Shown here piece after piece: positions 1-64,000 of a stretch of 64,000 nucleotides of DNA. The notes beneath the pieces were generated by a model. The model had not been told where the DNA came from. It did no database searches and saw nothing but the letters and a program-made list of their open reading frames with translations. Numbering within the stretch: position 1 is the stretch's first letter; each line of letters begins with the position of its first letter. The DNA comes from a virus (taxonomy: Duplodnaviria > Caudoviricetes), in the IMG/VR virus record IMGVR_UViG_2687453785_000009, one strand, 5' to 3'. A program made the position numbers and the translations under genes.

Positions 1-30
1 TCGTGCTGCGGGTGGCCGGGCGGGCGGCGC

Positions 31-273
31 TTACAGCACGGCGGCGATTCGTTCGCGTGTTGCCTTGGGCAAGCCGCTGGAGTGCGCACGGCTGATTTGC
101 GTCAGCAGTTTGTGCATTTCGGCAACGCCAGCAGTGTGCAGGGCGCGCTCGGCGCCAAGCCGGTAGGCGTATGCCTGAACCTCGGCCACGCTGGTGGTAG
201 CGCCGTCCTGGTCAGCCAGGTACAGCTCACGGTCGGCGGCCAGGGCATGGGTGTCTTCGTTGGCGATCTGCAT
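31..273 (-). CDS. Phage hypothetical protein
   Basis: 80-aa ORF co-oriented with the left early operon. Confidence 0.6.
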   Translation of the reverse strand: MQIANEDTHALAADRELYLADQDGATTSVAEVQAYAYRLGAERALHTAGVAEMHKLLTQISRAHSSGLPKATRERIAAVL

Positions 274-367
274 CTAGTCGTTCCTCGGCACTGGCGTGTG
301 CCAATGCGTTACAAGGCTGCGGTAAGTGATAGGCGCGGCGCCGTGCTGGCGCCGGCAGAAATAGCGG

Positions 368-1375
368 CTAGATGCCGTTGCGCTTCAGCTGTTCCTTCAA
401 CTGAGTCGGAACGCGGCGGATCGTCAGGCAGTCACGGGCGCTATCAAACTCAATTTGCGAGCCCAGCAAGTGAGACTCGAAGCTAATCGACAGGCCTTCG
501 GCGCGGCCCGTGAATCGGCGGAACTGGTTGATGGTGCGCTTGTCCGCCGGGATCTCTGTCGACAGGCCGTAATCCTTGTTTCGGATATGGTCGTGGAAGG
601 CTTTAGGCCGCTCTTCATCTATCAGTTCGGACAGCTCCACCAAGGTCATCGGTTCGCCGATTTTGGCCTGGCTGGTTGCATAGCCGAGCAGGGCGTCAGT
701 TTTCTCCCGCGCCAGATCCTCCGGAAGATCTTCGCTTTCAACGAAGTCGCTAAACGCTTTGAGCAAGGTGCGGGTTTCGCTTGGCGCGTCCAGGCCTTCC
801 TGGCAGCCGATGAAATCGCGGAAATATTCGGACGCCTTTCGCCCGTTCTTACCCTTGATGAACGAAATGTATTGCTTGGAGTTGGCGTTGTTCAGCCATT
901 CTGAAATGTTGATTCGCGCGGCCAGGTGTAGCTGGCCGAGGTCGAGGTGCTTGGCCTGCGTCACGCACAGTGCGTCGGTGACGGTCACACCTTCGCTGTG
1001 CTGCAGCAGGGCGATGCTCAGGTAGTCCGTCATGCCTTGCTGGTAGTGGACGAACAGAACGTGACCGCCGGTGGAAAGGTTAGATTCCTCCATCAGCTTC
1101 ACCAGGTGCTCCACGGCCTGACGGCTGAAGCTGACAAAATCACGCTCGGTCCGAATGTACTCGCCAAGCCAGCGGCTGAGCGGGTAAACGCCAGATTCAG
1201 CGTGAAAGAAGCCCCAGGCCTTGCCCTGCTTGGCGTTGTAGCTGTCGTTGAGGTCGGCGTGCATGTTGTCGAGTGCCTGCGACTCTCCCAGCTCGCTGCT
1301 GCTGGTATACAGCACGGCGGGCGTGCCGTCTGGCTTCTTGTCGATCAGGTGGATGATGCTGTGGCGGATTGGCAT
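368..1375 (-). CDS. yejK: Nucleoid-associated protein, YejK/NdpA family (phage copy)
   Basis: [22 protein letters not shown] start; [12 protein letters not shown] and YFRDFIGC motifs; 335 aa. Confidence 0.92.
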
Positions 1376-1432
1376 GTCGATTATCTCGGGTAGGCGCTGC
1401 CCTCCGTGACCGGATGCAGCTTGCTGGGTTGG

Positions 1433-1729
1433 TTATTCGGGCTCATCTGGAGCAACGAACTCGGCGAGTTCGCGCGCCACGCTTTCGCTTATGTGTATTT
1501 CGTGGCGCGGAATTGCGAAGGCTGGCGCTGATTGCTCGGCAGGCATGGCCGCCAGGTTGATCAGCATCAGCGACATGGCCTCACCTTTTTGCTTGATGCC
1601 GTGGCGTTGCATGAGGGTTGCTAGGGCGGCAGCTGTGCCCGGGTAGGTCTTGAGGCGCAACTCTTCAGCGCCGCGGGCTGCATCCTTTTCTGCTGAAGCC
1701 AGGTTGCGCTCCTGCTGGGACTTGGCCAT
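1433..1729 (-). CDS. Phage hypothetical protein
   Basis: MAKSQQER... 98 aa with GGAGG RBS. Confidence 0.7.
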   Translation of the reverse strand: MAKSQQERNLASAEKDAARGAEELRLKTYPGTAAALATLMQRHGIKQKGEAMSLMLINLAAMPAEQSAPAFAIPRHEIHISESVARELAEFVAPDEPE

Positions 1730-1854
1730 CAGGGGGCCTCCTTCACTGTTTGAGTCAGCGGCTCGCGCAGCTTTGGTGCGCGATCGCTATTACGCAGATC
1801 ATGGTCTGCGATTCTCCGTGCCGCGATTTTGCGGATGATTCGGATGCGTTTCAC
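1729..1854 (-). CDS. Small basic protein (41 aa, VKRIRIIRKIAARR...), not in ORF track
   Basis: Hand translation; GTG overlaps the upstream stop and its TGA overlaps the next ATG. Confidence 0.5.
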   Translation of the reverse strand: MKRIRIIRKIAARRIADHDLRNSDRAPKLREPLTQTVKEAP

Positions 1855-2219
1855 TCCGAAGCCGCCGGCCGCTTGAGCGTGATCTGGTAGCGCGCTGCCA
1901 GGCGCTCAACATCCGGCGAGGTCATGCAGATGCCGTGCGAGCGCAGCAGGCCGCGCATTTGGCGGGGCGTGCGCGGCGCGCTGCCTGTGTTGTCGGTGAT
2001 GATCAGGTTGTCGCGCATCAGGGCGACGGCCTGAGTCTCTTTCTTGGCGGCGTCCCGGTAAGTGCTCGGCTTGGCGCTTTGCTTGCCGTAGCTGGTTGGC
2101 CGGTGTGGCGCGCGCTCGGTGTGGCTGAGTACCTGAACGCGGCCGGTGAAGGAGGCCATCAGTGCGGCAAGTTCGTTGCGCTCAGGCGCTTTGACTGCAA
2201 TCAGTGCAGGTGCATACAT
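1851..2219 (-). CDS. Phage hypothetical protein
   Basis: ORF in early operon; probable start MYAPAL. Confidence 0.6.
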   Translation of the reverse strand: MYAPALIAVKAPERNELAALMASFTGRVQVLSHTERAPHRPTSYGKQSAKPSTYRDAAKKETQAVALMRDNLIITDNTGSAPRTPRQMRGLLRSHGICMTSPDVERLAARYQITLKRPAASE

Positions 2220-2267
2220 GGGAATGTCTCGGCAAAAAGAAGGGCGCCACATGGGCGCCCGAAGCGG

Positions 2268-2783
2268 TTAGACGATGAGGCAGCGGGAGCCTCGGTAGGG
2301 GTCGGCAAACGGTATGTCGTCATCGAAGCTGTCGTAGTCCGGTGCCGGCTGGCCGGTTGGCTGCTGCGTGCGTGGGGCTGGCTGGCGGGCTGCTTGATCT
2401 TGCGATGGGCGCTGCTGCTGCGGCGCCGTGCCATCCTCACGCCTGCCGCCCAGCAACTGCATGGTGCCCTGCATGTCCACGACGATTTCAGTGGTGTAGC
2501 GCTTGATGCCGTCCTTCTCCCACTCACGGGTCTGCAGCTTGCCCTCGATGTAGACCTGGGAGCCTTTGCGCAGGTACTCGCCAGCAATCTCGGCAACCTT
2601 GCCGAACATGGCCACGCGGTGCCATTCGGTCTTTTCGACCTTCTGGCCGGTCTGCTTGTCCGTCCATTGCTCGCTGGTGGCCAGGCTCAGGTTGGTGACC
2701 GCGTTGCCGTTGGGCATGTAGCGGGTGTCAGGGTCTTGGCCGCAGGTGCCGACCAGAATGACTTTGTTTACGCCGCGGGCCAT
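2268..2783 (-). CDS. ssb: Single-stranded DNA-binding protein
   Basis: [12 protein letters not shown]...TEWHRV...[17 protein letters not shown]; DDDIPF tip. Confidence 0.97.
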
Positions 2784-2784
2784 G

Positions 2785-3360
2785 TCAGAAAACCTCTCCG
2801 ACAGGCTGAAGCGCCTGAATGCCAAAGTAAACGCGGGCGCAAGCGGCGGCGTCAGCAGCGGCGCGGTGCGCCTCGATCAGCTCTTCTCCGGTGAAGTGCT
2901 TGTAGGCTTCGCCCAGCTTTGGCAGCTTGTTCGCTGGAAGCGCCACAATGCTGCGCGACTGCTGACAGGTGCAGTATTTCGGGCCGGCCTTGAACTGATC
3001 TGCAATTTCCTCGCTGAAGTAGCGCTTCAGTCCGATGCGGATAATGCGATCGTCAAAGTTGACGTTGTGGGCAATCCGCAAGCTGGCCTTTGCATGAATT
3101 GCCAGGAAGCCCTCAAGCGCTTCGGCCTCGCTGATGCCAACGTCCATTGCCAGCTCGTTCGTAATGCCGTGAACAGCAATCACATCGTCAGGGATGATCC
3201 AGCCATCCGGCTTGATGATCGCCTCAAACTGCTCAACCAGTTCGCCGGCATCGTTGTAGAGCAGGGCGGCAAGCTCAACCAGGTGTGGCTGGCTCGGGTC
3301 ATCGCTCGGGATCTTCCAGTTAGGTAAGCCGGTTGTTTCGGTATCGAATGCGTTCTTCAT
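2785..3360 (-). CDS. DEDDh 3'-5' exonuclease (DnaQ-like)
   Basis: FDTETTG, AHNVNFD, AHRAAAD motifs. Confidence 0.92.
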
Positions 3361-3416
3361 GAGCTGTTCCTAAATTATCCGGCAGCACGCTGTGCAGGCG
3401 TGCCGCCGTGATCGGG

Positions 3417-5060
3417 TTATGCCGCAGACGAATTAATCATGTCCGAGCAGTCGTAGTTGTAGGCGGCAGTGATCCAGCCGCCAAACGCCGTCATGCCCAA
3501 GGCAACGTCTTCAGTTGGCCCTTCGATAACGATGGTGATGCGCCGCACCTGGGCCTGTGTCACAGGCTCAGGCTGCGCGTTAGCAGCCGGCGCTGAGCGG
3601 GTAACGCTGCCGCGCGAGGAAACACCAACTGGTGCTGTTCCTGTCGCTGGAGAGGGCGCAACAGCGGCACTTGGTAGGACCTGCACCTCGCTCGCCGGAG
3701 GTGATGAATCTTTGCTTTTCTCTGCCAGGAGGGCGGCTGCAGCTTCCTCATTGGCTACGCGCTCTTCCTCGAGCTTTTTAGCTTTGGCTTGCTCTTCCTC
3801 GTACTCGTTAATGCGCGACTTGATCAGCAGCTCAAAGTCATCATTGGCCTTGAGAATCAGCGACTGCGCATCACGAAACAGAAAGGCATGGTCGGCTGCC
3901 AGAGTGCGCAGGCTTTCCAGGTTGATGCGAATTGCGTCGGCGATACGGTTGGCTTCGATCTTGGCGCGAGCCAGTTCGGAATCAACGGCATCGCGCAGAC
4001 TGGCCAGCGTGCGCTTGTTCTTCATGGCGCCGGCAAAGTCGGTGGCCACCGAAGGCATGACCAGGCGGCCAAGGGTCTTGTTGATCGTGGCGATGTGATC
4101 GGTAAAGGCAGCCTCGGCCTTGGCCTTGATCGCTACCTTGATCGACACCTCTTGCGATTTGACGCGCTTGTCCACCGCCAGGCGGGTGTCGCGGGCATAG
4201 GCCTTAACCCGGTCCAGAGCCTTGAACAGCTCTTCAATGCTGGCGGTCTGGCTTAGCGCCTGCTTCTTGGCTGCCTCAACAGCCGCCTCAACATCGCCGC
4301 ACCACTTTACGGCCTTCTTGGCGTCGGCAAAGTCTTGGTCTGTTTGCAGGTCAGTTTTAACCGCCCCGATAACGGCCATGGCCGACTCTTCAAACACTTT
4401 CAGGTTGCTGGCGGTCACCATGCCAGTCAGCTCAATGCGAAGTGCAGGCAGTTCATCCGGGGCCTTGCCTACCACTTCTTGGGGCTGCTCGACTGGTACG
4501 AACTCAGCCAGATCAGCCTCAAACTGAGCCCAGCCGGCCAGCAGCTGCTCGGCTCGGCCCGGCACTGGCCGGTATTCCAATTGATGGAAGTTCTCGGCAG
4601 TTCCGTCCGAGCACACGAAGATCGCCTTCTCGGCGCCGCTGACCAGCAGTTGCTGCTCAAGCTGCCAGTAATAGTGCGGTTCAAGTTCGCCGGCCTTGAT
4701 CTGCGCTACCAGGCCTTGATTCAGCAGCTTGTGCTCAAACAGCACATCTTCAAGCATGGTCATACCGTCCATGCTGGCCAGCAGCATGCCGCTGGAGGCG
4801 ACGACGGGGAAAAGATCCTCGCCGATCATGTCTTCAAGGATGGCGCGGGCCGATGCTTCTGCTGCATGGCCCTGGTCGAAGATGCGCTGCGTAGCCTGGT
4901 CAACGTCCGGCGCGATGCCGGACTTCTTCAGGGCCAGCAAGTCGGTGCGGGACTGGTACTTCGACACGCCCATCATGGCGGGCGCTTCGGAGGCGGTGAA
5001 GAACTTGGAGCGCAATGCCAGCCACTCCGGCGAGCCCTGTACCTCGGTATGGATTTTCAT
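3417..5060 (-). CDS. YqaJ-like viral recombinase exonuclease with long coiled-coil C-terminus
   Basis: QGSPEWLALR, TASE, ASMDG, FEHK, YYWQLEQQL motifs. Confidence 0.92.
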   Translation of the reverse strand: MKIHTEVQGSPEWLALRSKFFTASEAPAMMGVSKYQSRTDLLALKKSGIAPDVDQATQRIFDQGHAAEASARAILEDMIGEDLFPVVASSGMLLASMDGMTMLEDVLFEHKLLNQGLVAQIKAGELEPHYYWQLEQQLLVSGAEKAIFVCSDGTAENFHQLEYRPVPGRAEQLLAGWAQFEADLAEFVPVEQPQEVVGKAPDELPALRIELTGMVTASNLKVFEESAMAVIGAVKTDLQTDQDFADAKKAVKWCGDVEAAVEAAKKQALSQTASIEELFKALDRVKAYARDTRLAVDKRVKSQEVSIKVAIKAKAEAAFTDHIATINKTLGRLVMPSVATDFAGAMKNKRTLASLRDAVDSELARAKIEANRIADAIRINLESLRTLAADHAFLFRDAQSLILKANDDFELLIKSRINEYEEEQAKAKKLEEERVANEEAAAALLAEKSKDSSPPASEVQVLPSAAVAPSPATGTAPVGVSSRGSVTRSAPAANAQPEPVTQAQVRRITIVIEGPTEDVALGMTAFGGWITAAYNYDCSDMINSSAA

Positions 5061-5962
5061 GCTTGCTCTCCTTCAAGCGCCTCAAGCGCCTCGATCTGTT
5101 TGATTTGCTCGGGGCTGAGCGTGTACTTGGTGCTGATTTTTGCGATGACGTGGGCAGCGCTGCTCTTCTTTGCATCGAAGCTGGCGCTCCAGGCAGGCAT
5201 GCTTTCTTCCAGCTTGCTGTCGGGGTATGGCGGCAGGTCAGGTGATGCAGGGGGCTGCGGAGAGGGCGGTGTCACATCGCGCGGCCCGCTTTCTGACTCT
5301 TCCAACTCATCCTTGGAATACACGCCCATGATCACGTCAGGGCAGTACAGGCGGCTCCAGCGCTTGGTTGCCAGGTAGGCAAGCTGCTGCTTTGGATCGT
5401 CAGCCCACAGTGTTGAGTTGCGAGTGCGAGCCTGGGCCAGTAGCAAGGTCAGCTCGCGGGGCTCGTCCTCACCGCGCATGGTTGCCCACACCCGAACGCC
5501 AAGCCCTTTCTCGTCCTCCAGTTTCCAGTCAGGAAAACGGAATTTCTTGGGCTCGCCCGTGTCCTCGTCTTTTTTGCTCTTGCTTTCAACTTCACGGAAG
5601 CGGCCGATGATCTTTTCCCAAGGTCCAAACCACTCGTAATGCAGGCGATCTACAGTCGGCGCCATCGCAGTGATCACTGCGTTAACAAGCTGTGCCTCGT
5701 AGCCGAGGGTTCCGCTGACCACATGGGTCTTTTGCGCGACAGCGTAGGGGCTCATGCCCCATTGCATTGACTGGATAACCACGGCCATACAGTCGGCCGG
5801 GTTGTTGTGGAAGTGCTTTGGCACCGTGGCACGACCGCTAGCCATCAGGTCGGCCAGCTTCATCATGCGTTCAAAACTGTCACCGGCCAGAACCAGGGAG
5901 CGGGTGTCTGCGTCGATTCGACTGACCTGGCTTAGCACCGGGTCGACTACTTTTTGGTTCAT
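5057..5962 (-). CDS. RecT-family single-strand annealing protein
   Basis: NPADCMAV, QWGMSPYAVAQKTH, GYEAQL, WADDPKQQLAY; start MNQKVV with GGAG RBS. Confidence 0.9.
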   Translation of the reverse strand: MNQKVVDPVLSQVSRIDADTRSLVLAGDSFERMMKLADLMASGRATVPKHFHNNPADCMAVVIQSMQWGMSPYAVAQKTHVVSGTLGYEAQLVNAVITAMAPTVDRLHYEWFGPWEKIIGRFREVESKSKKDEDTGEPKKFRFPDWKLEDEKGLGVRVWATMRGEDEPRELTLLLAQARTRNSTLWADDPKQQLAYLATKRWSRLYCPDVIMGVYSKDELEESESGPRDVTPPSPQPPASPDLPPYPDSKLEESMPAWSASFDAKKSSAAHVIAKISTKYTLSPEQIKQIEALEALEGEQA

Positions 5963-6021
5963 GTAGATCTCCAGGCGCGCCAAAGCTGCGGCGCGCGCAT
6001 TGGGTGAAGAGGGGGAAGGGG

Positions 6022-6141
6022 TTACAGCTGCTGTATGGCGTCGGTAGCGGCCAGCAGCAGGCAGAAGAGGGTTACTACCAAGAACGCGACTGCAGATCCG
6101 CGCCAGTGGGCGATGCGCCTGGTGCGCTGGCGGGCGCTCAT
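6022..6141 (-). CDS. Small membrane peptide (39 aa, MSARQRTRRIAHWRGSAVAFLVVTLFCLLL...)
   Basis: Hand translation; ATGA overlap with upstream ORF; basic N-terminus plus one hydrophobic helix. Confidence 0.55.
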   Translation of the reverse strand: MSARQRTRRIAHWRGSAVAFLVVTLFCLLLAATDAIQQL

Positions 6142-6272
6142 GCTTTTGCCTCGGCGATCCAGATGCCGTTTTCACGCATTGGCTGGCGGCTAAGCTGCTC
6201 TGGAAGGTACAGGCCGGCGGCGATTAGCTGGCCGATCAGGCCGTTGATGCTCGGGTCGCGATATTTCTTCAC
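6138..6272 (-). CDS. Small hypothetical protein (44 aa)
   Basis: GTG start overlapping the previous stop; GGAG RBS. Confidence 0.5.
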   Translation of the reverse strand: MKKYRDPSINGLIGQLIAAGLYLPEQLSRQPMRENGIWIAEAKA

Positions 6273-6589
6273 GCTGCGCGCTCCTGTTCCGCCTGATTTG
6301 CGTCGAACACTCGACGGGCCTCGCACTCCATGAACTCTGCGCGATGCTTGTCGGTGTGCTGGTCGATCTTGAAAATGACCAGGGCAAGATCTGGTGCCCG
6401 ATCCATGATCACGGCCATCAGCTCTGGCCATGTGCCGCGGCGCGTATCGCTCAGCAGCGCCTTGCACAGCTCGGTTACCAGCGCGCTATCAATCCAGCCC
6501 GCGGAATGCTCGGCGTATGCGGCCAGGGTTTGCTCGTCGCCAGCGTCGATTGCTTCATGGATGCTTTGTTCGATCTGCTGCAGTTTCAC
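6269..6589 (-). CDS. Phage hypothetical protein
   Basis: GTG start after AGGAGG (VKLQQIEQSIHEAID...). Confidence 0.65.
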   Translation of the reverse strand: MKLQQIEQSIHEAIDAGDEQTLAAYAEHSAGWIDSALVTELCKALLSDTRRGTWPELMAVIMDRAPDLALVIFKIDQHTDKHRAEFMECEARRVFDANQAEQERAA

Positions 6590-7099
6590 AGGTGCCTCCT
6601 GGCGCCGTTCAGCGCGCACAAAAAAGCCCGAGCGAATCGGGCTGGTGTTGAATGTTTGCCGGGGTGCGCCGCTCCGGCCAGGCTTGCGGGGTATTGGTCC
6701 GCTGGCGAGCACTCCAGTGCTCGTGCCTACGATGTATCGTGACGCCTCACGGCGGGCCAAGTGCCTTACCAATGCCCAAAGCGGGCGTGATGCCGACGAT
6801 ATGTCTGCATCGGTAGAGCATCGAACCCAAGCTTCTTATGGGCGTCCTGCAAAACACATGGTTGCAGCCATGCTCGATGCTCTCCGATGCAGCCTGGTTG
6901 CCCAGGTGATCGGTCCCCCCTAATGCCACCCGCGGGGCTACGGGCCGTTGACGGCGTTATTGCCCGGCTTCTGTGTTTCCTGCTGGGACGCGAGAGCTGG
7001 CAGCTTAGGGCCGGCGAGCTAATCATCAGCAGAGGGCGGACACAGCGGCCGCTTGGTGCTCAGGTAGCCGCTAACGGCGGCGAGTCGTGGCGCTGGTTG

Positions 7100-7291
7100 T
7101 TACTTCAACACCTCAACCGCTTTGACTTCGCGGCTGTCGTAGATTGCTCGCTCGGCGGTTTCGCCATCCTGCAGGGTGAACGTCTCGATGACGCCGACCT
7201 CGCCGGTTGCGTGGTCTGTAATGCCCGTCACGGTGACGCGAACCTCTTTATCGTGACCGCAGTGGGCTGAGACTTTTACGTTACTGGTCAT
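7100..7291 (-). CDS. Small hypothetical protein, first clear gene of the PL operon
   Basis: MTSNVKVSAHCG... with GGAGG RBS. Confidence 0.65.
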   Translation of the reverse strand: MTSNVKVSAHCGHDKEVRVTVTGITDHATGEVGVIETFTLQDGETAERAIYDSREVKAVEVLK

Positions 7292-7594
7292 GGTGTTCCT
7301 CCGGTTGGTTTCCCAATGCACCCGTCGCCAGGTGCATCAGTGAAAATTCCGTGCTGCGTGTTGCTGCCTCAGTTATTCGGCACTGTGGGCTGGCCTGCCT
7401 TGCGGCGATCTAGTTGTGCGTGGTGCCGGAGTCTTCTCGCTGCCCAGGCGCGCTACTGGCGGGCCGGGTGGCTACACAACATCGCGTGCTTGCATGTGGA
7501 AGCACGGCCAGTTCCAGAGCTGGCGTGGCAGTCGAAATTTGTGGCTCGCGCTGTACGGATAAACCGGATCGACTGGCGAGGATCTTGGCGGTGG

Positions 7595-7603
7595 TAAAGA
7601 GCG
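7595..7603 (-). promoter_or_regulatory. boxA antitermination element (CGCTCTTTA)
   Basis: Exact lambdoid boxA consensus just downstream of PL. Confidence 0.65.
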
Positions 7604-7659
7604 TTTCGGTTGCCCGAGGCCTCTCGGCCTGTCGATGCGGTGTTGCTGCGTCGACGGGT

Positions 7660-7703
7660 TAAATATGCACTGGTGCATTACAGGTGTCAATGCACACGTG
7701 CAT
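7660..7703 (-). promoter_or_regulatory. PL promoter with OL operators ATGCAC-N2-GTGCAT (7665-7678, 7690-7703)
   Basis: TTGACA on the minus strand at 7690-7685, overlapped by palindromes that match the one at OR. Confidence 0.8.
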
Positions 7704-7804
7704 AAAAAGTTTGATTTCGGTGATATGCACCGTTTTTATCGAAAATGGTGGTTTTTGGTGCATATTCTCTGGGCGTGTAAGTGAGTCAGGCCATTGGCGC
7801 CCAC

Positions 7805-7831
7805 AAAAAAGCCCGCTCGGTGGCGGGGCTT
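7805..7831 (-). terminator. Rho-independent terminator, copy 1 of 3
   Basis: AAGCCCCGCCACCGAGCGGGCTTTTTT on minus strand. Confidence 0.75.
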
Positions 7832-7878
7832 GGGTGTTCTGGATCAGTCGGCCAGGACGGCCGGGGGAGGGCGGTAAC

Positions 7879-7906
7879 AAAAAGCCCCGCTCGGTGGCGG
7901 GGCTTT
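7879..7906 (-). terminator. Rho-independent terminator, copy 2 of 3
   Basis: AAAGCCCCGCCACCGAGCGGGGCTTTTT on minus strand. Confidence 0.8.
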
Positions 7907-7920
7907 GGTGTTGGTATCAA

Positions 7921-8649
7921 TCAGCCAATATTACTAACGTTCAGTGCTGATGCTGCGGTGTATGTTGAATCAGGATTTCCAGACGCTATGCACGCAGCAC
8001 GGATAGTCTGGAGCTTGGCAGGGCCTACACCTTTGAGGCTTAACAGTGTGTCATCCGCCGCTTCAGTAATTAACCGCGGGGTTGTTAAGCCTATAGCGAT
8101 CATTGAGTCCTGAGTCTCGACGGACAGTCCGCTGATAGTTGAAACGAATGGCGGGAAGAAGCGATTAATCAAAAAATCACTACCGCCATGGGCGCTGACA
8201 TAGCTGGCCCAGCGATCATCAGTCAGTTCCTCCTGAAGTAAGCGCCGACGTCCATCTATGCTAGATCGCTTCTCTACGATGCTGCGGACGATTTTTAAGA
8301 AGCTCACATAACCAGTGTCATCAAATGGAATCGGGCCAATATCTGATGCCGTAGTTGTTCCTGTCCGCAAGGCGGCAAATGCAGGAGCCACCACTGGAAT
8401 CCATATTCCATTAGCCATGGCTGGTTCATATGGCGGTGGTGTGCCGTCTGATGGGTGAGAGACTCTATGGTAGTTGAGCGCTTCAAGAGGCGTTCTCAGT
8501 TGCAGGGTTGCGCAGAACTCAAGGGTCGAGAATCCGTCGTCATTAAGTCCCATTCTCGAAATCTCGGCAGCAGTCTGGCCCGCATTGCTGGATTTTCCGG
8601 ATATGTTGTTGGCTCCGAATATGCTCTTGATCGTCGATAAAAATCCCAC
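7921..8649 (-). CDS. Accessory hypothetical protein with C-terminal helix-hairpin-helix
   Basis: LLSLKGVGPAKLQTIR HhH motif; AT-richer than flanks. Confidence 0.7.
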   Translation of the reverse strand: MGFLSTIKSIFGANNISGKSSNAGQTAAEISRMGLNDDGFSTLEFCATLQLRTPLEALNYHRVSHPSDGTPPPYEPAMANGIWIPVVAPAFAALRTGTTTASDIGPIPFDDTGYVSFLKIVRSIVEKRSSIDGRRRLLQEELTDDRWASYVSAHGGSDFLINRFFPPFVSTISGLSVETQDSMIAIGLTTPRLITEAADDTLLSLKGVGPAKLQTIRAACIASGNPDSTYTAASALNVSNIG

Positions 8650-8759
8650 TGAGGCGTCTCCTTGTCTGTCCAGGCTATCCGAAGGCTTGTGTGATGAAAG
8701 GGGCCAATCGTTGTGTCATGGGGGGCAGCGCTTCAAGTGTGGACTGTAGGCGTCTTGCT

Positions 8760-9203
8760 TCAGCTCTGAGGTTGATCAAAGTCGCCGGCTGCCCACTTGC
8801 GTTGGAACTCGGCCTTGGCGTGACTCTTGAGGCTCAGGCATTCAACCATGTGTTGGTCGCTCTGCCAGTTATCGCACCCGCGAGGTTCTTGGTAGAACTT
8901 ATCCCAGGCTGCGCTTCGGCGCCGCTCACGCTCAGCGCTCAGGCGCATCTCCTCTGCATCTTTGGCCATTTGATCCCGCTTGAGTTGCCGGATCGCTGCA
9001 TCAGCTTGGGCTGCCTGTTGTTGGCGTGCCAGCTGCTGCTCTGTGATTTGCTGTTGAATACGTTGGGCGCTCAAGATTTGGCGTTCAGCCATGTTCTCGA
9101 TAACAGCAATTCGGCCGTAGTAGCCAATCAGCGCAATGGCTACGGTTCCCACTAGGCCGACAAGCCAGGCGGTAGGGGATGATGGTCTACGGCGTCGTGC
9201 CAT
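8760..9203 (-). CDS. Membrane-anchored hypothetical protein
   Basis: One TM helix, Q-rich coiled coil, C-terminal Cys pair. Confidence 0.75.
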   Translation of the reverse strand: MARRRRPSSPTAWLVGLVGTVAIALIGYYGRIAVIENMAERQILSAQRIQQQITEQQLARQQQAAQADAAIRQLKRDQMAKDAEEMRLSAERERRRSAAWDKFYQEPRGCDNWQSDQHMVECLSLKSHAKAEFQRKWAAGDFDQPQS

Positions 9204-9270
9204 GACAGTGCTCCATGCAAGTGAGGCTTTATGCTATCTGGCGGGGGTATGGCGGGGAAGGGGCAGAAAC

Positions 9271-9297
9271 AAAAAGCCCCGCTCGGTGGCGGGGCTT
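9271..9297 (-). terminator. Rho-independent terminator, copy 3 of 3
   Basis: Same hairpin as at 7879. Confidence 0.8.
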
Positions 9298-9312
9298 AGG
9301 CAGTGGAGTGGA

Positions 9313-10149
9313 TCAGTGGATTGTCGCGGGCATTCCCTGCTTTATCAGGCTTACAAGGTTGTTTTTGGGAACCTCATAATTAACCACTCTCACAGCTTCA
9401 AAGCTGCAAAGCTCAGCAGTAACCTCTGTATAGGCCTTAAGCAGCTTTGGCTTGCCGCCTGATGGTGGTGCCGCAATAAATAGAGTGTCTGTCGCCAACT
9501 TACCAGCCTTGTTCAGCCGCTTTATACGAGCTAGCCAAGCGTCACCATGCTCGTAAATTTTAGCTGGCTCGTCATGCCCTAAGTGAAGCGGCTTGATGGC
9601 CTGCACTGGTGTCTCGCCTTGAATGAGCACGAATGGAAACTTTACCGGGTAATCTGCCGTTCCCAGCTTGCGCTCGCTATAACGCTGGCGCAGGTTCGAG
9701 TCAGCTAGAAGCCTTCCAAGCTGCTTCTCAAGCACCGCCTCTTGATATTCCTTACTTGCAAAGCTGTGCTTCACATAGTGGTCAAACAGCGTTTTTAAGG
9801 CTTGGTCGGCGTTGTCTGTTGCCATGGTGCCTGGATCGCTGAAGCGCATCATGGTTTCACGAGGGTGAATCAAGTGCTTGAACGTAGCGAGCAGTGCGGC
9901 GGTATCGTTGCGCTGCTGGGCTAGGAAGCCGCTCAGTCGCGTGAACTCGGCGTTCATTTCACGACGAGCGCGCAGAAATATCTTGTAGTCCAGGCTCGGG
10001 AAAAAATTGGTAACACGCTGCCGAGTTGGCTCGATTCTGAAACGGAAATCACCATTGTTGGACAAAAGAACGATGCCAATATTCACGAACTCGCCAGTCT
10101 CTGGGTAAGGCAAAAATCTGAGGATAGAGTAGTTGCATATATATTTCAT
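9313..10149 (-). CDS. DUF3037-like domain protein
   Basis: YSILRFLPYPETGEFVNIGIVL N-terminal signature; ATGA overlap with the kinase gene. Confidence 0.82.
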   Translation of the reverse strand: MKYICNYSILRFLPYPETGEFVNIGIVLLSNNGDFRFRIEPTRQRVTNFFPSLDYKIFLRARREMNAEFTRLSGFLAQQRNDTAALLATFKHLIHPRETMMRFSDPGTMATDNADQALKTLFDHYVKHSFASKEYQEAVLEKQLGRLLADSNLRQRYSERKLGTADYPVKFPFVLIQGETPVQAIKPLHLGHDEPAKIYEHGDAWLARIKRLNKAGKLATDTLFIAAPPSGGKPKLLKAYTEVTAELCSFEAVRVVNYEVPKNNLVSLIKQGMPATIH

Positions 10150-10889
10150 AAGGCTCCCCAGAACGGCTCTTCCCTGAATATTTCAAGCATCTCCAGCCGG
10201 CTGGCTAGAGTTGGTTGCGTTTCGTCGATATGGTCCAGGTCCCTGTAGACCCACTCAGCAGGTAAAAGGGCGGTGATCGTACCCCACTTCGACAGTGCCT
10301 CGCTAAGCATTTGAGCGTAATCCTGACGTATGACGTAGTCTCTAAAATCAGCCCCTCTTTCGCGGAAGACATGGTTTTGAGTGAAAGCATTGCAGTCAAA
10401 AGTCCTGTCGAATGCGAGGTTGTGATCGATGACGCCGAGGTCCCCAGCGGCATCGAGAATTAGATTTACATTACCTCCTTTAGGCCCCAGGCATCTGTCT
10501 TCGTTCCGTATCCACCAGTCAAACAGCAAGACTAGCCGTCTCATTTCTACTGGAACGGAATTTATATGGCTTACGTTGAAGTCCGAGGCGTTTTCTACTG
10601 CCTGCGAAGCAAAGGCAAGGCCTCCGCTTAGGTCTGTCACGTTTGGTATGACGCTGAACTCGATAAGATCAGTCGGTATGTTGATTAGGCGCCATGGAGG
10701 GATTGGCAGCCCAAGATGCCTGCCTAGCTCGGCGCCAATCACTTCTGAAATTAATGCTGGTCCGCCAGCCTTTGCTAATCCTTTGACGAAGTACGATCGG
10801 TCATCCTCTGCACGCAGAATGAAGGGCTTTATTGAGTAGCCTTGCTGGCTTTGCCTTATGATTTCCGTGGCGGTGATGCTTTCAAGCAT
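10146..10889 (-). CDS. HipA-like (PI3/4-kinase fold) protein kinase
   Basis: YFVK, ISEVIG..LGLPIP, FDWWIRNEDR, NLIL, IDHNLAF motifs. Confidence 0.87.
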   Translation of the reverse strand: MLESITATEIIRQSQQGYSIKPFILRAEDDRSYFVKGLAKAGGPALISEVIGAELGRHLGLPIPPWRLINIPTDLIEFSVIPNVTDLSGGLAFASQAVENASDFNVSHINSVPVEMRRLVLLFDWWIRNEDRCLGPKGGNVNLILDAAGDLGVIDHNLAFDRTFDCNAFTQNHVFRERGADFRDYVIRQDYAQMLSEALSKWGTITALLPAEWVYRDLDHIDETQPTLASRLEMLEIFREEPFWGAL

Positions 10890-10925
10890 TACTGACGCTC
10901 CTTAGCGACCGTGAAGGGCAGGCCA

Positions 10926-11588
10926 TTAGTTGCACACGTTCTCGCACGGCTTGCCATCCCCGTCCCGATCCAGTCCAGCCATTCCGCACTGAGTGAGGTG
11001 GTACTTCGCCTCAGCGCAGCTGGTCATCTGCTTGCAGTACCGCTTGGCGCCGCACTGGTAGGCGCTGGAGCTGGCCGTTACCGACTTGCTGCTGGCCACC
11101 TGCTGATTGAGCTGCTTGCCAGCCTTGCGCCACTCCCAGGGCGGCACGATGTCCGCTTGCGGAAGTGCCCATAGCCCGCGGCGCGATGCCTGAGCCTCAG
11201 CCTCTACCGCCAGCAGCGACTTGTCCTTGCTGTACTGCCGGTAGACCCAGGCGGCGCCAAGGCGAACCATTTCCCGATTGGCGTCCTGGCCACCGGCACT
11301 GACGCGCGCCACGATCCGGCCATAACGATCCTTCGCTTGTGTGGCGAGCGTAACTTGCTTGCCGAACACCAGGGCGGAGAGTGCGGCCTTGGATTTCTGG
11401 CCGTATGGCTGGGCTTTCTCGGGGGTGTCGATCTCGGCCAGGCGCACCTTGATCTGGGTGCGCTCTGCGGTAAGGCAGGTAAGGGTGTCACCATCGCTGA
11501 TGGCGACCACTTTGCAGGTTACGGGAGCGGCGATGGCAGAGCAGCATGCGAGTAGAAGCAGGGCGGGCAGTAGGATCAAGCGGCTCAT
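10926..11588 (-). CDS. Exported thermonuclease (SNase) with Excalibur Ca-binding domain
   Basis: Signal peptide; DGDT, RLAEIDTPE, DRYGR; C-terminal CKQMTSCAEA...LDRDGDGKPCE. Confidence 0.92.
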   Translation of the reverse strand: MSRLILLPALLLLACCSAIAAPVTCKVVAISDGDTLTCLTAERTQIKVRLAEIDTPEKAQPYGQKSKAALSALVFGKQVTLATQAKDRYGRIVARVSAGGQDANREMVRLGAAWVYRQYSKDKSLLAVEAEAQASRRGLWALPQADIVPPWEWRKAGKQLNQQVASSKSVTASSSAYQCGAKRYCKQMTSCAEAKYHLTQCGMAGLDRDGDGKPCENVCN

Positions 11589-11618
11589 CGGTAACGCGTC
11601 CTTGCGTGGTGTGTCGCT

Positions 11619-12158
11619 CTAGTTCGGCTCAGCCTGTATCGCCCGCAGCTTCTGCATGTACTCTGCGTATGGCAGGTTCTGCTGCACAAGCTCTGCCTCG
11701 CGCTCCGCTTTGCTTTTTCCCGCCGGCTTGGTGGCTGTGGTTGCTGATGGGGCCGAAGCAGCTGCCGTTGGCGACTGAGCCCCTAGGCGATAAACCTTCT
11801 GCTCATAGGTTGGCGGAGCATTCGGCGTCCTGTAAGCGGTGGCATCAATCCTGTAGGCGTTGTCATAGCAGCCATATTCAAGATTTGGCGTATCACGGCC
11901 CATGATCTGTACGTAGTCAGACCCAATCTTCAGAGCCTCATTGCGAAGCCGTATGACGGCGTTTGCGTACGATCCCTTGTAGCCAAAGCCGCCACAGCCC
12001 TCACCGTCTAGGGCGGAAATCTCTTGGAGATAGACAGATCCTTGAGGTGGGTCGTTTTTGGCAACCTGAACTCTGTCGGCGCCTTCCTGAAGCCTGGGAG
12101 GGGTGGCGCAGCCAGAAGCGAGAAGAATTGCTGCGGCTAGCAGTATGAAGCGTTCCAT
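11619..12158 (-). CDS. Lipoprotein (DUF4156-like)
   Basis: Lipobox LASGC; LRNEA..IGSDYVQI. Confidence 0.7.
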   Translation of the reverse strand: MERFILLAAAILLASGCATPPRLQEGADRVQVAKNDPPQGSVYLQEISALDGEGCGGFGYKGSYANAVIRLRNEALKIGSDYVQIMGRDTPNLEYGCYDNAYRIDATAYRTPNAPPTYEQKVYRLGAQSPTAAASAPSATTATKPAGKSKAEREAELVQQNLPYAEYMQKLRAIQAEPN

Positions 12159-12183
12159 GCGTCCACCTTTTGATTGCCGCCTG

Positions 12184-13017
12184 CTAGAAAATCGAGGCGG
12201 GGAGTTTTGCGTCTACCACCATACCAATAATGGAGACATTTTCAGTTATTGGTATCACGGCAAATACCTGATTAAGCGGGTGCAGGTAGCCTGACCCGCT
12301 GTCGCGAAGGTATTGCTTAAAGGTAGTTTCCCCGGTGTCCAGCAACTTGGCGACATAGTACTTCCCGCTGACCAAATCAAAGTTTTCCGGCTTGACCAGT
12401 ATCCGCATTCCGGGCGCAAAGGTCGGCAGCATTGACGGCCCCCTTACCTCTAGCCAGTAGCCATGTGGCCCGGCATTCACGTCCGACCGTAACCACTCAT
12501 CAGCATCGCCTGGATTAAAGTTGTCGCATGACTCTTCCCAGCATCCTGCCGCCACCCAGCTTATCAATGGGTACTCCTTGTCCTTTCGATATGGCTGCAC
12601 CGCTTGCGTTACGTTTTGTCGGGCGTCGCGCAGGTCTGGCGGAATAGCACTACTGGCGGAAGACGATGATTTGCTCGTCAAAAAGGCGGACGAGCGGCTT
12701 AGATTGATGGGGCGGAGCTCTTCGAATTGCGGGTGAGGGGGCCGCATAGATTGCTTTACGGAAGGCTGAGCACTTAAGGGCTGGAGATCTTCCGGTAGCG
12801 GCTCTCTCCCACGAAGCTGGTCGGTGGAAATGCCGAAGAAGTCCGCAAGCGGCTTCACCTGAGTATCGGACGGCGACTTAATCCCCTTGGGCCCATTCGG
12901 CTTCAATATGCGAGAAATGGTCGACTGAGTGACGCGAGTAGCCGCGCTCAGGCTTACCTGATTGGCGCCCTTCAGCTTCATCAAGTGCTTAAGAACTTTG
13001 TCTATGGAATTGTGCAT
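12184..13017 (-). CDS. cI: CI-like repressor (HTH plus S24 autopeptidase)
   Basis: HTH QVSLSAATRVTQSTISRIL; VAAG cleavage site, GPSM and TFKQ catalytic motifs; start may extend to 13053. Confidence 0.92.
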   Translation of the reverse strand: MHNSIDKVLKHLMKLKGANQVSLSAATRVTQSTISRILKPNGPKGIKSPSDTQVKPLADFFGISTDQLRGREPLPEDLQPLSAQPSVKQSMRPPHPQFEELRPINLSRSSAFLTSKSSSSASSAIPPDLRDARQNVTQAVQPYRKDKEYPLISWVAAGCWEESCDNFNPGDADEWLRSDVNAGPHGYWLEVRGPSMLPTFAPGMRILVKPENFDLVSGKYYVAKLLDTGETTFKQYLRDSGSGYLHPLNQVFAVIPITENVSIIGMVVDAKLPASIF

Positions 13018-13039
13018 ATGCGCAATGCTCGCGGCTGCT

Positions 13040-13100
13040 GGTGCATATATCAAGAGTGGGCTTGTTGACAGATATGCACCAGTGCATGATCATGTGCATA
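13040..13100 (+). promoter_or_regulatory. PR/OR region: TTGACA at 13065-13070, operator ATGCACCAGTGCAT at 13074-13087, flanking GTGCAT half-sites
   Basis: Between divergent cI and cro; same palindrome as OL. Confidence 0.8.
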
Positions 13101-13122
13101 AATCAACGGAGCGATCAAAGAC

Positions 13123-13317
13123 ATGAGCGAAGAAAAATTGCCCGAAAAGGTCGAGAAGCTGCTTAGCAGCGGCCTTACCTACAAGGTCATTGCGGGTCGC
13201 GCCAACTGCGATACCTCGACGATTTTCCGCATCAAAAATGGCGATATTGCTAATCCGAGTTACGCGGTTGGAACAGCCATAGACCAGATGTTTTCAGAGA
13301 TCGCTGTTGCTGTTTGA
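13123..13317 (+). CDS. cro: Cro-like HTH protein
   Basis: 64 aa with HTH TYKVIAGRANCDTSTIFRI; divergent from cI. Confidence 0.8.
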   Translation: MSEEKLPEKVEKLLSSGLTYKVIAGRANCDTSTIFRIKNGDIANPSYAVGTAIDQMFSEIAVAV

Positions 13318-13622
13318 GGACATTACAGATGACCAAGGAAGAAAGAGCACGCAAGAACGCGTCGACGATCTTGAAGAGCATGCACAGCTTCGGCCAGTCG
13401 CATCTGGCCAAGGAGCTGGATGTCAGCGAATCAACGGTGAGCAAGTGGAAGCCGAATGGCGATATCGACAAGACGGCAAAGATGCTGGCGGTGCTGGGGC
13501 TGAAGGTTGTCCCGGTGACGGCGCAGTGCTTTGACCCTGAGTACGTCGAGCACTTGCGGGCCCTGGCGCAAATCGGCCTGACGATACCTGCGCAGGAGCA
13601 GGCGCTGGACTGGGAAGAGTAG
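13314..13622 (+). CDS. cII: CII-family activator
   Basis: GQSHLAKELDVSESTVSKWK...MLAVLGLKVVP. Confidence 0.85.
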   Translation: MRTLQMTKEERARKNASTILKSMHSFGQSHLAKELDVSESTVSKWKPNGDIDKTAKMLAVLGLKVVPVTAQCFDPEYVEHLRALAQIGLTIPAQEQALDWEE

Positions 13623-13639
13623 GGCCTGAATTTCAGGCA

Positions 13640-13665
13640 CAAAAAAGGCGCCGGACAGGGCGCCT
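13640..13665 (-). terminator. Minus-strand terminator downstream of cII (possible antisense, oop-like RNA end)
   Basis: AGGCGCCCTGTCCGGCGCCTTTTTT on minus strand. Confidence 0.5.
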
Positions 13666-13694
13666 AGTTCGTTACAGCAGTTCAGGGGGAAATT

Positions 13695-13952
13695 ATGCCG
13701 AACACCAACGAAAACCACAATGTCGGCCAAAGCCAGTGCGCGCAGATTCGCCGGCACCTTGAGGCGGGTAATTCACTGACAGGCCTGCAGGCGCTCAGCC
13801 AGTTCTCCTGCTTTCGTTTGGCCGCACGCATTGATGACCTGAGAAACGCCGGCATGCTGATCAAGTCGCAGCCTATCTCAGTGATCAACGCCGATGGCAA
13901 GACTGTGCGGGTCGCTCAGTACAGTCTGATGAAGGCAGGGGTGGTTGCGTGA
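13695..13952 (+). CDS. Winged-HTH phage protein
   Basis: HLEAGNSLT..QAL..FSCFRLAARIDDLR..G. Confidence 0.8.
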   Translation: MPNTNENHNVGQSQCAQIRRHLEAGNSLTGLQALSQFSCFRLAARIDDLRNAGMLIKSQPISVINADGKTVRVAQYSLMKAGVVA

Positions 13953-14716
13953 GTGTTCAGGCAATGACTTGGGCACTTGAGCAGCGTCTGGTAATGGCGC
14001 CTACGGCGCGCCATGTCCTCCTGTGCCTTGCAAACTATGCCGACAAGGCTGGTAGAGGTGCATTCCCGTCGGCGAACAGCCTGAGCGAAGACACTGGCCT
14101 TGCTGTCCGCACAATACGCACCGCGCTTGAATCTCTGCGCGAGGCGGGCGCTATCAGCCTTGGAAATCAGGCTATCGCCGCCGCTTACATTGACCGGCAC
14201 GATCGCCGTCCGGTGGTGTATGACCTGCTAATGCAACGGGGTGCAGATGCCGCACCCGGTACCGAACGGGGTGCAGCTAACGACAGAGCGGGGTGCAGCT
14301 CACAGCAGGACGGGGTGCAGCTGACGACAGAGCGGGGTGCAGCAGCTGCACCCAATCCACCAATTAACCATCAATTACCCGTCAATGAACAAAAGAGCGG
14401 TAGCGCGAAGGGTTCGCGCCTCGCCGCTGACTGGACCATTCCATCCGAGTGGATTGAGCAAAGCGCGGCAAATCACCCTGAGTTTGATCAGCAGGCTTTG
14501 CTCGCCATCGCAGAAGACTTCCGCGACTACTGGACGGCCAAGACCGGCGCCCAGGCCACCAAGCTCGATTGGCATGCCACCTGGCGCCGCTGGATACGCA
14601 ACCAGAAACCTGTTCACCGCCAACGGCCAGTGAGTGCTCGCCCAGTTTCTCATTCGCCAAGCGCAGCCCCCGAAGGCCTGGTGCGCAAGGAGGACGGCAG
14701 CTATGGCTTTGCTTGA
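13949..14716 (+). CDS. Replication initiator (O-like, N-terminal HTH)
   Basis: MSVQAMTWAL, LLCLANYAD, FPS motifs; internal iterons; C-terminal FRDYW...DWHATWRRW. Confidence 0.85.
   Translation: MSVQAMTWALEQRLVMAPTARHVLLCLANYADKAGRGAFPSANSLSEDTGLAVRTIRTALESLREAGAISLGNQAIAAAYIDRHDRRPVVYDLLMQRGADAAPGTERGAANDRAGCSSQQDGVQLTTERGAAAAPNPPINHQLPVNEQKSGSAKGSRLAADWTIPSEWIEQSAANHPEFDQQALLAIAEDFRDYWTAKTGAQATKLDWHATWRRWIRNQKPVHRQRPVSARPVSHSPSAAPEGLVRKEDGSYGFA
14237..14353 (+). repeat. Origin iterons: 5x CGGGGTGCAG (14237, 14267, 14289, 14311, 14333) plus inverted half-copies
   Basis: 22-bp periodic direct repeats inside the initiator gene, followed by an A-rich tract. Confidence 0.85.
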
Positions 14717-15506
14717 TCTGACCATCAGCGAGATTGAGCAGAAATTCTGCGGCGTGCTGGGGAAGCAGGAGGCCAATTGCGAGCAGCATGGGCCGTTTGT
14801 GTCGATCACAACGCGAAACAGTGAGCGCAGCAGTGGCTGCCCAGTCTGTGCTGACGAAGCGCAGCGCGAGCGTGACAATGCCGAGGCGCTGGACCGGGCG
14901 GCCAAGGCAAAAAGCAAACTCCTTGAGCAGCGCCTTGGTGCTTCGCTGATTCCTGCACGCTTCGCTGGAAAATCGTTTACCGAGTACCGCTGTGCGACCC
15001 AGCAGCAGGAAGCGAACCTGGCCACCTGCCGCGGTTATGCGCAGCACTTCGCCAGCCATTCCGCCGCCGGCCGGTGCCTGGCCCTGCTTGGCAATCCCGG
15101 TACCGGGAAGACGCACCTGGCGGCAGCCATCGCTCGCCACCTTATCAACCGCCTTGGCGTGACAGCCGTGTACCGCACCGTCGGTAGCCTGTTGCAGTAC
15201 GTCAAGGGCAGCTACGACCGAGGTTCCGACTACAGCGAAGCGCAGGCATTCGCCAGCCTGGTGGAGCCCGCGCTGCTGATCATCGATGAGGTTGGAGCAA
15301 CCAAGCCGACAGAGTTTGAGCAGGCAACCCTGTTCGCAGTTATCAATGGCCGCTACGAGGCGCTGCGCCCGACCGTAGTCATAAGCAACCTGTTCCCGGT
15401 TGATCTGCGCGAGGTGCTTGGCGAGCGCAGCTTTGACCGGCTGAGCGAGGCTGGCGGGATTGTTCTGGTGTTCGACTGGGCGTCTGTCCGGAAGGATCTC
15501 GCATGA
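14703..15506 (+). CDS. DnaC/IstB-like helicase loader ATPase
   Basis: CEQHG...CPVC Zn site; GNPGTGKT; LLIIDEVG; ISN. Confidence 0.92.
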   Translation: MALLDLTISEIEQKFCGVLGKQEANCEQHGPFVSITTRNSERSSGCPVCADEAQRERDNAEALDRAAKAKSKLLEQRLGASLIPARFAGKSFTEYRCATQQQEANLATCRGYAQHFASHSAAGRCLALLGNPGTGKTHLAAAIARHLINRLGVTAVYRTVGSLLQYVKGSYDRGSDYSEAQAFASLVEPALLIIDEVGATKPTEFEQATLFAVINGRYEALRPTVVISNLFPVDLREVLGERSFDRLSEAGGIVLVFDWASVRKDLA

Positions 15507-15628
15507 CTAAGGCCTGCTGGATGATCACCACCGGGCGCTACACCTTCCCGATGCTGGGCGCCGTACTGGACTACAAAGAGGCGCTGGCTGCTGCCCGCGT
15601 GATCTGGCCAGGCGCGGAGGTGCGCTGA
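15503..15628 (+). CDS. Small hypothetical protein (41 aa, MTKACWMITTG...)
   Basis: Hand translation; coupled to neighbours at both ends. Confidence 0.6.
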   Translation: MTKACWMITTGRYTFPMLGAVLDYKEALAAARVIWPGAEVR

Positions 15629-16098
15629 TGGCTGAAAAAATCAGCGTCAACTGCCCAGCAAAGCTGTCAGAGGCCATCACCCGGCTGACAGCAGCCTACC
15701 GCGAGCACAAGTTCGTCGTTGTCAGCTTTCGCCCAGGTAGGGACCGCACGCTTGATCAAAACGCACTGTGGTTCGCCTTGTACCAGCGTATCGCACAGAT
15801 GACAGAGATCGGCGACGTGGAAGACGCGCGCCGCTACTGCAAGTTGCACTTCGGCGTTCCGATCATGCGCAAGGTGAACGAAGACTTCCGCAATGCCTGG
15901 AATGTGTCGTTCCTGCTGCTGACCTACGAAACCAAGCTGGAGCTGATGGGGCCGTGTGCTCTGTTCGGTCCGGACGGTTTTCCGGTTACGCGTCTTTTCG
16001 ACCGCGCCCAGGGCATCCAGTACACGGACCGCATCGTTGCTGAGTTCTCGGGTAAAGGCGTGGTTTTCGATGATCTGTTGGGGGCCGAGGTCGCATGA
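15628..16098 (+). CDS. NinB-like protein
   Basis: RTLDQNALW motif; position in nin region. Confidence 0.6.
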   Translation: MAEKISVNCPAKLSEAITRLTAAYREHKFVVVSFRPGRDRTLDQNALWFALYQRIAQMTEIGDVEDARRYCKLHFGVPIMRKVNEDFRNAWNVSFLLLTYETKLELMGPCALFGPDGFPVTRLFDRAQGIQYTDRIVAEFSGKGVVFDDLLGAEVA

Positions 16099-16397
16099 GG
16101 ATCGAAAGCAACAAGTTGCGGCAGTCGGCCCGCGGCCGAGATTGCACTTTGCGCCTGCCGGGCATCTGCCGGCGCGACTCTGAAACCGTTGTTCTGTGCC
16201 ATCTGCCGGTGGGTATGAAGGGCATGGGCATGAAGTCACCGGATCTGTTCGCCGTGTTCGGCTGCGACTCCTGCCACGCGGTAATCGACGGCCGCGCCCG
16301 TGGTGAGTTTGACCAGGGCGATCTGCTGCGCGCCCTGGCCGAAACGCAGATGCACTGGGTTGAAACCGGCCTGCTGGTCGTGAAGGGGGCCGCTTGA
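16095..16397 (+). CDS. DUF1364-like Zn-binding nuclease-fold protein
   Basis: SARGRDCTLR..GIC..ETVVLCH, GCDSCH..ID. Confidence 0.85.
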   Translation: MRIESNKLRQSARGRDCTLRLPGICRRDSETVVLCHLPVGMKGMGMKSPDLFAVFGCDSCHAVIDGRARGEFDQGDLLRALAETQMHWVETGLLVVKGAA

Positions 16398-16699
16398 GCC
16401 CGAGAGAGCTTGCCGTTTCAACCTGGGGCCAGCTCGCCGGCCTTGGGATTTTACCGCCACTGATGAGGATGACCGATGAAGCGCCTACTGCCGTTGTTGT
16501 TGCTGCCCCTGCTGCTGAACCCGGCCGTGCCGGTTATCTGGTACGCCTCCGGGGCGGTGCGGGCGCTCAAGTGACAGCCCCCGAGCCAGATCCGAACGAG
16601 CCTGCCAGCCAGATTGATGAGCTGGCGGCAGATCTGAACTTGCGCAACGTCGAGGACGAGTACCTGAGCGCACCTGGCAGTGTTGGCCACCGCCAATGA
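16394..16699 (+). CDS. Hypothetical protein
   Basis: Fills the gap, overlapping neighbours at both ends. Confidence 0.45.
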   Translation: MSPRELAVSTWGQLAGLGILPPLMRMTDEAPTAVVVAAPAAEPGRAGYLVRLRGGAGAQVTAPEPDPNEPASQIDELAADLNLRNVEDEYLSAPGSVGHRQ

Positions 16700-17130
16700 A
16701 GTCAGGGCTGAGTCAATTTCTTCCAGTGATCAGCAAGTCCGCGCGCAAGCCTGCAAAGCCTTCGCGCCTGGCTGGTGTACCGCTGGAAGAGGATGACCAG
16801 ATTGCGCTGATTGCGTGGTTTGACGAGTGGGCGCCGGCCGAGCTGCAGGGGCGCCTGGCGGCATCGGCCGGCGGGGCGCGCATGGCCAGGAAAACGGCTT
16901 GTCGGCAGAAGGCCGCGGGCAACCGTAAGGGTTTTCCTGACCTGAATCTGTTGGTTCCGCGAGGCCAGTTTCACGGGTTGATCATTGAGCTGAAGCGCCT
17001 CAAGGGCGGAAGGCTGGAGCCCGAGCAAGCTGGCTGGCTCGATTTCCTGAATGGGCAGGGATACATGGCAGTGGTGTGCTGCGGCCTAGAGGCAGCCAAG
17101 AAAACGATCGTCAGCTACTTGGGCGAGTAG
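16696..17130 (+). CDS. VRR-NUC domain nuclease
   Basis: GFPDL, IELK, Q..WL..L...GY. Confidence 0.88.
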   Translation: MKSGLSQFLPVISKSARKPAKPSRLAGVPLEEDDQIALIAWFDEWAPAELQGRLAASAGGARMARKTACRQKAAGNRKGFPDLNLLVPRGQFHGLIIELKRLKGGRLEPEQAGWLDFLNGQGYMAVVCCGLEAAKKTIVSYLGE

Positions 17131-17162
17131 CTGGCGAAAACATAGCGACAGCGGGGGTTGCG

Positions 17163-17366
17163 ATGCGTAGCGAAATGACTTGTGCGGCAAAAATGGAAGT
17201 CGAGCTGGAGATCGGCGGTGAAGTGGTGAAGCGAAGCGCGAAGGAGTGGGCGCTGATCATGTCCCTGAACTGGGACACGGTTCGTCAGCGCCGATACCGC
17301 GGGAGCAACTGGACTGAATCTCTTCAGCCCAAGGCTGCCCGGTCATCCTTCAATGACCGGCGCTGA
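17163..17366 (+). CDS. Small DNA-binding-like protein at the position usually held by Q
   Basis: KEWA..MSLNWDTVRQRRYRG HTH-like motif. Confidence 0.55.
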   Translation: MRSEMTCAAKMEVELEIGGEVVKRSAKEWALIMSLNWDTVRQRRYRGSNWTESLQPKAARSSFNDRR

Positions 17367-17657
17367 TCACTGCTCGTCGTAGCTGTCCGAAATTGCAACG
17401 TAGGCAGCATCCTCGCCGCTGCCTTCGATGACAGACCGCAGATTGGCCAGCAGATTCTCGATCTGGTTGATCGCGTCCGCGTCGGCACGGCCAGACAGCA
17501 CGGCGAAGTGGCCGCCCTGGTTGTCCAGGCTGATCGCCAGCACTGTATGGGCGCTATGTTCTTCCATCGCCTGACCGGCCAGGGCCAGGCCTTCGGTGAC
17601 GGCCATGAACTCGTCGTCATTCTCGTCTTCGATGTTGAAACCCGGTTCTTTGCTCAT
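17367..17657 (-). CDS. Small very acidic protein, counter-oriented
   Basis: 96 aa, about 20 D/E vs 3 K/R; AGGGG RBS. Confidence 0.7.
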   Translation of the reverse strand: MSKEPGFNIEDENDDEFMAVTEGLALAGQAMEEHSAHTVLAISLDNQGGHFAVLSGRADADAINQIENLLANLRSVIEGSGEDAAYVAISDSYDEQ

Positions 17658-17712
17658 TTGGTTGCCCCTGTTTATGTCTGAAAACAGGGACGCTCTGTCA
17701 CTGGGAAAACGG

Positions 17713-17740
17713 TTGCAAGGCCGTGCCAGTGACATAGCGT
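17713..17740 (+). promoter_or_regulatory. Late promoter motif copy 1 (TTGC-N11-AGTGACATAGCGT)
   Basis: Upstream of holin; motif recurs six times. Confidence 0.7.
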
Positions 17741-17863
17741 CATCGGCAAGGGGATAGCCCCGCCGAGTCGCCGCCTGGCGGCAGTGTGTGACCAGTTCAA
17801 GGAGTCGGCCTGTGACCCAAGCCGCACACGAAATATCGATTCGCCTCCCCGGGGGCTACCCCA

Positions 17864-18133
17864 ATGAGTAACACCATGGCTGATAAGGCGATGAATGCCG
17901 CCAGCTACGGTGGTGCTGCCGTATCTGTCACATCAGGCCTGACCCTGACCGAGTGGGGCGTGATAGCCGGTATCGTCACGGCGATCGTTACGCTGCTGGC
18001 CAACCTGTTCTACCAGTGGCGCAAAGACCGCCGCGAGCATGAGTTGTACCGGCTTGAGCTGGAAATGCGCCGGGCTGATGCCCGCTATGCAATGTCCAGC
18101 GCCTGCAGTGTCAGGGAGCCCATCGATGAATAA
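17864..18133 (+). CDS. Holin
   Basis: Small TM protein (LTLTEWGVIAGIVTAIVTLLANLFYQWRK) directly before the endolysin. Confidence 0.85.
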   Translation: MSNTMADKAMNAASYGGAAVSVTSGLTLTEWGVIAGIVTAIVTLLANLFYQWRKDRREHELYRLELEMRRADARYAMSSACSVREPIDE

Positions 18134-18647
18134 GCGCAGCTACCTCTCTGCCGCAGTGCTGGCCCTGGTCATGGCGGGTGCTTCGGCGCCGGCCATCATG
18201 GACCAGTACCTGCTGGAGAAGGAAAGCAGCGGCATTACGCCGCTCAAGGCCTACCAGGATGGTGCGCGGATCTGGACTGTCTGCGACGGCAAGACCGAAG
18301 GGGTTACCCGTTCCACGGTGATGACCAAGGCTCAGTGCGATGCCTGGCGCCAGACCGAAATCGGCCAGCGCCTGCAGCACGTCCACTCGATCATCAAAGT
18401 GCCCATGAGTGAGCCCGCCTGGGCTGGCGTGGGCAGCTGGTGTTTCAACGTGGGCAACACTGGGTGCGCGAAGGCCACCACCGTGAAGCTGATCAATCAG
18501 GGCCAGCAGGCCGCCGGATGCAAGGCGATTCTGCACTGGCGCTTCATTACCCGTGACGGCAAGAAGGTCGATTGCTCTACCAAGCAGCCTTATTGCACCG
18601 GTTTGTGGGACCGGCGGAACGGAGAAGCGGAGCTGTGCGCGCTATGA
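18126..18647 (+). CDS. GH24 lysozyme, probable SAR endolysin
   Basis: Weakly hydrophobic N-terminus; E..AYQD..IWTVCDG, FNVG, GLWDRR..EAELC. Confidence 0.92.
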   Translation: MNKRSYLSAAVLALVMAGASAPAIMDQYLLEKESSGITPLKAYQDGARIWTVCDGKTEGVTRSTVMTKAQCDAWRQTEIGQRLQHVHSIIKVPMSEPAWAGVGSWCFNVGNTGCAKATTVKLINQGQQAAGCKAILHWRFITRDGKKVDCSTKQPYCTGLWDRRNGEAELCAL

Positions 18648-19024
18648 CAATCGACCCTGTGCGCTGTATCGCCCTGCTGCTGGTTTCCGTGCTGAGCGTG
18701 GCAACTGGCTGGCAGGTCCGTGACTGGAAGGCTGGCAGCGATGAAACCGCCCGCCTGGAGCGAAAAGCCGAGGCTGATGCCATGGCCCGCGAACTCATCG
18801 CCGGTGTGGCCGAGAAGACCCTGGCCGCCATCGACGGCATCAAGGTGGTGAACACCACCATCTACCAGAAGACCCGCCATGAAATTACGCGCGACCCTGT
18901 TTACGTTGATTGCCGCATTCCTGCTGACGGGGTGCTGCTCATCAACGACGCGAGATCCGGTGCTGATCGATCAGGCGCTGCTGCGCCCGTGTCCGGATCT
19001 TCCTCAACTTCAGCAGGCCGATGA
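18644..19024 (+). CDS. i-spanin (Rz-like)
   Basis: N-terminal TM plus GWQVRDW; follows endolysin. Confidence 0.8.
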   Translation: MTIDPVRCIALLLVSVLSVATGWQVRDWKAGSDETARLERKAEADAMARELIAGVAEKTLAAIDGIKVVNTTIYQKTRHEITRDPVYVDCRIPADGVLLINDARSGADRSGAAAPVSGSSSTSAGR

Positions 19025-19136
19025 CGGCACCGCCGCCATGGGTGAGCTGGTCCTGGCCGATGTCGCCAGTTCCGGGCAGTACCTTGAGTGCCAAAGGCTG
19101 CACCAGGGGCTGATCGAAGCGGTAAAAATCAAGTAA
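18879..19136 (+). CDS. o-spanin lipoprotein (Rz1-like), overlapping Rz
   Basis: Lipobox LLTGC; PCPDLP...YLECQRLH; alternative frame of Rz. Confidence 0.8.
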   Translation: MKLRATLFTLIAAFLLTGCCSSTTRDPVLIDQALLRPCPDLPQLQQADDGTAAMGELVLADVASSGQYLECQRLHQGLIEAVKIK

Positions 19137-19153
19137 CCGACAAGGGGGCTTCC

Positions 19154-19486
19154 ATGTCAAAGCGTCAAGTTTACCTTCCGCATGAGCTGCGATCCGGCCG
19201 TACCGTATTCATCGTGACGGCCGACTACTGCATTGGCCAGGGGCCCAGTTACGGCGTTGCGGAATACCTGATCACCAGTGCGCGTGAGCCGCAGCCAGAG
19301 TCCGGCACTCGCCACCCATACCGCATGCACCCGAAAATCGCAGCGTATGCACACGATGTGACCGACCTTTTCCGCACTCGGCGCGGTGCTACGCGAGAAG
19401 CGGCACGCCGTCAGGCCTGTGATGCCCGACAAATCGCACAGCGCAACGCCGTGAAGGCAACAATGCGCCGGGGGATGTCCAAATGA
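19154..19486 (+). CDS. Hypothetical protein
   Basis: ORF with RBS; coupled to next gene. Confidence 0.65.
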   Translation: MSKRQVYLPHELRSGRTVFIVTADYCIGQGPSYGVAEYLITSAREPQPESGTRHPYRMHPKIAAYAHDVTDLFRTRRGATREAARRQACDARQIAQRNAVKATMRRGMSK

Positions 19487-19920
19487 ATCAGGACGACACC
19501 CAGCTGAGCGCCGAGCAGGTCGCCAATTCGCTCCAGGGCAAAACCCTGGCTGAGATCTTCGACGAAGGTCCGCGCAAGCTATTCATCACGCGCAATATCC
19601 CCGGGCATGGCACTTACCGCCTGTACATCAGTCGCCCGTTTGGCGTGGTTAAGCCTGCCGGCCTGCGCTGGCGCGTGCAGATCAATGTCCAGTACGAGGG
19701 CAAGGAAGAGCTGCACAGCGTCAATGACGGCGTGATCATTGTCCCGCTGGTCATGCTCGGAGCTGTCATCGTCGACGCTGATGAGCAGATGAGCGAGCAC
19801 ATCAAGGCTAATCGCCAGGTTGCCGCCCAGGTGCGCCGTGAGGCCATGAAGGCGCTGCAGCCGGAGGCGTTGGTGGTTGAGCCCATGACCATGGGGCGCC
19901 AGGGTGTGCTAGATGCCTGA
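19483..19920 (+). CDS. Hypothetical protein
   Basis: Coupled ORF. Confidence 0.65.
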   Translation: MNQDDTQLSAEQVANSLQGKTLAEIFDEGPRKLFITRNIPGHGTYRLYISRPFGVVKPAGLRWRVQINVQYEGKEELHSVNDGVIIVPLVMLGAVIVDADEQMSEHIKANRQVAAQVRREAMKALQPEALVVEPMTMGRQGVLDA

Positions 19921-20524
19921 GCAGAAAGCCCAGGCCCCGGCTCCAGACTGGGAGCGCATCGGCATTGATTACCGCGCAGGCATCTTGTCTGTGCGCGAGA
20001 TTGCCGCTGCGCACGGGGTAAGCCATACCGCCATCCAGAAGCGCGCCAAGGCCCATGGATGGGAGCGTGACCTAAAAGCCAAGATCCAAGCCAAGGCTGA
20101 CGCACTGGTTGCCAAGCGCGAGGTTGCCAGCAAGGTTGCCACGGTAGACGCGGCAACCGAGAAGGGGATTATCGAGGGTGTGGCAACTGCCGTGGCTGAC
20201 ATTCGGATGTCGCACCGCACGGATATTCAGCGGTCCAGGCGCCTGGCCAACAGCCTGCTGGATGAGCTCGAAGGCCTCAGCGACAACCGTGAGCTGTTCG
20301 CGCAACTGGGTGAGCTGCTGACAGATCCTGAAGCTGACCGCGACACACTGAGCGAGCTGTACCACAAGGTCATCGCGTTGCCAGGCCGGTCGAAGGTGCT
20401 CAAGGAAATGTCCGACACCTTGAAGACGCTGGTTGCCCTGGAGCGCCAAGCCTACAGCATGGACGAGCAGCAGCACGATGAGCCGTATGAGGCGCGACTG
20501 AAGCGGCTGATGGGTGAGGACTGA
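19913..20524 (+). CDS. Putative terminase small subunit (HTH)
   Basis: DWERI..DYRAG.LSVREIA..HGVSHTAIQKRAK..GW; LVALERQAY. Confidence 0.7.
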   Translation: MPEQKAQAPAPDWERIGIDYRAGILSVREIAAAHGVSHTAIQKRAKAHGWERDLKAKIQAKADALVAKREVASKVATVDAATEKGIIEGVATAVADIRMSHRTDIQRSRRLANSLLDELEGLSDNRELFAQLGELLTDPEADRDTLSELYHKVIALPGRSKVLKEMSDTLKTLVALERQAYSMDEQQHDEPYEARLKRLMGED

Positions 20525-20571
20525 AAGCGCGCCACACTTTTGGTAATGCGCAAAACGTGGCGCGAACAAAT

Positions 20572-20597
20572 AAGCCTGGCCCTGTGCTGGGCTTTTT
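20572..20597 (+). terminator. Rho-independent terminator
   Basis: AAGCCTGGC-CCTGT-GCTGGGCTTTTT. Confidence 0.7.
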
Positions 20598-20603
20598 CAT
20601 GCC

Positions 20604-20631
20604 TTGCCATCGCTACGCAGTGACATAGCGT
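20604..20631 (+). promoter_or_regulatory. Late promoter motif copy 2
   Basis: TTGC-N11-AGTGACATAGCGT. Confidence 0.7.
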
Positions 20632-20667
20632 CACCCGGCATTAGGAAATAACCGAGGCACAACCCCC

Positions 20668-21270
20668 ATGGCTCCTGAAGTCGAGTTGACGATAGTTCGC
20701 GGCAAAACGCTGGAGTTAGCGTTTCAGTACGCCGACGAAGAGCTGCTATACCGGCCAATAACTAGCATGCCGAGCAAGGCACCTGTTCGCCTGGGCTCTG
20801 CGACACACGGAATACCTGACGGCTGGCCTGTGCGTATTGAGTCAGTTTCTTCGCCAGCTGAACTCAATACGCCAGAAGGCGAATCAATAGCAGCCAAGCG
20901 TGTAGATGCCGACACGATTGAGTTGAACTCAGAAAATGGCAGCACCTGGCGCAGCTTATCAGCGGGAGGCGTGCTGGTATTCAATACGCCGGTGGAGCTG
21001 GCTGGCTGGCAGGCACGCGCTGCCGTGCGTGATCGAGTTGGCGGCACCCTGCAGTTCACTTGGGACTCCAATGCACTGAATACCCCTGATGCGCTCATTA
21101 CGGTCGACCTGGCCGCGCACGCTTTCGTGCTGCACATGAGCGCAGACCAGGCTGCAGCCCTGACCTGGAGCAAAGGCGTGTGGGAGTTGGAGGCGATTGA
21201 TCCTACCGGCCGCGTCTATCAAGTGATCGGCGTCAGCAAAGTGATGGTCAGCAGCGAGGTGGTCATCTAG
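20668..21270 (+). CDS. Virion accessory protein
   Basis: Beta-rich; GVWELEA C-terminal motif of BppU-like adaptors. Confidence 0.6.
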   Translation: MAPEVELTIVRGKTLELAFQYADEELLYRPITSMPSKAPVRLGSATHGIPDGWPVRIESVSSPAELNTPEGESIAAKRVDADTIELNSENGSTWRSLSAGGVLVFNTPVELAGWQARAAVRDRVGGTLQFTWDSNALNTPDALITVDLAAHAFVLHMSADQAAALTWSKGVWELEAIDPTGRVYQVIGVSKVMVSSEVVI

Positions 21271-21614
21271 TGGGCCTGCTTACAGTGCGCGGCTCCGGCG
21301 ATGGCCGGGTGGTGATTGTTGCTGACCGCAGCAGCTCGCGCGTGGTTGCAGGCCTTCGCCAGCAGACTTCAACAAAAGCTGTGATCGCCGCAGGGCAGCG
21401 GGGCGCACCGGGCGCCAGTGCAGCTGCATATCAGCACAACCAGCCGTCAGCGACAGACACCTGGATCATCAACCACAACCTTGGCTATCGGCCAGTGGTT
21501 GGGCTTTTCACTGTGGGCGGTGTGCTCATGCTGGCCAACGTGCAACACATCGACACCAACCAGGCTCGCGCCTTCTTCGACGGGCCGGTTGCCGGCTATG
21601 CCGTCTGTTCCTAA
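21270..21614 (+). CDS. Virion accessory protein
   Basis: GQRGAPG linker; TWIINHNLG motif. Confidence 0.65.
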   Translation: MGLLTVRGSGDGRVVIVADRSSSRVVAGLRQQTSTKAVIAAGQRGAPGASAAAYQHNQPSATDTWIINHNLGYRPVVGLFTVGGVLMLANVQHIDTNQARAFFDGPVAGYAVCS

Positions 21615-21629
21615 CAGGAGTAACACCCT

Positions 21630-22421
21630 ATGACTCTTGACGTTCAAACCAGCCTGGATATGGGCAGTGCCCGTAAAATCCTCAACTTGCCAACGCCAAC
21701 CAACCCCGGCGATGCGGTACCCAAGTCATACGTCGACTCAGCTGTAGAGGGTTTGTCGTGGAAGGACAGCGTGCGCGTGGCGGCGCAGGTCAACGTAACG
21801 GTAGCGTCACCTGGGGCATCCATCGACGGCATCGCCATGGTGGCCAACGACCGGGTGTTGCTGGGTAACCAGACCAGCACCCCGGAAAAGGGCATCTATA
21901 TCTGGAACGGCGCAGCGGTCCCAATGACTCGCGCCCTCGATGCCAGCACCAGTGATGAGCTGGAAAACGCCGTGGTTGGCGTCGAAGAAGGCACCAGTGT
22001 TGGCACGACCTACCGTCAGACCACCGTTAATTTTGTGCTCGGCACCGGCAGCCCAGTGTTTACCACGTTCGGCACCAGTGCCCCTGCGGCGAGCGAGGCC
22101 ACGGCGGGCATCGCCGAGATTGCCACCCAGCCAGAGGTCGATGCGCTTACCGATGACGCACGGTTTATCACGCCGCTGAAACTGGCCAACTGGTCCGGGC
22201 GCAGCAAGAAGTTCTCGCAGGTAATCGGCGATGCCGCGGCCACCAGCATCACTGTGACGCACAACCTCAACAGCCGCGATGTACATACCGAGGTCTACCG
22301 AAACTCGGGCAATTACGACTCGGTGATGGTGGAAACCCGGCGCACATCGGTCAATGCGGTGACCCTGGTGTTCGACAACGCGCCGGCGCTTAACTCCTTC
22401 GTTGTTGTGGTGCGGGCATAA
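21630..22421 (+). CDS. Fibre/appendage protein
   Basis: DAVPKSYVD, DRVLL..Q...GIY, AGIAEIATQ, ITPLKL fibre motifs. Confidence 0.75.
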   Translation: MTLDVQTSLDMGSARKILNLPTPTNPGDAVPKSYVDSAVEGLSWKDSVRVAAQVNVTVASPGASIDGIAMVANDRVLLGNQTSTPEKGIYIWNGAAVPMTRALDASTSDELENAVVGVEEGTSVGTTYRQTTVNFVLGTGSPVFTTFGTSAPAASEATAGIAEIATQPEVDALTDDARFITPLKLANWSGRSKKFSQVIGDAAATSITVTHNLNSRDVHTEVYRNSGNYDSVMVETRRTSVNAVTLVFDNAPALNSFVVVVRA

Positions 22422-22424
22422 CCA

Positions 22425-23219
22425 ATGGCTACGGAAGCGCAGGGTGATATCCAGCTGGGCGGGCTGAGCGCCTTCTACGACCTGGTAGCGCTCGCGCCGC
22501 CTGCCGCAGGTGCACTCAACCTTAATGCGCCGCAGGAAACGGTGGTTGTTTCGCTCGATCAGAACGTAACCGCCATCACCATGCCGGCCGGCGTTACGGG
22601 GCGCGCCCTGAACAAACGCATCGTGTTCGTGCAGACCGGCGCCGGCAACTTTACCGTGGCCGGATGGGCAGCAGCAGGCGTTGCTGTTGAGGGCAATGCG
22701 CCCGAGCCGGCACTGGCCACCGGGGCCGGCGCTGTCACCGAGATTATCCTGACGAATGTGCATAACCAGGGATGGCGCATGTACATCGACACGTCGGGAT
22801 CAGCCACCTATGGCGAGGCAAACACGGCCGCCAATATTGGCTCCGGCTCTGGCATTTACGAGGGCAAGAGCGGCGTACAGCTGCGCTTCAAGTCACTGAA
22901 AGCCGGTGCCGGGGTAACCCTAACGCCCGATGCAGACAGCATCACCATTTCCGCCGATGGTGGTGGGGGCGGCGGATCTGGTGACGTTGTGTCGACCAGC
23001 CTTGGCGATATGGTTTTCGGTACAGGTAGCGCGCCGTATGGTGCGCCGGTTGGCGCTTCACTGATCCAGCAGTCCTATAACAGCGTTGAGCAGACGATCA
23101 TCGTGCTTGGCATCGTTGATTTCAGTGACGTGGCGAGCCAAACCACCGGCATGCAGATCGGCTATGCCACGACAAGCAACACGCTCGTTTATCGCTATTA
23201 CAGACAGGAGCCCATCTAA
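22425..23219 (+). CDS. Fibre-associated protein
   Basis: G/A/T-rich; LRFKSLKAGAGVTL motif; poly-G hinge. Confidence 0.6.
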   Translation: MATEAQGDIQLGGLSAFYDLVALAPPAAGALNLNAPQETVVVSLDQNVTAITMPAGVTGRALNKRIVFVQTGAGNFTVAGWAAAGVAVEGNAPEPALATGAGAVTEIILTNVHNQGWRMYIDTSGSATYGEANTAANIGSGSGIYEGKSGVQLRFKSLKAGAGVTLTPDADSITISADGGGGGGSGDVVSTSLGDMVFGTGSAPYGAPVGASLIQQSYNSVEQTIIVLGIVDFSDVASQTTGMQIGYATTSNTLVYRYYRQEPI

Positions 23220-23821
23220 TGGCCTACGGATGGAGTACTTGGATGGCAGTGACCGCTGCGCCACCAGCGAAGGCGGACAGCTCGGAAGCGCTGCTGGGCA
23301 CAAACGATACGAAATACATCACCCCGCTTGGGCTGGATGCTGTGCTTGATGTGCGCCTGCCGCTGGCTGCAGTCATCAAGCGGATGACGGCCACACAAGC
23401 CAGTAGCTCGACGACTCCAGCGAACATCACCGAGCTATTCGCAGCGATGGAGGCGAATGCGGTCTACGAGGTTGAGGCTTTTGTTACCTTTCAGAGTGCG
23501 GCGACAACCACCGGCCTGGGCCTTGGGTTTACGTCGCCGACCGGCTGCAGGCCGCAGCTTGAAATTACTGTGCCGATCACCTCGACGGCGGCAGCATCAC
23601 AGTTTCGTACTATCTTCCCGAATGCGACGGCACTGGAGTCTGGCGAAGTGCTGAGCACGGGCGTAACCGCCATCAACAGCAACCACACGGCGCATGTCCG
23701 AGGCGTTATTGCCAACGGGGCAAATGCCGGCAACTTCCAGCTGCGCTTCCGTAGTGAGGTGGCAAGCTCTGCCATTACGCTGCAGATCGGCTCGACGCTG
23801 ATCCTCCGCAAAATCGGGTAA
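23219..23821 (+). CDS. Fibre-like protein
   Basis: GTNDTKYITPL fibre motif plus jelly-roll-like C-terminus. Confidence 0.65.
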   Translation: MAYGWSTWMAVTAAPPAKADSSEALLGTNDTKYITPLGLDAVLDVRLPLAAVIKRMTATQASSSTTPANITELFAAMEANAVYEVEAFVTFQSAATTTGLGLGFTSPTGCRPQLEITVPITSTAAASQFRTIFPNATALESGEVLSTGVTAINSNHTAHVRGVIANGANAGNFQLRFRSEVASSAITLQIGSTLILRKIG

Positions 23822-23828
23822 CGTAACC

Positions 23829-24791
23829 ATGCTGATGCCGATACTTAAAGCCTCCGGGGGCCAATGGCCTGCTCCCGTCCCCCAGGCTAAGATTTTTGCC
23901 GGCTGGTCAGAGGCCCCATTCGTGCGCAAGTACGACGCCGACACCTGGGCATTGGAAAGCACGGGATTTAGCCTGACAGACGCATCGCCGCTTGCGATAT
24001 CACCAAGTAATTCACTGGTCGCCTACGTCGAGGGCAATCTAAAGGTCAGAAACCTGGCCAATGGCGCGCTTGTTTATTCGTGGCCGATCAGCGTGGGGGC
24101 TGCATCCGATATAGCATTCAGCCCTGATGGCTCAATGGTTGCTCTTGCCGGTAACAGTGACCTTTATCTTGAAGTCATTGAGCTGGCGACAGGTGCGTCA
24201 ATCTCGATCAGCTCGCGCCCGGACAGTCCACGCTCCGTGAAGTTCAACGCCAGTGGTACCCGGCTGGCCGTTGGTGGGGTCGGCGCAACCAAGATTCAGG
24301 TTTATAGGGTCAGCGACTGGGCGACGTTGTGGACAAGCACCACCTTCGGCAACTGCTGGGGGCTCACGTTTAGCCCTGACGATGCCCGGCTTTATGCCGC
24401 CAGGTCGGCAAACCCTGCGGTGCGGGCGTTAAACCCCGACACGGGAGCCTTGCTTGGAACAACCTACGCGCCATCCTTTTCGGCTGTAGGCACGTCACAG
24501 GCGCGAGTTCGCGTTAATCCTGCCGGTACGCAAATGGCCGTAGCTATGGACAACTACCCAGGATTGGCGCTGTTCACAATCAATAGCCCAACCAGCTTCA
24601 CGCGAGTAGGCGCCGCCAATATCGATACGTCCACGGCTGGGCTGATTGAATACTTGGCGGATGGATCGCAGATAGCAGTGGCAGACCTTGATAGCGGGCT
24701 GGCGCTCTACAACACCACTACCTTTGCCCGTAACGTGCTCAATCCTTCAGGGATACTCACCGGCCTGGCCTGCAGCCCACTTGTGTCCTGA
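23829..24791 (+). CDS. WD40/YVTN-like beta-propeller protein
   Basis: Repeated AISPS, AFSPDG, KFNASG, TFSPDD, VNPAG blades. Confidence 0.8.
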   Translation: MLMPILKASGGQWPAPVPQAKIFAGWSEAPFVRKYDADTWALESTGFSLTDASPLAISPSNSLVAYVEGNLKVRNLANGALVYSWPISVGAASDIAFSPDGSMVALAGNSDLYLEVIELATGASISISSRPDSPRSVKFNASGTRLAVGGVGATKIQVYRVSDWATLWTSTTFGNCWGLTFSPDDARLYAARSANPAVRALNPDTGALLGTTYAPSFSAVGTSQARVRVNPAGTQMAVAMDNYPGLALFTINSPTSFTRVGAANIDTSTAGLIEYLADGSQIAVADLDSGLALYNTTTFARNVLNPSGILTGLACSPLVS

Positions 24792-24868
24792 CCCCCCTGT
24801 AGGGGGCGCCTGATAAAATAATTCCAGCATCCACCGCTGAAAAGTATGCACTGACCAAAGCGCAGGCA

Positions 24869-24897
24869 TAGACGAAAGATGTCCAGTGACATTGCCT
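24869..24897 (+). promoter_or_regulatory. Late promoter motif copy 3 (degenerate)
   Basis: TAGA-N12-AGTGACATTGCCT just before terL. Confidence 0.5.
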
Positions 24898-24925
24898 GCC
24901 CAGCATCACACCTGGGCACTGCTTT

Positions 24926-26470
24926 ATGTCGCAAGAAACCGATCAGTACCTGTCGCGCCTGATGGCTGATGACGAACTGTACTGCGCCAAGAATCTGAAG
25001 ATCCGCGACAAAAACGGCGAACTGCATTCGTTCATCTGGAATGAAGCGCAGCGCATGCTGCATGACCTGGTGGAGAAGCAGAAAGCCCAGCGCGGATGGG
25101 TGCGGGTACTGGTGCTGAAGGGCCGGCAGCAGGGAATCAGTACTTGGACGGCGGCCAGGTTCTACAAACGCACGTCGATGCAATTCGGCAAGCGCACCAT
25201 GATCATCACCCACCTCGATGCGGCTACGCAGAACCTGTTTGGCATCGCCAAAACCTACTTCGATCTGAGTGACGACACGCTGAAGCCTGCGGTAAAGGCC
25301 AACTCAGGAACGGAGCTGTCATTCTCGACGCTGCGCAGCGGCTACAAGGTGGCAACCGCCGGCAGCAAGAACGCCGGCCGATCGGACACGGTTCAATACC
25401 TGCACGGGTCCGAGTTCGCATTCTGGCCCAACGCCATCAACATCATGGCCGGCCTTGGCCAGACGGTTCCGCTTCTGCCCGGTACCGAGGTGATACTGGA
25501 GTCGACAGCCAACGGGCTGGCGAATATGTACCACAAGATGTGGGTACTGGCCGTTGCTGGCAAGTCTGACTACCTGGCAGTTTTCATCCCCTGGTTCATC
25601 CAGAAAGAGTATCGCCGCGAAGTACCTGCCGACTTCGAACTGACCGCAGAAGAAGTCGAATACATGGAGGCCTTCGGGCTTGACCATGAGCAGATGGCTT
25701 GGCGTCAGGCCAAGATCTCAACCGAGTTTGCGGGCGATTCTGCTTGGTTTGACCAGGAGTACCCAGCCACGCCAGACATGGCCTTCCAGCGCGTAGGGCA
25801 CCGGGCAATCGTCAATACCCTGGCCGTGGCCAAGGCTCGCAAGATCAATCCTGCTCACCTGAAAGCCATGGGCGCCCATGTGGTTGGTGTCGACCCAGCA
25901 CGCTTCGGCGATGACGACACGGCAATCATCCACCGACAGGGCCGAAAGGCTTGGGGCCTGAGGAAAATTCACGGCTACGACACCATGCAGGTGGCCGGCG
26001 TAGTGGTCCGCATGCTTGAGGATGACAAGACCATCAAGATGGTTTTTATCGACATTGGCGGCCTTGGTGCGGGCGTCTATGACCGACTGATTGAACTCGG
26101 CTATGGCGATCGCGTCACCGCGGTCAACTTCGGCAGTAGCGCTTCTGACGAGCGCAAATACTTCAACAAGCGCAGCGAAATGTGGGGGGAGGCTGCCGAG
26201 TGGATCGCAGACATCATCACGCCATGCCTGCCAGATGACGACGGCCTGCACGCAGACCTTACAGCCCCAGGTTACAGCCACAGCTCAAACGGCCAGATCA
26301 AGCTCGACTCCAAGGAGAAGATCAAAAAGGAACTCGGAAAGTCACCAGACGCGGGCGATGCCTTAGCGCTCACTTTTGCTTTGCCAGTTGCTTCCAGTGA
26401 CATAGAGATACCCGCATGGAAGCGGCGCCTGATGTCAGGACGAAGCCGAAAAACAGCGATGAGTGCGTGA
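24926..26470 (+). CDS. terL: Terminase large subunit
   Basis: LKGRQQGIST Walker A; LHGSEFAFW; LESTANG; GVDPAR.GDD; SPDAGDA. Confidence 0.95.
   Translation: MSQETDQYLSRLMADDELYCAKNLKIRDKNGELHSFIWNEAQRMLHDLVEKQKAQRGWVRVLVLKGRQQGISTWTAARFYKRTSMQFGKRTMIITHLDAATQNLFGIAKTYFDLSDDTLKPAVKANSGTELSFSTLRSGYKVATAGSKNAGRSDTVQYLHGSEFAFWPNAINIMAGLGQTVPLLPGTEVILESTANGLANMYHKMWVLAVAGKSDYLAVFIPWFIQKEYRREVPADFELTAEEVEYMEAFGLDHEQMAWRQAKISTEFAGDSAWFDQEYPATPDMAFQRVGHRAIVNTLAVAKARKINPAHLKAMGAHVVGVDPARFGDDDTAIIHRQGRKAWGLRKIHGYDTMQVAGVVVRMLEDDKTIKMVFIDIGGLGAGVYDRLIELGYGDRVTAVNFGSSASDERKYFNKRSEMWGEAAEWIADIITPCLPDDDGLHADLTAPGYSHSSNGQIKLDSKEKIKKELGKSPDAGDALALTFALPVASSDIEIPAWKRRLMSGRSRKTAMSA
26381..26408 (+). promoter_or_regulatory. 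Late promoter motif copy 4, inside terL 3' end
   Basis: TTGC-N11-AGTGACATAGAGA about 64 bp before the portal ATG. Confidence 0.55.
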
Positions 26471-26471
26471 A

Positions 26472-28607
26472 ATGACAGGCAAGCCCACCGAGGTTATGAG
26501 CGATAGCGCGCTGGCGACTGCCAACTGGAATCGCTACGAGTACGCCAAGCGGCGCGGCCACGACACCTATTGCGCCACTGCCCGCAAGTGCGAGGACTTT
26601 TACCTGGGCGGCGGCCGTCAGTGGTCCGCGGAAGATCTTGAAGTGCTGGCCGAGGCCGGTCGCCCCGCGCTTGAGTTCAACCAGATCAAGCACAAGCTCA
26701 ACACGGCGATTGGGTACCAGATCCAAAATCGCATGGATATCAGCTTTCGCCCGCGCGGCCGAGGCGCTGACGAGGATCTAGCCAGCGTTCTATCGAAGGT
26801 CGCCATGCAGGTGGCCGACAACACCAAGTTGCACTGGCTTGAAACCCAGGTGTTCAGCGACGGCATGATCCAGCAGCGCGGCTACTTCGATCTGCGCATC
26901 AGCTACCGCGACTCGATGCTGGGCGAGATCACCATCGAAGATCTCGACCCGATGGACGTAATGCCTGATCCGGACGCCAAGAGCTACGACCCGGATAAGT
27001 GGCAGGACGTGACCGTTACGCGCTGGCTGACCTACGACGACATCGAAGAGCTGTACGGGACTGTTGCTCGCCAGAAAGCCGAAAGCGAGCAGTCTGACGA
27101 CGCTGATTTTGGCGACGACGAGGAAGAGGGCGAGGCCCGGTCAAAGTTCGGCGGCGACACCGGCGGCGTTGACCGCATGGACACCAGCACCATGACCGAC
27201 GGGACACGCCGCGTGCGAGTTATTGACCGTCAGTTCTGGCGCATGGAGAAAACCAAGGTCGCTATCAGCATGACGGGTGATATTCGGCCCGTTGGCCACT
27301 TGAAGGACGATCAGGTTGCAGCGCTTAAAGGCGTGGTTGTGGCTGATCGCCGCATTCGCCGCGTGCGCTGGCTGATCACTACGCGCTCAGCGGTACTGCA
27401 TGACGATTGGTCGCCGTTTGAGCACTTCACGGTGGTTCCGTTCTTTCCGTTTTTCCGCCGCGGGCAAACGGTTGGCCTGGTGGATGACGCTATTGGCCCG
27501 CAGGAACTGCTGAACAAGTCCATGAGCCAGTACCTGCACACAGTAAATACCAGTGCAAACAGCGGCTGGATCAGCTGGGCAAACACGATTGCCAACATGC
27601 GTGATGAGGATCTATCCGATCGCGGGGCCGAAACGGGCCTGCATATTGTGCTCAAGAAGGACACCCCGAACCACCAGGTGCCGCAAAAGATTCAGCCAAA
27701 CCAGGCGCCAACAGGTATTGATCGGATGATCGAGCGGGCTGGGGCCATGCTGTCCGAGGCTACCGGCGTGAATGACGCCATGAGTGGCGACCCGGGCAAG
27801 GAAGTCAGCGGCCTGGCCATTCAGGCCAAGCAGTTTGCCGCTCAGCAGGGGCTCGCAGTTCCACTGGATAACTTGGCGCGGACTCGCAACATGATGGGCT
27901 CGCGCATCCTGAAGCTGATCCAGTCCTTCTACGACACCCCGCGCATCATCCGCATCACCGACAAGGCGCCGAACGGCAAGCCGACCACGACTGAGCTGCA
28001 GGTGAACGTGCCGGACGAAACCGGCGGCGTGCTGAACGACCTGACGATTGGCGAGTATGACGTCGTTGTCGCTGAGGTGCCGATGCAGGTCACCTTCGAG
28101 AACGGTCAGTTTGAGCAGGCGCTGAACATGCGCGACAAGGGAGTTCGCATCCCTGACAAGTCGATAATCATGCACAGCAACCTGGCGGATAAGCACGACA
28201 TCCTTGAGCAGATGGAGGGCGAGGCGCCGCCGGTAGATCCAACGCTTGAGGCCAAGGCCAAGCTAATGGGCGCCCAGGCTGATCTGGCCGCCGCCAACGT
28301 GACCCGCATCCAAAATGAGGCTGTGAATCGCGCTGTTGAAGCGCAATTCAGCGCAATCCAGACCGCCGGCGCTATCGCGACAAACCCGCAAGTCAGCGGG
28401 CTTGGCGATGCCCTTCTGCGCTCGGCCGGGTATGTCGACCGCGACAGCTCGCCAATTATCCCGCAAGCGGCCGCAGCACTTCAGGCGGGCGGCGGGCTGG
28501 GTGACTTTCCGCAGAACACCAATCCATCGACCCCAGTGAACCCAGCAAATCCGGCGGTTGGGCTGAATGCTGGGATCGAAACCAAGCAATTCGAAGGAGC
28601 AGCGTAA
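26472..28607 (+). CDS. Portal protein (P22/N4-like)
   Basis: FY.GG.QW, GRPALEFNQI, DPDAKSYD, QELLNK, SGLAIQAKQ; follows terL. Confidence 0.9.
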   Translation: MTGKPTEVMSDSALATANWNRYEYAKRRGHDTYCATARKCEDFYLGGGRQWSAEDLEVLAEAGRPALEFNQIKHKLNTAIGYQIQNRMDISFRPRGRGADEDLASVLSKVAMQVADNTKLHWLETQVFSDGMIQQRGYFDLRISYRDSMLGEITIEDLDPMDVMPDPDAKSYDPDKWQDVTVTRWLTYDDIEELYGTVARQKAESEQSDDADFGDDEEEGEARSKFGGDTGGVDRMDTSTMTDGTRRVRVIDRQFWRMEKTKVAISMTGDIRPVGHLKDDQVAALKGVVVADRRIRRVRWLITTRSAVLHDDWSPFEHFTVVPFFPFFRRGQTVGLVDDAIGPQELLNKSMSQYLHTVNTSANSGWISWANTIANMRDEDLSDRGAETGLHIVLKKDTPNHQVPQKIQPNQAPTGIDRMIERAGAMLSEATGVNDAMSGDPGKEVSGLAIQAKQFAAQQGLAVPLDNLARTRNMMGSRILKLIQSFYDTPRIIRITDKAPNGKPTTTELQVNVPDETGGVLNDLTIGEYDVVVAEVPMQVTFENGQFEQALNMRDKGVRIPDKSIIMHSNLADKHDILEQMEGEAPPVDPTLEAKAKLMGAQADLAAANVTRIQNEAVNRAVEAQFSAIQTAGAIATNPQVSGLGDALLRSAGYVDRDSSPIIPQAAAALQAGGGLGDFPQNTNPSTPVNPANPAVGLNAGIETKQFEGAA

Positions 28608-28792
28608 TGGCAGCAGCAAAGAAGAAATCCACCTCGGTAGGCATATCCATTGATGACTCATGGCGCATCGAGGACGACCTGCGCTGCCTGCTTGAGGCCG
28701 CAAAGATCAAGCGCGATCCGAAGCGCATGGCCGCCGTACGCAAGTTGGCACAACAGAAAACCGCCGACATGCAGGCACTGAAGCAAATTTAA
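28607..28792 (+). CDS. Small hypothetical protein
   Basis: Coupled to portal gene. Confidence 0.7.
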   Translation: MAAAKKKSTSVGISIDDSWRIEDDLRCLLEAAKIKRDPKRMAAVRKLAQQKTADMQALKQI

Positions 28793-28809
28793 CCACCAAG
28801 GGGCAATCC

Positions 28810-29880
28810 ATGAACCGTACCACTCTGGCACTGGCTATCGCTGCAGCATCCGGCGTGCTCAACATGAGCGACGACATCGACCCTGAGCTGCTTTACCAGG
28901 GCATTGAGGAAGAGGAAGAGGAAGAAGAAGAGGACGACGACGAGGATGGCGATGACCTTGAACTCGATGATGACGGTGACGCGGATGATCGTGGTGACAA
29001 CCTTGATCCAGACCTGCCGGCCGATGATGACCTCGACGAAGATGATGACGAAGAGGAAGAGGGCGACGAAGAGGAAGAGTCTGCCCTGAGCGATGAGGAC
29101 GCAGCTTTGCTCGCTGAGCTGGCCGGCGATCCGAAGAAGTCCGGCATGGTCCCGCACTCTCGCTTCAATGAAGTGAACAACGCTCTTAAAAGCGAGCGCG
29201 CAGAGCGTCTTCGCCTTGAAGAAGAGTTGGCGCGTAGCCGTGGACAAGCCAAGCCTGCGGAAGAAGTGAAGCCGGAGCCGGCGCCAGCCGCGTTCGACTT
29301 CGATGATGCCGAAGACCGTTATGCAGAGGCGCTGCTGGAAGGCGACAAGGCGCTCGCTAAGGCGATTCGTACCGAGATCCGCACCGAAGAGCGCAAACAG
29401 TACGTCATCGAAGCCCAGCAAACCGTGCGCGAGCAGACACAGCAAGAGCGCGACGAGGCGGCTGCGGCCCAGCAGAAGGCTGATATTGGCGCAGCGGTGA
29501 ATGCGGCCTATGCCAAGTATCCAGTCTTGGACCCGTCCAATAACGCGCACGACTCCGAGGCGCTACTGGATGTGGTAGCGCACCGCGACTTGCTCATCAG
29601 CAGAGGCATCCCGCCAGCAAAAGCAATCGCCCAGGCGGTCGAGCGGATCGGTTCTCGTCTTGAACCTGCGACCAAGCCTAAGCCTGGAAAGCTGGAAATG
29701 ACCCGCGATCAGCTGGATCGTAATTTGGATCGTGAGAAGCAGATTCCGGCGCGGACTGGTGGAATCGGCGAGCGGAGCAAAGCGATCGACTACGCCAGCC
29801 TGACCGATGATGAATACGACAAGCTGAGCGATGACGAGCGGCGCGCGGCCCGCGGCGACTTTGTGTCGAAAAAGAATTGA
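28810..29880 (+). CDS. Putative scaffolding protein with very acidic N-terminus
   Basis: Between portal and capsid; VPHSRFNEV motif; coiled coil. Confidence 0.75.
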   Translation: MNRTTLALAIAAASGVLNMSDDIDPELLYQGIEEEEEEEEEDDDEDGDDLELDDDGDADDRGDNLDPDLPADDDLDEDDDEEEEGDEEEESALSDEDAALLAELAGDPKKSGMVPHSRFNEVNNALKSERAERLRLEEELARSRGQAKPAEEVKPEPAPAAFDFDDAEDRYAEALLEGDKALAKAIRTEIRTEERKQYVIEAQQTVREQTQQERDEAAAAQQKADIGAAVNAAYAKYPVLDPSNNAHDSEALLDVVAHRDLLISRGIPPAKAIAQAVERIGSRLEPATKPKPGKLEMTRDQLDRNLDREKQIPARTGGIGERSKAIDYASLTDDEYDKLSDDERRAARGDFVSKKN

Positions 29881-29905
29881 CCGTTAAAAAGCAGTGACAT
29901 AACCA
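29877..29905 (+). promoter_or_regulatory. Late promoter motif copy 5
   Basis: TTGA-N12-AGTGACATAACCA ahead of the capsid leader. Confidence 0.55.
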
Positions 29906-30145
29906 GTGAATCTCCAGCGATGCCCCGGCCTGTACGGCGGGGCTCAATGGGCCAAGCAGTACCGCAGCAAACGCACCACCAGCAGCCTTGCGCTGCTCGC
30001 TCGCCGAGTCACGGCGCACCTCGCCAGCAGGGCGTAAAGCTGATCGCAGTACGGGTTCCTGGCTCCCCAAAAGCCTGTTTCCGCACGGGTAGGCGCACGA
30101 CCCACAACACGAACGACTTATTTCCGACGATTAGGAGAGCCAATC

Positions 30146-31249
30146 ATGGCCGCTACTAACTTTGCTCGCCTGAACAGCAAGCAGAAAATCGTCTGGTCGC
30201 GCGATGTGTGGAAGGCCGCACGCGATCAGATGTTTGTGAAAAAATTCCTGGGTAATGGCGCAACCGCCATGATCCAGCGCATCACTGAGCTGACCAAGGA
30301 TGAGCGCGGCGAGAAGGTGCTGATGCAGCTCGTTGCCGATCTGGTCGAAGACGGCGTGGTGGGCGACGACGAGCGCGAAGGTAACGAAGAAGAGCTGCAG
30401 AACTTCGAAATCGAGCTGAACATCGACCTGATTTCTCACCAGGTCCGCAACAAGGGCAAGATGTCCGACCAAAAGTCGGTGATCAATTTCCGCGAAACGG
30501 CCCGCGATCGCCTGGCTCACTGGCTCGCAAACCGTATCGACCAGCTTGTTTTCCTGACGCTCTCCGGCATTTCGTATGCCTTCCAGTGCAACGGGAAACC
30601 CCGTGTTGGGTCGCCGTTCCCATCGCTGTCCTTCGCCGCCGACGTGACTGCCCCCTCGTCCAAGCGCGGGATGATGTGGAACGGCACCAACCTCGTCACC
30701 TCCAACACCGCAACCATCACCAGCTCGTTCACTGCGAGCTACAAGATGATCGTTGACGCTGTTGCCTACGCCAAGGACCACTACATCAAGCCACTGATGA
30801 ACGGTGGCAAAGAGTATTACGTCCTGCTGGTTAAGCCCGGCACCCTGGCCCAGCTGAAGAAGGATGCTGACTATCAGCGCGCCATCGTCAACCTGGCGCT
30901 GAAGGATGGCGCGAACAGCCCGTTCTTCACCGGCGGCACCGTCACCATCGACGGCGCAATCATCCATGAGCACCGCCTGGTGTACAGCACTACTGGCGCC
31001 GCATCCGGCTCTAAGTGGGGCGCTGGCGGCCTGGTGGATGGCACTCGCACCCTGCTGTGTGGTGCTCAAGCCCTCGGCTTCGCTGAAATCGGCACCGGTG
31101 ACTGGGTAGAGAAACGCTTCCAGTACGACAGCCGTGTGGGTATCTCGGTCGACAAGATGTTCGGTTTGCTCAAGCCGAAGTTCTACTCGATCTACGACGA
31201 ATCGATCGAAGACTTTGGCGTTCTCGCCATCGACCACTTCCTCGGCTAA
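30146..31249 (+). CDS. Major capsid protein (N4-gp56/DUF4043-like)
   Basis: IQRITELTK, LVADL..DGV.GD..REGNEE, LLCGAQALG; strong codon bias. Confidence 0.9.
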   Translation: MAATNFARLNSKQKIVWSRDVWKAARDQMFVKKFLGNGATAMIQRITELTKDERGEKVLMQLVADLVEDGVVGDDEREGNEEELQNFEIELNIDLISHQVRNKGKMSDQKSVINFRETARDRLAHWLANRIDQLVFLTLSGISYAFQCNGKPRVGSPFPSLSFAADVTAPSSKRGMMWNGTNLVTSNTATITSSFTASYKMIVDAVAYAKDHYIKPLMNGGKEYYVLLVKPGTLAQLKKDADYQRAIVNLALKDGANSPFFTGGTVTIDGAIIHEHRLVYSTTGAASGSKWGAGGLVDGTRTLLCGAQALGFAEIGTGDWVEKRFQYDSRVGISVDKMFGLLKPKFYSIYDESIEDFGVLAIDHFLG

Positions 31250-31298
31250 CGGCCCTGGCTAGCGGCTTCGGTCGCTAGCTCCAGCCCAAGGAGCATTT

Positions 31299-31691
31299 AT
31301 GCCTATCAAGAAAAACGCCAACCGCCAGCCTCCGCTGCTGGCCTACGTCGATATCAACCTGGCCGACATCGTGAGCGGTGTAGCGCAGGGTGCCATCGAG
31401 CTGCCGGCCGGCGCCACCATCATCGGCGGCAGTGTAGAGCCGATCGTCAGCTTCAACGCCGCCACCTCCGCGTCGATCGCGGTAGGCGATGCCGCAGTGG
31501 CTAACCGCTATCTCGCTGCCGGTGACGTGAAGGCGATGTCTCTGGTTCCGCTGGTTCCGACCGGCTTCACCACCACCGCGAAGGGTGACGTGACCGTGAC
31601 TGTAACTCTGGTCGGTGCCACCACCACCGGAAAGCTGCGCCTGTGCGTGCAGTACTTCAAAGACGGCCGCGAGCTTTCGAGCCAAGGCTAA
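31299..31691 (+). CDS. Capsid decoration/cement-like protein
   Basis: ELPAGATIIGG...FNAAT; follows capsid gene. Confidence 0.65.
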   Translation: MPIKKNANRQPPLLAYVDINLADIVSGVAQGAIELPAGATIIGGSVEPIVSFNAATSASIAVGDAAVANRYLAAGDVKAMSLVPLVPTGFTTTAKGDVTVTVTLVGATTTGKLRLCVQYFKDGRELSSQG

Positions 31692-31749
31692 AACCGCCAG
31701 GGCCGGGGAGATCCGGCCCTGACACCTCCATTGCAAAAGGGGCGACACC

Positions 31750-32157
31750 ATGAGCAATAACCCACGTTTCCTGCCACCTGAAGGCCGCATGAGCATTCAG
31801 CTGGCAAATACCGACGGCCACTCGTTTGTGATCGATGCGATCAACCCAGACGACGGCAAGCCAGGCACCGAGGTGCCGCTGCGCTTTCGCAAAATGGCAA
31901 TCGCTGAAGGCTGCGGCATTGTTGGCATCGATACCGGTGACGGTCAGGACAACACCAGCGACACCGAAAAGACCGACCTCATCATCAAGGCTATCGCTGC
32001 AGTGATGGAGCGCCAGGCGCCAGAAGAGCTAAATGGCGACGGCCGCCCGACTATTGCAGCGTTGAAGAAGCAAGCCGGCTTCGGTGTCAACAAGGGCCAA
32101 TTTGAAGCTGCATGGCCTTTGTACGTTGAAAGCTTGGACGACGACCAGGACGAATAA
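31750..32157 (+). CDS. Hypothetical virion-region protein
   Basis: ORF with RBS. Confidence 0.7.
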   Translation: MSNNPRFLPPEGRMSIQLANTDGHSFVIDAINPDDGKPGTEVPLRFRKMAIAEGCGIVGIDTGDGQDNTSDTEKTDLIIKAIAAVMERQAPEELNGDGRPTIAALKKQAGFGVNKGQFEAAWPLYVESLDDDQDE

Positions 32158-32159
32158 TC

Positions 32160-32822
32160 ATGGCCGCCGAGACTGTCAGCGATCTGATCAAGAACTTCCG
32201 CGACGATGAGAAGGATGCAGTCGAGCCGTATTTCTGGAGCGATTCGCAGCTGGTGCGGTTTTTCAATCAGGCGCTGACAGCCTTTGCTGAAAAGACACGG
32301 ATCGTCATCGATGACAGCAGCGATATAACTGCTGTCGACTTTTCTGCAGGTCAGGCCTTGCTTGACCTGGCGCCTCAGATCATCGACGTGATCGAGGCTG
32401 TGGCGCTGATCAATGGCCGCCCCGAGAAGCTGGATATCATGCCGCCCGGTAGCGTATCCCGCGCACAGTCCAGTACCGGCATGCGCCCGCGCATGGTCGT
32501 GCTCAGCGAGACTGCAAACACAATGCGCCTGCACCCAGTGCCTTCTATTGCCGGCCAGGTGCTGCTCACTGTCGTGCGCAGACCATTGAAGGAGCTGGCC
32601 AAGACTGACCGCATTGCCGATGTGCCCGCGCATAATCGCCATGCCCTGCTGCTGGGCATCAAGCACTATGCCTATCGGGTTGCTGACGCTGAGCTGTTCG
32701 ACCCGGCCAAGGCAGTCAACTTTGGCGATGAGTTTGATCGCGAGTGTCAGTCCATATATGAGGCGGCTCTTCTGCGGCGTGCCGGCGCATCGCGCGCCAC
32801 TCGGTTCAGGTGGCTTTCATGA
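32160..32822 (+). CDS. Head-tail adaptor-like protein
   Basis: YFWSDSQLVRFFNQA motif; position. Confidence 0.7.
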   Translation: MAAETVSDLIKNFRDDEKDAVEPYFWSDSQLVRFFNQALTAFAEKTRIVIDDSSDITAVDFSAGQALLDLAPQIIDVIEAVALINGRPEKLDIMPPGSVSRAQSSTGMRPRMVVLSETANTMRLHPVPSIAGQVLLTVVRRPLKELAKTDRIADVPAHNRHALLLGIKHYAYRVADAELFDPAKAVNFGDEFDRECQSIYEAALLRRAGASRATRFRWLS

Positions 32823-33997
32823 AAGAAGCCCGCACTGACAACTGGGCAAAGGGCGCCAACAACTTGGCTAGGCCAGAGCGCTTGCCTGAAGGCTTTGTGC
32901 GCAGCCTGACCAATCTCGACCCGGCTGCAGGCGGTCAACTTGATCTGCGTGCCGGCTACGAGCGGGTTGCAATCGGCAATGTGCGCCTAGCTGTCGCTAT
33001 GACCGAGCAGGTGATCTATGTCGCAGGCGCTGTGATTGGCTGTCACTCGATCAACACAAATTCGGCGCGCGCCATTGGCAGCGTGTCGCCTAATGGCGAG
33101 ATCGCGGGTGTCGAGCTAAACGGGGAAGTGTTCATTGCCTCGGTTGCCGACAGCCTGCGCACCAATGGTGAGTGGGTTAAGCCGTGGGCCGTTCCTGAGC
33201 CTGCCATGCGTGTGGAGGTTATAGACGGCGCACTGCCAGCGGGTATTTACAAGATAGCGGTAACGGCGCTGGGCGCGGACGGCGAAGAGTCAGGCGCAGA
33301 TCCTCTGATTGTGCGCCTGGTGGAAGGTAAGGCGCTGCGCGTCACCTCGACTGATCCGCGAGCGCTGCGCCTGTATGTGTCGAAAGAAAACGGGGCCACG
33401 CTCTACAGCCAGGGGCCGCTGATAGCCGGCGCCATGGCCGTCACCCGCGTTGCTGATGACGCTGAGCGGCTGACCACTGGCGGCCTGGTTCCGCTGCCAG
33501 CGTGCTCCATGCTGGCGGTGTACAAAGGCGTGATTCTCGGCGTGTACGACACCTTTGTGCTGATGACCGCGCCCATGCTGCCGCACTTGTTTGATCCAGT
33601 TAGCGGCTTCTTTCAATTCCCGGTAGCGCCCAGCCTGATCGCCCCAACCGATGGCGGCGTGTATGTCGCTGCCGGCGACAAAACCTATTTTCTCACCCTG
33701 CTGGAAACGGCCACACCCTCGATGCGCGTAGTGCTTGAGGTCGGCGCCGTACAGGGATCTGCCGTGAAGCTGCCTGACGGCAGCGCTGCATGGTTCACCC
33801 GTTACGGCTTGGCCATTGGCGGGGCGGGCGGCGAAATCAGCCTGCCCAACCGGCAAACCTATGCTCCCGATCTTGCCGCTCGCGGCGCGTCTGGCGTGCT
33901 TGAGCACCGCGGTAACTCGATGGTCATTACCACCATGCGAGGGGCAGTCACCGCGAACAACCTAGCGACCGGCGACTTTGCCGAATTGGAGACTTGA
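32819..33997 (+). CDS. Tail nozzle/tubular-like protein
   Basis: W.KGANN..., NLD.....LRAGY; position. Confidence 0.6.
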   Translation: MKEARTDNWAKGANNLARPERLPEGFVRSLTNLDPAAGGQLDLRAGYERVAIGNVRLAVAMTEQVIYVAGAVIGCHSINTNSARAIGSVSPNGEIAGVELNGEVFIASVADSLRTNGEWVKPWAVPEPAMRVEVIDGALPAGIYKIAVTALGADGEESGADPLIVRLVEGKALRVTSTDPRALRLYVSKENGATLYSQGPLIAGAMAVTRVADDAERLTTGGLVPLPACSMLAVYKGVILGVYDTFVLMTAPMLPHLFDPVSGFFQFPVAPSLIAPTDGGVYVAAGDKTYFLTLLETATPSMRVVLEVGAVQGSAVKLPDGSAAWFTRYGLAIGGAGGEISLPNRQTYAPDLAARGASGVLEHRGNSMVITTMRGAVTANNLATGDFAELET

Positions 33998-33998
33998 T

Positions 33999-34517
33999 AT
34001 GCAGAAAGAAGGCTTGAAGGTTCTTGGCTTTCGCCACGAACTGCAGATTTTTGATATTGCCACGGGCGAACTCATCGAGAACGAAGTTAAGTTCAACCGC
34101 ATCCCTCAGGCTGGTCTGGATTTTCTGATTCAGTCACCGTTTGGCCTGGTCGCGGCAGTTCCCAACTTCTATTGCGCGCTGTTCAGCGAAAACTTCTTGG
34201 CTGACGCCAACACCAGCGCCGCCGATCTTCCGGGCGCAATGGGTGAGTTCACCGCCTACAGCGAAGCTACCCGCCCAGCATGGGTGCATACCTACAACGG
34301 CGCCGGGACCATCGATAACTTTGCCAGCAAGGCGATCTTTACGCCTACCGCAGATGGTGTGGCCTACGGCTCAGTGATCGTCGCTAACCCAACCAAGGGC
34401 GCTAACTCCGGCCTGCTGCTCTCGGTGGCGCGCTATTCAACCGTCAAACCGCTTTCTGTCGGCATGGAGGCCAAGCTTCTGTGCGGCATCACCTACATTC
34501 CGGCCAACGTACTTTAG
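33999..34517 (+). CDS. Virion structural protein
   Basis: EFTAYSEATRPAW motif; tail region. Confidence 0.65.
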   Translation: MQKEGLKVLGFRHELQIFDIATGELIENEVKFNRIPQAGLDFLIQSPFGLVAAVPNFYCALFSENFLADANTSAADLPGAMGEFTAYSEATRPAWVHTYNGAGTIDNFASKAIFTPTADGVAYGSVIVANPTKGANSGLLLSVARYSTVKPLSVGMEAKLLCGITYIPANVL

Positions 34518-34526
34518 GGAGTCACC

Positions 34527-34967
34527 ATGATTAAGCTCAGCACCAAACTGCGTGAAGACATTGCTATCGGCGGCTCTTTGAAGTCATTGCTTGATGGCGG
34601 CCTGGTTAAGATCTACTCGGGCGCTGTTCCGGCCTCTGCCGATGCCGATCTGGGCGCTGCCGTTCTGCTGAACACGATCAGCGCGGGGGGCGCTGGAACG
34701 CCTGTTACTTTCAACGCCGCTGCACCAGGCGGCGTGTTGTCCAAAACCACCGCCGAGAACTGGACCGGCAACAATGTGGCGGGCGGCACGCCGACCTTCT
34801 TCCGCTATGCCCTGGCCGCCGATGATGGCTCGGCCAGCGTTACCGCACGCCGCATTCAAGGTACGGCTGGCGCCCTTGGCAGCGATATGTTCATTGGTAC
34901 GCTGCCGATGGTGCAGGGCGCGCCGCAGTCGTTCCAGCTCTTTCAGCTTGCAGTGCCTGAGCAATAA
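34527..34967 (+). CDS. Virion structural protein
   Basis: IYSGAVPASAD, TPTFFR motifs. Confidence 0.7.
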   Translation: MIKLSTKLREDIAIGGSLKSLLDGGLVKIYSGAVPASADADLGAAVLLNTISAGGAGTPVTFNAAAPGGVLSKTTAENWTGNNVAGGTPTFFRYALAADDGSASVTARRIQGTAGALGSDMFIGTLPMVQGAPQSFQLFQLAVPEQ

Positions 34968-34970
34968 CCA

Positions 34971-36872
34971 ATGCCCAATCGCCTAGACAAGCCACAAAAG
35001 CTGGTCTACGTCGCTGCCGTTCCTGCAATACAGGCGCGGGCGGGATATTGCGTCACCGCGCCCGTGACACAAAGTTATGGTGGCGCTGGCGCTAGCGTTC
35101 AGCCAACCACGACGATGACCTACAGCTATGTCGTTTCAGACTCGCTGGCCGGGCCTGGGCCCGGTGGCGGCAGTTGGCTGGCGAACCGCCCAAGCGGACA
35201 ATCAAGCTACAAAATTGCTGGGTATCAAGGTGATGGGTACAGCGCCTACAGACCCGCCCAGGTGCCGGTAAAGACGTGCTATCCAACAATTGTCGGGCAA
35301 GCTGGATCGCCTGCGCGCACAAATGCTTTTGATAACTTTGGCTGGAATGCTGGGGCCCGATCGGTAGAGCCGATTCCAGAGTCGGGGTTTATCGCCGCCA
35401 CAATGCCGCCATCACCGATCGGCGTACAGCTTGGCCTGACCGGTCCATCGCCGGCGTACTACTACGGCGAAATGGCGCACAGCCTGGTGGTGCGGCACGA
35501 TGAATTGACGGTGGTTGAGCGCGGCAACGTGGTCGCCGGGCCGTTTACGGTGCCGCCTTCGGTTGCTGTAAAAGTACAGCGCACAGCCGGCGTGGTGAGC
35601 TATTGGGCTAACGGCATAGTGCTCTACACGTCGGAGCAGGCATCTGCAGGCGAGGCTTACGGCGGCGCAATGCTATTCAGCACCATCGACTACGTTGATT
35701 CACCATCGATAGGCGAGGTCACGATTCCGCTTAGTTTTTCCGGTCTGATCCCGGCCTTTGCCAGCGCCATCTCTGAAAGCACCTATGACTTCGCGCTAGC
35801 CGAATTGCCCGCGCTACGCCTCACGGCCGTGCTTGATGAGGTGCAAGGGGTAAGCAATTTCTCGGTAGAGCTTCCAGGCTTGATACTGGCTGTCAGCGAA
35901 TCGGCCGCCGTGTCATGGGTGCGCGGCAGTCTGCCGGCGCTCAGCGTGCAGGCCGAACTGGTTAATGCCGAGACTACCCCCGACAGTTTTATTGGCCTTA
36001 CCGCGCCACTGACGCTAACCGCCAGCCTGCGCGATGGCGGCTCGATCTACTTTGCCGGTGACATTAGCCTCGCGCTTGCCGTGTCAGAGACTAGCAGTAT
36101 CGTCAAAGTTGACGCGCTGCTGCCTATCCGCATGGGGCTGGCAGTCGTTGAGCCTTACTTGCCCGCCGACACAGCGGACGGCAGCGATGCCAGCATTCTT
36201 GCCGACTGGAGCAGCATAGAAACGGCGCTGTTGCTGATCGCAATGGAGTCTTTGGACGTAAGCGGCCAGGCCAGCATTGTTATGGTGCTGGAACTGGCCG
36301 GCATGGACAGCCTTGGCGTTGGCGAGCACGCCAGCTTCGGCTCTATCGTAGAGCTGCTGGCGATGGAGCAAGTGGCGGTAATGAGCCATGCGTCGTCGGC
36401 CCGGCAGCAGGCGCTGCAATACGCGGTTAATTACATGACCGGGGCGCTCACCAGCTACCAGGACTTTGATTTTGCCGGGTTTACCCATAGCGGGGGCCGC
36501 GCTTTTGCGTGGAATGCCAACGGCCTGTATCGCCTCGGCGCCGATCGAGACAATGGCGAGGTGATCAATGCGCTGGTTGATTTTGGCGCAACGGACTACG
36601 GCGATTCGCATGTTAAACGCGCCGAAACCGCCTTTGTCGGCGTGCGTACCGATGGCGAGTGCTATGTACGGCTGACCGCCGACGATGACATTGAGCGCGT
36701 TTACCGCCTGATTGGTGGCGGAAATCAGAAGCGTTCCTTGCTCGCCAAGGGCGTATCCAGCCGGTACTGGAATGTTCGACTTGAGCTTACCTCTGCCTCT
36801 TTCGCAACCCTTGATAGCGTTGAGCTGGAGGTTGGGGTGACTCAGCGCCGCAGCTTCAATCGCCGGAGCTGA
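34971..36872 (+). CDS. Tail structural protein
   Basis: 633-aa ORF in tail operon. Confidence 0.7.
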   Translation: MPNRLDKPQKLVYVAAVPAIQARAGYCVTAPVTQSYGGAGASVQPTTTMTYSYVVSDSLAGPGPGGGSWLANRPSGQSSYKIAGYQGDGYSAYRPAQVPVKTCYPTIVGQAGSPARTNAFDNFGWNAGARSVEPIPESGFIAATMPPSPIGVQLGLTGPSPAYYYGEMAHSLVVRHDELTVVERGNVVAGPFTVPPSVAVKVQRTAGVVSYWANGIVLYTSEQASAGEAYGGAMLFSTIDYVDSPSIGEVTIPLSFSGLIPAFASAISESTYDFALAELPALRLTAVLDEVQGVSNFSVELPGLILAVSESAAVSWVRGSLPALSVQAELVNAETTPDSFIGLTAPLTLTASLRDGGSIYFAGDISLALAVSETSSIVKVDALLPIRMGLAVVEPYLPADTADGSDASILADWSSIETALLLIAMESLDVSGQASIVMVLELAGMDSLGVGEHASFGSIVELLAMEQVAVMSHASSARQQALQYAVNYMTGALTSYQDFDFAGFTHSGGRAFAWNANGLYRLGADRDNGEVINALVDFGATDYGDSHVKRAETAFVGVRTDGECYVRLTADDDIERVYRLIGGGNQKRSLLAKGVSSRYWNVRLELTSASFATLDSVELEVGVTQRRSFNRRS

Positions 36873-36873
36873 C

Positions 36874-37812
36874 ATGGCCTCAACAATCGATGCCAACATA
36901 GAGAAACTGTTTGACTTCGCCAGGGGCGCACTCAGCGATGCCAAGGGCGTGTCGGGGCGCATTAGCGCCTTTGTGCCCACTATCGGCGGTGCGGATTTAG
37001 ATTACAGCGTTACCGCCCCGGCCATGAAGTCGCCGGTTGTGCTAACGAATTTCTTGCAGCTCGACAGCAGCCCAACGACGCTGAAGTTTATTAGCGAGGA
37101 AACGGAGGGCCTCATAACCAAGTTCTTCCCCGAGATACAGGCCGGCGCCTTGGCAAGCTCGCCAGAGGAATGGCTGGCCGGGATTATTACAGGGCAAAAA
37201 CCGTTCGGCCTTAGCCGTGATGTTTTTGAAGCGGTATGGCACGCCGGGCGCGACCGCGAGTATCGGTCACGCAATAGCGCGGTCGCACAACTGCGCAGCG
37301 AGTTTTCCGCGCGGGGATTTAGCCAGCCGCCTGGCGCAATGATGCAGGCCATTACCCAGGCAGAAGAGCGTGCGAGCGATGCTATCGGTGAGGTAAATCG
37401 CACGCAGACGGTCAGGGACGCCGAGATTAAGCTGGATCTGTTGAAGTTTGCTGAAGAGCAAGCGATTCGCCTGAAGCTCGGTATTTTTGACGCCATCGGT
37501 AACTACTACCGCGTGCTGATGGACTTGCCCAGTAAGGACATTGAGGCCACCAAGGCGAAGGTGGCGGCTTACGCATCCCTGAACAGCTCAATGGCCGAGT
37601 TCCATCGCGTTGAGCTTGGGTTTGAGCAGCTACGCCTGCAGGCCGCAAACCTGCGCATGAATGGCAAACTTGACGAGACACGCCTGCGAGTTGCCTCGCA
37701 AGACGGTTCTCGCAACAGCGCATTCGCGCAAGCGACCAACGCCTTTGCGGACGCAGCGGCAGCCGCGGTAGGTGCAGCATCGACGCTCAACGCCAGCGTT
37801 GTAACGGGCTGA
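36874..37812 (+). CDS. Virion/internal protein
   Basis: Helical; FSARGFSQPPGA motif. Confidence 0.7.
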   Translation: MASTIDANIEKLFDFARGALSDAKGVSGRISAFVPTIGGADLDYSVTAPAMKSPVVLTNFLQLDSSPTTLKFISEETEGLITKFFPEIQAGALASSPEEWLAGIITGQKPFGLSRDVFEAVWHAGRDREYRSRNSAVAQLRSEFSARGFSQPPGAMMQAITQAEERASDAIGEVNRTQTVRDAEIKLDLLKFAEEQAIRLKLGIFDAIGNYYRVLMDLPSKDIEATKAKVAAYASLNSSMAEFHRVELGFEQLRLQAANLRMNGKLDETRLRVASQDGSRNSAFAQATNAFADAAAAAVGAASTLNASVVTG

Positions 37813-39638
37813 TGCTGGTTACTGGACGCTCAGCAACCGGCATGGGGGCGCGCTGGGTTAAGCGGGCAATGCAGATGGCGCGCCGGTTACTGGCCGCCAA
37901 GCTGCGTTACGACAGCAAGCATGAGGTTGTGGACGGCTACCTGTTGAGCGCCATACGCACCAACACTCGCGCACGCGGTACGGTGCTGGATTTGCCGCAG
38001 CACGTCCTATGCCCGAACCTTGCCCGTGGGTCAGTAGGTTCCGGCAGCTTAACCAGTGAAGGCTTGAGCTTCCCGTCCACTGTTCGGGACTTGTGGCAGC
38101 CCGACTACCTGCCCGACATAACAGACCCCAAGCTGCCGACACTCAAGCATGAGGCATGGCGCCTGGCGACGAACAGGGGCTACGCATTCGGGGGCGAGGG
38201 CGCTGGATGGGGGCAAGTGCTATCAAGCGGAGCTGCCGCCAACGTGCCCTATGGCGATGGGATCGGAACAACTGTGCATCAAGTGAATAGCCTTGGTGAT
38301 ACGGGTTTCTACAACGCCGAATCGCCATCGTTGCAGCGGTTCTTTACGCGGTTTTGGGCGAGCTGGGTCAGCGCCGATCAAGAGACTGTGCTTGCTGGCG
38401 ACTCAATACCTATTAGCGAAAAGCACACCAAGGCCATCATGTTTGATACGGCCTTTGTGGACACCCTTGCGAATGGATGGGTGGCTATTCCACGCGCCTC
38501 ACCCGAGTTCACCCCCGCCAACCCCCCGGCCTGGAACAATCTTGTTGGAATATGGGGCCGCTCTTACCGCATCAAGGCGGTTGAGCAGAGCGACACCCCG
38601 GCTGCCGTCAAGTATGTGATGCTCGCTCGGCTGTTTAATGATGGTGTGAATGGCGCTTCCTCCAAGCCATACCATGAGGCTGGTGCTGTGCTGGTGGCCA
38701 CTTCTGAGGTGTCAGCCATCCTGGTTGAAGGCGATTATCAGCACGCCGGCAGCCTGCTTGGCGCGCAGGTCTACAGCACCGCGCGGCCCTCACGGTTTCG
38801 TTCGCCCGAGGCATGCGCGGTCACCGATGGTGTGCATGTACTGCTGCACGCCGACGTTATTCGCGACGAGCAAACGCCTGACCTGCTGTTTGGCGAAAAC
38901 ACCTATACCGTGGTCTGTGCCAAGGCGGTCGGTGACGGCATTGCGCTGAGTTTTTTGGCGATTGATCGGGACAACGACACCAATGCCAGTCGGCAGTTTT
39001 ATGGCGGCGCCTCCCCGGACGGGGTGACCAGTTACTTTCTATACCCAGCTTTCAATCAGGGCTCGCCCATGATGAGCGTGCTGGCCTGTAACGGCGCATC
39101 CGTCACGTTGACCAATGTAGCAACCCAGGCGCCATTCCAGCTTCCAAGTTGGGGCTACACCGCCACGACGGGCCTGGTCTGCCATATCGGCGCCGGGAGA
39201 CTTGGTTTTGTGGTCACGCTGGCTGCTAAGCCGGAGGGCAGCGATCTGTCCGTCACACCGTTCGATGTAACCTTTTGCACCTACAACACCTTGACTGGTG
39301 CCGTTGAAATCATAGGCCAGATAGCTTTGGCCACGTTGCTCTATGTGCCTGGCTATCCCTGCACCGCAGGAGGTATCGGCGCAATCACGGTAGTACAAGA
39401 AGAAGTGCTGAACGATGTAGGCGAATTGCTGACCCGCGCCGTGTTGCTCTGGACCACCAGTAGCGGTCTGAACGCAGGTGCAGGCGGGAAAAACTTCGTC
39501 GGGGCCACCTATATCAGTTACGACTCGGGCGCGTCGTGGCACTCAATCAGTGACACCGTGGGCGATTTCCGAGGTGTTGTATTCGTAGGTAGCCAGTTGC
39601 GCCCGGTTACCCCTGGACACGCTTGGTTCGCACCTTAG
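37812..39638 (+). CDS. Tail spike/receptor-binding-like protein
   Basis: Beta-rich 608 aa; Asp-box SYDSGASW. Confidence 0.6.
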   Translation: MLVTGRSATGMGARWVKRAMQMARRLLAAKLRYDSKHEVVDGYLLSAIRTNTRARGTVLDLPQHVLCPNLARGSVGSGSLTSEGLSFPSTVRDLWQPDYLPDITDPKLPTLKHEAWRLATNRGYAFGGEGAGWGQVLSSGAAANVPYGDGIGTTVHQVNSLGDTGFYNAESPSLQRFFTRFWASWVSADQETVLAGDSIPISEKHTKAIMFDTAFVDTLANGWVAIPRASPEFTPANPPAWNNLVGIWGRSYRIKAVEQSDTPAAVKYVMLARLFNDGVNGASSKPYHEAGAVLVATSEVSAILVEGDYQHAGSLLGAQVYSTARPSRFRSPEACAVTDGVHVLLHADVIRDEQTPDLLFGENTYTVVCAKAVGDGIALSFLAIDRDNDTNASRQFYGGASPDGVTSYFLYPAFNQGSPMMSVLACNGASVTLTNVATQAPFQLPSWGYTATTGLVCHIGAGRLGFVVTLAAKPEGSDLSVTPFDVTFCTYNTLTGAVEIIGQIALATLLYVPGYPCTAGGIGAITVVQEEVLNDVGELLTRAVLLWTTSSGLNAGAGGKNFVGATYISYDSGASWHSISDTVGDFRGVVFVGSQLRPVTPGHAWFAP

Positions 39639-39674
39639 CTATGCGATGACGCAATTTGTAATGGAGTGTTGGCG

Positions 39675-40334
39675 ATGGCAATTCTGTTTGACGACACGTT
39701 CGGTGATCACCCGGACGGTACATTTCTAGGGGATTACCCCATACCAAAGTGGGAGAACACCCCCGGACTGGGTTACGGGCTGGGGCTAGAGCATCTACGG
39801 GTAGATGGGGGGTGGGTTAGGCCCGTATATGTCTCATCGCCCCAAGGCAGCGTAGGCTCTTACTATGATTACATAACCCCGATTGGGCCTCCTGGGTGGG
39901 GAGAGGTTACCGGGGTAGCGCTTGAAGTGAAGTTCGACTGGTCGAACGAGACTCGCGGCGTCCAGGTGGTAGCCCGTAGCGGCGATACCACAACATATCT
40001 GTGTAGTCTGAACCACCAAGGGGTTACCGGGTTCCGCCTGTACATAGGCAGCAACGCTTACGTCATCCCCCCAGTTACCCAAGGGATTGCTGCCGAGCTG
40101 CGTGTAGAGGTCGCAGGATCGCTTGTAAGCGTATTCGTGGACGACGTACTCCAAGGGACTTCACTACTGGCTCCTTTTGCCGGCGCGGTGGCCATTAAGA
40201 TAGCTAGTGATACCCCATCTCCATTCACTGGCGATGGTCTACTTAGTGTCGGGCGTATTTCGGTGTACGGCGCCACACCACCGGAACCATCTGCGTTCTG
40301 GACGGCGCTGCGCGATACAAGCGAATCCGTCTGA
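39675..40334 (+). CDS. Lectin-like hypothetical tail protein
   Basis: Beta-sandwich pattern (LRVEVAGSLVSVFVDD); atypical codon usage. Confidence 0.6.
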   Translation: MAILFDDTFGDHPDGTFLGDYPIPKWENTPGLGYGLGLEHLRVDGGWVRPVYVSSPQGSVGSYYDYITPIGPPGWGEVTGVALEVKFDWSNETRGVQVVARSGDTTTYLCSLNHQGVTGFRLYIGSNAYVIPPVTQGIAAELRVEVAGSLVSVFVDDVLQGTSLLAPFAGAVAIKIASDTPSPFTGDGLLSVGRISVYGATPPEPSAFWTALRDTSESV

Positions 40335-40339
40335 TTCGA

Positions 40340-40367
40340 TTGCGTCTGTCCGCTAGTGACATAGCGT
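40340..40367 (+). promoter_or_regulatory. Late promoter motif copy 6
   Basis: TTGC-N11-AGTGACATAGCGT. Confidence 0.7.
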
Positions 40368-40400
40368 TGTTGGCAAATCGCCAAAACGAGATCACCTGCG

Positions 40401-41843
40401 ATGGAAAATATCAGCCTGTCGGGCGCCATTCAGGGCGACCTAAAGGACGCCAGCAAGAAGAAGCTGCAGACCCCTGGCAACCAAGCCAGGGCGTCTGCCA
40501 TGCAGGCCCAGTATCAGCAGCCAGTGATCGGCCCGCGCACCGGCGTCACTCCTGCTAACACGCCGCCCAAGAACACCTCCATTGGCCTTGATGACATCCT
40601 GCAGGGTGCTGGAAATCTGCCGGTTTCAGCTGCGCGCGACTTTGCAAACAACATCGGAACCGATATTCGCAACGTGGCGGCATCTGCGGTAGACGGCAAG
40701 CAAGTCCCCCGACCTGGCTATCCACACACGCAGGCTGCTTACGAGCAGATGAAGCGGGGAGGCGATCGATTTGCTCAGGCAAATATGTCCCTTGGCACAA
40801 ACGCAAAACCTGCCATGCGTGAAACACTAGGGCTTGAGGTAGACCCGCGCGCCGTACAGCAGCCAGTCACTGCTGCTAATACGCCTGCGAACGGTTATAC
40901 CTCGGCTGAGTTCGATCAGTGGGCGCAAGGCCAGACTGCACAGCCGACAGTTACTCAAGAGTCCCCAGTTATATCTGGTGCTCAGCAATCGACCCCGCAG
41001 GATGGATTTGTTGATACCGGGCTTGGCCAGGGGCTGCAGGGTGGTTCTATTGCAGCTCGCCGCGGCGCTGGTGGCGTAATGGAGTTCAGCAATGACGCCA
41101 AGGTTCAGGCCGGCGCAGGCGCAATGCCTGCTGGTGGCGTTGGAGGTATCGGCGATGGCATAGGCACCTTCAGCCAGGGTCAGGCTGGTGACAGCAAGCT
41201 GGCACTGGATCGCTTTGATCGTGCCAATGCCATCCGAGCGCAAACCATACAAGACGGGCGGCGTGGCGTTGTGGGCGAGGGCGGCGGGCGCCTTACCGTT
41301 GTCGCCGACAGCAGCCGAAGCCCAACCACTCAGGATCTTCAGCATGCCCGCCTAAATGAGCGAGTGGCGCAGACCGCCGCACTGGGTAAACGCGATGCCC
41401 GCGAGGATCAGCAGCTTGCGCTGAATGTGAACCGTGACAATCGAGAGTCTGCCGCTGCAGGGATTGAAATGCAGACCGCGCAGATGGGCCTTGATAGCGG
41501 TCTGCGAATCGAAGAGATCCGCCAGCAGCTTTCTGACCCAGCCATCAAGGGCGATCAGCGAGCGGCGCTCGAGCGCAACTACGCAAGCCTGACTACCTCA
41601 GCAAAAGACCGCTACGTCCTGCAGGACGCCGTGATTGGCGCGGACGCATACGGACCCAAATACGGAAAGATTGCTCTCGATGTCGTAACCGGGCAGCCAG
41701 TTGGGCAAGGCCAGGCCGCACCAGAGACGGCTCGCAAAACAGCAACCAGCGCCGAAGTCGATGCCGCAGCCAAGCAGGCGGGCAAGTCGCGCGCCGAAAT
41801 CCTCCAGGTAATGAAGGACAAGGGGATCACCATCAATGGCTAG
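40401..41843 (+). CDS. Putative internal virion (ejection) protein
   Basis: Q/G/A-rich, low complexity; precedes giant protein. Confidence 0.65.
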   Translation: MENISLSGAIQGDLKDASKKKLQTPGNQARASAMQAQYQQPVIGPRTGVTPANTPPKNTSIGLDDILQGAGNLPVSAARDFANNIGTDIRNVAASAVDGKQVPRPGYPHTQAAYEQMKRGGDRFAQANMSLGTNAKPAMRETLGLEVDPRAVQQPVTAANTPANGYTSAEFDQWAQGQTAQPTVTQESPVISGAQQSTPQDGFVDTGLGQGLQGGSIAARRGAGGVMEFSNDAKVQAGAGAMPAGGVGGIGDGIGTFSQGQAGDSKLALDRFDRANAIRAQTIQDGRRGVVGEGGGRLTVVADSSRSPTTQDLQHARLNERVAQTAALGKRDAREDQQLALNVNRDNRESAAAGIEMQTAQMGLDSGLRIEEIRQQLSDPAIKGDQRAALERNYASLTTSAKDRYVLQDAVIGADAYGPKYGKIALDVVTGQPVGQGQAAPETARKTATSAEVDAAAKQAGKSRAEILQVMKDKGITING

Positions 41844-44800
41844 CCTTTACGACGATCTGTTTACCGCTCCAGCGATAGTTGAAAGCGCAAAGACGAGCCT
41901 TCTAGATGACCTCGGTCTTGAGCCTGCCGAGGGGCTGGGCATTACCGGCACCTTAAAGGAGGGCGCTAAGTCCGCCGGCCGCGCTATTGGTGCCGCGGCA
42001 AATGCCTACACTGGCGACAATCAGGGCATTGTCGACAAGGCCGAGGCACATCAGCAAGCGCCGAAGGATTATCGGCTGGACAAGTTCTACGGCGATTTTG
42101 CCGATCGCACGGCTGCGCTTGGCGATGACCCGGGCGTACTGGAAACCATCGGCGCAGGCGCGGGGGCGGTTTGGGACAACCCGGCCGGCGCAGGCCTGGC
42201 GGTAGTCGAGCAGTTGCCTAATGCGGTACCAGCCTTAGCTGGCGGATTTGCCGGCATGAAGGCGGGCGCGGCAGGCGGCGCAGCACTAGGCACTGTTGTT
42301 GCCCCCGGCCCAGGTACGGCGGTGGGTGGCGCCGTTGGCGGCGTGGTTGGCGGTCTGGCTGGCATGTTCATCGGTAACGCCGCCATCGAAACCGGGCACA
42401 AGGCCATGGGCATGGCCGATGACGGCGCTGTGACTGATGCAGAGCGTAGTCAGGCGATCAGTGAGGGCGCAATCAAGGGCGGCGTCATCACCGGCGTGGA
42501 CGCGCTAACTCTTGGCGCTGGCGGCAAGCTGGCAAGCGCGCTGCAGCGCACTACCAGCAGTGCAATGGAGTCGGCGACCCGCAAGGTGCTGCTCGATCGT
42601 GGCGTGGATGTGGCCGATAACGCAGCCGTGCTGGCAGCTCGCGGCAATCCAGAAATCGCCACCGCCGTGCGTGCAGCGCAGGAGTCGGCACGCCAGGTCA
42701 CTGACAAGTTCGGTAAGCGCCTGGCCGTGGGCGGAACCTTGCTCGGCATGGAGACAGTCGGCGAGGGCGTAGGCGAGTACCTGGGCGAGCTGGCGGCCAC
42801 CGGCGAAGGCAATGTGCCAGACGCAGTGCTGGAGTCGCTGCTATCGCTTGGCCAGAGCGGGGCGGAAACAGCCTGGAACATGGCGCGCAAGTCACCATCA
42901 CAAGGCTTATGGGTTCAGCCGCAACCGTCAGCCAGTAACCCGGCACCCGCTCCGATTGCCGCACCAAACCCTGAAGACGGCGTGCTGTCGCGCTCCGTGC
43001 TTGCAGCGCTTCCCGCTCCGGCGCCGCGTCTTGGCCTGCCGGCGCCTGAATCGGTGCTGTTTGCCGATGGGCAGGGCACTGTCAGCGACCAGGGGCCGGC
43101 GCGCAACGTGGATCGCGAATACCGCCCGACCGGCCGCGAACGTGATCCGCGAACCTTCGGCGCCGGTATGGATCAGCAGACCGAGCGGGGCGCAGTGCCA
43201 GGCCGTGAGGGTGACTATATTCCTGTCTCGCGCTTTGCCAGCCAGGAGGTTCTGGCAAGCAACACCATCGACGGCCAGCTCGCTCCAGAGCCCCGCGGAC
43301 TTCCTGCTCCGCAACGCCTGCTGGCGGACGGCCGCGCGGATGCCGGCTTTATCGAAACCAATGCCGCCGGGGAATCACGCCAGGCTAAAACCGGTAACGT
43401 ACCGCCCAAGAACTATGTTCCGCAGGGCGGCCGCGGGATGGATCAGCAGACGCCGGTCGGGAAAAAATACACCGGAATGCCCGCGGCAAGAAAAGCGCTG
43501 CGTGAGTCTGCCAACCCAGCCGCAATGGAAGTGGTAAAGGTTGGGAAAAAGCAGTTTGAGGTGCGCGCCAAGCCAGTCGATGGCGGCGCAAGCGAATCTG
43601 TAACGGCTCCGTCTGCCGTTCAGTTCGAAGCCGGCCAGCGGTGGCAGCACCAAGGTCGGACGTACAACGTAAACAAGGTGCAGGCCGATGGCCGCGCTAG
43701 CGTCAGCACGCCATCCGGAAGTCAGGCATTTGTAATCCGCCCCGAACAAGCAGCGGCAGAAGGGTGGACGCAGGATGCCGAGTCTAACGGGTCACCCCTT
43801 TCGGCGAACGGGACACCCGTTACAGCACAACCTGCACAGAAGAAAGCGCGCAAAGTAGACCGTGAGCGTGACAGTGTTGCTCACGCTGTCATCCGCCTGG
43901 GCGGTATCACCACCAACTATCGACAAGACACGACCGGCGAAGCTAAGGGCAATACCAACATCCCGGGCGTGGGTTCCTTGTGGAGCGATAAGACCGGGAC
44001 TAGCATCGACGATATGGCTTCGCTGCTGGATCAGCATGGCTATATTCCGCAAAGCGAAATGGCAAACGATGGCGGCGTGTCGTGGCTGCAGGCGGCACTG
44101 GGCGACCAGCTCGCCGGCCGCAAAGAGCACTTTGCACCTGGCAGCAAGCGTCAAGAAGAGCAGGCGCTGAAGACAGAGGCAAACCGCCTAGAGGTGCAGG
44201 CCGCACAGGAAGAAGCTGGCGGCGACTTTGACTCAGCTGAAACCGTAGTGTCCGACCTGCTGGATGATGCAGACCTTCTTGAAATACGCGCTGCCGCCGC
44301 CACTAAGCATGCCGCAGAGCTTGATGTAATTTTTGGAGATAGCCCGAATGAAACTGTCGCCAGCACGCAAAGCGCAGATCGACCTACTGAAGGAGCACAA
44401 CGAACAGAAGCTGGCGAGAGTGGAAGCGCTGGAGCAGGACAACGCCCGCAGGGAAGCCAGCCTGACGTCCGAGCAGAAAGCCCAGCTGAAGAAACTCCAA
44501 GCCTAGAGTTAACAACCCAAACCGAGGCCAGCGCTGCCGCTGATGCTGCAGCGCAAACTGCCAGCGACAAGGCCACCGCTGCCGCACAGAAGAAAGCTGA
44601 CGACGCCAAGAAAAAGGCCGACAACTTAGCCGCAATCAAAGCGGCTAACACCAAAGCCAGCGAAACCTTTGAGCTTGGCCAAAATGCCGACGACAACCTG
44701 TCGGGCCAAAGCGGCATGTTCGATAGCTCGCTAAGCCTGAGCGAGTCGGGCGGCAAGCCTGCCACCGAGCCCGCCAAAGCTAAGGCTAAGATCGAAGATG

Positions 44801-47800
44801 CCGGCGATCAGCTCAAGTTCAACAAGAAGGGTATGTTCCGCAACGGCGGCTTGAAGTGGTCGGACATTAAGGACGATAACGAGGCCATGAAGGTCAAGCT
44901 GTCGGCCAAAGAGAAGATATGGGCGCGACCAGACTGGGAGGAAATCATTGCCGCTCAGCCGGAAGGCATGCGCGATGGATTTGCCCTGGTCGCACACCTC
45001 GTTAAGCAGGTGTATGACGGCATACCAAAGCAGTCTCCCGGCAAGTCGGACGAAGCGCTGCAAACCTACATCGCCGCTGTTGGCGAGCTGCGCGATGCTG
45101 CAGAAGCGCTACTTAGCGATAACGCTAAAGTTAAGCCGCTAGTGGCTGCGCTTGCGGCCAAGGCGGCGCGGCGACTTGGTACCGGCGGCAGCCTTTCAAT
45201 CATCGACATGATTAAAGGCGATGCAGATAGCGCTCAGCCGCTGTTTAGCGTGCTATTTCCAGAGCAGGCCAGTGGCACCCGGTTTACGCGCGGCACCCCA
45301 GCGAACGACAAGGCCAATGCGCTCGACAAGGCCGTGAAAAAGATGCAGTGGGGCGCAGACTCCGCGGTCGAAGCCATGAAGGCCATCAAGAAAGGCTGGC
45401 CCGCCAAGCAGGAGGCATGGCAGAAACAGGGCTATGCGGTGTTCGATAACTCCGCAAATGAAGTCAAGGCGAGCCACTACGAAGGCGGTTCAGGTGTTAG
45501 CACAACACTGAAGCTCGGCAGTTCAACAATTGAATGGCTTGATAAGCAGACGGAATTGGGTGTGGCCAGGCAAGCAGCGGCCGCACGACTCGAACAGCTT
45601 AACGGCAAGCACTTGGTGATGAATAAGCGCAAAAACATCCTTGGCGCATTCGACACCAACGAAGAGGCCGAAGATTTTGCCCGCAAGCAGACGGCTCGCA
45701 AAAAGGTTGAGGTCGATAGCGAAGCGAATGAGGCCGATGAAAATTGGTGGAGTCGCGCAGGTGATGAGCGCCGGCCGGGTAATGCCAATGTAACCGAGGG
45801 CGAATTTAAGGAGGCGTTCGGGTTTCGCGGCGTGAACTTCGGCAAGTGGGTGAACCAGCAAGAGCGTCAGCAGCACCTTAATGCCGCGTTCGATGCCTTC
45901 CATGATCTTGCGGCAGTGCTGGACATACCACCCAAGGCCATAAGCTTAAATGGCATGCTCGGCATGGCCTTCGGCGCACAAGGCGGCGGCAGCGCGGCGG
46001 CGCACTTTGTCGCTGGCGTAAATGAAATCAACCTGACCAAGACTGCTGGCGCCGGAGCGCTTGCCCATGAGTGGGCTCACGGTCTAGATCATTACTTCGG
46101 CGTAAAGGCGGGGCTTGGTCGTGATGGTGCGCCATGGGCGTCAACGCTTGGCAGTCGCCGCAAGCTGCCAGACGGCGTAGAAATTCGCCCGGAAGTCGCT
46201 CAGGCATTCAAGTCTGTCATTGCACAGATGAGAGCCATCGAAGAAACGCCAGAGCAAGCCGCGCAGGCAGCGCTTACCCGGCTTGACCGGGCAAAGATGG
46301 ATATTGCCATGACCACCCAGCCAATGCGCGAGCAACTGGCAGGAAACGCTGAGGCGCTGGCGGCGCTGGACAAAGTAGTTGCCGGTGATATTGGCGAGTA
46401 CGTCACGCTGCCGCCCGCCAAAGGCAAGCGCAAGCCGGTTGGTGCCGTCGCTGCAAACATCAAGATCGTGTTCGACGCGCTGGGCTACAGCAACGAAAAG
46501 ATGGCGAAAGACGGATCGTCTCTAATGGGCGTCTACTTTGCCAAGTCAGAAGTCGGTGGCGTTGCTCGCTCACGGATTAAACACACTGACTTCTACAAGA
46601 AAAGCCAGGCGCGCGACGGTAAGAGTGGAAACTACTGGGCGACCCAGTGGGAAATGTTTGCTCGCGGCTTTGAGTCGTGGGTAATGGATAAGCTGGCAGG
46701 CCAAGACAAGCACAACAACTACCTGGTGCGCCCCGGCAAGAACGATCGTGGCGTTACCGACGAGAACTTCCCATACCCGGCAGGCGAAGAGCGCAAGGCG
46801 TTCAATCAGGCGATTGACGTGCTTACTGCTGAGCTGAAAGCGAGTGCTCCGGATGAAAGCGGCAACGTCGCACTGTTCTCACGCGGCGCCACCGGGGCCA
46901 CCCTCACCACGCTCGGGCGGGGGGATGTAGAGCAGATCACCGCTCGGCTTGTAACAGAAGCCGCCGTGGCCAGACGTTTTGTGTTTTCTTCCTGGGAAGA
47001 GCTGCCGCAGGCGATTAAGGACCGTGCTGCGGCGCAGGGCGCTAAGCCAGGCGAGATAAAGGCGGTTCATTGGCAGGGCAAGACCTATCTGATTGATCGG
47101 CGCTTCACGGATGCGGGCGACGTTGAGCGCACCATCTTCCATGAGTATTACGCACATTACGGTCTGCGCCAGCAGTACGGCAAGGATTTGCATCGCAAGC
47201 TGCTGCGCACCTGGGAAAAGGTCGGCGGCACCAAAGGCGTGCGGGCAATGGCGGCTGAGCAAGGCTTTAACATCGACCACTACATTGAAGGCGCCAAGCA
47301 GGACAAGGAACTGACCGAGGCGCAGCGCCGCGTGCTGGTCATGGACGAGCTGCTGGCACACATGGCCGAGTCGACCGGCAGCCTCAAACGCCTTATTGAG
47401 GAATGGTACGGCGCGGTGCGCGAATGGCTGCGCGGCAATGGCTGGGCAGAGCTGGCCAAGCTGAATGCCGCAGATCTGGCCTTTATGCTGCGTGGAGCAC
47501 GTCAGGCTTCGCTGCGTGCAGACGGTGAGTCGGTAAGCGGTCAGCCATTGTTCCAGTGGGTGGAGTCGGCTAATCAAATATCCACCGTGGCGTTCAAGCG
47601 CTGGTTTGGTGAGTCAAAAGTCGTCGACAAGCAGGGCGCCCCGAAGGTTCTTTATCACGGCACCGGCGAAGACTTTACCTCCTTTGACCAGGGCCGCAGC
47701 GGTAGCAGCACCAGACACAGCACTGCGCCGCTGGGTATCTTTATGACCGGCGACCGCGACACAGCGCAGGCATACGCCGACAAGGCTAGCGACGGCATGC

Positions 47801-50745
47801 CGGGTTATGCCCGAGTGATGCAGCTGTATGCCGCTATCCGTAACCCGTACCTGATGAGTGTTGCCGAATCTCAGGCCATTGATTCGCCTGGCGAAGCAGT
47901 TGCCTTTCGGGCCAAGCTGGAGCGCGAAGGCTATGACGGTATCAACCTGAAAGGTACCGACACCTGGATCGCCTTCAGCAATACGCAGATGAAATCGGCC
48001 ACTGATAACAACGGCGAGTTTGACGAGTGGAGCGGCGATATTCGTTTCCGCCGCAGTGCGCGCGACCTGTTCGACCGCGCAACCGGCCCGGCCCCGCTGG
48101 ATCGTAACGACCCGTTTGCCGCCGAGAACCGGCGCCTACGTGAGGATGATAAAACCCTGTGGGCTAAGGCCAAGAAGGTATTTGCTCGCCAGTTCGCACC
48201 AGGTGGCCTGCTGCCAGATGCCGTATTTGCAGAGAAAATCACCCGAGATAGTGAGTTCCAGGCTGTCGAGTTTGATGTGCGCCACCTGTCCGGAGGGCTG
48301 AACCAGGCCGTGAAAGCAGATTTCGGCGTCGACCTCGACAACCTCACCCCTGAGCAGATGAAACCGTTGGCCGAGGCATTGACCGGCAAGGTTGATCCTT
48401 CCATTCCGGAAGCAACCCGCGTGGCCATCGTCGCCATGCGCCAGTACATCGACAGCTTGTCTGGCGAGTACCTGAGCATTCTGCAAAAGCAGGTTGAGCT
48501 CAACATGGAAGGCGCTGACCAGGCGCTGATCGACAAGATCACCGGCAACCTTGGCGCCTACGTCAACCGGTCCTACCAGGCCTTCGATGATCCGAAGTGG
48601 TTCAAGACCGTGCCGACGGAGACAGTGAACGCCGCTCGCACCTACCTGGCGAAAGGCTACATGGAGCAGGGCGAGACACCAGCCGAAGCTGCTCGCCTGG
48701 CTGACGTGACCGTGAATGAAATGCTGAAGAACGGCACGGCCTACGACTCGATGGGAGGGTTCATTGCTGAGAGCAAGTTGGGCGCGAAAGATCTGACCGT
48801 TCTGATCAAACGTAAGGACATCGCCCCGGAGATCCGCGCGCTGCTGGGCGAGTACATGGACCCGCGGCTTAACTTCGCCAAGTCGGCAACCAAGATGGGA
48901 CGCATGGTGTGGAATCAGCGCTTCCTCGATCGCGTGCTTGAGTTCGGCATGGGTACGCTGTTCTTCAAGGGCAAGGACCGCCCGGCCGACGCGACCACGC
49001 AAATTGCCGGCGAGCAGTCAGAGAGCTACGCACCACTCAACGGCTTGTGGACCTTCCCCGAAGTGGCGCAGTCCTTCCAAGATGCGCTCGGCAAGGAGCA
49101 GATGAGCGACCTGTACCGCACCGTCGTGCGCCTCAATGGCATGGTGAAGTACGGCAAGACCATCCTGTCGCCAACTACCGCCATGCGGAACTGGCAGTCG
49201 GCCATGTTCTTCAGCCTGGCCAATGGTCACTTCGACATGAGCCAGATGAAAAAGAGCTGGTCCGCTTTCCGCGAGCAGGTAACGCAGAACGCCACCGGTG
49301 ACGACTTAGCCTACCTGCGCAAGCTCAAGCAGCTCGGCGTGGTGTATGACACGCCTTACGCCGGTGAAATGATGGCGCTGATGGATGATGCGCGCATGGA
49401 TGAACTGCTGAGCAGCAAGAGCGGTACCGGCCTGAAGTGGCTGCGCAAGGCCAACCAGTTTGCCCAGGGCTTCTACTCATTCGGTGATGACTTCTGGAAG
49501 ATCATCGGTTACGAGAACGAGAAGGCTGGCCTGATTGCCGCTGGCATTCCGGAAGCGCAAGCCGAAACCATGGCGGCCGAGCGTATCCGCAACACCTACC
49601 CGACCTACTCGATGATCGGCAAGGCCGTGCAATGGCTGCGCCGCTTCCCGCTGGCCGGCACATTCGTGTCCTTCCCGTCGGAGATTATTCGCACCACCGT
49701 CAACATGATGAAGCTCACCGCGGCTGACCTGAAAAGCGACAACCCAGGCATTCGTGCCATTGGCCGCAAGCGCGCCGCCGGCATGACCATGGTATCGGCT
49801 GGCTTCTACGCGCTGTCGGCGATGACTGCTGCGGCGCTGGGCGTTGGTGATGACGAAGAGGAAGCCCTTCGGGATCTGGCAGCGCCCTGGTCGAAGAACT
49901 CGACCTTTCTGTACGCCGGCCGGGATGCCGACGGCAAGCTGCGCTACTTCGACATGAGCTTTCTTGACCCATACGGCTACTGGAAGCGCCCATTGACCGC
50001 AATGATGCGCGATCAGCCGTGGGAGCAGGCAGCCGCCAGCGGGATTGGCGACATGCTGTCACCGTTCTTTGGTGCAGACATTACTGCCGGCGCAATCTTC
50101 GAAGTGCTGGCCAACAAGAAGCCTACTGGCGGGCAGGTGTACAACGAAAACGCTGGCAGCGTGGACCAGCTGCAGGATATTTCCAACCACATGCGCAAGG
50201 CGTTGCAACCAGGCTTTGTCAGCAATGGTGAGCGGCTATGGCTGGCGGGCAGCGATGCACGCCGCGAAGGTAGCGGGCAGCCTTACGATATGCGCGACGA
50301 GGTGGTCAGCTTGCTCGGCTGGCGCTCTGCCACGCTGGATACGCAGACCGGGCTTTACTACCGATCGTTTGATTTTACGGACGCCCTGGCAGATGCCAAG
50401 AAGACCCTGACGCGCACCCTGCGCAGCAGTAACGATGTTTCAGAGGGGGATATTCGGGAGTCGAAGCAGGCGGCGAATGCGCAGTATCAAAAGGCATTCA
50501 CCGAAATGGGCAGGCTGATCAGCTCTGCAGGGACGGCTGGCATGAGTCGCGGCGAAATCGTGCAGACGCTCAAGCTCAGCGGCGTGTCGCAGCGCAACAT
50601 CCTGGCGCTGATAAGTGGCCGGGTGCCGCCGATTGATATCGGCGTACACACGCAAGCCAAGGCAGTGAAGCAGGCCAGGGTTATGCGGGACGGTGAGCAC
50701 GCCGCAGAAATTGCACGGCGGTTCAGGTTGGCAAGGGAGCAGTGA
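41836..50745 (+). CDS. Giant polyvalent virion protein (LPD5/LPD1-like metallopeptidase, ART-PolyVal-like, LPD38-like regions)
   Basis: 2969 aa; FGFRGVNFG, LAHEWAHGLD, EMFARGFE, FHEYYAHYG, FKRWFGESKVVD...LYHGT, KSATDNNGEFD. Confidence 0.85.
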   Translation: MASLYDDLFTAPAIVESAKTSLLDDLGLEPAEGLGITGTLKEGAKSAGRAIGAAANAYTGDNQGIVDKAEAHQQAPKDYRLDKFYGDFADRTAALGDDPGVLETIGAGAGAVWDNPAGAGLAVVEQLPNAVPALAGGFAGMKAGAAGGAALGTVVAPGPGTAVGGAVGGVVGGLAGMFIGNAAIETGHKAMGMADDGAVTDAERSQAISEGAIKGGVITGVDALTLGAGGKLASALQRTTSSAMESATRKVLLDRGVDVADNAAVLAARGNPEIATAVRAAQESARQVTDKFGKRLAVGGTLLGMETVGEGVGEYLGELAATGEGNVPDAVLESLLSLGQSGAETAWNMARKSPSQGLWVQPQPSASNPAPAPIAAPNPEDGVLSRSVLAALPAPAPRLGLPAPESVLFADGQGTVSDQGPARNVDREYRPTGRERDPRTFGAGMDQQTERGAVPGREGDYIPVSRFASQEVLASNTIDGQLAPEPRGLPAPQRLLADGRADAGFIETNAAGESRQAKTGNVPPKNYVPQGGRGMDQQTPVGKKYTGMPAARKALRESANPAAMEVVKVGKKQFEVRAKPVDGGASESVTAPSAVQFEAGQRWQHQGRTYNVNKVQADGRASVSTPSGSQAFVIRPEQAAAEGWTQDAESNGSPLSANGTPVTAQPAQKKARKVDRERDSVAHAVIRLGGITTNYRQDTTGEAKGNTNIPGVGSLWSDKTGTSIDDMASLLDQHGYIPQSEMANDGGVSWLQAALGDQLAGRKEHFAPGSKRQEEQALKTEANRLEVQAAQEEAGGDFDSAETVVSDLLDDADLLEIRAAAATKHAAELDVIFGDSPNETVASTQSADRPTEGAQRTEAGESGSAGAGQRPQGSQPDVRAESPAEETPSLELTTQTEASAAADAAAQTASDKATAAAQKKADDAKKKADNLAAIKAANTKASETFELGQNADDNLSGQSGMFDSSLSLSESGGKPATEPAKAKAKIEDAGDQLKFNKKGMFRNGGLKWSDIKDDNEAMKVKLSAKEKIWARPDWEEIIAAQPEGMRDGFALVAHLVKQVYDGIPKQSPGKSDEALQTYIAAVGELRDAAEALLSDNAKVKPLVAALAAKAARRLGTGGSLSIIDMIKGDADSAQPLFSVLFPEQASGTRFTRGTPANDKANALDKAVKKMQWGADSAVEAMKAIKKGWPAKQEAWQKQGYAVFDNSANEVKASHYEGGSGVSTTLKLGSSTIEWLDKQTELGVARQAAAARLEQLNGKHLVMNKRKNILGAFDTNEEAEDFARKQTARKKVEVDSEANEADENWWSRAGDERRPGNANVTEGEFKEAFGFRGVNFGKWVNQQERQQHLNAAFDAFHDLAAVLDIPPKAISLNGMLGMAFGAQGGGSAAAHFVAGVNEINLTKTAGAGALAHEWAHGLDHYFGVKAGLGRDGAPWASTLGSRRKLPDGVEIRPEVAQAFKSVIAQMRAIEETPEQAAQAALTRLDRAKMDIAMTTQPMREQLAGNAEALAALDKVVAGDIGEYVTLPPAKGKRKPVGAVAANIKIVFDALGYSNEKMAKDGSSLMGVYFAKSEVGGVARSRIKHTDFYKKSQARDGKSGNYWATQWEMFARGFESWVMDKLAGQDKHNNYLVRPGKNDRGVTDENFPYPAGEERKAFNQAIDVLTAELKASAPDESGNVALFSRGATGATLTTLGRGDVEQITARLVTEAAVARRFVFSSWEELPQAIKDRAAAQGAKPGEIKAVHWQGKTYLIDRRFTDAGDVERTIFHEYYAHYGLRQQYGKDLHRKLLRTWEKVGGTKGVRAMAAEQGFNIDHYIEGAKQDKELTEAQRRVLVMDELLAHMAESTGSLKRLIEEWYGAVREWLRGNGWAELAKLNAADLAFMLRGARQASLRADGESVSGQPLFQWVESANQISTVAFKRWFGESKVVDKQGAPKVLYHGTGEDFTSFDQGRSGSSTRHSTAPLGIFMTGDRDTAQAYADKASDGMPGYARVMQLYAAIRNPYLMSVAESQAIDSPGEAVAFRAKLEREGYDGINLKGTDTWIAFSNTQMKSATDNNGEFDEWSGDIRFRRSARDLFDRATGPAPLDRNDPFAAENRRLREDDKTLWAKAKKVFARQFAPGGLLPDAVFAEKITRDSEFQAVEFDVRHLSGGLNQAVKADFGVDLDNLTPEQMKPLAEALTGKVDPSIPEATRVAIVAMRQYIDSLSGEYLSILQKQVELNMEGADQALIDKITGNLGAYVNRSYQAFDDPKWFKTVPTETVNAARTYLAKGYMEQGETPAEAARLADVTVNEMLKNGTAYDSMGGFIAESKLGAKDLTVLIKRKDIAPEIRALLGEYMDPRLNFAKSATKMGRMVWNQRFLDRVLEFGMGTLFFKGKDRPADATTQIAGEQSESYAPLNGLWTFPEVAQSFQDALGKEQMSDLYRTVVRLNGMVKYGKTILSPTTAMRNWQSAMFFSLANGHFDMSQMKKSWSAFREQVTQNATGDDLAYLRKLKQLGVVYDTPYAGEMMALMDDARMDELLSSKSGTGLKWLRKANQFAQGFYSFGDDFWKIIGYENEKAGLIAAGIPEAQAETMAAERIRNTYPTYSMIGKAVQWLRRFPLAGTFVSFPSEIIRTTVNMMKLTAADLKSDNPGIRAIGRKRAAGMTMVSAGFYALSAMTAAALGVGDDEEEALRDLAAPWSKNSTFLYAGRDADGKLRYFDMSFLDPYGYWKRPLTAMMRDQPWEQAAASGIGDMLSPFFGADITAGAIFEVLANKKPTGGQVYNENAGSVDQLQDISNHMRKALQPGFVSNGERLWLAGSDARREGSGQPYDMRDEVVSLLGWRSATLDTQTGLYYRSFDFTDALADAKKTLTRTLRSSNDVSEGDIRESKQAANAQYQKAFTEMGRLISSAGTAGMSRGEIVQTLKLSGVSQRNILALISGRVPPIDIGVHTQAKAVKQARVMRDGEHAAEIARRFRLAREQ

Positions 50746-50747
50746 CG

Positions 50748-50775
50748 AAAAGGGCGCCATTGCGGCGCCCTTTTT
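50748..50775. terminator. Bidirectional terminator
   Basis: AAAAGGGCGCC-ATTGC-GGCGCCCTTTTT between convergent genes. Confidence 0.85.
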
Positions 50776-50778
50776 GTT

Positions 50779-51018
50779 TCAGTTGCAGCTATCGCCACCC
50801 CTTGAGGGGTTACAGTCGCCGGGCACCCCGTCATCGAAATCAGGGCCGCGCTCAACGACTGCCATGGTTAGCAGCAGGGAAAGCACGCCGGCCACGAACA
50901 TGATGATCTGGTTTCGGTTGGCAGTGCGCGGCATCAGCCACGCCATCAGCCCGCCGACGACCATCAGCAGCCAGACGAAATTGGCGGCCAAGAAAATCAA
51001 GAAGGAGAACGCTTTCAT
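50779..51018 (-). CDS. Small 2-TM membrane protein
   Basis: 79 aa, two hydrophobic helices, Cys-containing tail. Confidence 0.65.
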   Translation of the reverse strand: MKAFSFLIFLAANFVWLLMVVGGLMAWLMPRTANRNQIIMFVAGVLSLLLTMAVVERGPDFDDGVPGDCNPSRGGDSCN

Positions 51019-51179
51019 GGCTCCAGCTCGATCAGCGGCAGAGGCTGCATCAGGGCATATTGTTCTTCGGCCCAATGTTTCGCCTGGCGTACTGCTCGCA
51101 GGCGCAGCGCGTCATCATCCAGGCTCAGCGCGTTGTTCACCTTGGCCATAAATTCAAGTAGCAGGTCTTCTGTGGTCAT
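51015..51179 (-). CDS. Small hypothetical protein
   Basis: MTTEDLLLEF... 54 aa with AAGGA RBS. Confidence 0.6.
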   Translation of the reverse strand: MTTEDLLLEFMAKVNNALSLDDDALRLRAVRQAKHWAEEQYALMQPLPLIELEP

Positions 51180-51255
51180 GGGGAAATCCTTTCTCATGGG
51201 CAGATGGTTGATTCTTGATTGACCAGGATGGTGACAACAAGCACCAATTTGCCAT

Positions 51256-51285
51256 AGTGACTTTTCAAGTGACTTAGTGAGTGAC
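51256..51285. repeat. Putative integrase arm-type sites, 3x AGTGAC at 12-bp spacing
   Basis: Direct repeats at 51256, 51268 and 51280, about 80-110 bp inside att. Confidence 0.55.
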
Positions 51286-51366
51286 CGTCCGTTACAGTCA
51301 GGCATCAGGTTGCAGCGAGTGCCCGTAGTTGTTGAGGTTTGGCGCGGCCTGTAGCCGGGCCGGCGT

Positions 51367-51413
51367 GCATGGGGTGCTAGGGGTCGAGTGTTCGAATCAC
51401 TCCGTCCCGACCA
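51367..51413 (+). repeat. att site: duplicated 3' half of tRNA-Pro(GGG), not a full tRNA
   Basis: GCATGGGGTGCTAGGGGTCGAGTGTTCGAATCACTCCGTCCCGACCA has anticodon loop, T-arm and CCA but no 5' acceptor strand or D-arm. Confidence 0.9.
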
Positions 51414-51430
51414 TATAATTCAAGCATTAG

Positions 51431-51459
51431 AGCCTGGTCAGTGATGACCAGGCTTTTTT
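51431..51459 (+). terminator. Rho-independent terminator
   Basis: AGCCTGGTCA-GTGA-TGACCAGGCT-TTTTT. Confidence 0.85.
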
Positions 51460-51486
51460 GTGTCAGGGACTTTTGCGGGACTTTTT

Positions 51487-51531
51487 TCATCCTGCCTTCC
51501 TCCTCAGTATTGTCAGCGCCGGCCCACGTGA
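51487..51531 (-). pseudogene. 3' tip of a tyrosine integrase gene (SRGPALTILRRKAG*) cut off by the Mu-like element
   Basis: Reads toward the att site; peptide recalled from C-termini of tRNA-Pro-targeting pseudomonad integrases; GGGACTTTT repeats adjacent. Confidence 0.6.
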
Positions 51532-51624
51532 TGTAAGCAGGCGCCGGATTTGGCACTACCTTGCGCGATGTTTGGCATAGTTGAGCCGGAGGTTTTCAGC
51601 GCGGTTTAGCGGGGTATTTGGCAC
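51532..51624. repeat. Mu-type end: TGT terminus plus 3x GCG-N5-TTTGGCAY (51541, 51563, 51609)
   Basis: Three same-orientation sites, first two 22 bp apart, reminiscent of the three MuA sites per Mu end. Confidence 0.75.
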
Positions 51625-51776
51625 CAGCTTAAATTAGGTGCGGATGGTGGGGCCTCCCAGTCCGGCCGAAGCCGGGAACCCCACATAGCCATCCGCAGCA
51701 AGCTGCGTCGTACGGCCGGGAGAATGTCACCGTGTCACATCCGCTTACCGACTATAACAAACCATCTGTTTGGGTA

Positions 51777-51865
51777 AAGGTACTGAGAGCAGCGGCCGAA
51801 ATGCTCGATCTTGCCAGGCTCTCTAGGTGCTCATAAGCAAGTGCGGCCGCTGCTCTCAATACCTT
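51777..51865. repeat. 22-bp inverted repeat (1 mismatch) with 45-nt loop
   Basis: AAGGTACTGAGAGCAGCGGCCG ... CGGCCGCTGCTCTCAATACCTT. Confidence 0.85.
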
Positions 51866-51879
51866 CACGTTCTATAGCA

Positions 51880-52602
51880 TCAACAATCTTGGGTGTTTAG
51901 CGCTGCAAGGTAGTCTTCGGGCAGTACGCCCATTGCCTGGCAAACGGCCAATGCGGTCTCATCAAGTTGTTCAACCGCTGGCACGCTGTGTCGCGGGAGC
52001 TGGCTTTTCAGCCAAGCAATGTCTTCCCTGATCTCCGTAACCAACTGATTCGCAGAGCGCTGGATTCCTGGCTGGGGGGTTAGGTTGAAACGCGCTGCGG
52101 CCAGGGCCGATAAGGCGCTCATGCCGTCGAGCACCGGGAAGTTAGTGAGCCCCACATGGTGCAGCTCAAGCACCTCTCCGGTTTGCTTGTCGTAGCTGAA
52201 AACAGGGCTAAGGTAGCGGTACTCCTTACCTGCAATCATAGCTGCCGCGTTTTTTGTCCACTCTACGCCAGTGGCGAATAACCCCCAGCCTTCGCGCCAC
52301 TCCAAGGCACCACCCTTGAACCAAGCAGCAGCCGGCGCAGCATGGCCGTTTTCAGCGCTATTGAGGGTCTGGTGCTCGTAGTCAATAACGAGGTCTGTAG
52401 CACGGGAAGCCGCTTTCGCGATTAACCGGCCAGCCACGCGATTGTCGATAAACCAATGACCGTTCTGAACATCCTTGGGCCGCCCGTCACGCGCTTTGAA
52501 AGCCCCGGCCGGGAGCAGTTGAACGGCGGCATCACTCGCTTTGATTTCAAAGGTGCAAGCGGCGATGGCTGTGCTGCTGTCTGTATTGGTCATAACACCC
52601 AC
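51880..52602 (-). CDS. Mu-like prohead protease (gpI/gp32) with shortened scaffold region
   Basis: QLLPAG.F...DGRP, VIDYEHQT, APAAAW, VEWT, EYRYLSPVF, LTNFP.LDGM. Confidence 0.93.
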   Translation of the reverse strand: MGVMTNTDSSTAIAACTFEIKASDAAVQLLPAGAFKARDGRPKDVQNGHWFIDNRVAGRLIAKAASRATDLVIDYEHQTLNSAENGHAAPAAAWFKGGALEWREGWGLFATGVEWTKNAAAMIAGKEYRYLSPVFSYDKQTGEVLELHHVGLTNFPVLDGMSALSALAAARFNLTPQPGIQRSANQLVTEIREDIAWLKSQLPRHSVPAVEQLDETALAVCQAMGVLPEDYLAALNTQDC

Positions 52603-52610
52603 CCTCAGTA

Positions 52611-53525
52611 CTACGCGCCCGCGCCAGTGGAGCCGTACGCTAGTTGCCAGAAGCCGTAGCCAGAAGCCACGCGGGCTTCAGCACCGAACTTGTACGCCTT
52701 CAGACTGAATACAGACTCCGACTGCGGGCTGACTTGAGCAACAAACTCCGGCGCTTTGCGCTCCTGGTAAATGAACGGACGAATCGGCTTTGAGGTATCC
52801 AGCAGGAACCATGCTGTTTGCGATTCAATGCGGGCATCTATCACCAGTTCGGCTGCCCCTTTGTAGGGGTTCTGGCTGCCGTCTGCGAGTTTCTCGCTAG
52901 TCAGCAGCATCCTTGCAACATCCTCCAGCGCTGTGCCGACAAGGAGCACTGTAGGGGTGACGTTCAGGGAGCGGCCATCTTCATCTTTGACGGCGCGCAT
53001 TGAAGCTCTTGCTGCCCCAAAACCGGCCTGCGCGGCGGCAAGGCTCGTGTTGGAAAGTGGGCTAGTCCCCTTGTTGCTGACTGGCTGGCCTGCAACCTCA
53101 TGTTCGGTGTCGAAGAAGTACTTGCCGTCATAGCACTCTTTGCTGAAGCTTTGATTAACAGCTTCGAAGACCATTTCGTCAGGCAGTTGGGCGGCGGAAT
53201 ATCCTGCCATCTGAGCCTGCGGCATATACATACCGTGCTGGTCGTCTTCAATGTGCTTGCGCTCTACCTCAATGGTGGCTTCGAAATCATTGTTCGGTAT
53301 TTCGTAGTCACTGGCAGTGAGGTTCTGTACATGCTTGGCTCCGATCCATGGGCGCATTTTCGGGAACGCGCTGAGCCAGCCATAGAAGTTGCTGCCCGAA
53401 TTGGACGGTATCTTCATTGCGATCTTGTCCCAGGTCGTCGGCGCGGTCTGGAAGGCATTGTTGAACGCTGTATGCAGTTCGGTGAAAACGCTTTGGAGCG
53501 ACTCTTTGTTGATCAGCATGGTCAT
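52611..53525 (-). CDS. Mu-like major head subunit gpT
   Basis: YGWL..FP.MR.WIG, FEATI.V.R..IEDD, CYDG..FFD..H, WFLLDTSKP..P.IYQER, FWQLAYGS. Confidence 0.95.
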   Translation of the reverse strand: MTMLINKESLQSVFTELHTAFNNAFQTAPTTWDKIAMKIPSNSGSNFYGWLSAFPKMRPWIGAKHVQNLTASDYEIPNNDFEATIEVERKHIEDDQHGMYMPQAQMAGYSAAQLPDEMVFEAVNQSFSKECYDGKYFFDTEHEVAGQPVSNKGTSPLSNTSLAAAQAGFGAARASMRAVKDEDGRSLNVTPTVLLVGTALEDVARMLLTSEKLADGSQNPYKGAAELVIDARIESQTAWFLLDTSKPIRPFIYQERKAPEFVAQVSPQSESVFSLKAYKFGAEARVASGYGFWQLAYGSTGAGA

Positions 53526-53591
53526 GTTTCCTGTAATTGATTGGTGATGAATGTTGAGTTTTTAAGGTCGTAGCTGTGGTTGCTTTATCTG

Positions 53592-55451
53592 TCAGCGCCC
53601 TGCGCCCGTGCGACCTGTGTACACGTTCATATCTGGGCCGCCGTTGCTTTGGAGTTGAGTAACTTTGGCTTTCTGATCACCTTCGATCCGAATAGTGATT
53701 TCGCCTTTCATTGCGTCTGCGCGTTGATTGGCCGCAATAGCCGCGCGGGCTTCCTCGCTAAACGGTGAGATGGCATGTGCGATGGCCGATCCAATGGCGT
53801 CACCAAAGGCCGTGCCCTGAATTACGTAGTCATTGAGTAGAGTGCCGACGCCATAGCCGGCTGCACCGGCCCCTGCCACAGCAGCACCAGCGGTCGCCAT
53901 TGCGCCAGCGCCAGCGCCAAAGGATGGCAACGCAGACAGTGGGGCACCGCCCAACAGGGCCAGCGTGGTTTTGAATTTGCTGAAGGTCTTGGGGGTTAGC
54001 AGATCGCCAGCGGCATCGGCTACCTTGCCGACAGTGCCAACTGTCCCGCCAAGCTCTTTGGGCATGTTGACGACATAGACAGAGGGCACGCCCGCAGCCT
54101 CTTCAAGTGCTTTGCCCATGGCAACGCCGCCGGCTAACTCGGTTCCGCCTTTCAAGGCACCTAGCATCTTGCCGCCAGCCCCAATGCCTTTGAGCAAGTG
54201 ATAGCCGCCATAGAGCAAACCGCCTGTTGCAACGCCTGCTGCTATCCCGGTGCCTACCTTCCCAATCTTGTCGTTCTCCATCGCAGCTTCGCCCAGCGCA
54301 CCAGTCCATTCGTTGGTTTTGCTGATTAGCTTGGTCAACGGATCAAGTGCAGGTTCGAACAGGGTGGCAAAGGTAGATTTGGCAGTACCCCGCAAAGACT
54401 CAAGCTGTGCGTTGTAGCCGTTCAGGCGTTCGGTGAGCTTCTCTTGAAGGCCAACAGCCTTGCCCATCTGCTTGGTCATGTCCTCATAGGAACCCGCGCC
54501 CTGGCGAAGCAAAATCTGTGCGGCGCGACCGCCCTCATCACCGAACATCTTCTGTAAGAAATCGGCACGTTTAGCCGTGCCCATGCCATCCAGGCGTTTG
54601 CGCAGCGTGTCGAGAATATCGATGGTGGATTTCAGGTTGCCATTTGCGTCCTTGAACGTATCAACCTGAACAGCCTGACGGAAAAATGCACTGAGGCTAG
54701 TGCCGCCCATAGAGCCCTTCAAACCGCCTTGGTCGAGGGTAGCAAGTAGGGCGAACATCTCTTTGCTGTCGCGTCCGAGGCCCGCCATGGAACCCGCTGC
54801 ATATTTGGCTCCCTCGGCTATGGAGGCGAAACTGACCGTACTGGCAGAGCCCGCTGCACCAGCTTGGTTTGCCAGCATCATGAATTGGTCGCCGGCCAGG
54901 TTGAACGGTGTGGCAATGGAAATCAGACTTTCGCCTGCCATCACTGCGTCAATACCTTCATAGGCAGCTAGCGCAGCGGCTGCCGCAGCAGCCCCTTGCT
55001 TACCCACAATCTGCTCAAGCTTGGCACCGCCTTTGAGCAGTTCTTTCTGCAGGTTGACGATTTGAGCCTGATCGAAAGGGGTTGATTTCTGGATGTCGAA
55101 AGCCGTGGACTTCATCGCGTGCAGCGCTTTGTCCATTTGAAGAGCGCTATCGACAGAGCCCATCAACTCTGTTTTTACCCCAAGCATGGCTTCTTGTAGG
55201 TCGCCCGCGACTGCCACGCCAGGTTTGATCTTATTAGCGATATATAGCCCGCCAGCAGCCTTGGCGAAGGAACCGGCCATGTCAGCGAAATGGCCACGTA
55301 CTTCATCACTCACCTTGCCGAGCTTGCGCAGTTCCTGTTGACCTTTTCGGCTGAAGTCAGTTACGCCTTGCTCACCCTGTTTTAGGCCAACGCCCAGGGA
55401 GCGCATATCCGCAGTAACGCGCAGAGCCAGCTCAAGATTATTGTTTGCCAT
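53592..55451 (-). CDS. Tail tape measure protein
   Basis: TP901-type core (STPFD, AKYAAG, GLKGSMGGTSL, MFGDEG); VYVVNMP motif of Mu-type TMPs. Confidence 0.9.
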   Translation of the reverse strand: MANNNLELALRVTADMRSLGVGLKQGEQGVTDFSRKGQQELRKLGKVSDEVRGHFADMAGSFAKAAGGLYIANKIKPGVAVAGDLQEAMLGVKTELMGSVDSALQMDKALHAMKSTAFDIQKSTPFDQAQIVNLQKELLKGGAKLEQIVGKQGAAAAAAALAAYEGIDAVMAGESLISIATPFNLAGDQFMMLANQAGAAGSASTVSFASIAEGAKYAAGSMAGLGRDSKEMFALLATLDQGGLKGSMGGTSLSAFFRQAVQVDTFKDANGNLKSTIDILDTLRKRLDGMGTAKRADFLQKMFGDEGGRAAQILLRQGAGSYEDMTKQMGKAVGLQEKLTERLNGYNAQLESLRGTAKSTFATLFEPALDPLTKLISKTNEWTGALGEAAMENDKIGKVGTGIAAGVATGGLLYGGYHLLKGIGAGGKMLGALKGGTELAGGVAMGKALEEAAGVPSVYVVNMPKELGGTVGTVGKVADAAGDLLTPKTFSKFKTTLALLGGAPLSALPSFGAGAGAMATAGAAVAGAGAAGYGVGTLLNDYVIQGTAFGDAIGSAIAHAISPFSEEARAAIAANQRADAMKGEITIRIEGDQKAKVTQLQSNGGPDMNVYTGRTGAGR

Positions 55452-55547
55452 CGCTCATCAACCGTTTGGCGTAGTGTTCAAGTTCTGTCGGTGGAAGGCC
55501 GAGGATTTCCGCACGTGACCAACCCGTGCGAAGGGCCAGCAGCAGGA

Positions 55548-55883
55548 TCAGATCCCAGTTGCTTCGCTGGCCTGCGGCTCGCCGTTTCCCAACATATCCA
55601 GGCGTGTCTGCGCATCACGCAGGGCAAGGAAGTCGGCCTTGGCTTTGATCATCGATCGTACGAACGGCCCATTGAACACCTGGCCATCAACAGACTTGAC
55701 CTGTGTTAGCTGTAACACGGCTTGTTCGGCCCAAAAGGCAATGCCGTTTTCAGTTCCACCTGCTTGAGCGGCGGCGTCGATCAGGTCTTCTAGGTACGGT
55801 TCACGCATGGTGAAGTTGGTGTAGGTGATACCGCCGATTTCAATGCCGCGTGGCAGGGTTCCGGTGACAGTGTGGATTTGCAT
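55548..55883 (-). CDS. Tail assembly chaperone (Mu gp41/lambda G-like); -1 frameshift product extends to 55438
   Basis: LPRGIEIGG....FTMRE; slippery G GGA AAC at 55590-55584. Confidence 0.85.
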   Translation of the reverse strand: MQIHTVTGTLPRGIEIGGITYTNFTMREPYLEDLIDAAAQAGGTENGIAFWAEQAVLQLTQVKSVDGQVFNGPFVRSMIKAKADFLALRDAQTRLDMLGNGEPQASEATGI

Positions 55884-55892
55884 GATGGTTCC

Positions 55893-56165
55893 TTATTGGA
55901 CTTCGGCCGGCTGGTCGCTGATGAGCTTGGAAAGCTCGCGTTCGGTTGGTGATTGCTGAATGAGCTGCTGCTCAAACGGCGACAGCCGCTCACAAGCGTG
56001 TGGTTGCAGGGTTGCTTCAACTGAGCGGTGATTGTGTTGCAGACCTGGTGACAGACTGGGCTGGTGATGCCCTGTAAGAACGGCGCGCTCGGCCTCTCCC
56101 AGCTGTTGGTGAAGTGGCGTTGATGGCCAGCGGTTGGCGGCCGCACGTTGGTCAATGGTTGGCAT
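55893..56165 (-). CDS. Hypothetical protein
   Basis: Fills the gap between mor and the chaperone; AAGG RBS; odd composition. Confidence 0.4.
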   Translation of the reverse strand: MPTIDQRAAANRWPSTPLHQQLGEAERAVLTGHHQPSLSPGLQHNHRSVEATLQPHACERLSPFEQQLIQQSPTERELSKLISDQPAEVQ

Positions 56166-56742
56166 GGCGCACCTTTTCGACTTGTCCAGGAATGCTTGGT
56201 TGAAGGGTTGCGGTCGGAGATGGCTCCTTGAGGATTATCCAGATGCGCCGGTCGCTCAGGCTGAACTTGGTGGCGAGTTCTTTCACCATGCTCACCATGC
56301 TGCGTCCGTTGCGTAGACCGTCCTCTACAGCCCTGTGAATAACGATGTTTCGTGCGGCACGCAGAGCCGACTCACAACGCGGTACATACAGGATTTCGCC
56401 TTCGTAATGGTCACGCAGGAGTGCGGCTAGATCAGGATCTCCCAGAGCATTGGCCAGTTTGGTTAGCGCCCCAACACTCACAGTGCCTTTTCTGGCCTTA
56501 CGCATGGGGATGGCCCAACTTGTTCCACCGAGCTTTGCCGCTACCTGGAAGGGATTTGCATAGCCGATTCTTTCGGCCATTCCATGAATGGATTTCGGTA
56601 ATAACTGGTCGACTACAGCAAGGTCAGCACCGCCGCAGAAAAGGAACTCCTGCACAAGGTTGCTGCTACTAATTTGAATAGACACTCGGCCGGCCTCTTT
56701 AAGAATGCGCTGAACACCCACTGAATTAGATTCAGTAGGCAA
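56152..56742 (-). CDS. Mor/C-family transcription activator (true start probably downstream of 56720)
   Basis: LLP.SI..MAERIG, LGGT, LYVPRC..ALR..RN, ELA.KF.LSDRRIW.ILK. Confidence 0.88.
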   Translation of the reverse strand: MPTESNSVGVQRILKEAGRVSIQISSSNLVQEFLFCGGADLAVVDQLLPKSIHGMAERIGYANPFQVAAKLGGTSWAIPMRKARKGTVSVGALTKLANALGDPDLAALLRDHYEGEILYVPRCESALRAARNIVIHRAVEDGLRNGRSMVSMVKELATKFSLSDRRIWIILKEPSPTATLQPSIPGQVEKVRHANH

Positions 56743-56803
56743 GGCCGGTGGTAGCTTGAAGGGGTTCAGTAGAGTGAAGAGTTTCAGTGGTGAACTGATT
56801 CAG
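56720..56803. promoter_or_regulatory. Four TGAA-N4/5-TTCAG palindromes upstream of the mor-late operon
   Basis: Copies at 56722, 56757, 56775 and 56791. Confidence 0.65.
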
Positions 56804-58281
56804 GAGAGTTTCAGGAGTGGGCGCTGAGATGCGGTAATTGAGCGCTATTCCGCGCTGCGTGAAGCGCGTTAGACCTGCGTTAGAAATGACGATCTATGCC
56901 ATAGGCAGGATCGGGTAGCGCTTAATCGGAAAATGCCTACAGCCGGCTTATAGGCAGTCAGGCTGTGCTGCGACAGGCTCGCTGTTTGGATGTGTCTGGC
57001 AGGCATCTGTAAGCTATGGAAAATTAGAACAGGGAGATCACAGATGTCGTTACTCAAAAATCACGTAACCCAACTTTCTTTTTCGGTCTACGAGAGCAAG
57101 GGCGTTTTCGCCGTTCTGCTTGGCTCCGGCCTCTCGCGCGCCGCTGAAATTCCTACCGGCTGGGAAATTACACTGGACTTGATCAGGCGCATGGCACTTG
57201 CGCAGGGCATAGTGGAACAGTCCGATTGGGCTGCTTGGTATCGTGAGACGACGGGCGAGGAGCCCAATTACTCTGCACTGCTTGAGGAGCTGGCGTCCTC
57301 ACCTGAAGAACGTCGCGCAATCTTGCACAGTTACATTGAACCGACCCCAGAAGATCGGGAAGCGGGGAGGAAGACTCCGACTGAGGCCCACCGAGCAATC
57401 GCAGGCCTCGTGCAAGGCGGGTATATCCGCGTAATTGTCACCACCAACTTTGATCGGCTGATGGAAAATGCGTTACGTGAGCGCGGCATTGAGCCGACGA
57501 TTGTTTCTTCGGTTGATGCGCTCGCGGGCGCGGAGCCGATTACACACAGTGCCTGTTATATTTTGAAGCTCCACGGGGACTATAAGGATGCTCGCATTCA
57601 TAATACTGAGTCTGAATTAAGTGGCTATCCGGTGCCGTATGATGCACTGCTTGATCGAATTCTTGATGAACACGGATTGATCGTATGTGGATGGTCAGGT
57701 GAATGGGATCATGCGCTCCGGTCAGCCTTTCTTCGCGCTCCCAACCGCCGTTACTCTGTCTTTTGGGCTTCGCGCGGTGGGATCGGTAACGGCGCACAGG
57801 AACTGGTCGATCATCGTCGTGCTCGTGTTATTCCGATAACGGACGCGGATAGTTTTTTCTCGACCTTGCATCAGCACGTCGAAACGCTAGGGCAGAGCCA
57901 GCGTCAAAATCCGTTCAGCATCGAGCTTCTAATTAACAGCGCTAAACGCTTTCTTGCCAAACCGGAATATCGAATTCAACTCGATGATCTGCTTATTCAG
58001 GAGACAGATCGGCTGTTAGCGCAGCTCAATGGTGTCGATCTTGCCCAGCCTGGCAATTGGGATACGGCCACCTTTCGCCTCTATGTAAAACGATATGAAG
58101 CGGCCGCCGAATCGCTTACAGCTGTGTGCGGCGTTCTCGGCAGGTGGGGTGATGACAGCGAGTTGCCACTTGTCCTGGACGTCATACGTACTCTTTACGC
58201 CCACGCCGACAAAGTTGGAAGCGGGCTTGTTCCGTATCTCGGACTTCGTTCATACCCAGCGGTGCTGATCTTTACCGCTTA

Positions 58282-59473
58282 GGAAACTCTGAAGAAGACT
58301 TCCTGATTTTGGCAAAATACCCGGATTCCACCCGTCGAGTTTTCCGATGAAGCAGATGACCTTCGCCGACGCCGAGTACGCAGGCAAGCGCAAGCAGACC
58401 CGCAAAGAGTTGTTCCTGATCGAGATGGATCGAGTAGTGCCGTGGGAAGGATTGGTCACCCTGATCGATCCGCACTACCCGAAGGGCGAAGGTGGCAGGC
58501 CCGCCTATGCGCTGATGGCGATGCTGCGTGTGCATCTGATGCAAAACTGGTTCGGTTACAGCGATCCGGCGATGGAGGAAACGCTGTACGAGACCACCAT
58601 CCTGCGCCAGTTCGCCGGCTTAAGCCTGGAGCGCATTCCCGATGAAACCACCATCCTCAACTTCCGTCGCTTGCTGGAGAAACACGAGCTGGCTGCAGGC
58701 ATCTTGGCCGTGATTAACGGCTACCTGGGCGACCGTGGTCTGTCACTGCGCCAGGGCACCATCGTCGATGCCACGTTGATCAATGCGCCGAGTTCGACCA
58801 AGAACAAGGACCGTAAGCGCGATCCGGAAATGCACCAAACAAAGAAGGGCAACCAGTACTACTTCGGCATGAAGGCGCACATCGGCGTGGATGACGAGTC
58901 GGGTCTGGTGCACAGCGTAGTAGGCACGGCAGCCAACGTGGCGGATGTCACCCAGGTAGACAAACTGCTGCACGGCGACGAAAACGTGGTGTGTACTGAC
59001 GCAGGTTACACCGGTGTCGAAAAGCGTCCGGAGCATGAAGGTCGGAAGGTAATCTGGCAGGTGGCGGCACGCCGCAGCACCTACAGGAAGCTCGATAAGC
59101 GCAGCGGGTTATACAAAGCCAAGCGCAAGATCGAGAAGGCCAAAGCCCAAGTGCGCGCCAAGGTCGAGCATCCGTTTCGCGTGATCAAGCGCCAGTTCGG
59201 TTATGTGAAGACGCGCTTCCGTGGCCTGGCCAAAAACACCGCACAACTGGTAACGCTGTTCGCCCTGTCGAACCTGTGGATGGCCCGTCGACATTTGCTG
59301 ACGAATGCAGGAGAGGTGCGCCTGTAATGTGGGAAATGACCGCTGCGAGGTGCTCGCGGCGGCCAGAAACACCGAAATGAGCGGATGACTTGATCGTTTT
59401 TGATCAGTTTTCCGCTTTCAAAATCAGCGGAGGCTGAAGTTGACCGGAAATACAGGGCTACTTCAGACCATCC
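58282..59473 (+). mobile_element. IS5-family insertion sequence, 1192 bp, 4-bp target duplication CTTA
   Basis: Ends GGAAACTCTGAAG / CTTCAGACCATCC; CTTA at 58278-58281 and 59474-59477. Confidence 0.95.
58347..59327 (+). CDS. IS5-family transposase
   Basis: MKQMTFADAEY, IVDATLI, DAGY, RAKVEHPF; 326 aa. Confidence 0.97.
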   Translation: MKQMTFADAEYAGKRKQTRKELFLIEMDRVVPWEGLVTLIDPHYPKGEGGRPAYALMAMLRVHLMQNWFGYSDPAMEETLYETTILRQFAGLSLERIPDETTILNFRRLLEKHELAAGILAVINGYLGDRGLSLRQGTIVDATLINAPSSTKNKDRKRDPEMHQTKKGNQYYFGMKAHIGVDDESGLVHSVVGTAANVADVTQVDKLLHGDENVVCTDAGYTGVEKRPEHEGRKVIWQVAARRSTYRKLDKRSGLYKAKRKIEKAKAQVRAKVEHPFRVIKRQFGYVKTRFRGLAKNTAQLVTLFALSNLWMARRHLLTNAGEVRL

Positions 59474-60155
59474 CTTATGGTTTGGGCCTGACCCGTTCCG
59501 GCCGCTGGGGCGCACTTCATCGACTATTCAGTGCCATTATCGAACGGCAGCACAGTGAGCCGGTTAGGCTAGCCGAAGCTCTTTTTCTGCGGGCTTGGAA
59601 GGGCGGCGAGGGCGATACATGGAAACAAATTGAGGGCTTAGAGCAGCGCAAGACGCCTCTGAGTGATTACCTCTTTATGCTGTTCTCGGAGTGGGGCAAG
59701 CCCTTCATGGGGCTCGCACCTGACTTCGAGCTGATATTTGAACGCTATGAGATGCTAGCCGCACTCGCATTTCTTGAGTGTGACAACAAAGAAGTCATTC
59801 AACAGACATTGGCGGGCGATCCACATAATGGTTGGGCGTTGATGCCGGTAGGGCGCTCCAGTTGGCATTCAAGTTATGCGAGCAGACTCATCTCGGAGCT
59901 TCAAGCGGAGCCAATGAAGGCGGCTCTCATGCGGGCTGGCTTTGCAAAAAACGATGCTGAGTTCGTTGACCTATTTATTGAGAACTTCAAGCGTATAGCC
60001 AGACGGGTTGGATGGTGAATATTGTCTTTCGCTTTCAGCGAGAGAGTACTGCTACATAGCTTGATCAGTTGTGGAACGTTACGTGTTGCATCGGTCGGAC
60101 AAGTGGCAGGGCAGCATCTACACAAGCAACTGGTCAGGTGTTGTGAAATTCAGCA

Positions 60156-60767
60156 CTACGAGTCGTCCTTTTGACGCCTTGGCCTCCTGATGAACATTAT
60201 TTCGCTCAAGTTCGGGTCGTACAGCTGACCACTACGTTGGATTACAGGGGCGTGAGGGCCGGTATGCATGCCCCTGGCCAGGCGGTAGCGTGCTTGCCGG
60301 CCTGGCCGGGATGGACTGACGACTTCCAGATAACCGGCCCAATTTAGCCACTTGAGATAGTTCTTGGCCGTGGCCAGGCTGGTGGCTGAGGCAGCGCTGG
60401 CATTGGTGGCTAACTCTGATGCATTGACGCTGTCCATTATGCGTAGGGTTCGCCACATAGCTTCTGTGCCGCGGCCTTGTAAGCTGGGTGTTCCATCCAG
60501 GCGAAGCCGAGGGGCTTCGGCACCGGTATCTTTTATAAGCCGGAATTCTGCCAGTTCACCAATGCCAGCAACGCGCCCCAGAAAGCCTCCTTTGCGCAGG
60601 CAGCTGATATAGGTTTTCACTGTTTCATCAGTGATGTTCGTGCGCCGACTTACGGAGTAGCAACTGATCCCTTCCGGGTATTGTCGCAGTACATCCCAGA
60701 TTCGTTGGCGGTTGTCTTTGCCGTCCTGTATGCATAGGTGGGCTGGCTTTCGACCTTGTTTAGCCAT
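60156..60767 (-). CDS. Tandem winged-HTH protein following MuB
   Basis: Two wHTH-like repeats (RQRIW, EAMWRTLR); TGPHAP..QR....DPN. Confidence 0.75.
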   Translation of the reverse strand: MAKQGRKPAHLCIQDGKDNRQRIWDVLRQYPEGISCYSVSRRTNITDETVKTYISCLRKGGFLGRVAGIGELAEFRLIKDTGAEAPRLRLDGTPSLQGRGTEAMWRTLRIMDSVNASELATNASAASATSLATAKNYLKWLNWAGYLEVVSPSRPGRQARYRLARGMHTGPHAPVIQRSGQLYDPNLSEIMFIRRPRRQKDDS

Positions 60768-60770
60768 GGT

Positions 60771-61490
60771 TCAGCTCCGCCGTAACGGGGCATCGCCCGT
60801 GAACCAGCCGCGCTTTTCCCACTGAGCCAGGCTGATGCTATCCAGGCACAGGGCTGCGGCTTCGGATTGAACCTGGTGAAGGTTGACAACGATCCGCCTT
60901 AAACAGCCGCGCACGGCTTTGCACAAATCTTCCAGTAAGTCGTCATGGATATGCAGGTGCGGATAGTTGGCGTCGGCCAGGGCGCGCATGTCTTCTGTTG
61001 TTGCTGCTAAGGCGGGCACCCACTCCAATACCCGGTTGTGCAGGCGCTCGCGTTTGGCCATGGATTGCTGCACGCGCTCTTCACCGATCAGGACAATGGT
61101 GCCGTGGCTGGCGTTGTAAATGTCGGTCAGTACGTTCGCGATGGCCTTATCCAGGAGGTATTGAGCATCATCTATTAACAGTGGTCGGCGGCTTCGTGAA
61201 AGCTGGTCGGCGATCTGATCGACCATCTCGGACATGGTGCGCAGGGGAAGTATTGCCATCTCTTTGAGGATGGCGGTGAGAAAGGCTTTCTTTGTCCAGG
61301 TGTCACGGCATTCGACGTAGTAGCCGCGATAGATATTGGCGGCGAAGTTGGCCCCCACTGTTTTACCCAGGCCACTAGCACCGTACATCACGACTAGGCC
61401 GGGCAGGTTGTCGGGTCGGTTTTGTGCGCGCTCTATGGCACTGGCCAGCAGCCCCACATTGGTCAAAGGTACGATCTTTGATCCGTTCAT
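60771..61490 (-). CDS. MuB-like AAA ATPase
   Basis: YGASGLGKT, LLIDD, VLIGEE; ATG at 61490 with GGAGA RBS. Confidence 0.92.
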   Translation of the reverse strand: MNGSKIVPLTNVGLLASAIERAQNRPDNLPGLVVMYGASGLGKTVGANFAANIYRGYYVECRDTWTKKAFLTAILKEMAILPLRTMSEMVDQIADQLSRSRRPLLIDDAQYLLDKAIANVLTDIYNASHGTIVLIGEERVQQSMAKRERLHNRVLEWVPALAATTEDMRALADANYPHLHIHDDLLEDLCKAVRGCLRRIVVNLHQVQSEAAALCLDSISLAQWEKRGWFTGDAPLRRS

Positions 61491-61512
61491 GATCTTCTCC
61501 ATCTCGGCCTGC

Positions 61513-63525
61513 TCAGCGTGCGGGCATGGCGTGCTCGAAAACGCGCCGAATAGCTTGATAGTCAGGGTGTTCGGAGTAGCGCTGGTGCCATAGAGCCTCT
61601 TCGTCCGAGAGGCCGTCACCTGCATGCAGGCGAGTATCGAGGCGCTGCCAGAGTCGGTAGCGAGACATGGCGTCACCCGGCACCGTGAATGGATTTGGTA
61701 CAGGCGCTGCCAGACGTTCAGCATGTTTGCGGGCAGCTGCTAGCTGCTCTTGGCTGTAGTCGATAACAGGCTCTGAAACCAACTCAACACGCCGGCCGGT
61801 CAGGTTTTCCAGCTTGGCGACGGTCTTCTTGAACTGGCCCTTGGCCTGTTTGGCATAGCCTTGCTCGACTATCGACGGTGCTATGTAGTCGCTGGCGTTG
61901 CCGTTTAACTTGGCTTCGCCGATCAACTCGCCACTCAATGAGCGTATCCATACCCGAGAGGCATCACGGACGTCATGAGCAACCCTTACCTGCTTGCCGT
62001 GTAGGTCAGCCAGCGCATCCAGCGCATAGCGTTCGCCAGCCCAGGCGATTTCGCCGCGCATGGTCTTACGGACGATCTGCGGGCGGAACAGGTCGTTCAC
62101 GACTTCGGGCGGTGCTTTGAGTGGTTCCCAGCCCTTGGCTATGGCTGCATCCCAGGCCTCCAGCTGCGTCATGTGGCGGCGCTGGAATGTCTGCGGATCA
62201 CGTGTCTTGGGCAAGCCCCGGTGTGGCTTATGGTTGTAGGCTTCTATCTCCGCTTCGGCACCGGCCCGGAACTCTGCGAAGGTGGGCATCAGGCTTGTGC
62301 TGCCTGTGTCGCGCAGTTGCTTCCGGGTGATTTTGTGGACTTTATGGCCTGCATGCCGATCCATATCGGCACCCAGGTAGCTGGGTATCTTTTTGGCTGC
62401 ATTAACCCATATGGTCTGGTGGGCACGCTCAATCAATCCGCGAGCTTGGCTGTTGTATGGCAGGGCGTGGATCATGCTGCCGCCCAGGCGTTCTACGACC
62501 TCCCGAACGGTGTTGCTCTTATAGCCAGGGCCATTATCGACGTAGAACATCACGAACATGCCGCCGCGCTGCACTGCGTCACGCAGGGCATCGAGCACGA
62601 CGATATGCGACTCGGCTTCACCGACCGAAAACCCCAGGGCGCGGCGCGTGGCTACATCTATTACCGTGGTGATTTCTGGGCGGTAGGGTTTGCCGGTAAG
62701 AGGGTTCAGCACCTCGGCATCAAAGGTATGGCCGTCGGCTGTGTATACCTCACCGGGCAGCATATTCAGCGTGTTGCGCCGGTTGAACGGCTTGTGTGCT
62801 TTGGCTTCCTGGGCGCTACAACGGCCAAACTCACGGGCATCGATGCTTAGCTTATTAAGGAAGCGCCGCACCTGGTGAATGCTCGGGCGCTCGCCAGAGT
62901 GTTTGCCTGCGAACTCTGCATAGCTGGCCTCGACACTGGGTTTTGTCGGGCGCTGATAGCAGCGTAGAAAGTCTGCTGCCCATTCCGGCACGTTCACGTC
63001 AGCCTTGCGGCGGGCCGGCGCTAAGCCGGACTCGCCACCCTGTCTGTATTCAGCAAGCCAGCGCTTTAGCGTTCGCTCAGATAGGTTGCGGCTGCTGGTT
63101 TTGCGGTCGTTGGCACGCTCCAGGCGTTCAGCCAGATAAGGGGAAAGCTCGCCAGTTTTGAGCTGGCGAAGTAGCAGCTCTATGGCCTGGCGTTGAGAGG
63201 TGACTTTGCTTAGGTGCTCTATCTCACGAATGAATGCCAAGCGAGCAGTCTTGACAGAGCGTTGCGTATCGCTGAGGCGTGACGACGAATTAGCGTCACG
63301 CTCGGTGGTATTGGACGAGTTAGCCGCGCCCACGGCCTTTGAAAGCAAAGACTGCTGGGCTTCGGTGGGCAGTGAGGCAAAGGCGTATTCGCTGGCCTTG
63401 CTGCCGATCCGCCGTTGACTAGTCCAGCCGGCTCTCTGTGCGAGGCTGCGGATTGCACGGGGCGTAGTAGGCAAACCTGACAGGCCGGCAAGTTCTTGGG
63501 CTGTATACCAACTGTTCATAGGCAC
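61513..63525 (-). CDS. MuA-like DDE transposase
   Basis: N-terminal Mu HTH (WYTAQELAGLSGLP); TADGH, VDNGPGY, GLIER; YNHKPHRGL. Confidence 0.95.
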   Translation of the reverse strand: MPMNSWYTAQELAGLSGLPTTPRAIRSLAQRAGWTSQRRIGSKASEYAFASLPTEAQQSLLSKAVGAANSSNTTERDANSSSRLSDTQRSVKTARLAFIREIEHLSKVTSQRQAIELLLRQLKTGELSPYLAERLERANDRKTSSRNLSERTLKRWLAEYRQGGESGLAPARRKADVNVPEWAADFLRCYQRPTKPSVEASYAEFAGKHSGERPSIHQVRRFLNKLSIDAREFGRCSAQEAKAHKPFNRRNTLNMLPGEVYTADGHTFDAEVLNPLTGKPYRPEITTVIDVATRRALGFSVGEAESHIVVLDALRDAVQRGGMFVMFYVDNGPGYKSNTVREVVERLGGSMIHALPYNSQARGLIERAHQTIWVNAAKKIPSYLGADMDRHAGHKVHKITRKQLRDTGSTSLMPTFAEFRAGAEAEIEAYNHKPHRGLPKTRDPQTFQRRHMTQLEAWDAAIAKGWEPLKAPPEVVNDLFRPQIVRKTMRGEIAWAGERYALDALADLHGKQVRVAHDVRDASRVWIRSLSGELIGEAKLNGNASDYIAPSIVEQGYAKQAKGQFKKTVAKLENLTGRRVELVSEPVIDYSQEQLAAARKHAERLAAPVPNPFTVPGDAMSRYRLWQRLDTRLHAGDGLSDEEALWHQRYSEHPDYQAIRRVFEHAMPAR

Positions 63526-63576
63526 CTCTTATATGTGCCTGCCGACCCAGCCGCACGACTGGGCCAGCACGGGGGA

Positions 63577-63837
63577 TCAAGCCGCTTGGCGGGCAGCGTC
63601 GAACAGCGCTTCGGCGTCTTCCACAAGTAGCAGCAGGGCTCGTGACGCGCTGGCAAGATCGCGAGGGCCGCTGTCATCTGACCTACATGTACTAAGTACA
63701 GAGAGCAGCTCTCGCACTGCACCCAGACGCCAGTCGGCGGCATCCATCAGGTCACGGCGTGTAACGCTGTTGTCAACGTAGAGCACTGGTTTAGTGCTGC
63801 CTTGTGAGCCTGAGGCAAGCGCTTTGAAATTAGCCAT
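63577..63837 (-). CDS. Hypothetical protein
   Basis: 86-aa helical ORF with GAGG RBS. Confidence 0.7.
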   Translation of the reverse strand: MANFKALASGSQGSTKPVLYVDNSVTRRDLMDAADWRLGAVRELLSVLSTCRSDDSGPRDLASASRALLLLVEDAEALFDAARQAA

Positions 63838-64000
63838 GTGCCACCTCTTGAACTTCCAGAGCGCGGGCTTTGGCCATGGCAGCGTTATAGCGGGCCAGGC
63901 GAACGGAGAGGGACGAATCGGCGCGTAAGGCTGCGAGGGCTATTGCACGAAATGCAGCCGCATGGGCGGGGCTGGTGGACGGATTGCGGGCGTGTTTCAT
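63830..64000 (-). CDS. Small hypothetical protein (MKHARNP...ALAALRADSSLSVRLARYN); may extend beyond the window
   Basis: Hand translation; overlaps the next gene start. Confidence 0.6.
   Translation of the reverse strand: MKHARNPSTSPAHAAAFRAIALAALRADSSLSVRLARYNAAMAKARALEVQEVAHG

Follow-up and report, generated by a model that had tools for sequence, protein, structure and literature searches.

What kind of element combines the ends and transposition genes of a Mu-like phage with only a handful of its virion genes? The question is raised by a stretch of 64,000 nucleotides (the window; IMG/VR record IMGVR_UViG_2687453785_000009), for which a preliminary description had proposed a mini-Mu satellite running from 51532 to the last base shown. 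Position 51532 is the exact first base of the right end (TGTAAG...), whereas the opposite boundary does not lie at 64000: reading on in the genome placed the left end at 65323 in window numbering, which gives a span of 13,792 bp, or ~12.6 kb without its IS5 copy rather than the ~11 kb first estimated. The right end (51532..51640) begins TGTAAGCAGGCGCCGGATTTGGCA and contains three TTTGGCA repeats, candidate MuA-binding sites. The part outside the window (64001–65323) holds the leftward ORFs orf147 and orf100, AGAAAAGAAAC-like repeats, and the left end, ...CTAACTCACA, closing at 65323. The termini are of the Mu type, TG...CA (TGTGAG... and ...CTTACA); TTTGGCA repeats accompany them, and a 5-bp target duplication, CGTGA, was read from the sequence at 51527..51531 and again at 65324–65328, outside the window. 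Since both ends fit one pattern and the duplication is perfect, the window element is an intact mobile unit. Past 64000 there are none of the missing morphogenesis genes but only this last part of the element with its left end and duplication, and then fragments of an integrase (PF00589) and of a T4SS coupling protein, an AraC regulator and a TonB receptor; no integrase is present inside 51532–65323.

The early and late genes of the window element are all on the minus strand. An intact MuA-type DDE transposase of 670 aa (61513..63525; phrog_310, 2.2e-157 over residues 1–667) carries the Mu DNA-binding and C-terminal domains (PF02316, 5e-12; PF09299, 6.5e-13) and adjoins a MuB-type AAA+ transposition protein (60771..61724; phrog_296, 1e-55; AAA_22, 1.3e-12), as expected of a Mu-type element. 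A winged-helix-type transcriptional regulator (60156..60767; phrog_2030, 6.9e-56) comes after MuB, as it does in both small and full-size elements. On the other side of MuA lie orf86 (63577..63837; 86 aa), a family marker found in all eight small elements described below, and orf107 (63830..64153, of which the window holds the part to 64000). None of the 12 full-size-type early regions that we mapped contains orf86, and eight of them have a Ner-like phrog_2345 gene in its place.

The position between regulator and Mor holds cargo, which includes defence candidates in two of the eight elements: a SIR2-domain gene here, and an AriA/OLD-like ATPase with TOPRIM in genome G417. The single defence-like cargo gene noted earlier is indeed a defence candidate, and it proved to be one PADLOC PDC-S65 gene on the plus strand split by IS5, with its N-terminal part (430 aa) at 56990..58282 (profile 9–422 of 592) and its C-terminal part at 59440..60018 (profile 418–587 of 592). 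The interrupting IS5-family sequence (~1,188 bp; 58288..59475, boundaries ± a few bases, plus strand) is a recent insertion.

A Mor-family late activator (56152..56742, 196 aa; PF08765, 2.3e-8) stands directly before a tight operon holding four virion genes, in the order Mor > orf90 > tail chaperone > tape measure > capsid gpT > short protease; this gene content and order are as the preliminary description had them. Mor and the start of orf90 (55893..56165; no family assigned) overlap by 14 bp, and orf90 has a homologue at the equivalent position in the metagenome contig L070 (42% identity). The tail assembly chaperone (TAC; 55548..55883, 111 aa) was assigned by phrog_508 (3.2e-9), its Pfam PF10109 score of 22.6 bits being under the 25-bit cut-off, and is 74% identical to the L070 chaperone. 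The tail tape measure protein (TMP; 53592..55451, 619 aa; PF10145, 1.2e-21; phrog_28) shares 58% identity with the TMP in a complete myophage tail module of genome G010. The major head subunit gpT (52611..53525, 304 aa, intact; PF10124, 1e-91) is 75–76% identical to gpT of L070 and 68% identical to that of the same genome's full-size prophage, and its stop lies 8 bp from the start of the protease gene I'. Just downstream of the last late gene, an inverted repeat on the minus strand (51774..51868; 25-nt arms, 92% complementary) is a candidate mark of the operon end, although it is absent from the list of a simple terminator scan.

I' (51880..52602) is a short Mu gpI-type head protease matching PF10123 (1.1e-64) over profile positions 1–147 of 330 only. 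It comprises the protease domain (67% identical to that of the full-length gpI of the same genome) and a conserved C-terminal tail (50% identical), with two internal scaffold blocks absent. Its 10 best database matches are all of 229–246 aa (58–97% identity), the ~350-aa forms rank lower, and the G417 element has an independent short protease of 245 aa. By this comparison I' is a conserved in-frame short form, not a truncation.

Searches of all ORFs with Pfam and PHROGs revealed no terminase, portal, sheath, tube, baseplate, fibre or lysis gene within the window element, in agreement with the preliminary description. Its statement that no debris of such genes remains was borne out as well: a tblastn search (E ≤ 0.01) using 28 proteins from the full-size Mu-like prophage of this genome matched nothing in the window element but Mor, I, T, TAC and TMP, and 21 other morphogenesis, lysis or mom proteins left no debris in any of the eight small elements at that threshold. 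TerS is also absent from the window element; three relatives carry a gp27 N-domain ORF and nothing more of it. An autonomous Mu-like phage was considered and rejected, since tblastn, Pfam and PHROGs did not find the complete lysis/terminase/portal/head/tail set. What was found is the general hallmark of a satellite, with most virion genes missing and homologues of helper-morphogenesis genes present.

The architecture is not unique to this genome. Seven related small elements of 10.3–13.6 kb share its ends and early module, orf86 included; four further Pseudomonas genomes and two contigs from viral metagenomes carry them, so that the family counts eight members of 10,327–13,792 bp: the window element, one in Pseudomonas sp. 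8Z (G010), two in Ectopseudomonas oleovorans (G308), one each in G363 and G417, and two on IMG/VR contigs. The pattern TGTRAGNNNGNGNCNGNTTTGGCA fits both ends in all eight, and the terminal 44 bp of the window element's right end match those of the other genome-borne elements at 82–93% identity. Perfect 5-bp duplications flank six of the eight at different sites, no two of them alike (TCACG, AAATC, GCTTC, GGTGG, AGAGG, AAGAG). Each element holds some of one common set of structural genes in reshuffled form, and orders differ among elements (for example TAC>TMP>T>I', T>TAC>TMP and T>orf203>TMP>p1731); the window order Mor>orf90>TAC>TMP>T recurs in L070. None is colinear with the full-size phages, which agrees with the non-colinearity first noted for the window element (the full-size prophages of this genome have I > p1731 > T ... 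sheath > tube > TAC > TMP). The orf203 family, found in five of the eight and absent from the full-size phages mapped, consists of helical, family-specific proteins that adjoin gpT. TMPs are of normal length (560–827 aa) and vary in family, with PF10145 accompanied by phrog_28, phrog_973 or phrog_10574, versus PF20155 with phrog_339.

Small elements and full-size Mu-like myophages have a common end architecture (TG...CA ends, TTTGGCA repeats, 5-bp target duplication), and the left-end 24-mer of the small elements is present in some full-size phages (L066, L109). They also share MuA, MuB, the phrog_2030 regulator after MuB, and Mor, and their gpT, gpI, TAC and TMP are homologous at 27–88% identity; the closeness of some structural genes, such as gpT of the 8Z element at 87–88% to a full-size prophage here, is a further link between the two groups. 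In contrast, the window element is one third the size, has orf107–orf86 in place of the Ner-like gene, lacks lysis, terminase, portal, MuF, sheath, tube, baseplate, fibre and mom genes, and has non-colinear late genes and a protease without scaffold blocks. As for possible helpers, a Mu-like portal was found with one query in three of five carrier genomes (G000, G010, G308; a small sample of related genomes), and the same query gave none in G363 and G417. This genome has two full-size Mu-like prophages (C3:2.058–2.095 Mb and 2.581–2.620 Mb), both with IS-interrupted MuA genes.

We also asked whether selection on these genes is relaxed, as it would be in a decayed prophage. MuA showed dN/dS of 0.08–0.10 at dS 0.2–0.77 and gpT 0.10–0.11 at dS 0.55–0.74, values near 0.1 at unsaturated dS that indicate purifying selection; TAC gave 0.24, and the short protease sits in the conserved 229–246-aa clade.

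These results lead us to favour, as the probable reading, that the small elements are a Pseudomonas family of helper-dependent transposable satellites of Mu-like myophages. The preliminary description had likewise proposed a satellite that reprograms a helper's head size and tail assembly, or else an element that poisons helper assembly; the intact element, its family and the purifying selection lend the satellite proposal partial support, neither of the two findings named there as fatal to it (the missing genes further along the element, or a unique architecture under relaxed selection) having emerged, and we infer the helper dependence, the small capsids and the role of the TMP. Induction of, or infection by, a full-size Mu-like phage would lead the element to replicate by transposition, and Mor would turn on its late operon. 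The element's gpT and the scaffold-shortened I' may then form heads on the helper's portal, and these heads are probably small, given an element roughly a third as large as its helper; small-capsid redirection by the element is nevertheless a tentative proposal, which we rate somewhat below an even chance. The helper's terminase would package the element by headful from the shared Mu-type left end, the element's TMP and chaperone would enter tails otherwise made of helper parts, and MuA would integrate the element after injection. Its own TMP may evade defences or exclusion directed at the tape measure, a rationale that we offer as a guess.

Several observations count against the satellite reading. 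Two of the eight elements lack a matching duplication, and with gpT in six and I' in two of the eight, no single hijack gene set defines the family. L021 is decaying (MuA and regulator frameshifted, only a TMP remnant), and the G417 TMP is split into two ORFs. In the MuA tree the small elements do not form one clade, L051 and L118 joining a full-size phage with support of 100/99. The gpT of the 8Z element, 87–88% identical to gpT of a full-size prophage in this genome, gives by its sequence no hint of a size-changing capsid, and a 12.6-kb mini-Mu could also travel in full-size heads with host DNA. The interrupted MuA genes of both full-size prophages imply that the window element may be stranded at present.

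Alternative explanations were also weighed. On a reading of decay, the small elements would be full-size Mu-like prophages in which deletions and rearrangements mediated by IS copies removed most of the late genes. This genome has well over 150 IS5 copies and two IS-riddled full-size Mu-like prophages; L021 is clearly degrading, and internal deletion would keep both ends and the target duplication. Yet eight elements converge on 10.3–13.8 kb with no debris of lost genes, share orf86 (8/8) and the orf203 family (5/8) not seen in the mapped full-size phages, and show three different non-colinear orders on a single strand with tight spacing (as at the gpT–I' junction), and both the purifying selection and the conserved in-frame short form of I' argue against decay, which we consider very improbable. 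A transposon that interferes with assembly is a different proposition: Mu-type transposition would move it inside a cell, other vehicles would carry it from cell to cell, and its Mor-driven capsid, protease, chaperone and TMP would be decoys that spoil invading Mu-like phages and protect the host population rather than build particles of its own. Defence-type cargo in the same elements and carried genes that are homologous to helper parts and could co-assemble with them are consistent with this, as are the tape measure being a known battleground in Pseudomonas transposable phages (available text of PMC10884400) and the Tai systems, which likewise stop tail assembly (available text of PMC11364771). 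Decoys, however, need no full-length strong conservation, which the gpT dN/dS and the TMP lengths indicate, and the interference reading does not account for sizes confined to a narrow range around a third of the helper genome, nor for the left-end 24-mer shared with full-size L066 and L109. Known satellites interfere with helpers too, so that it overlaps the satellite reading more than it excludes it; as a separate explanation we regard it as unlikely.

Packaging might also proceed with no capsid remodelling, by headful into normal helper heads together with ~25 kb of adjacent host DNA, as helper Mu does with laboratory mini-Mu, the structural genes serving to match or replace helper parts, for example for several helpers. 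The 87–88% identity of some element gpT to gpT of full-size phages would fit, as would TMP families that differ between elements as if matched to different helpers; the scaffold-shortened protease clade and the helical orf203 beside gpT point instead to altered head assembly, and sizes that cluster around a third of the helper are not accounted for; in our judgement this route is quite unlikely.

To our knowledge, the described satellite families all integrate by an integrase and as a rule lack tail genes. A size of about one third of the helper, as in P4/P2 and SaPI/80alpha, is common to P4-like elements, PICI, cf-PICI, PLE and the window element. Laboratory mini-Mu is small, carries Mu ends with A and B, and needs helper Mu for packaging; the window element shares these ends, genes and small size, but belongs to a natural, diversified family under selection, with family-specific genes and its own Mor-driven structural operon. 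Going by the available text of de Sousa et al. 2023 (PMC10085698), in which the words transposase, transposable and Mu-like occur zero times, P4-like elements, PICI, cf-PICI and PLE resemble the window element in having their own regulation and replication, a few genes for head morphogenesis, a hotspot of cargo that includes defence genes, and most virion genes missing. P4-like elements, PICI and PLE have an integrase as core gene in that text, whereas the window element has none and uses a DDE transposase; compared with these and cf-PICI, it has the tail genes TAC and TMP and no primase/replicase, AlpA or TerS. A capsid-forming PICI, with its full head module of capsid, protease, portal and head-tail adaptors and its small terminase/HNH, was rejected as a match, the window element having only capsid and short protease and no portal, adaptor or terminase.

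In Pseudomonas transposable phages, according to the available text of PMC10884400, Tab blocks tail assembly via the TMP and TMP swaps give escape; the Tai systems, which occur in satellites and prophages, likewise prevent tails from being assembled (available text of PMC11364771). The arena, tail assembly and the tape measure of temperate phages, is the same, but by these descriptions Tab and Tai are small inhibitor proteins, whereas the window element carries the TMP and chaperone themselves. No match to Tab or Tai was found among 13 cargo proteins scanned with PADLOC (2023 version).

Taken in full, the proposal would be a new satellite class, the first to use Mu-type transposition for replication and integration in place of an integrase and replicon, hijacking a Mu-like myophage through its own capsid, short protease or helical protein, TMP and chaperone to yield small-headed particles of ~13 kb, with its own TMP as a counter-move against TMP-targeting defences or exclusion; we give this whole scheme slightly less than even chances. 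If true, a DDE-transposase satellite lineage would mean that phage parasitism evolved also from, or on, transposable phages; it would provide an example from nature of a mini-Mu in which head size could redirect headful packaging, and would make the tape measure a part that satellites find worth owning, a tie to the recent Pseudomonas tail-assembly defences. With defence cargo and transposition combined, such elements may spread immunity genes to many chromosomal sites, not one att site. Named carrier strains (Pseudomonas sp. 8Z and Ectopseudomonas oleovorans SDU_PSEU1) make the idea directly testable. In the metagenome, contig L070 is 13,190 bp long with exactly 126 bp of host flank per side and a matching duplication, flanks that would fit a k=127 assembly of coexisting occupied and empty sites.

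The right end of the element in the window (G000:C3:3804567-3868566, where G000 is the host genome) was located as TGTAAG...TTTGGCA at 51532, exactly where a preliminary description, made from the sequence alone, had begun a candidate transposable phage satellite reaching to 64000. The genome sequence past the window revealed the left end (TGTGAG...TTTGGCA, reading inward) at 65323, and CGTGA flanks the element at both ends. These limits give a length of 13,792 bp, or about 12.6 kb without the insertion sequence (IS). Morphogenesis genes are not found beyond 64000: the element stops at 65323, outside which the sequence carries fragments of an integrase (133 aa) and of a T4SS coupling protein, genes for an AraC regulator and a TonB receptor, and more host genes. 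When 28 proteins of a full-size Mu-like prophage of the same genome were compared with the element (tblastn, E ≤ 0.01), only Mor, the head protease I, the major head subunit T, the tail assembly chaperone (TAC), and the tape measure (TMP) gave matches. Particle genes other than the four virion genes are missing and left no remnants, in agreement with the absence of debris noted at first reading.

ORF listing with Pfam and PHROGs scans bore out the gene content described earlier. On the minus strand, orf107 (63830-64153), orf86 (63577-63837), MuA (61513-63525), and MuB (60771-61724) are followed by a phrog_2030 regulator (60156-60767), Mor (56152-56742), orf90 (55893-56165), TAC (55548-55883), TMP (53592-55451), gpT (52611-53525), and a 240-aa gpI-type protease, I' (51880-52602). 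The Mor gene sits immediately ahead of four virion genes, all intact and ordered TAC, TMP, T, and I' on one strand, with gaps of 96, 66, and 8 bp and AGGA/GAGG ribosome-binding sites. The defence-like cargo gene proposed previously is present on the plus strand (56990-60018), with one correction: its SIR2 ORF and a 192-aa ORF are a single PDC-S65 gene (PADLOC), split by IS5 into parts of 430 and 192 aa that cover positions 9-422 and 418-587 of the 592-position profile. The limits of this IS5 (about 58288-59475, 1,188 bp) were set by comparison with other copies in the genome, and because it lies inside the PDC-S65 gene, the cargo gene of this copy is probably inactive. The host genome shows a massive expansion of the IS5 family: near-identical copies on the chromosome and a 206-kb replicon number well over 150 (a lower estimate, not an exact count), and some of them lie inside both of its full-size Mu-like prophages. 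Several copies of a AGAAAAGAAAC-like motif, in both orientations, were observed between the leftward ORFs near the left end and the early operon (64300-64900 in extended window numbering; 2300-2900 of the fetched locus L004), and are possibly operator sites.

The protease is a designed-looking short form. Residues 10-174 of I' align to 9-173 of the full-length gpI of the same genome (67% identity) and residues 195-236 to 308-353 (50% identity). In an alignment of 14 sequences, the short forms are without two blocks of the helical C-terminal half, which we take to be the scaffold part of gpI from what is known of Mu gpI/gpZ, and retain a conserved helix and the C-terminal tail ...LD..AL.VC.AMGV.PEDYLATLNA. 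The best 10 database matches to I' are all 229-246 aa long (58-97% identity, 93-99% coverage), with forms of about 350 aa ranking lower; in its AlphaFold model (pLDDT 69), four helices come after a beta-rich domain.

Both full-size prophages of the genome are IS-riddled Mu-like myophages with an interrupted MuA, and run Ner-like, MuA, MuB, regulator, ..., Mor, lysis, TerS, TerL, portal, MuF, ..., I (354 aa), p1731, T, ..., sheath, tube, TAC, TMP, baseplate, fibres, mom. Wherever these genes fall in the retrieved stretch, the order portal, MuF, I, (p1731), T is kept in 9 further full-size relatives from other genomes and in 12/12 mapped IMG/VR loci. The latter were mapped out of 80 loci kept from a protease-alignment scan; all 12 are full-size phages, 11 with a full-length protease in normal order, and no short form was seen among them. 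In the window element, T and I' are read in that order from one strand, 8 bp apart, against I > p1731 > T in the phages, and this order and spacing exclude simple deletion, as had been argued beforehand, and simple inversion as well.

A DNA search across 61 genomes (60 relatives and G000) detected the 44-bp right end beside a gpT gene in genome G010 (Pseudomonas sp. 8Z), and a MuA search of 401 genomes of the genus gave matches at E ≤ 1e-100 in 21, the window's genome included. Fetched loci were mapped with the window-element proteins and a full-size reference set, and scanned with Pfam and PHROGs. The architecture is not unique to one genome: seven further small elements were found, five in four genomes and two on IMG/VR contigs, giving eight in five genomes and two contigs. 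Their late regions read Mor > orf203 > T > TAC > TMP in L015 (Pseudomonas sp. 8Z, 13,115 bp); Mor > orf82 > TAC > TMP > orf256 in L019 (Ectopseudomonas oleovorans SDU_PSEU1, 11,610 bp); Mor > T > orf135 > orf170 > TMP remnant > p1731 in L021 (same genome as L019, 10,327 bp); Mor > T > orf188 > TMP > p1731 in L046 (genome G363, 12,624 bp); Mor > orf199 > TAC > TMP (two ORFs) > I' (245 aa) > orf244 in L051 (genome G417, 13,640 bp); Mor > orf70 > TAC > TMP > T > orf87 > orf189 > second T in L070 (IMG/VR contig, 12,938 bp); and two Mor genes > T > TAC > TMP > three unknown ORFs in L118 (IMG/VR contig, 12,644 bp). The unusual late order of the window element recurs in L070. L070 and L118 came from an end-pattern scan of IMG/VR, whose 50 stretches were mostly right ends of full-size myophages adjoining fibre and baseplate genes. 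In metagenomes, the left-end pattern gave five stretches, only one with Mu genes, of full-size type, and an orf86-alignment scan gave no relative.

A single pattern, TGTRAGNNNGNGNCNGNTTTGGCA, fits both ends of 8/8 small elements. Perfect 5-bp duplications, all differing in sequence, flank six of the eight, and none was found at L015 or L046. The right ends of both full-size prophages in the window's genome depart from the pattern at 0 and 1 positions, those left ends that belong to full-size relatives do so at 2-3, and the exact left-end 24-mer is present in two full-size-type early regions (L066 and L109); judged by these motifs, the end architecture is common to full-size phages and small elements. 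The marker gene orf86 is present in all eight (60-91% pairwise identity) and in none of 12 mapped full-size-type early regions, 8 of which have a Ner-like gene there. TerL, portal, MuF, sheath, tube, hub, wedge, fibre, endolysin, spanin, and mom were each found in 0/8 (E ≤ 0.01). The most constant cargo is TMP (7/8, plus the L021 remnant) with its chaperone (6/8); gpT is carried by 6/8, the helical orf203 family, which adjoins gpT in relatives, by 5/8, and short I' by 2/8.

In a collection of 5.8 billion proteins, orf86 and orf203 form 35 and 12 clusters, respectively, the named orf86 clusters being all Pseudomonas, and several of the longest contigs measure 11-15 kb. The model of the orf203 family consists of helices only (pLDDT 74.6) and matched no fold in BFVD or PDB at E ≤ 0.001, and the Atlas clusters of orf203, like those of orf256, read 'hypothetical protein' only, so that "scaffold-like" stays a guess for this family. 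In L015 (16408-16731, minus), L019 (8548-8871, plus), and L070 (12611-12934, minus), a 107-aa ORF starting 130 bp inside the left end has just the N-terminal third of gp27, the small terminase of Mu (PF11985, 36-37 bits, cut-off 28); this ORF, a candidate packaging-steering factor, is absent from the window element. The last protein before the right end of L019 (19134-19904) and L051 (3637-4371), 244-256 aa long and assigned to no family, is 82% identical between them, whereas MuA is only 63% identical.

We then compared selection and descent. Pairwise Nei-Gojobori dN/dS was 0.08-0.10 for MuA of the four closest elements (dS 0.22-0.77), 0.11 for gpT of L046 versus L021 (dS 0.55), 0.10 for gpT of L015 versus full-size prophage 1 of the window's genome (dS 0.74; 87-88% amino-acid identity), 0.24 for TAC of the window versus L070 (dS 0.88), and 0.09 for gpT of the same pair, at a dS near saturation (1.98). 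In a MuA tree of 19 sequences (IQ-TREE), a single clade (support 100/100) contains the window element, L046, L015, and L019, L051 and L118 group with full-size L052 (100/99), and L070 is placed without resolution; with at least two groups, a single origin of the small elements by MuA was rejected. The gpT genes (window, 52611-53525; full-size, G000:C3:2077427-2078299 and 2602903-2603772; L021, L046, L070, and L118) are of two types: L021, L046, the second gpT of L070, and L118 are colinear with PF10124, and segments 151-218 and 218-286 are swapped in the window, L015, and the full-size prophages of the three genomes carrying the window, L015, and L019/L021; L070 has one gene of each type. The family is therefore mosaic: the early module and ends are its own, and MuA and the structural genes are exchanged with full-size phages.

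By gene content, the window element belongs among Mu-type transposable elements, and is neither an autonomous phage nor a member of any described satellite family. It is filed in this way on its Mu-type hallmarks and because our literature search, covering open full texts, returned no transposable or Mu-like satellite; "transposase", "transposable", and "Mu-like" are absent from the main text of the survey by de Sousa et al. 2023 (PMC10085698). Most likely, these elements constitute a new satellite family, working in the manner of P4 or PICI and moving instead like Mu.

Independent decay of prophages is improbable as an account of the family, even though the L021 copy, with MuA and its regulator frameshifted, is decaying. 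Shared family-specific genes are hard to square with it, as are the absence of debris, the tight, non-colinear operons, the conserved short protease, and dN/dS values near 0.1 for MuA and gpT, which are not those of relaxed selection. Two other readings, both unlikely, come closer to a satellite. In the first, which has slightly the better prospects and overlaps with satellite behaviour, the element serves defence, and its structural genes would spoil the assembly of phages that invade the cell; a mini-Mu riding in normal heads together with host DNA amounts to a weaker form of the satellite idea.

As a satellite, the element would be silent in the lysogen, where leftward ORFs near the left end, with no family assigned, are candidate repressors. 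It would replicate by transposition once a full-size Mu-like phage is active in the cell, and Mor would switch on the late operon. gpT and I' would then build heads on the helper's portal, gpT and the helical orf203 protein taking the same role in relatives, and the helper's terminase would begin at the shared Mu-type left end and fill the head. Intact elements measure 11.6-13.6 kb and full-size contigs 33-40 kb, a ratio of about one third that is also that of P4/P2 and SaPI/80alpha; this size fits small heads that would admit the element and shut out the helper. In Pseudomonas transposable phages, TMP is reported as the target of the prophage defence Tab, with TMP swaps giving escape (PMC10884400), and satellites and prophages are described as commonly inhibiting tail assembly (PMC11364771). 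A tape measure of its own may therefore serve the element as a counter-move, which we offer as a guess. A search with one portal query found a Mu-like portal in three of five carrier genomes (the window's, with two prophages, and those of L015 and L019/L021) and none in G363 or G417; set against the 21/401 genomes of the genus with any close MuA (the window's included), this may be above chance expectation, but the five genomes are few and related. Even in an active family, the window copy itself could be stranded, given the IS5 in its cargo gene and the broken MuA in both resident full-size prophages.

Recent movement is hinted at by L070, which occupies 127-13064 of a 13,190-bp contig, with exactly 126 bp of host sequence per side and a matching AGAGG duplication. 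In de Bruijn assembly at k = 127, contigs end there if occupied and empty sites coexist in a sample, so that, if this k was used, both sites would have been present. The late operon, or part of it, was detected in 20/24 sequencing runs listed, none an RNA run, and 11, from 13 studies, contain half or more of its words. The six best of those listed (0.84-0.94) bear six different coded organism labels, and one may be the window's own sample; near-identical operons in other runs are only a lead to movement.

Solo copies of the right-end motif were also observed in two genomes (L016, 4123-4146, in G029; L017, 3952-3975, in G032), 86-89% identical over 44 bp and with no Mu-like gene within 16 kb on the inner side. 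At locus L053 (G311:C12:52700-72600), a Mu-like element has MuA, MuB, Mor, and lysis genes together with the tail genes TAC, TMP, hubs, and a sheath fragment. Over the 20 kb covered there, neither terminase, portal, nor MuF was found, nor a protease or capsid gene; the element is possibly a tailocin-like derivative that makes no heads, or else a deletion. Beside the window element, a 2,969-aa ORF (41836-50745) ends about 800 bp short of it. Just outside the right end, within 51380-51460, a tRNA-3'-end-like stretch (51380-51415, by eye) precedes a strong terminator hairpin; ARAGORN and Rfam gave no tRNA or RNA family at 50700-51700 or 50700-64000, leaving the tRNA-like stretch unconfirmed. In view of the integrase fragment on the opposite side, the insertion site may be the margin of an old integrative island.
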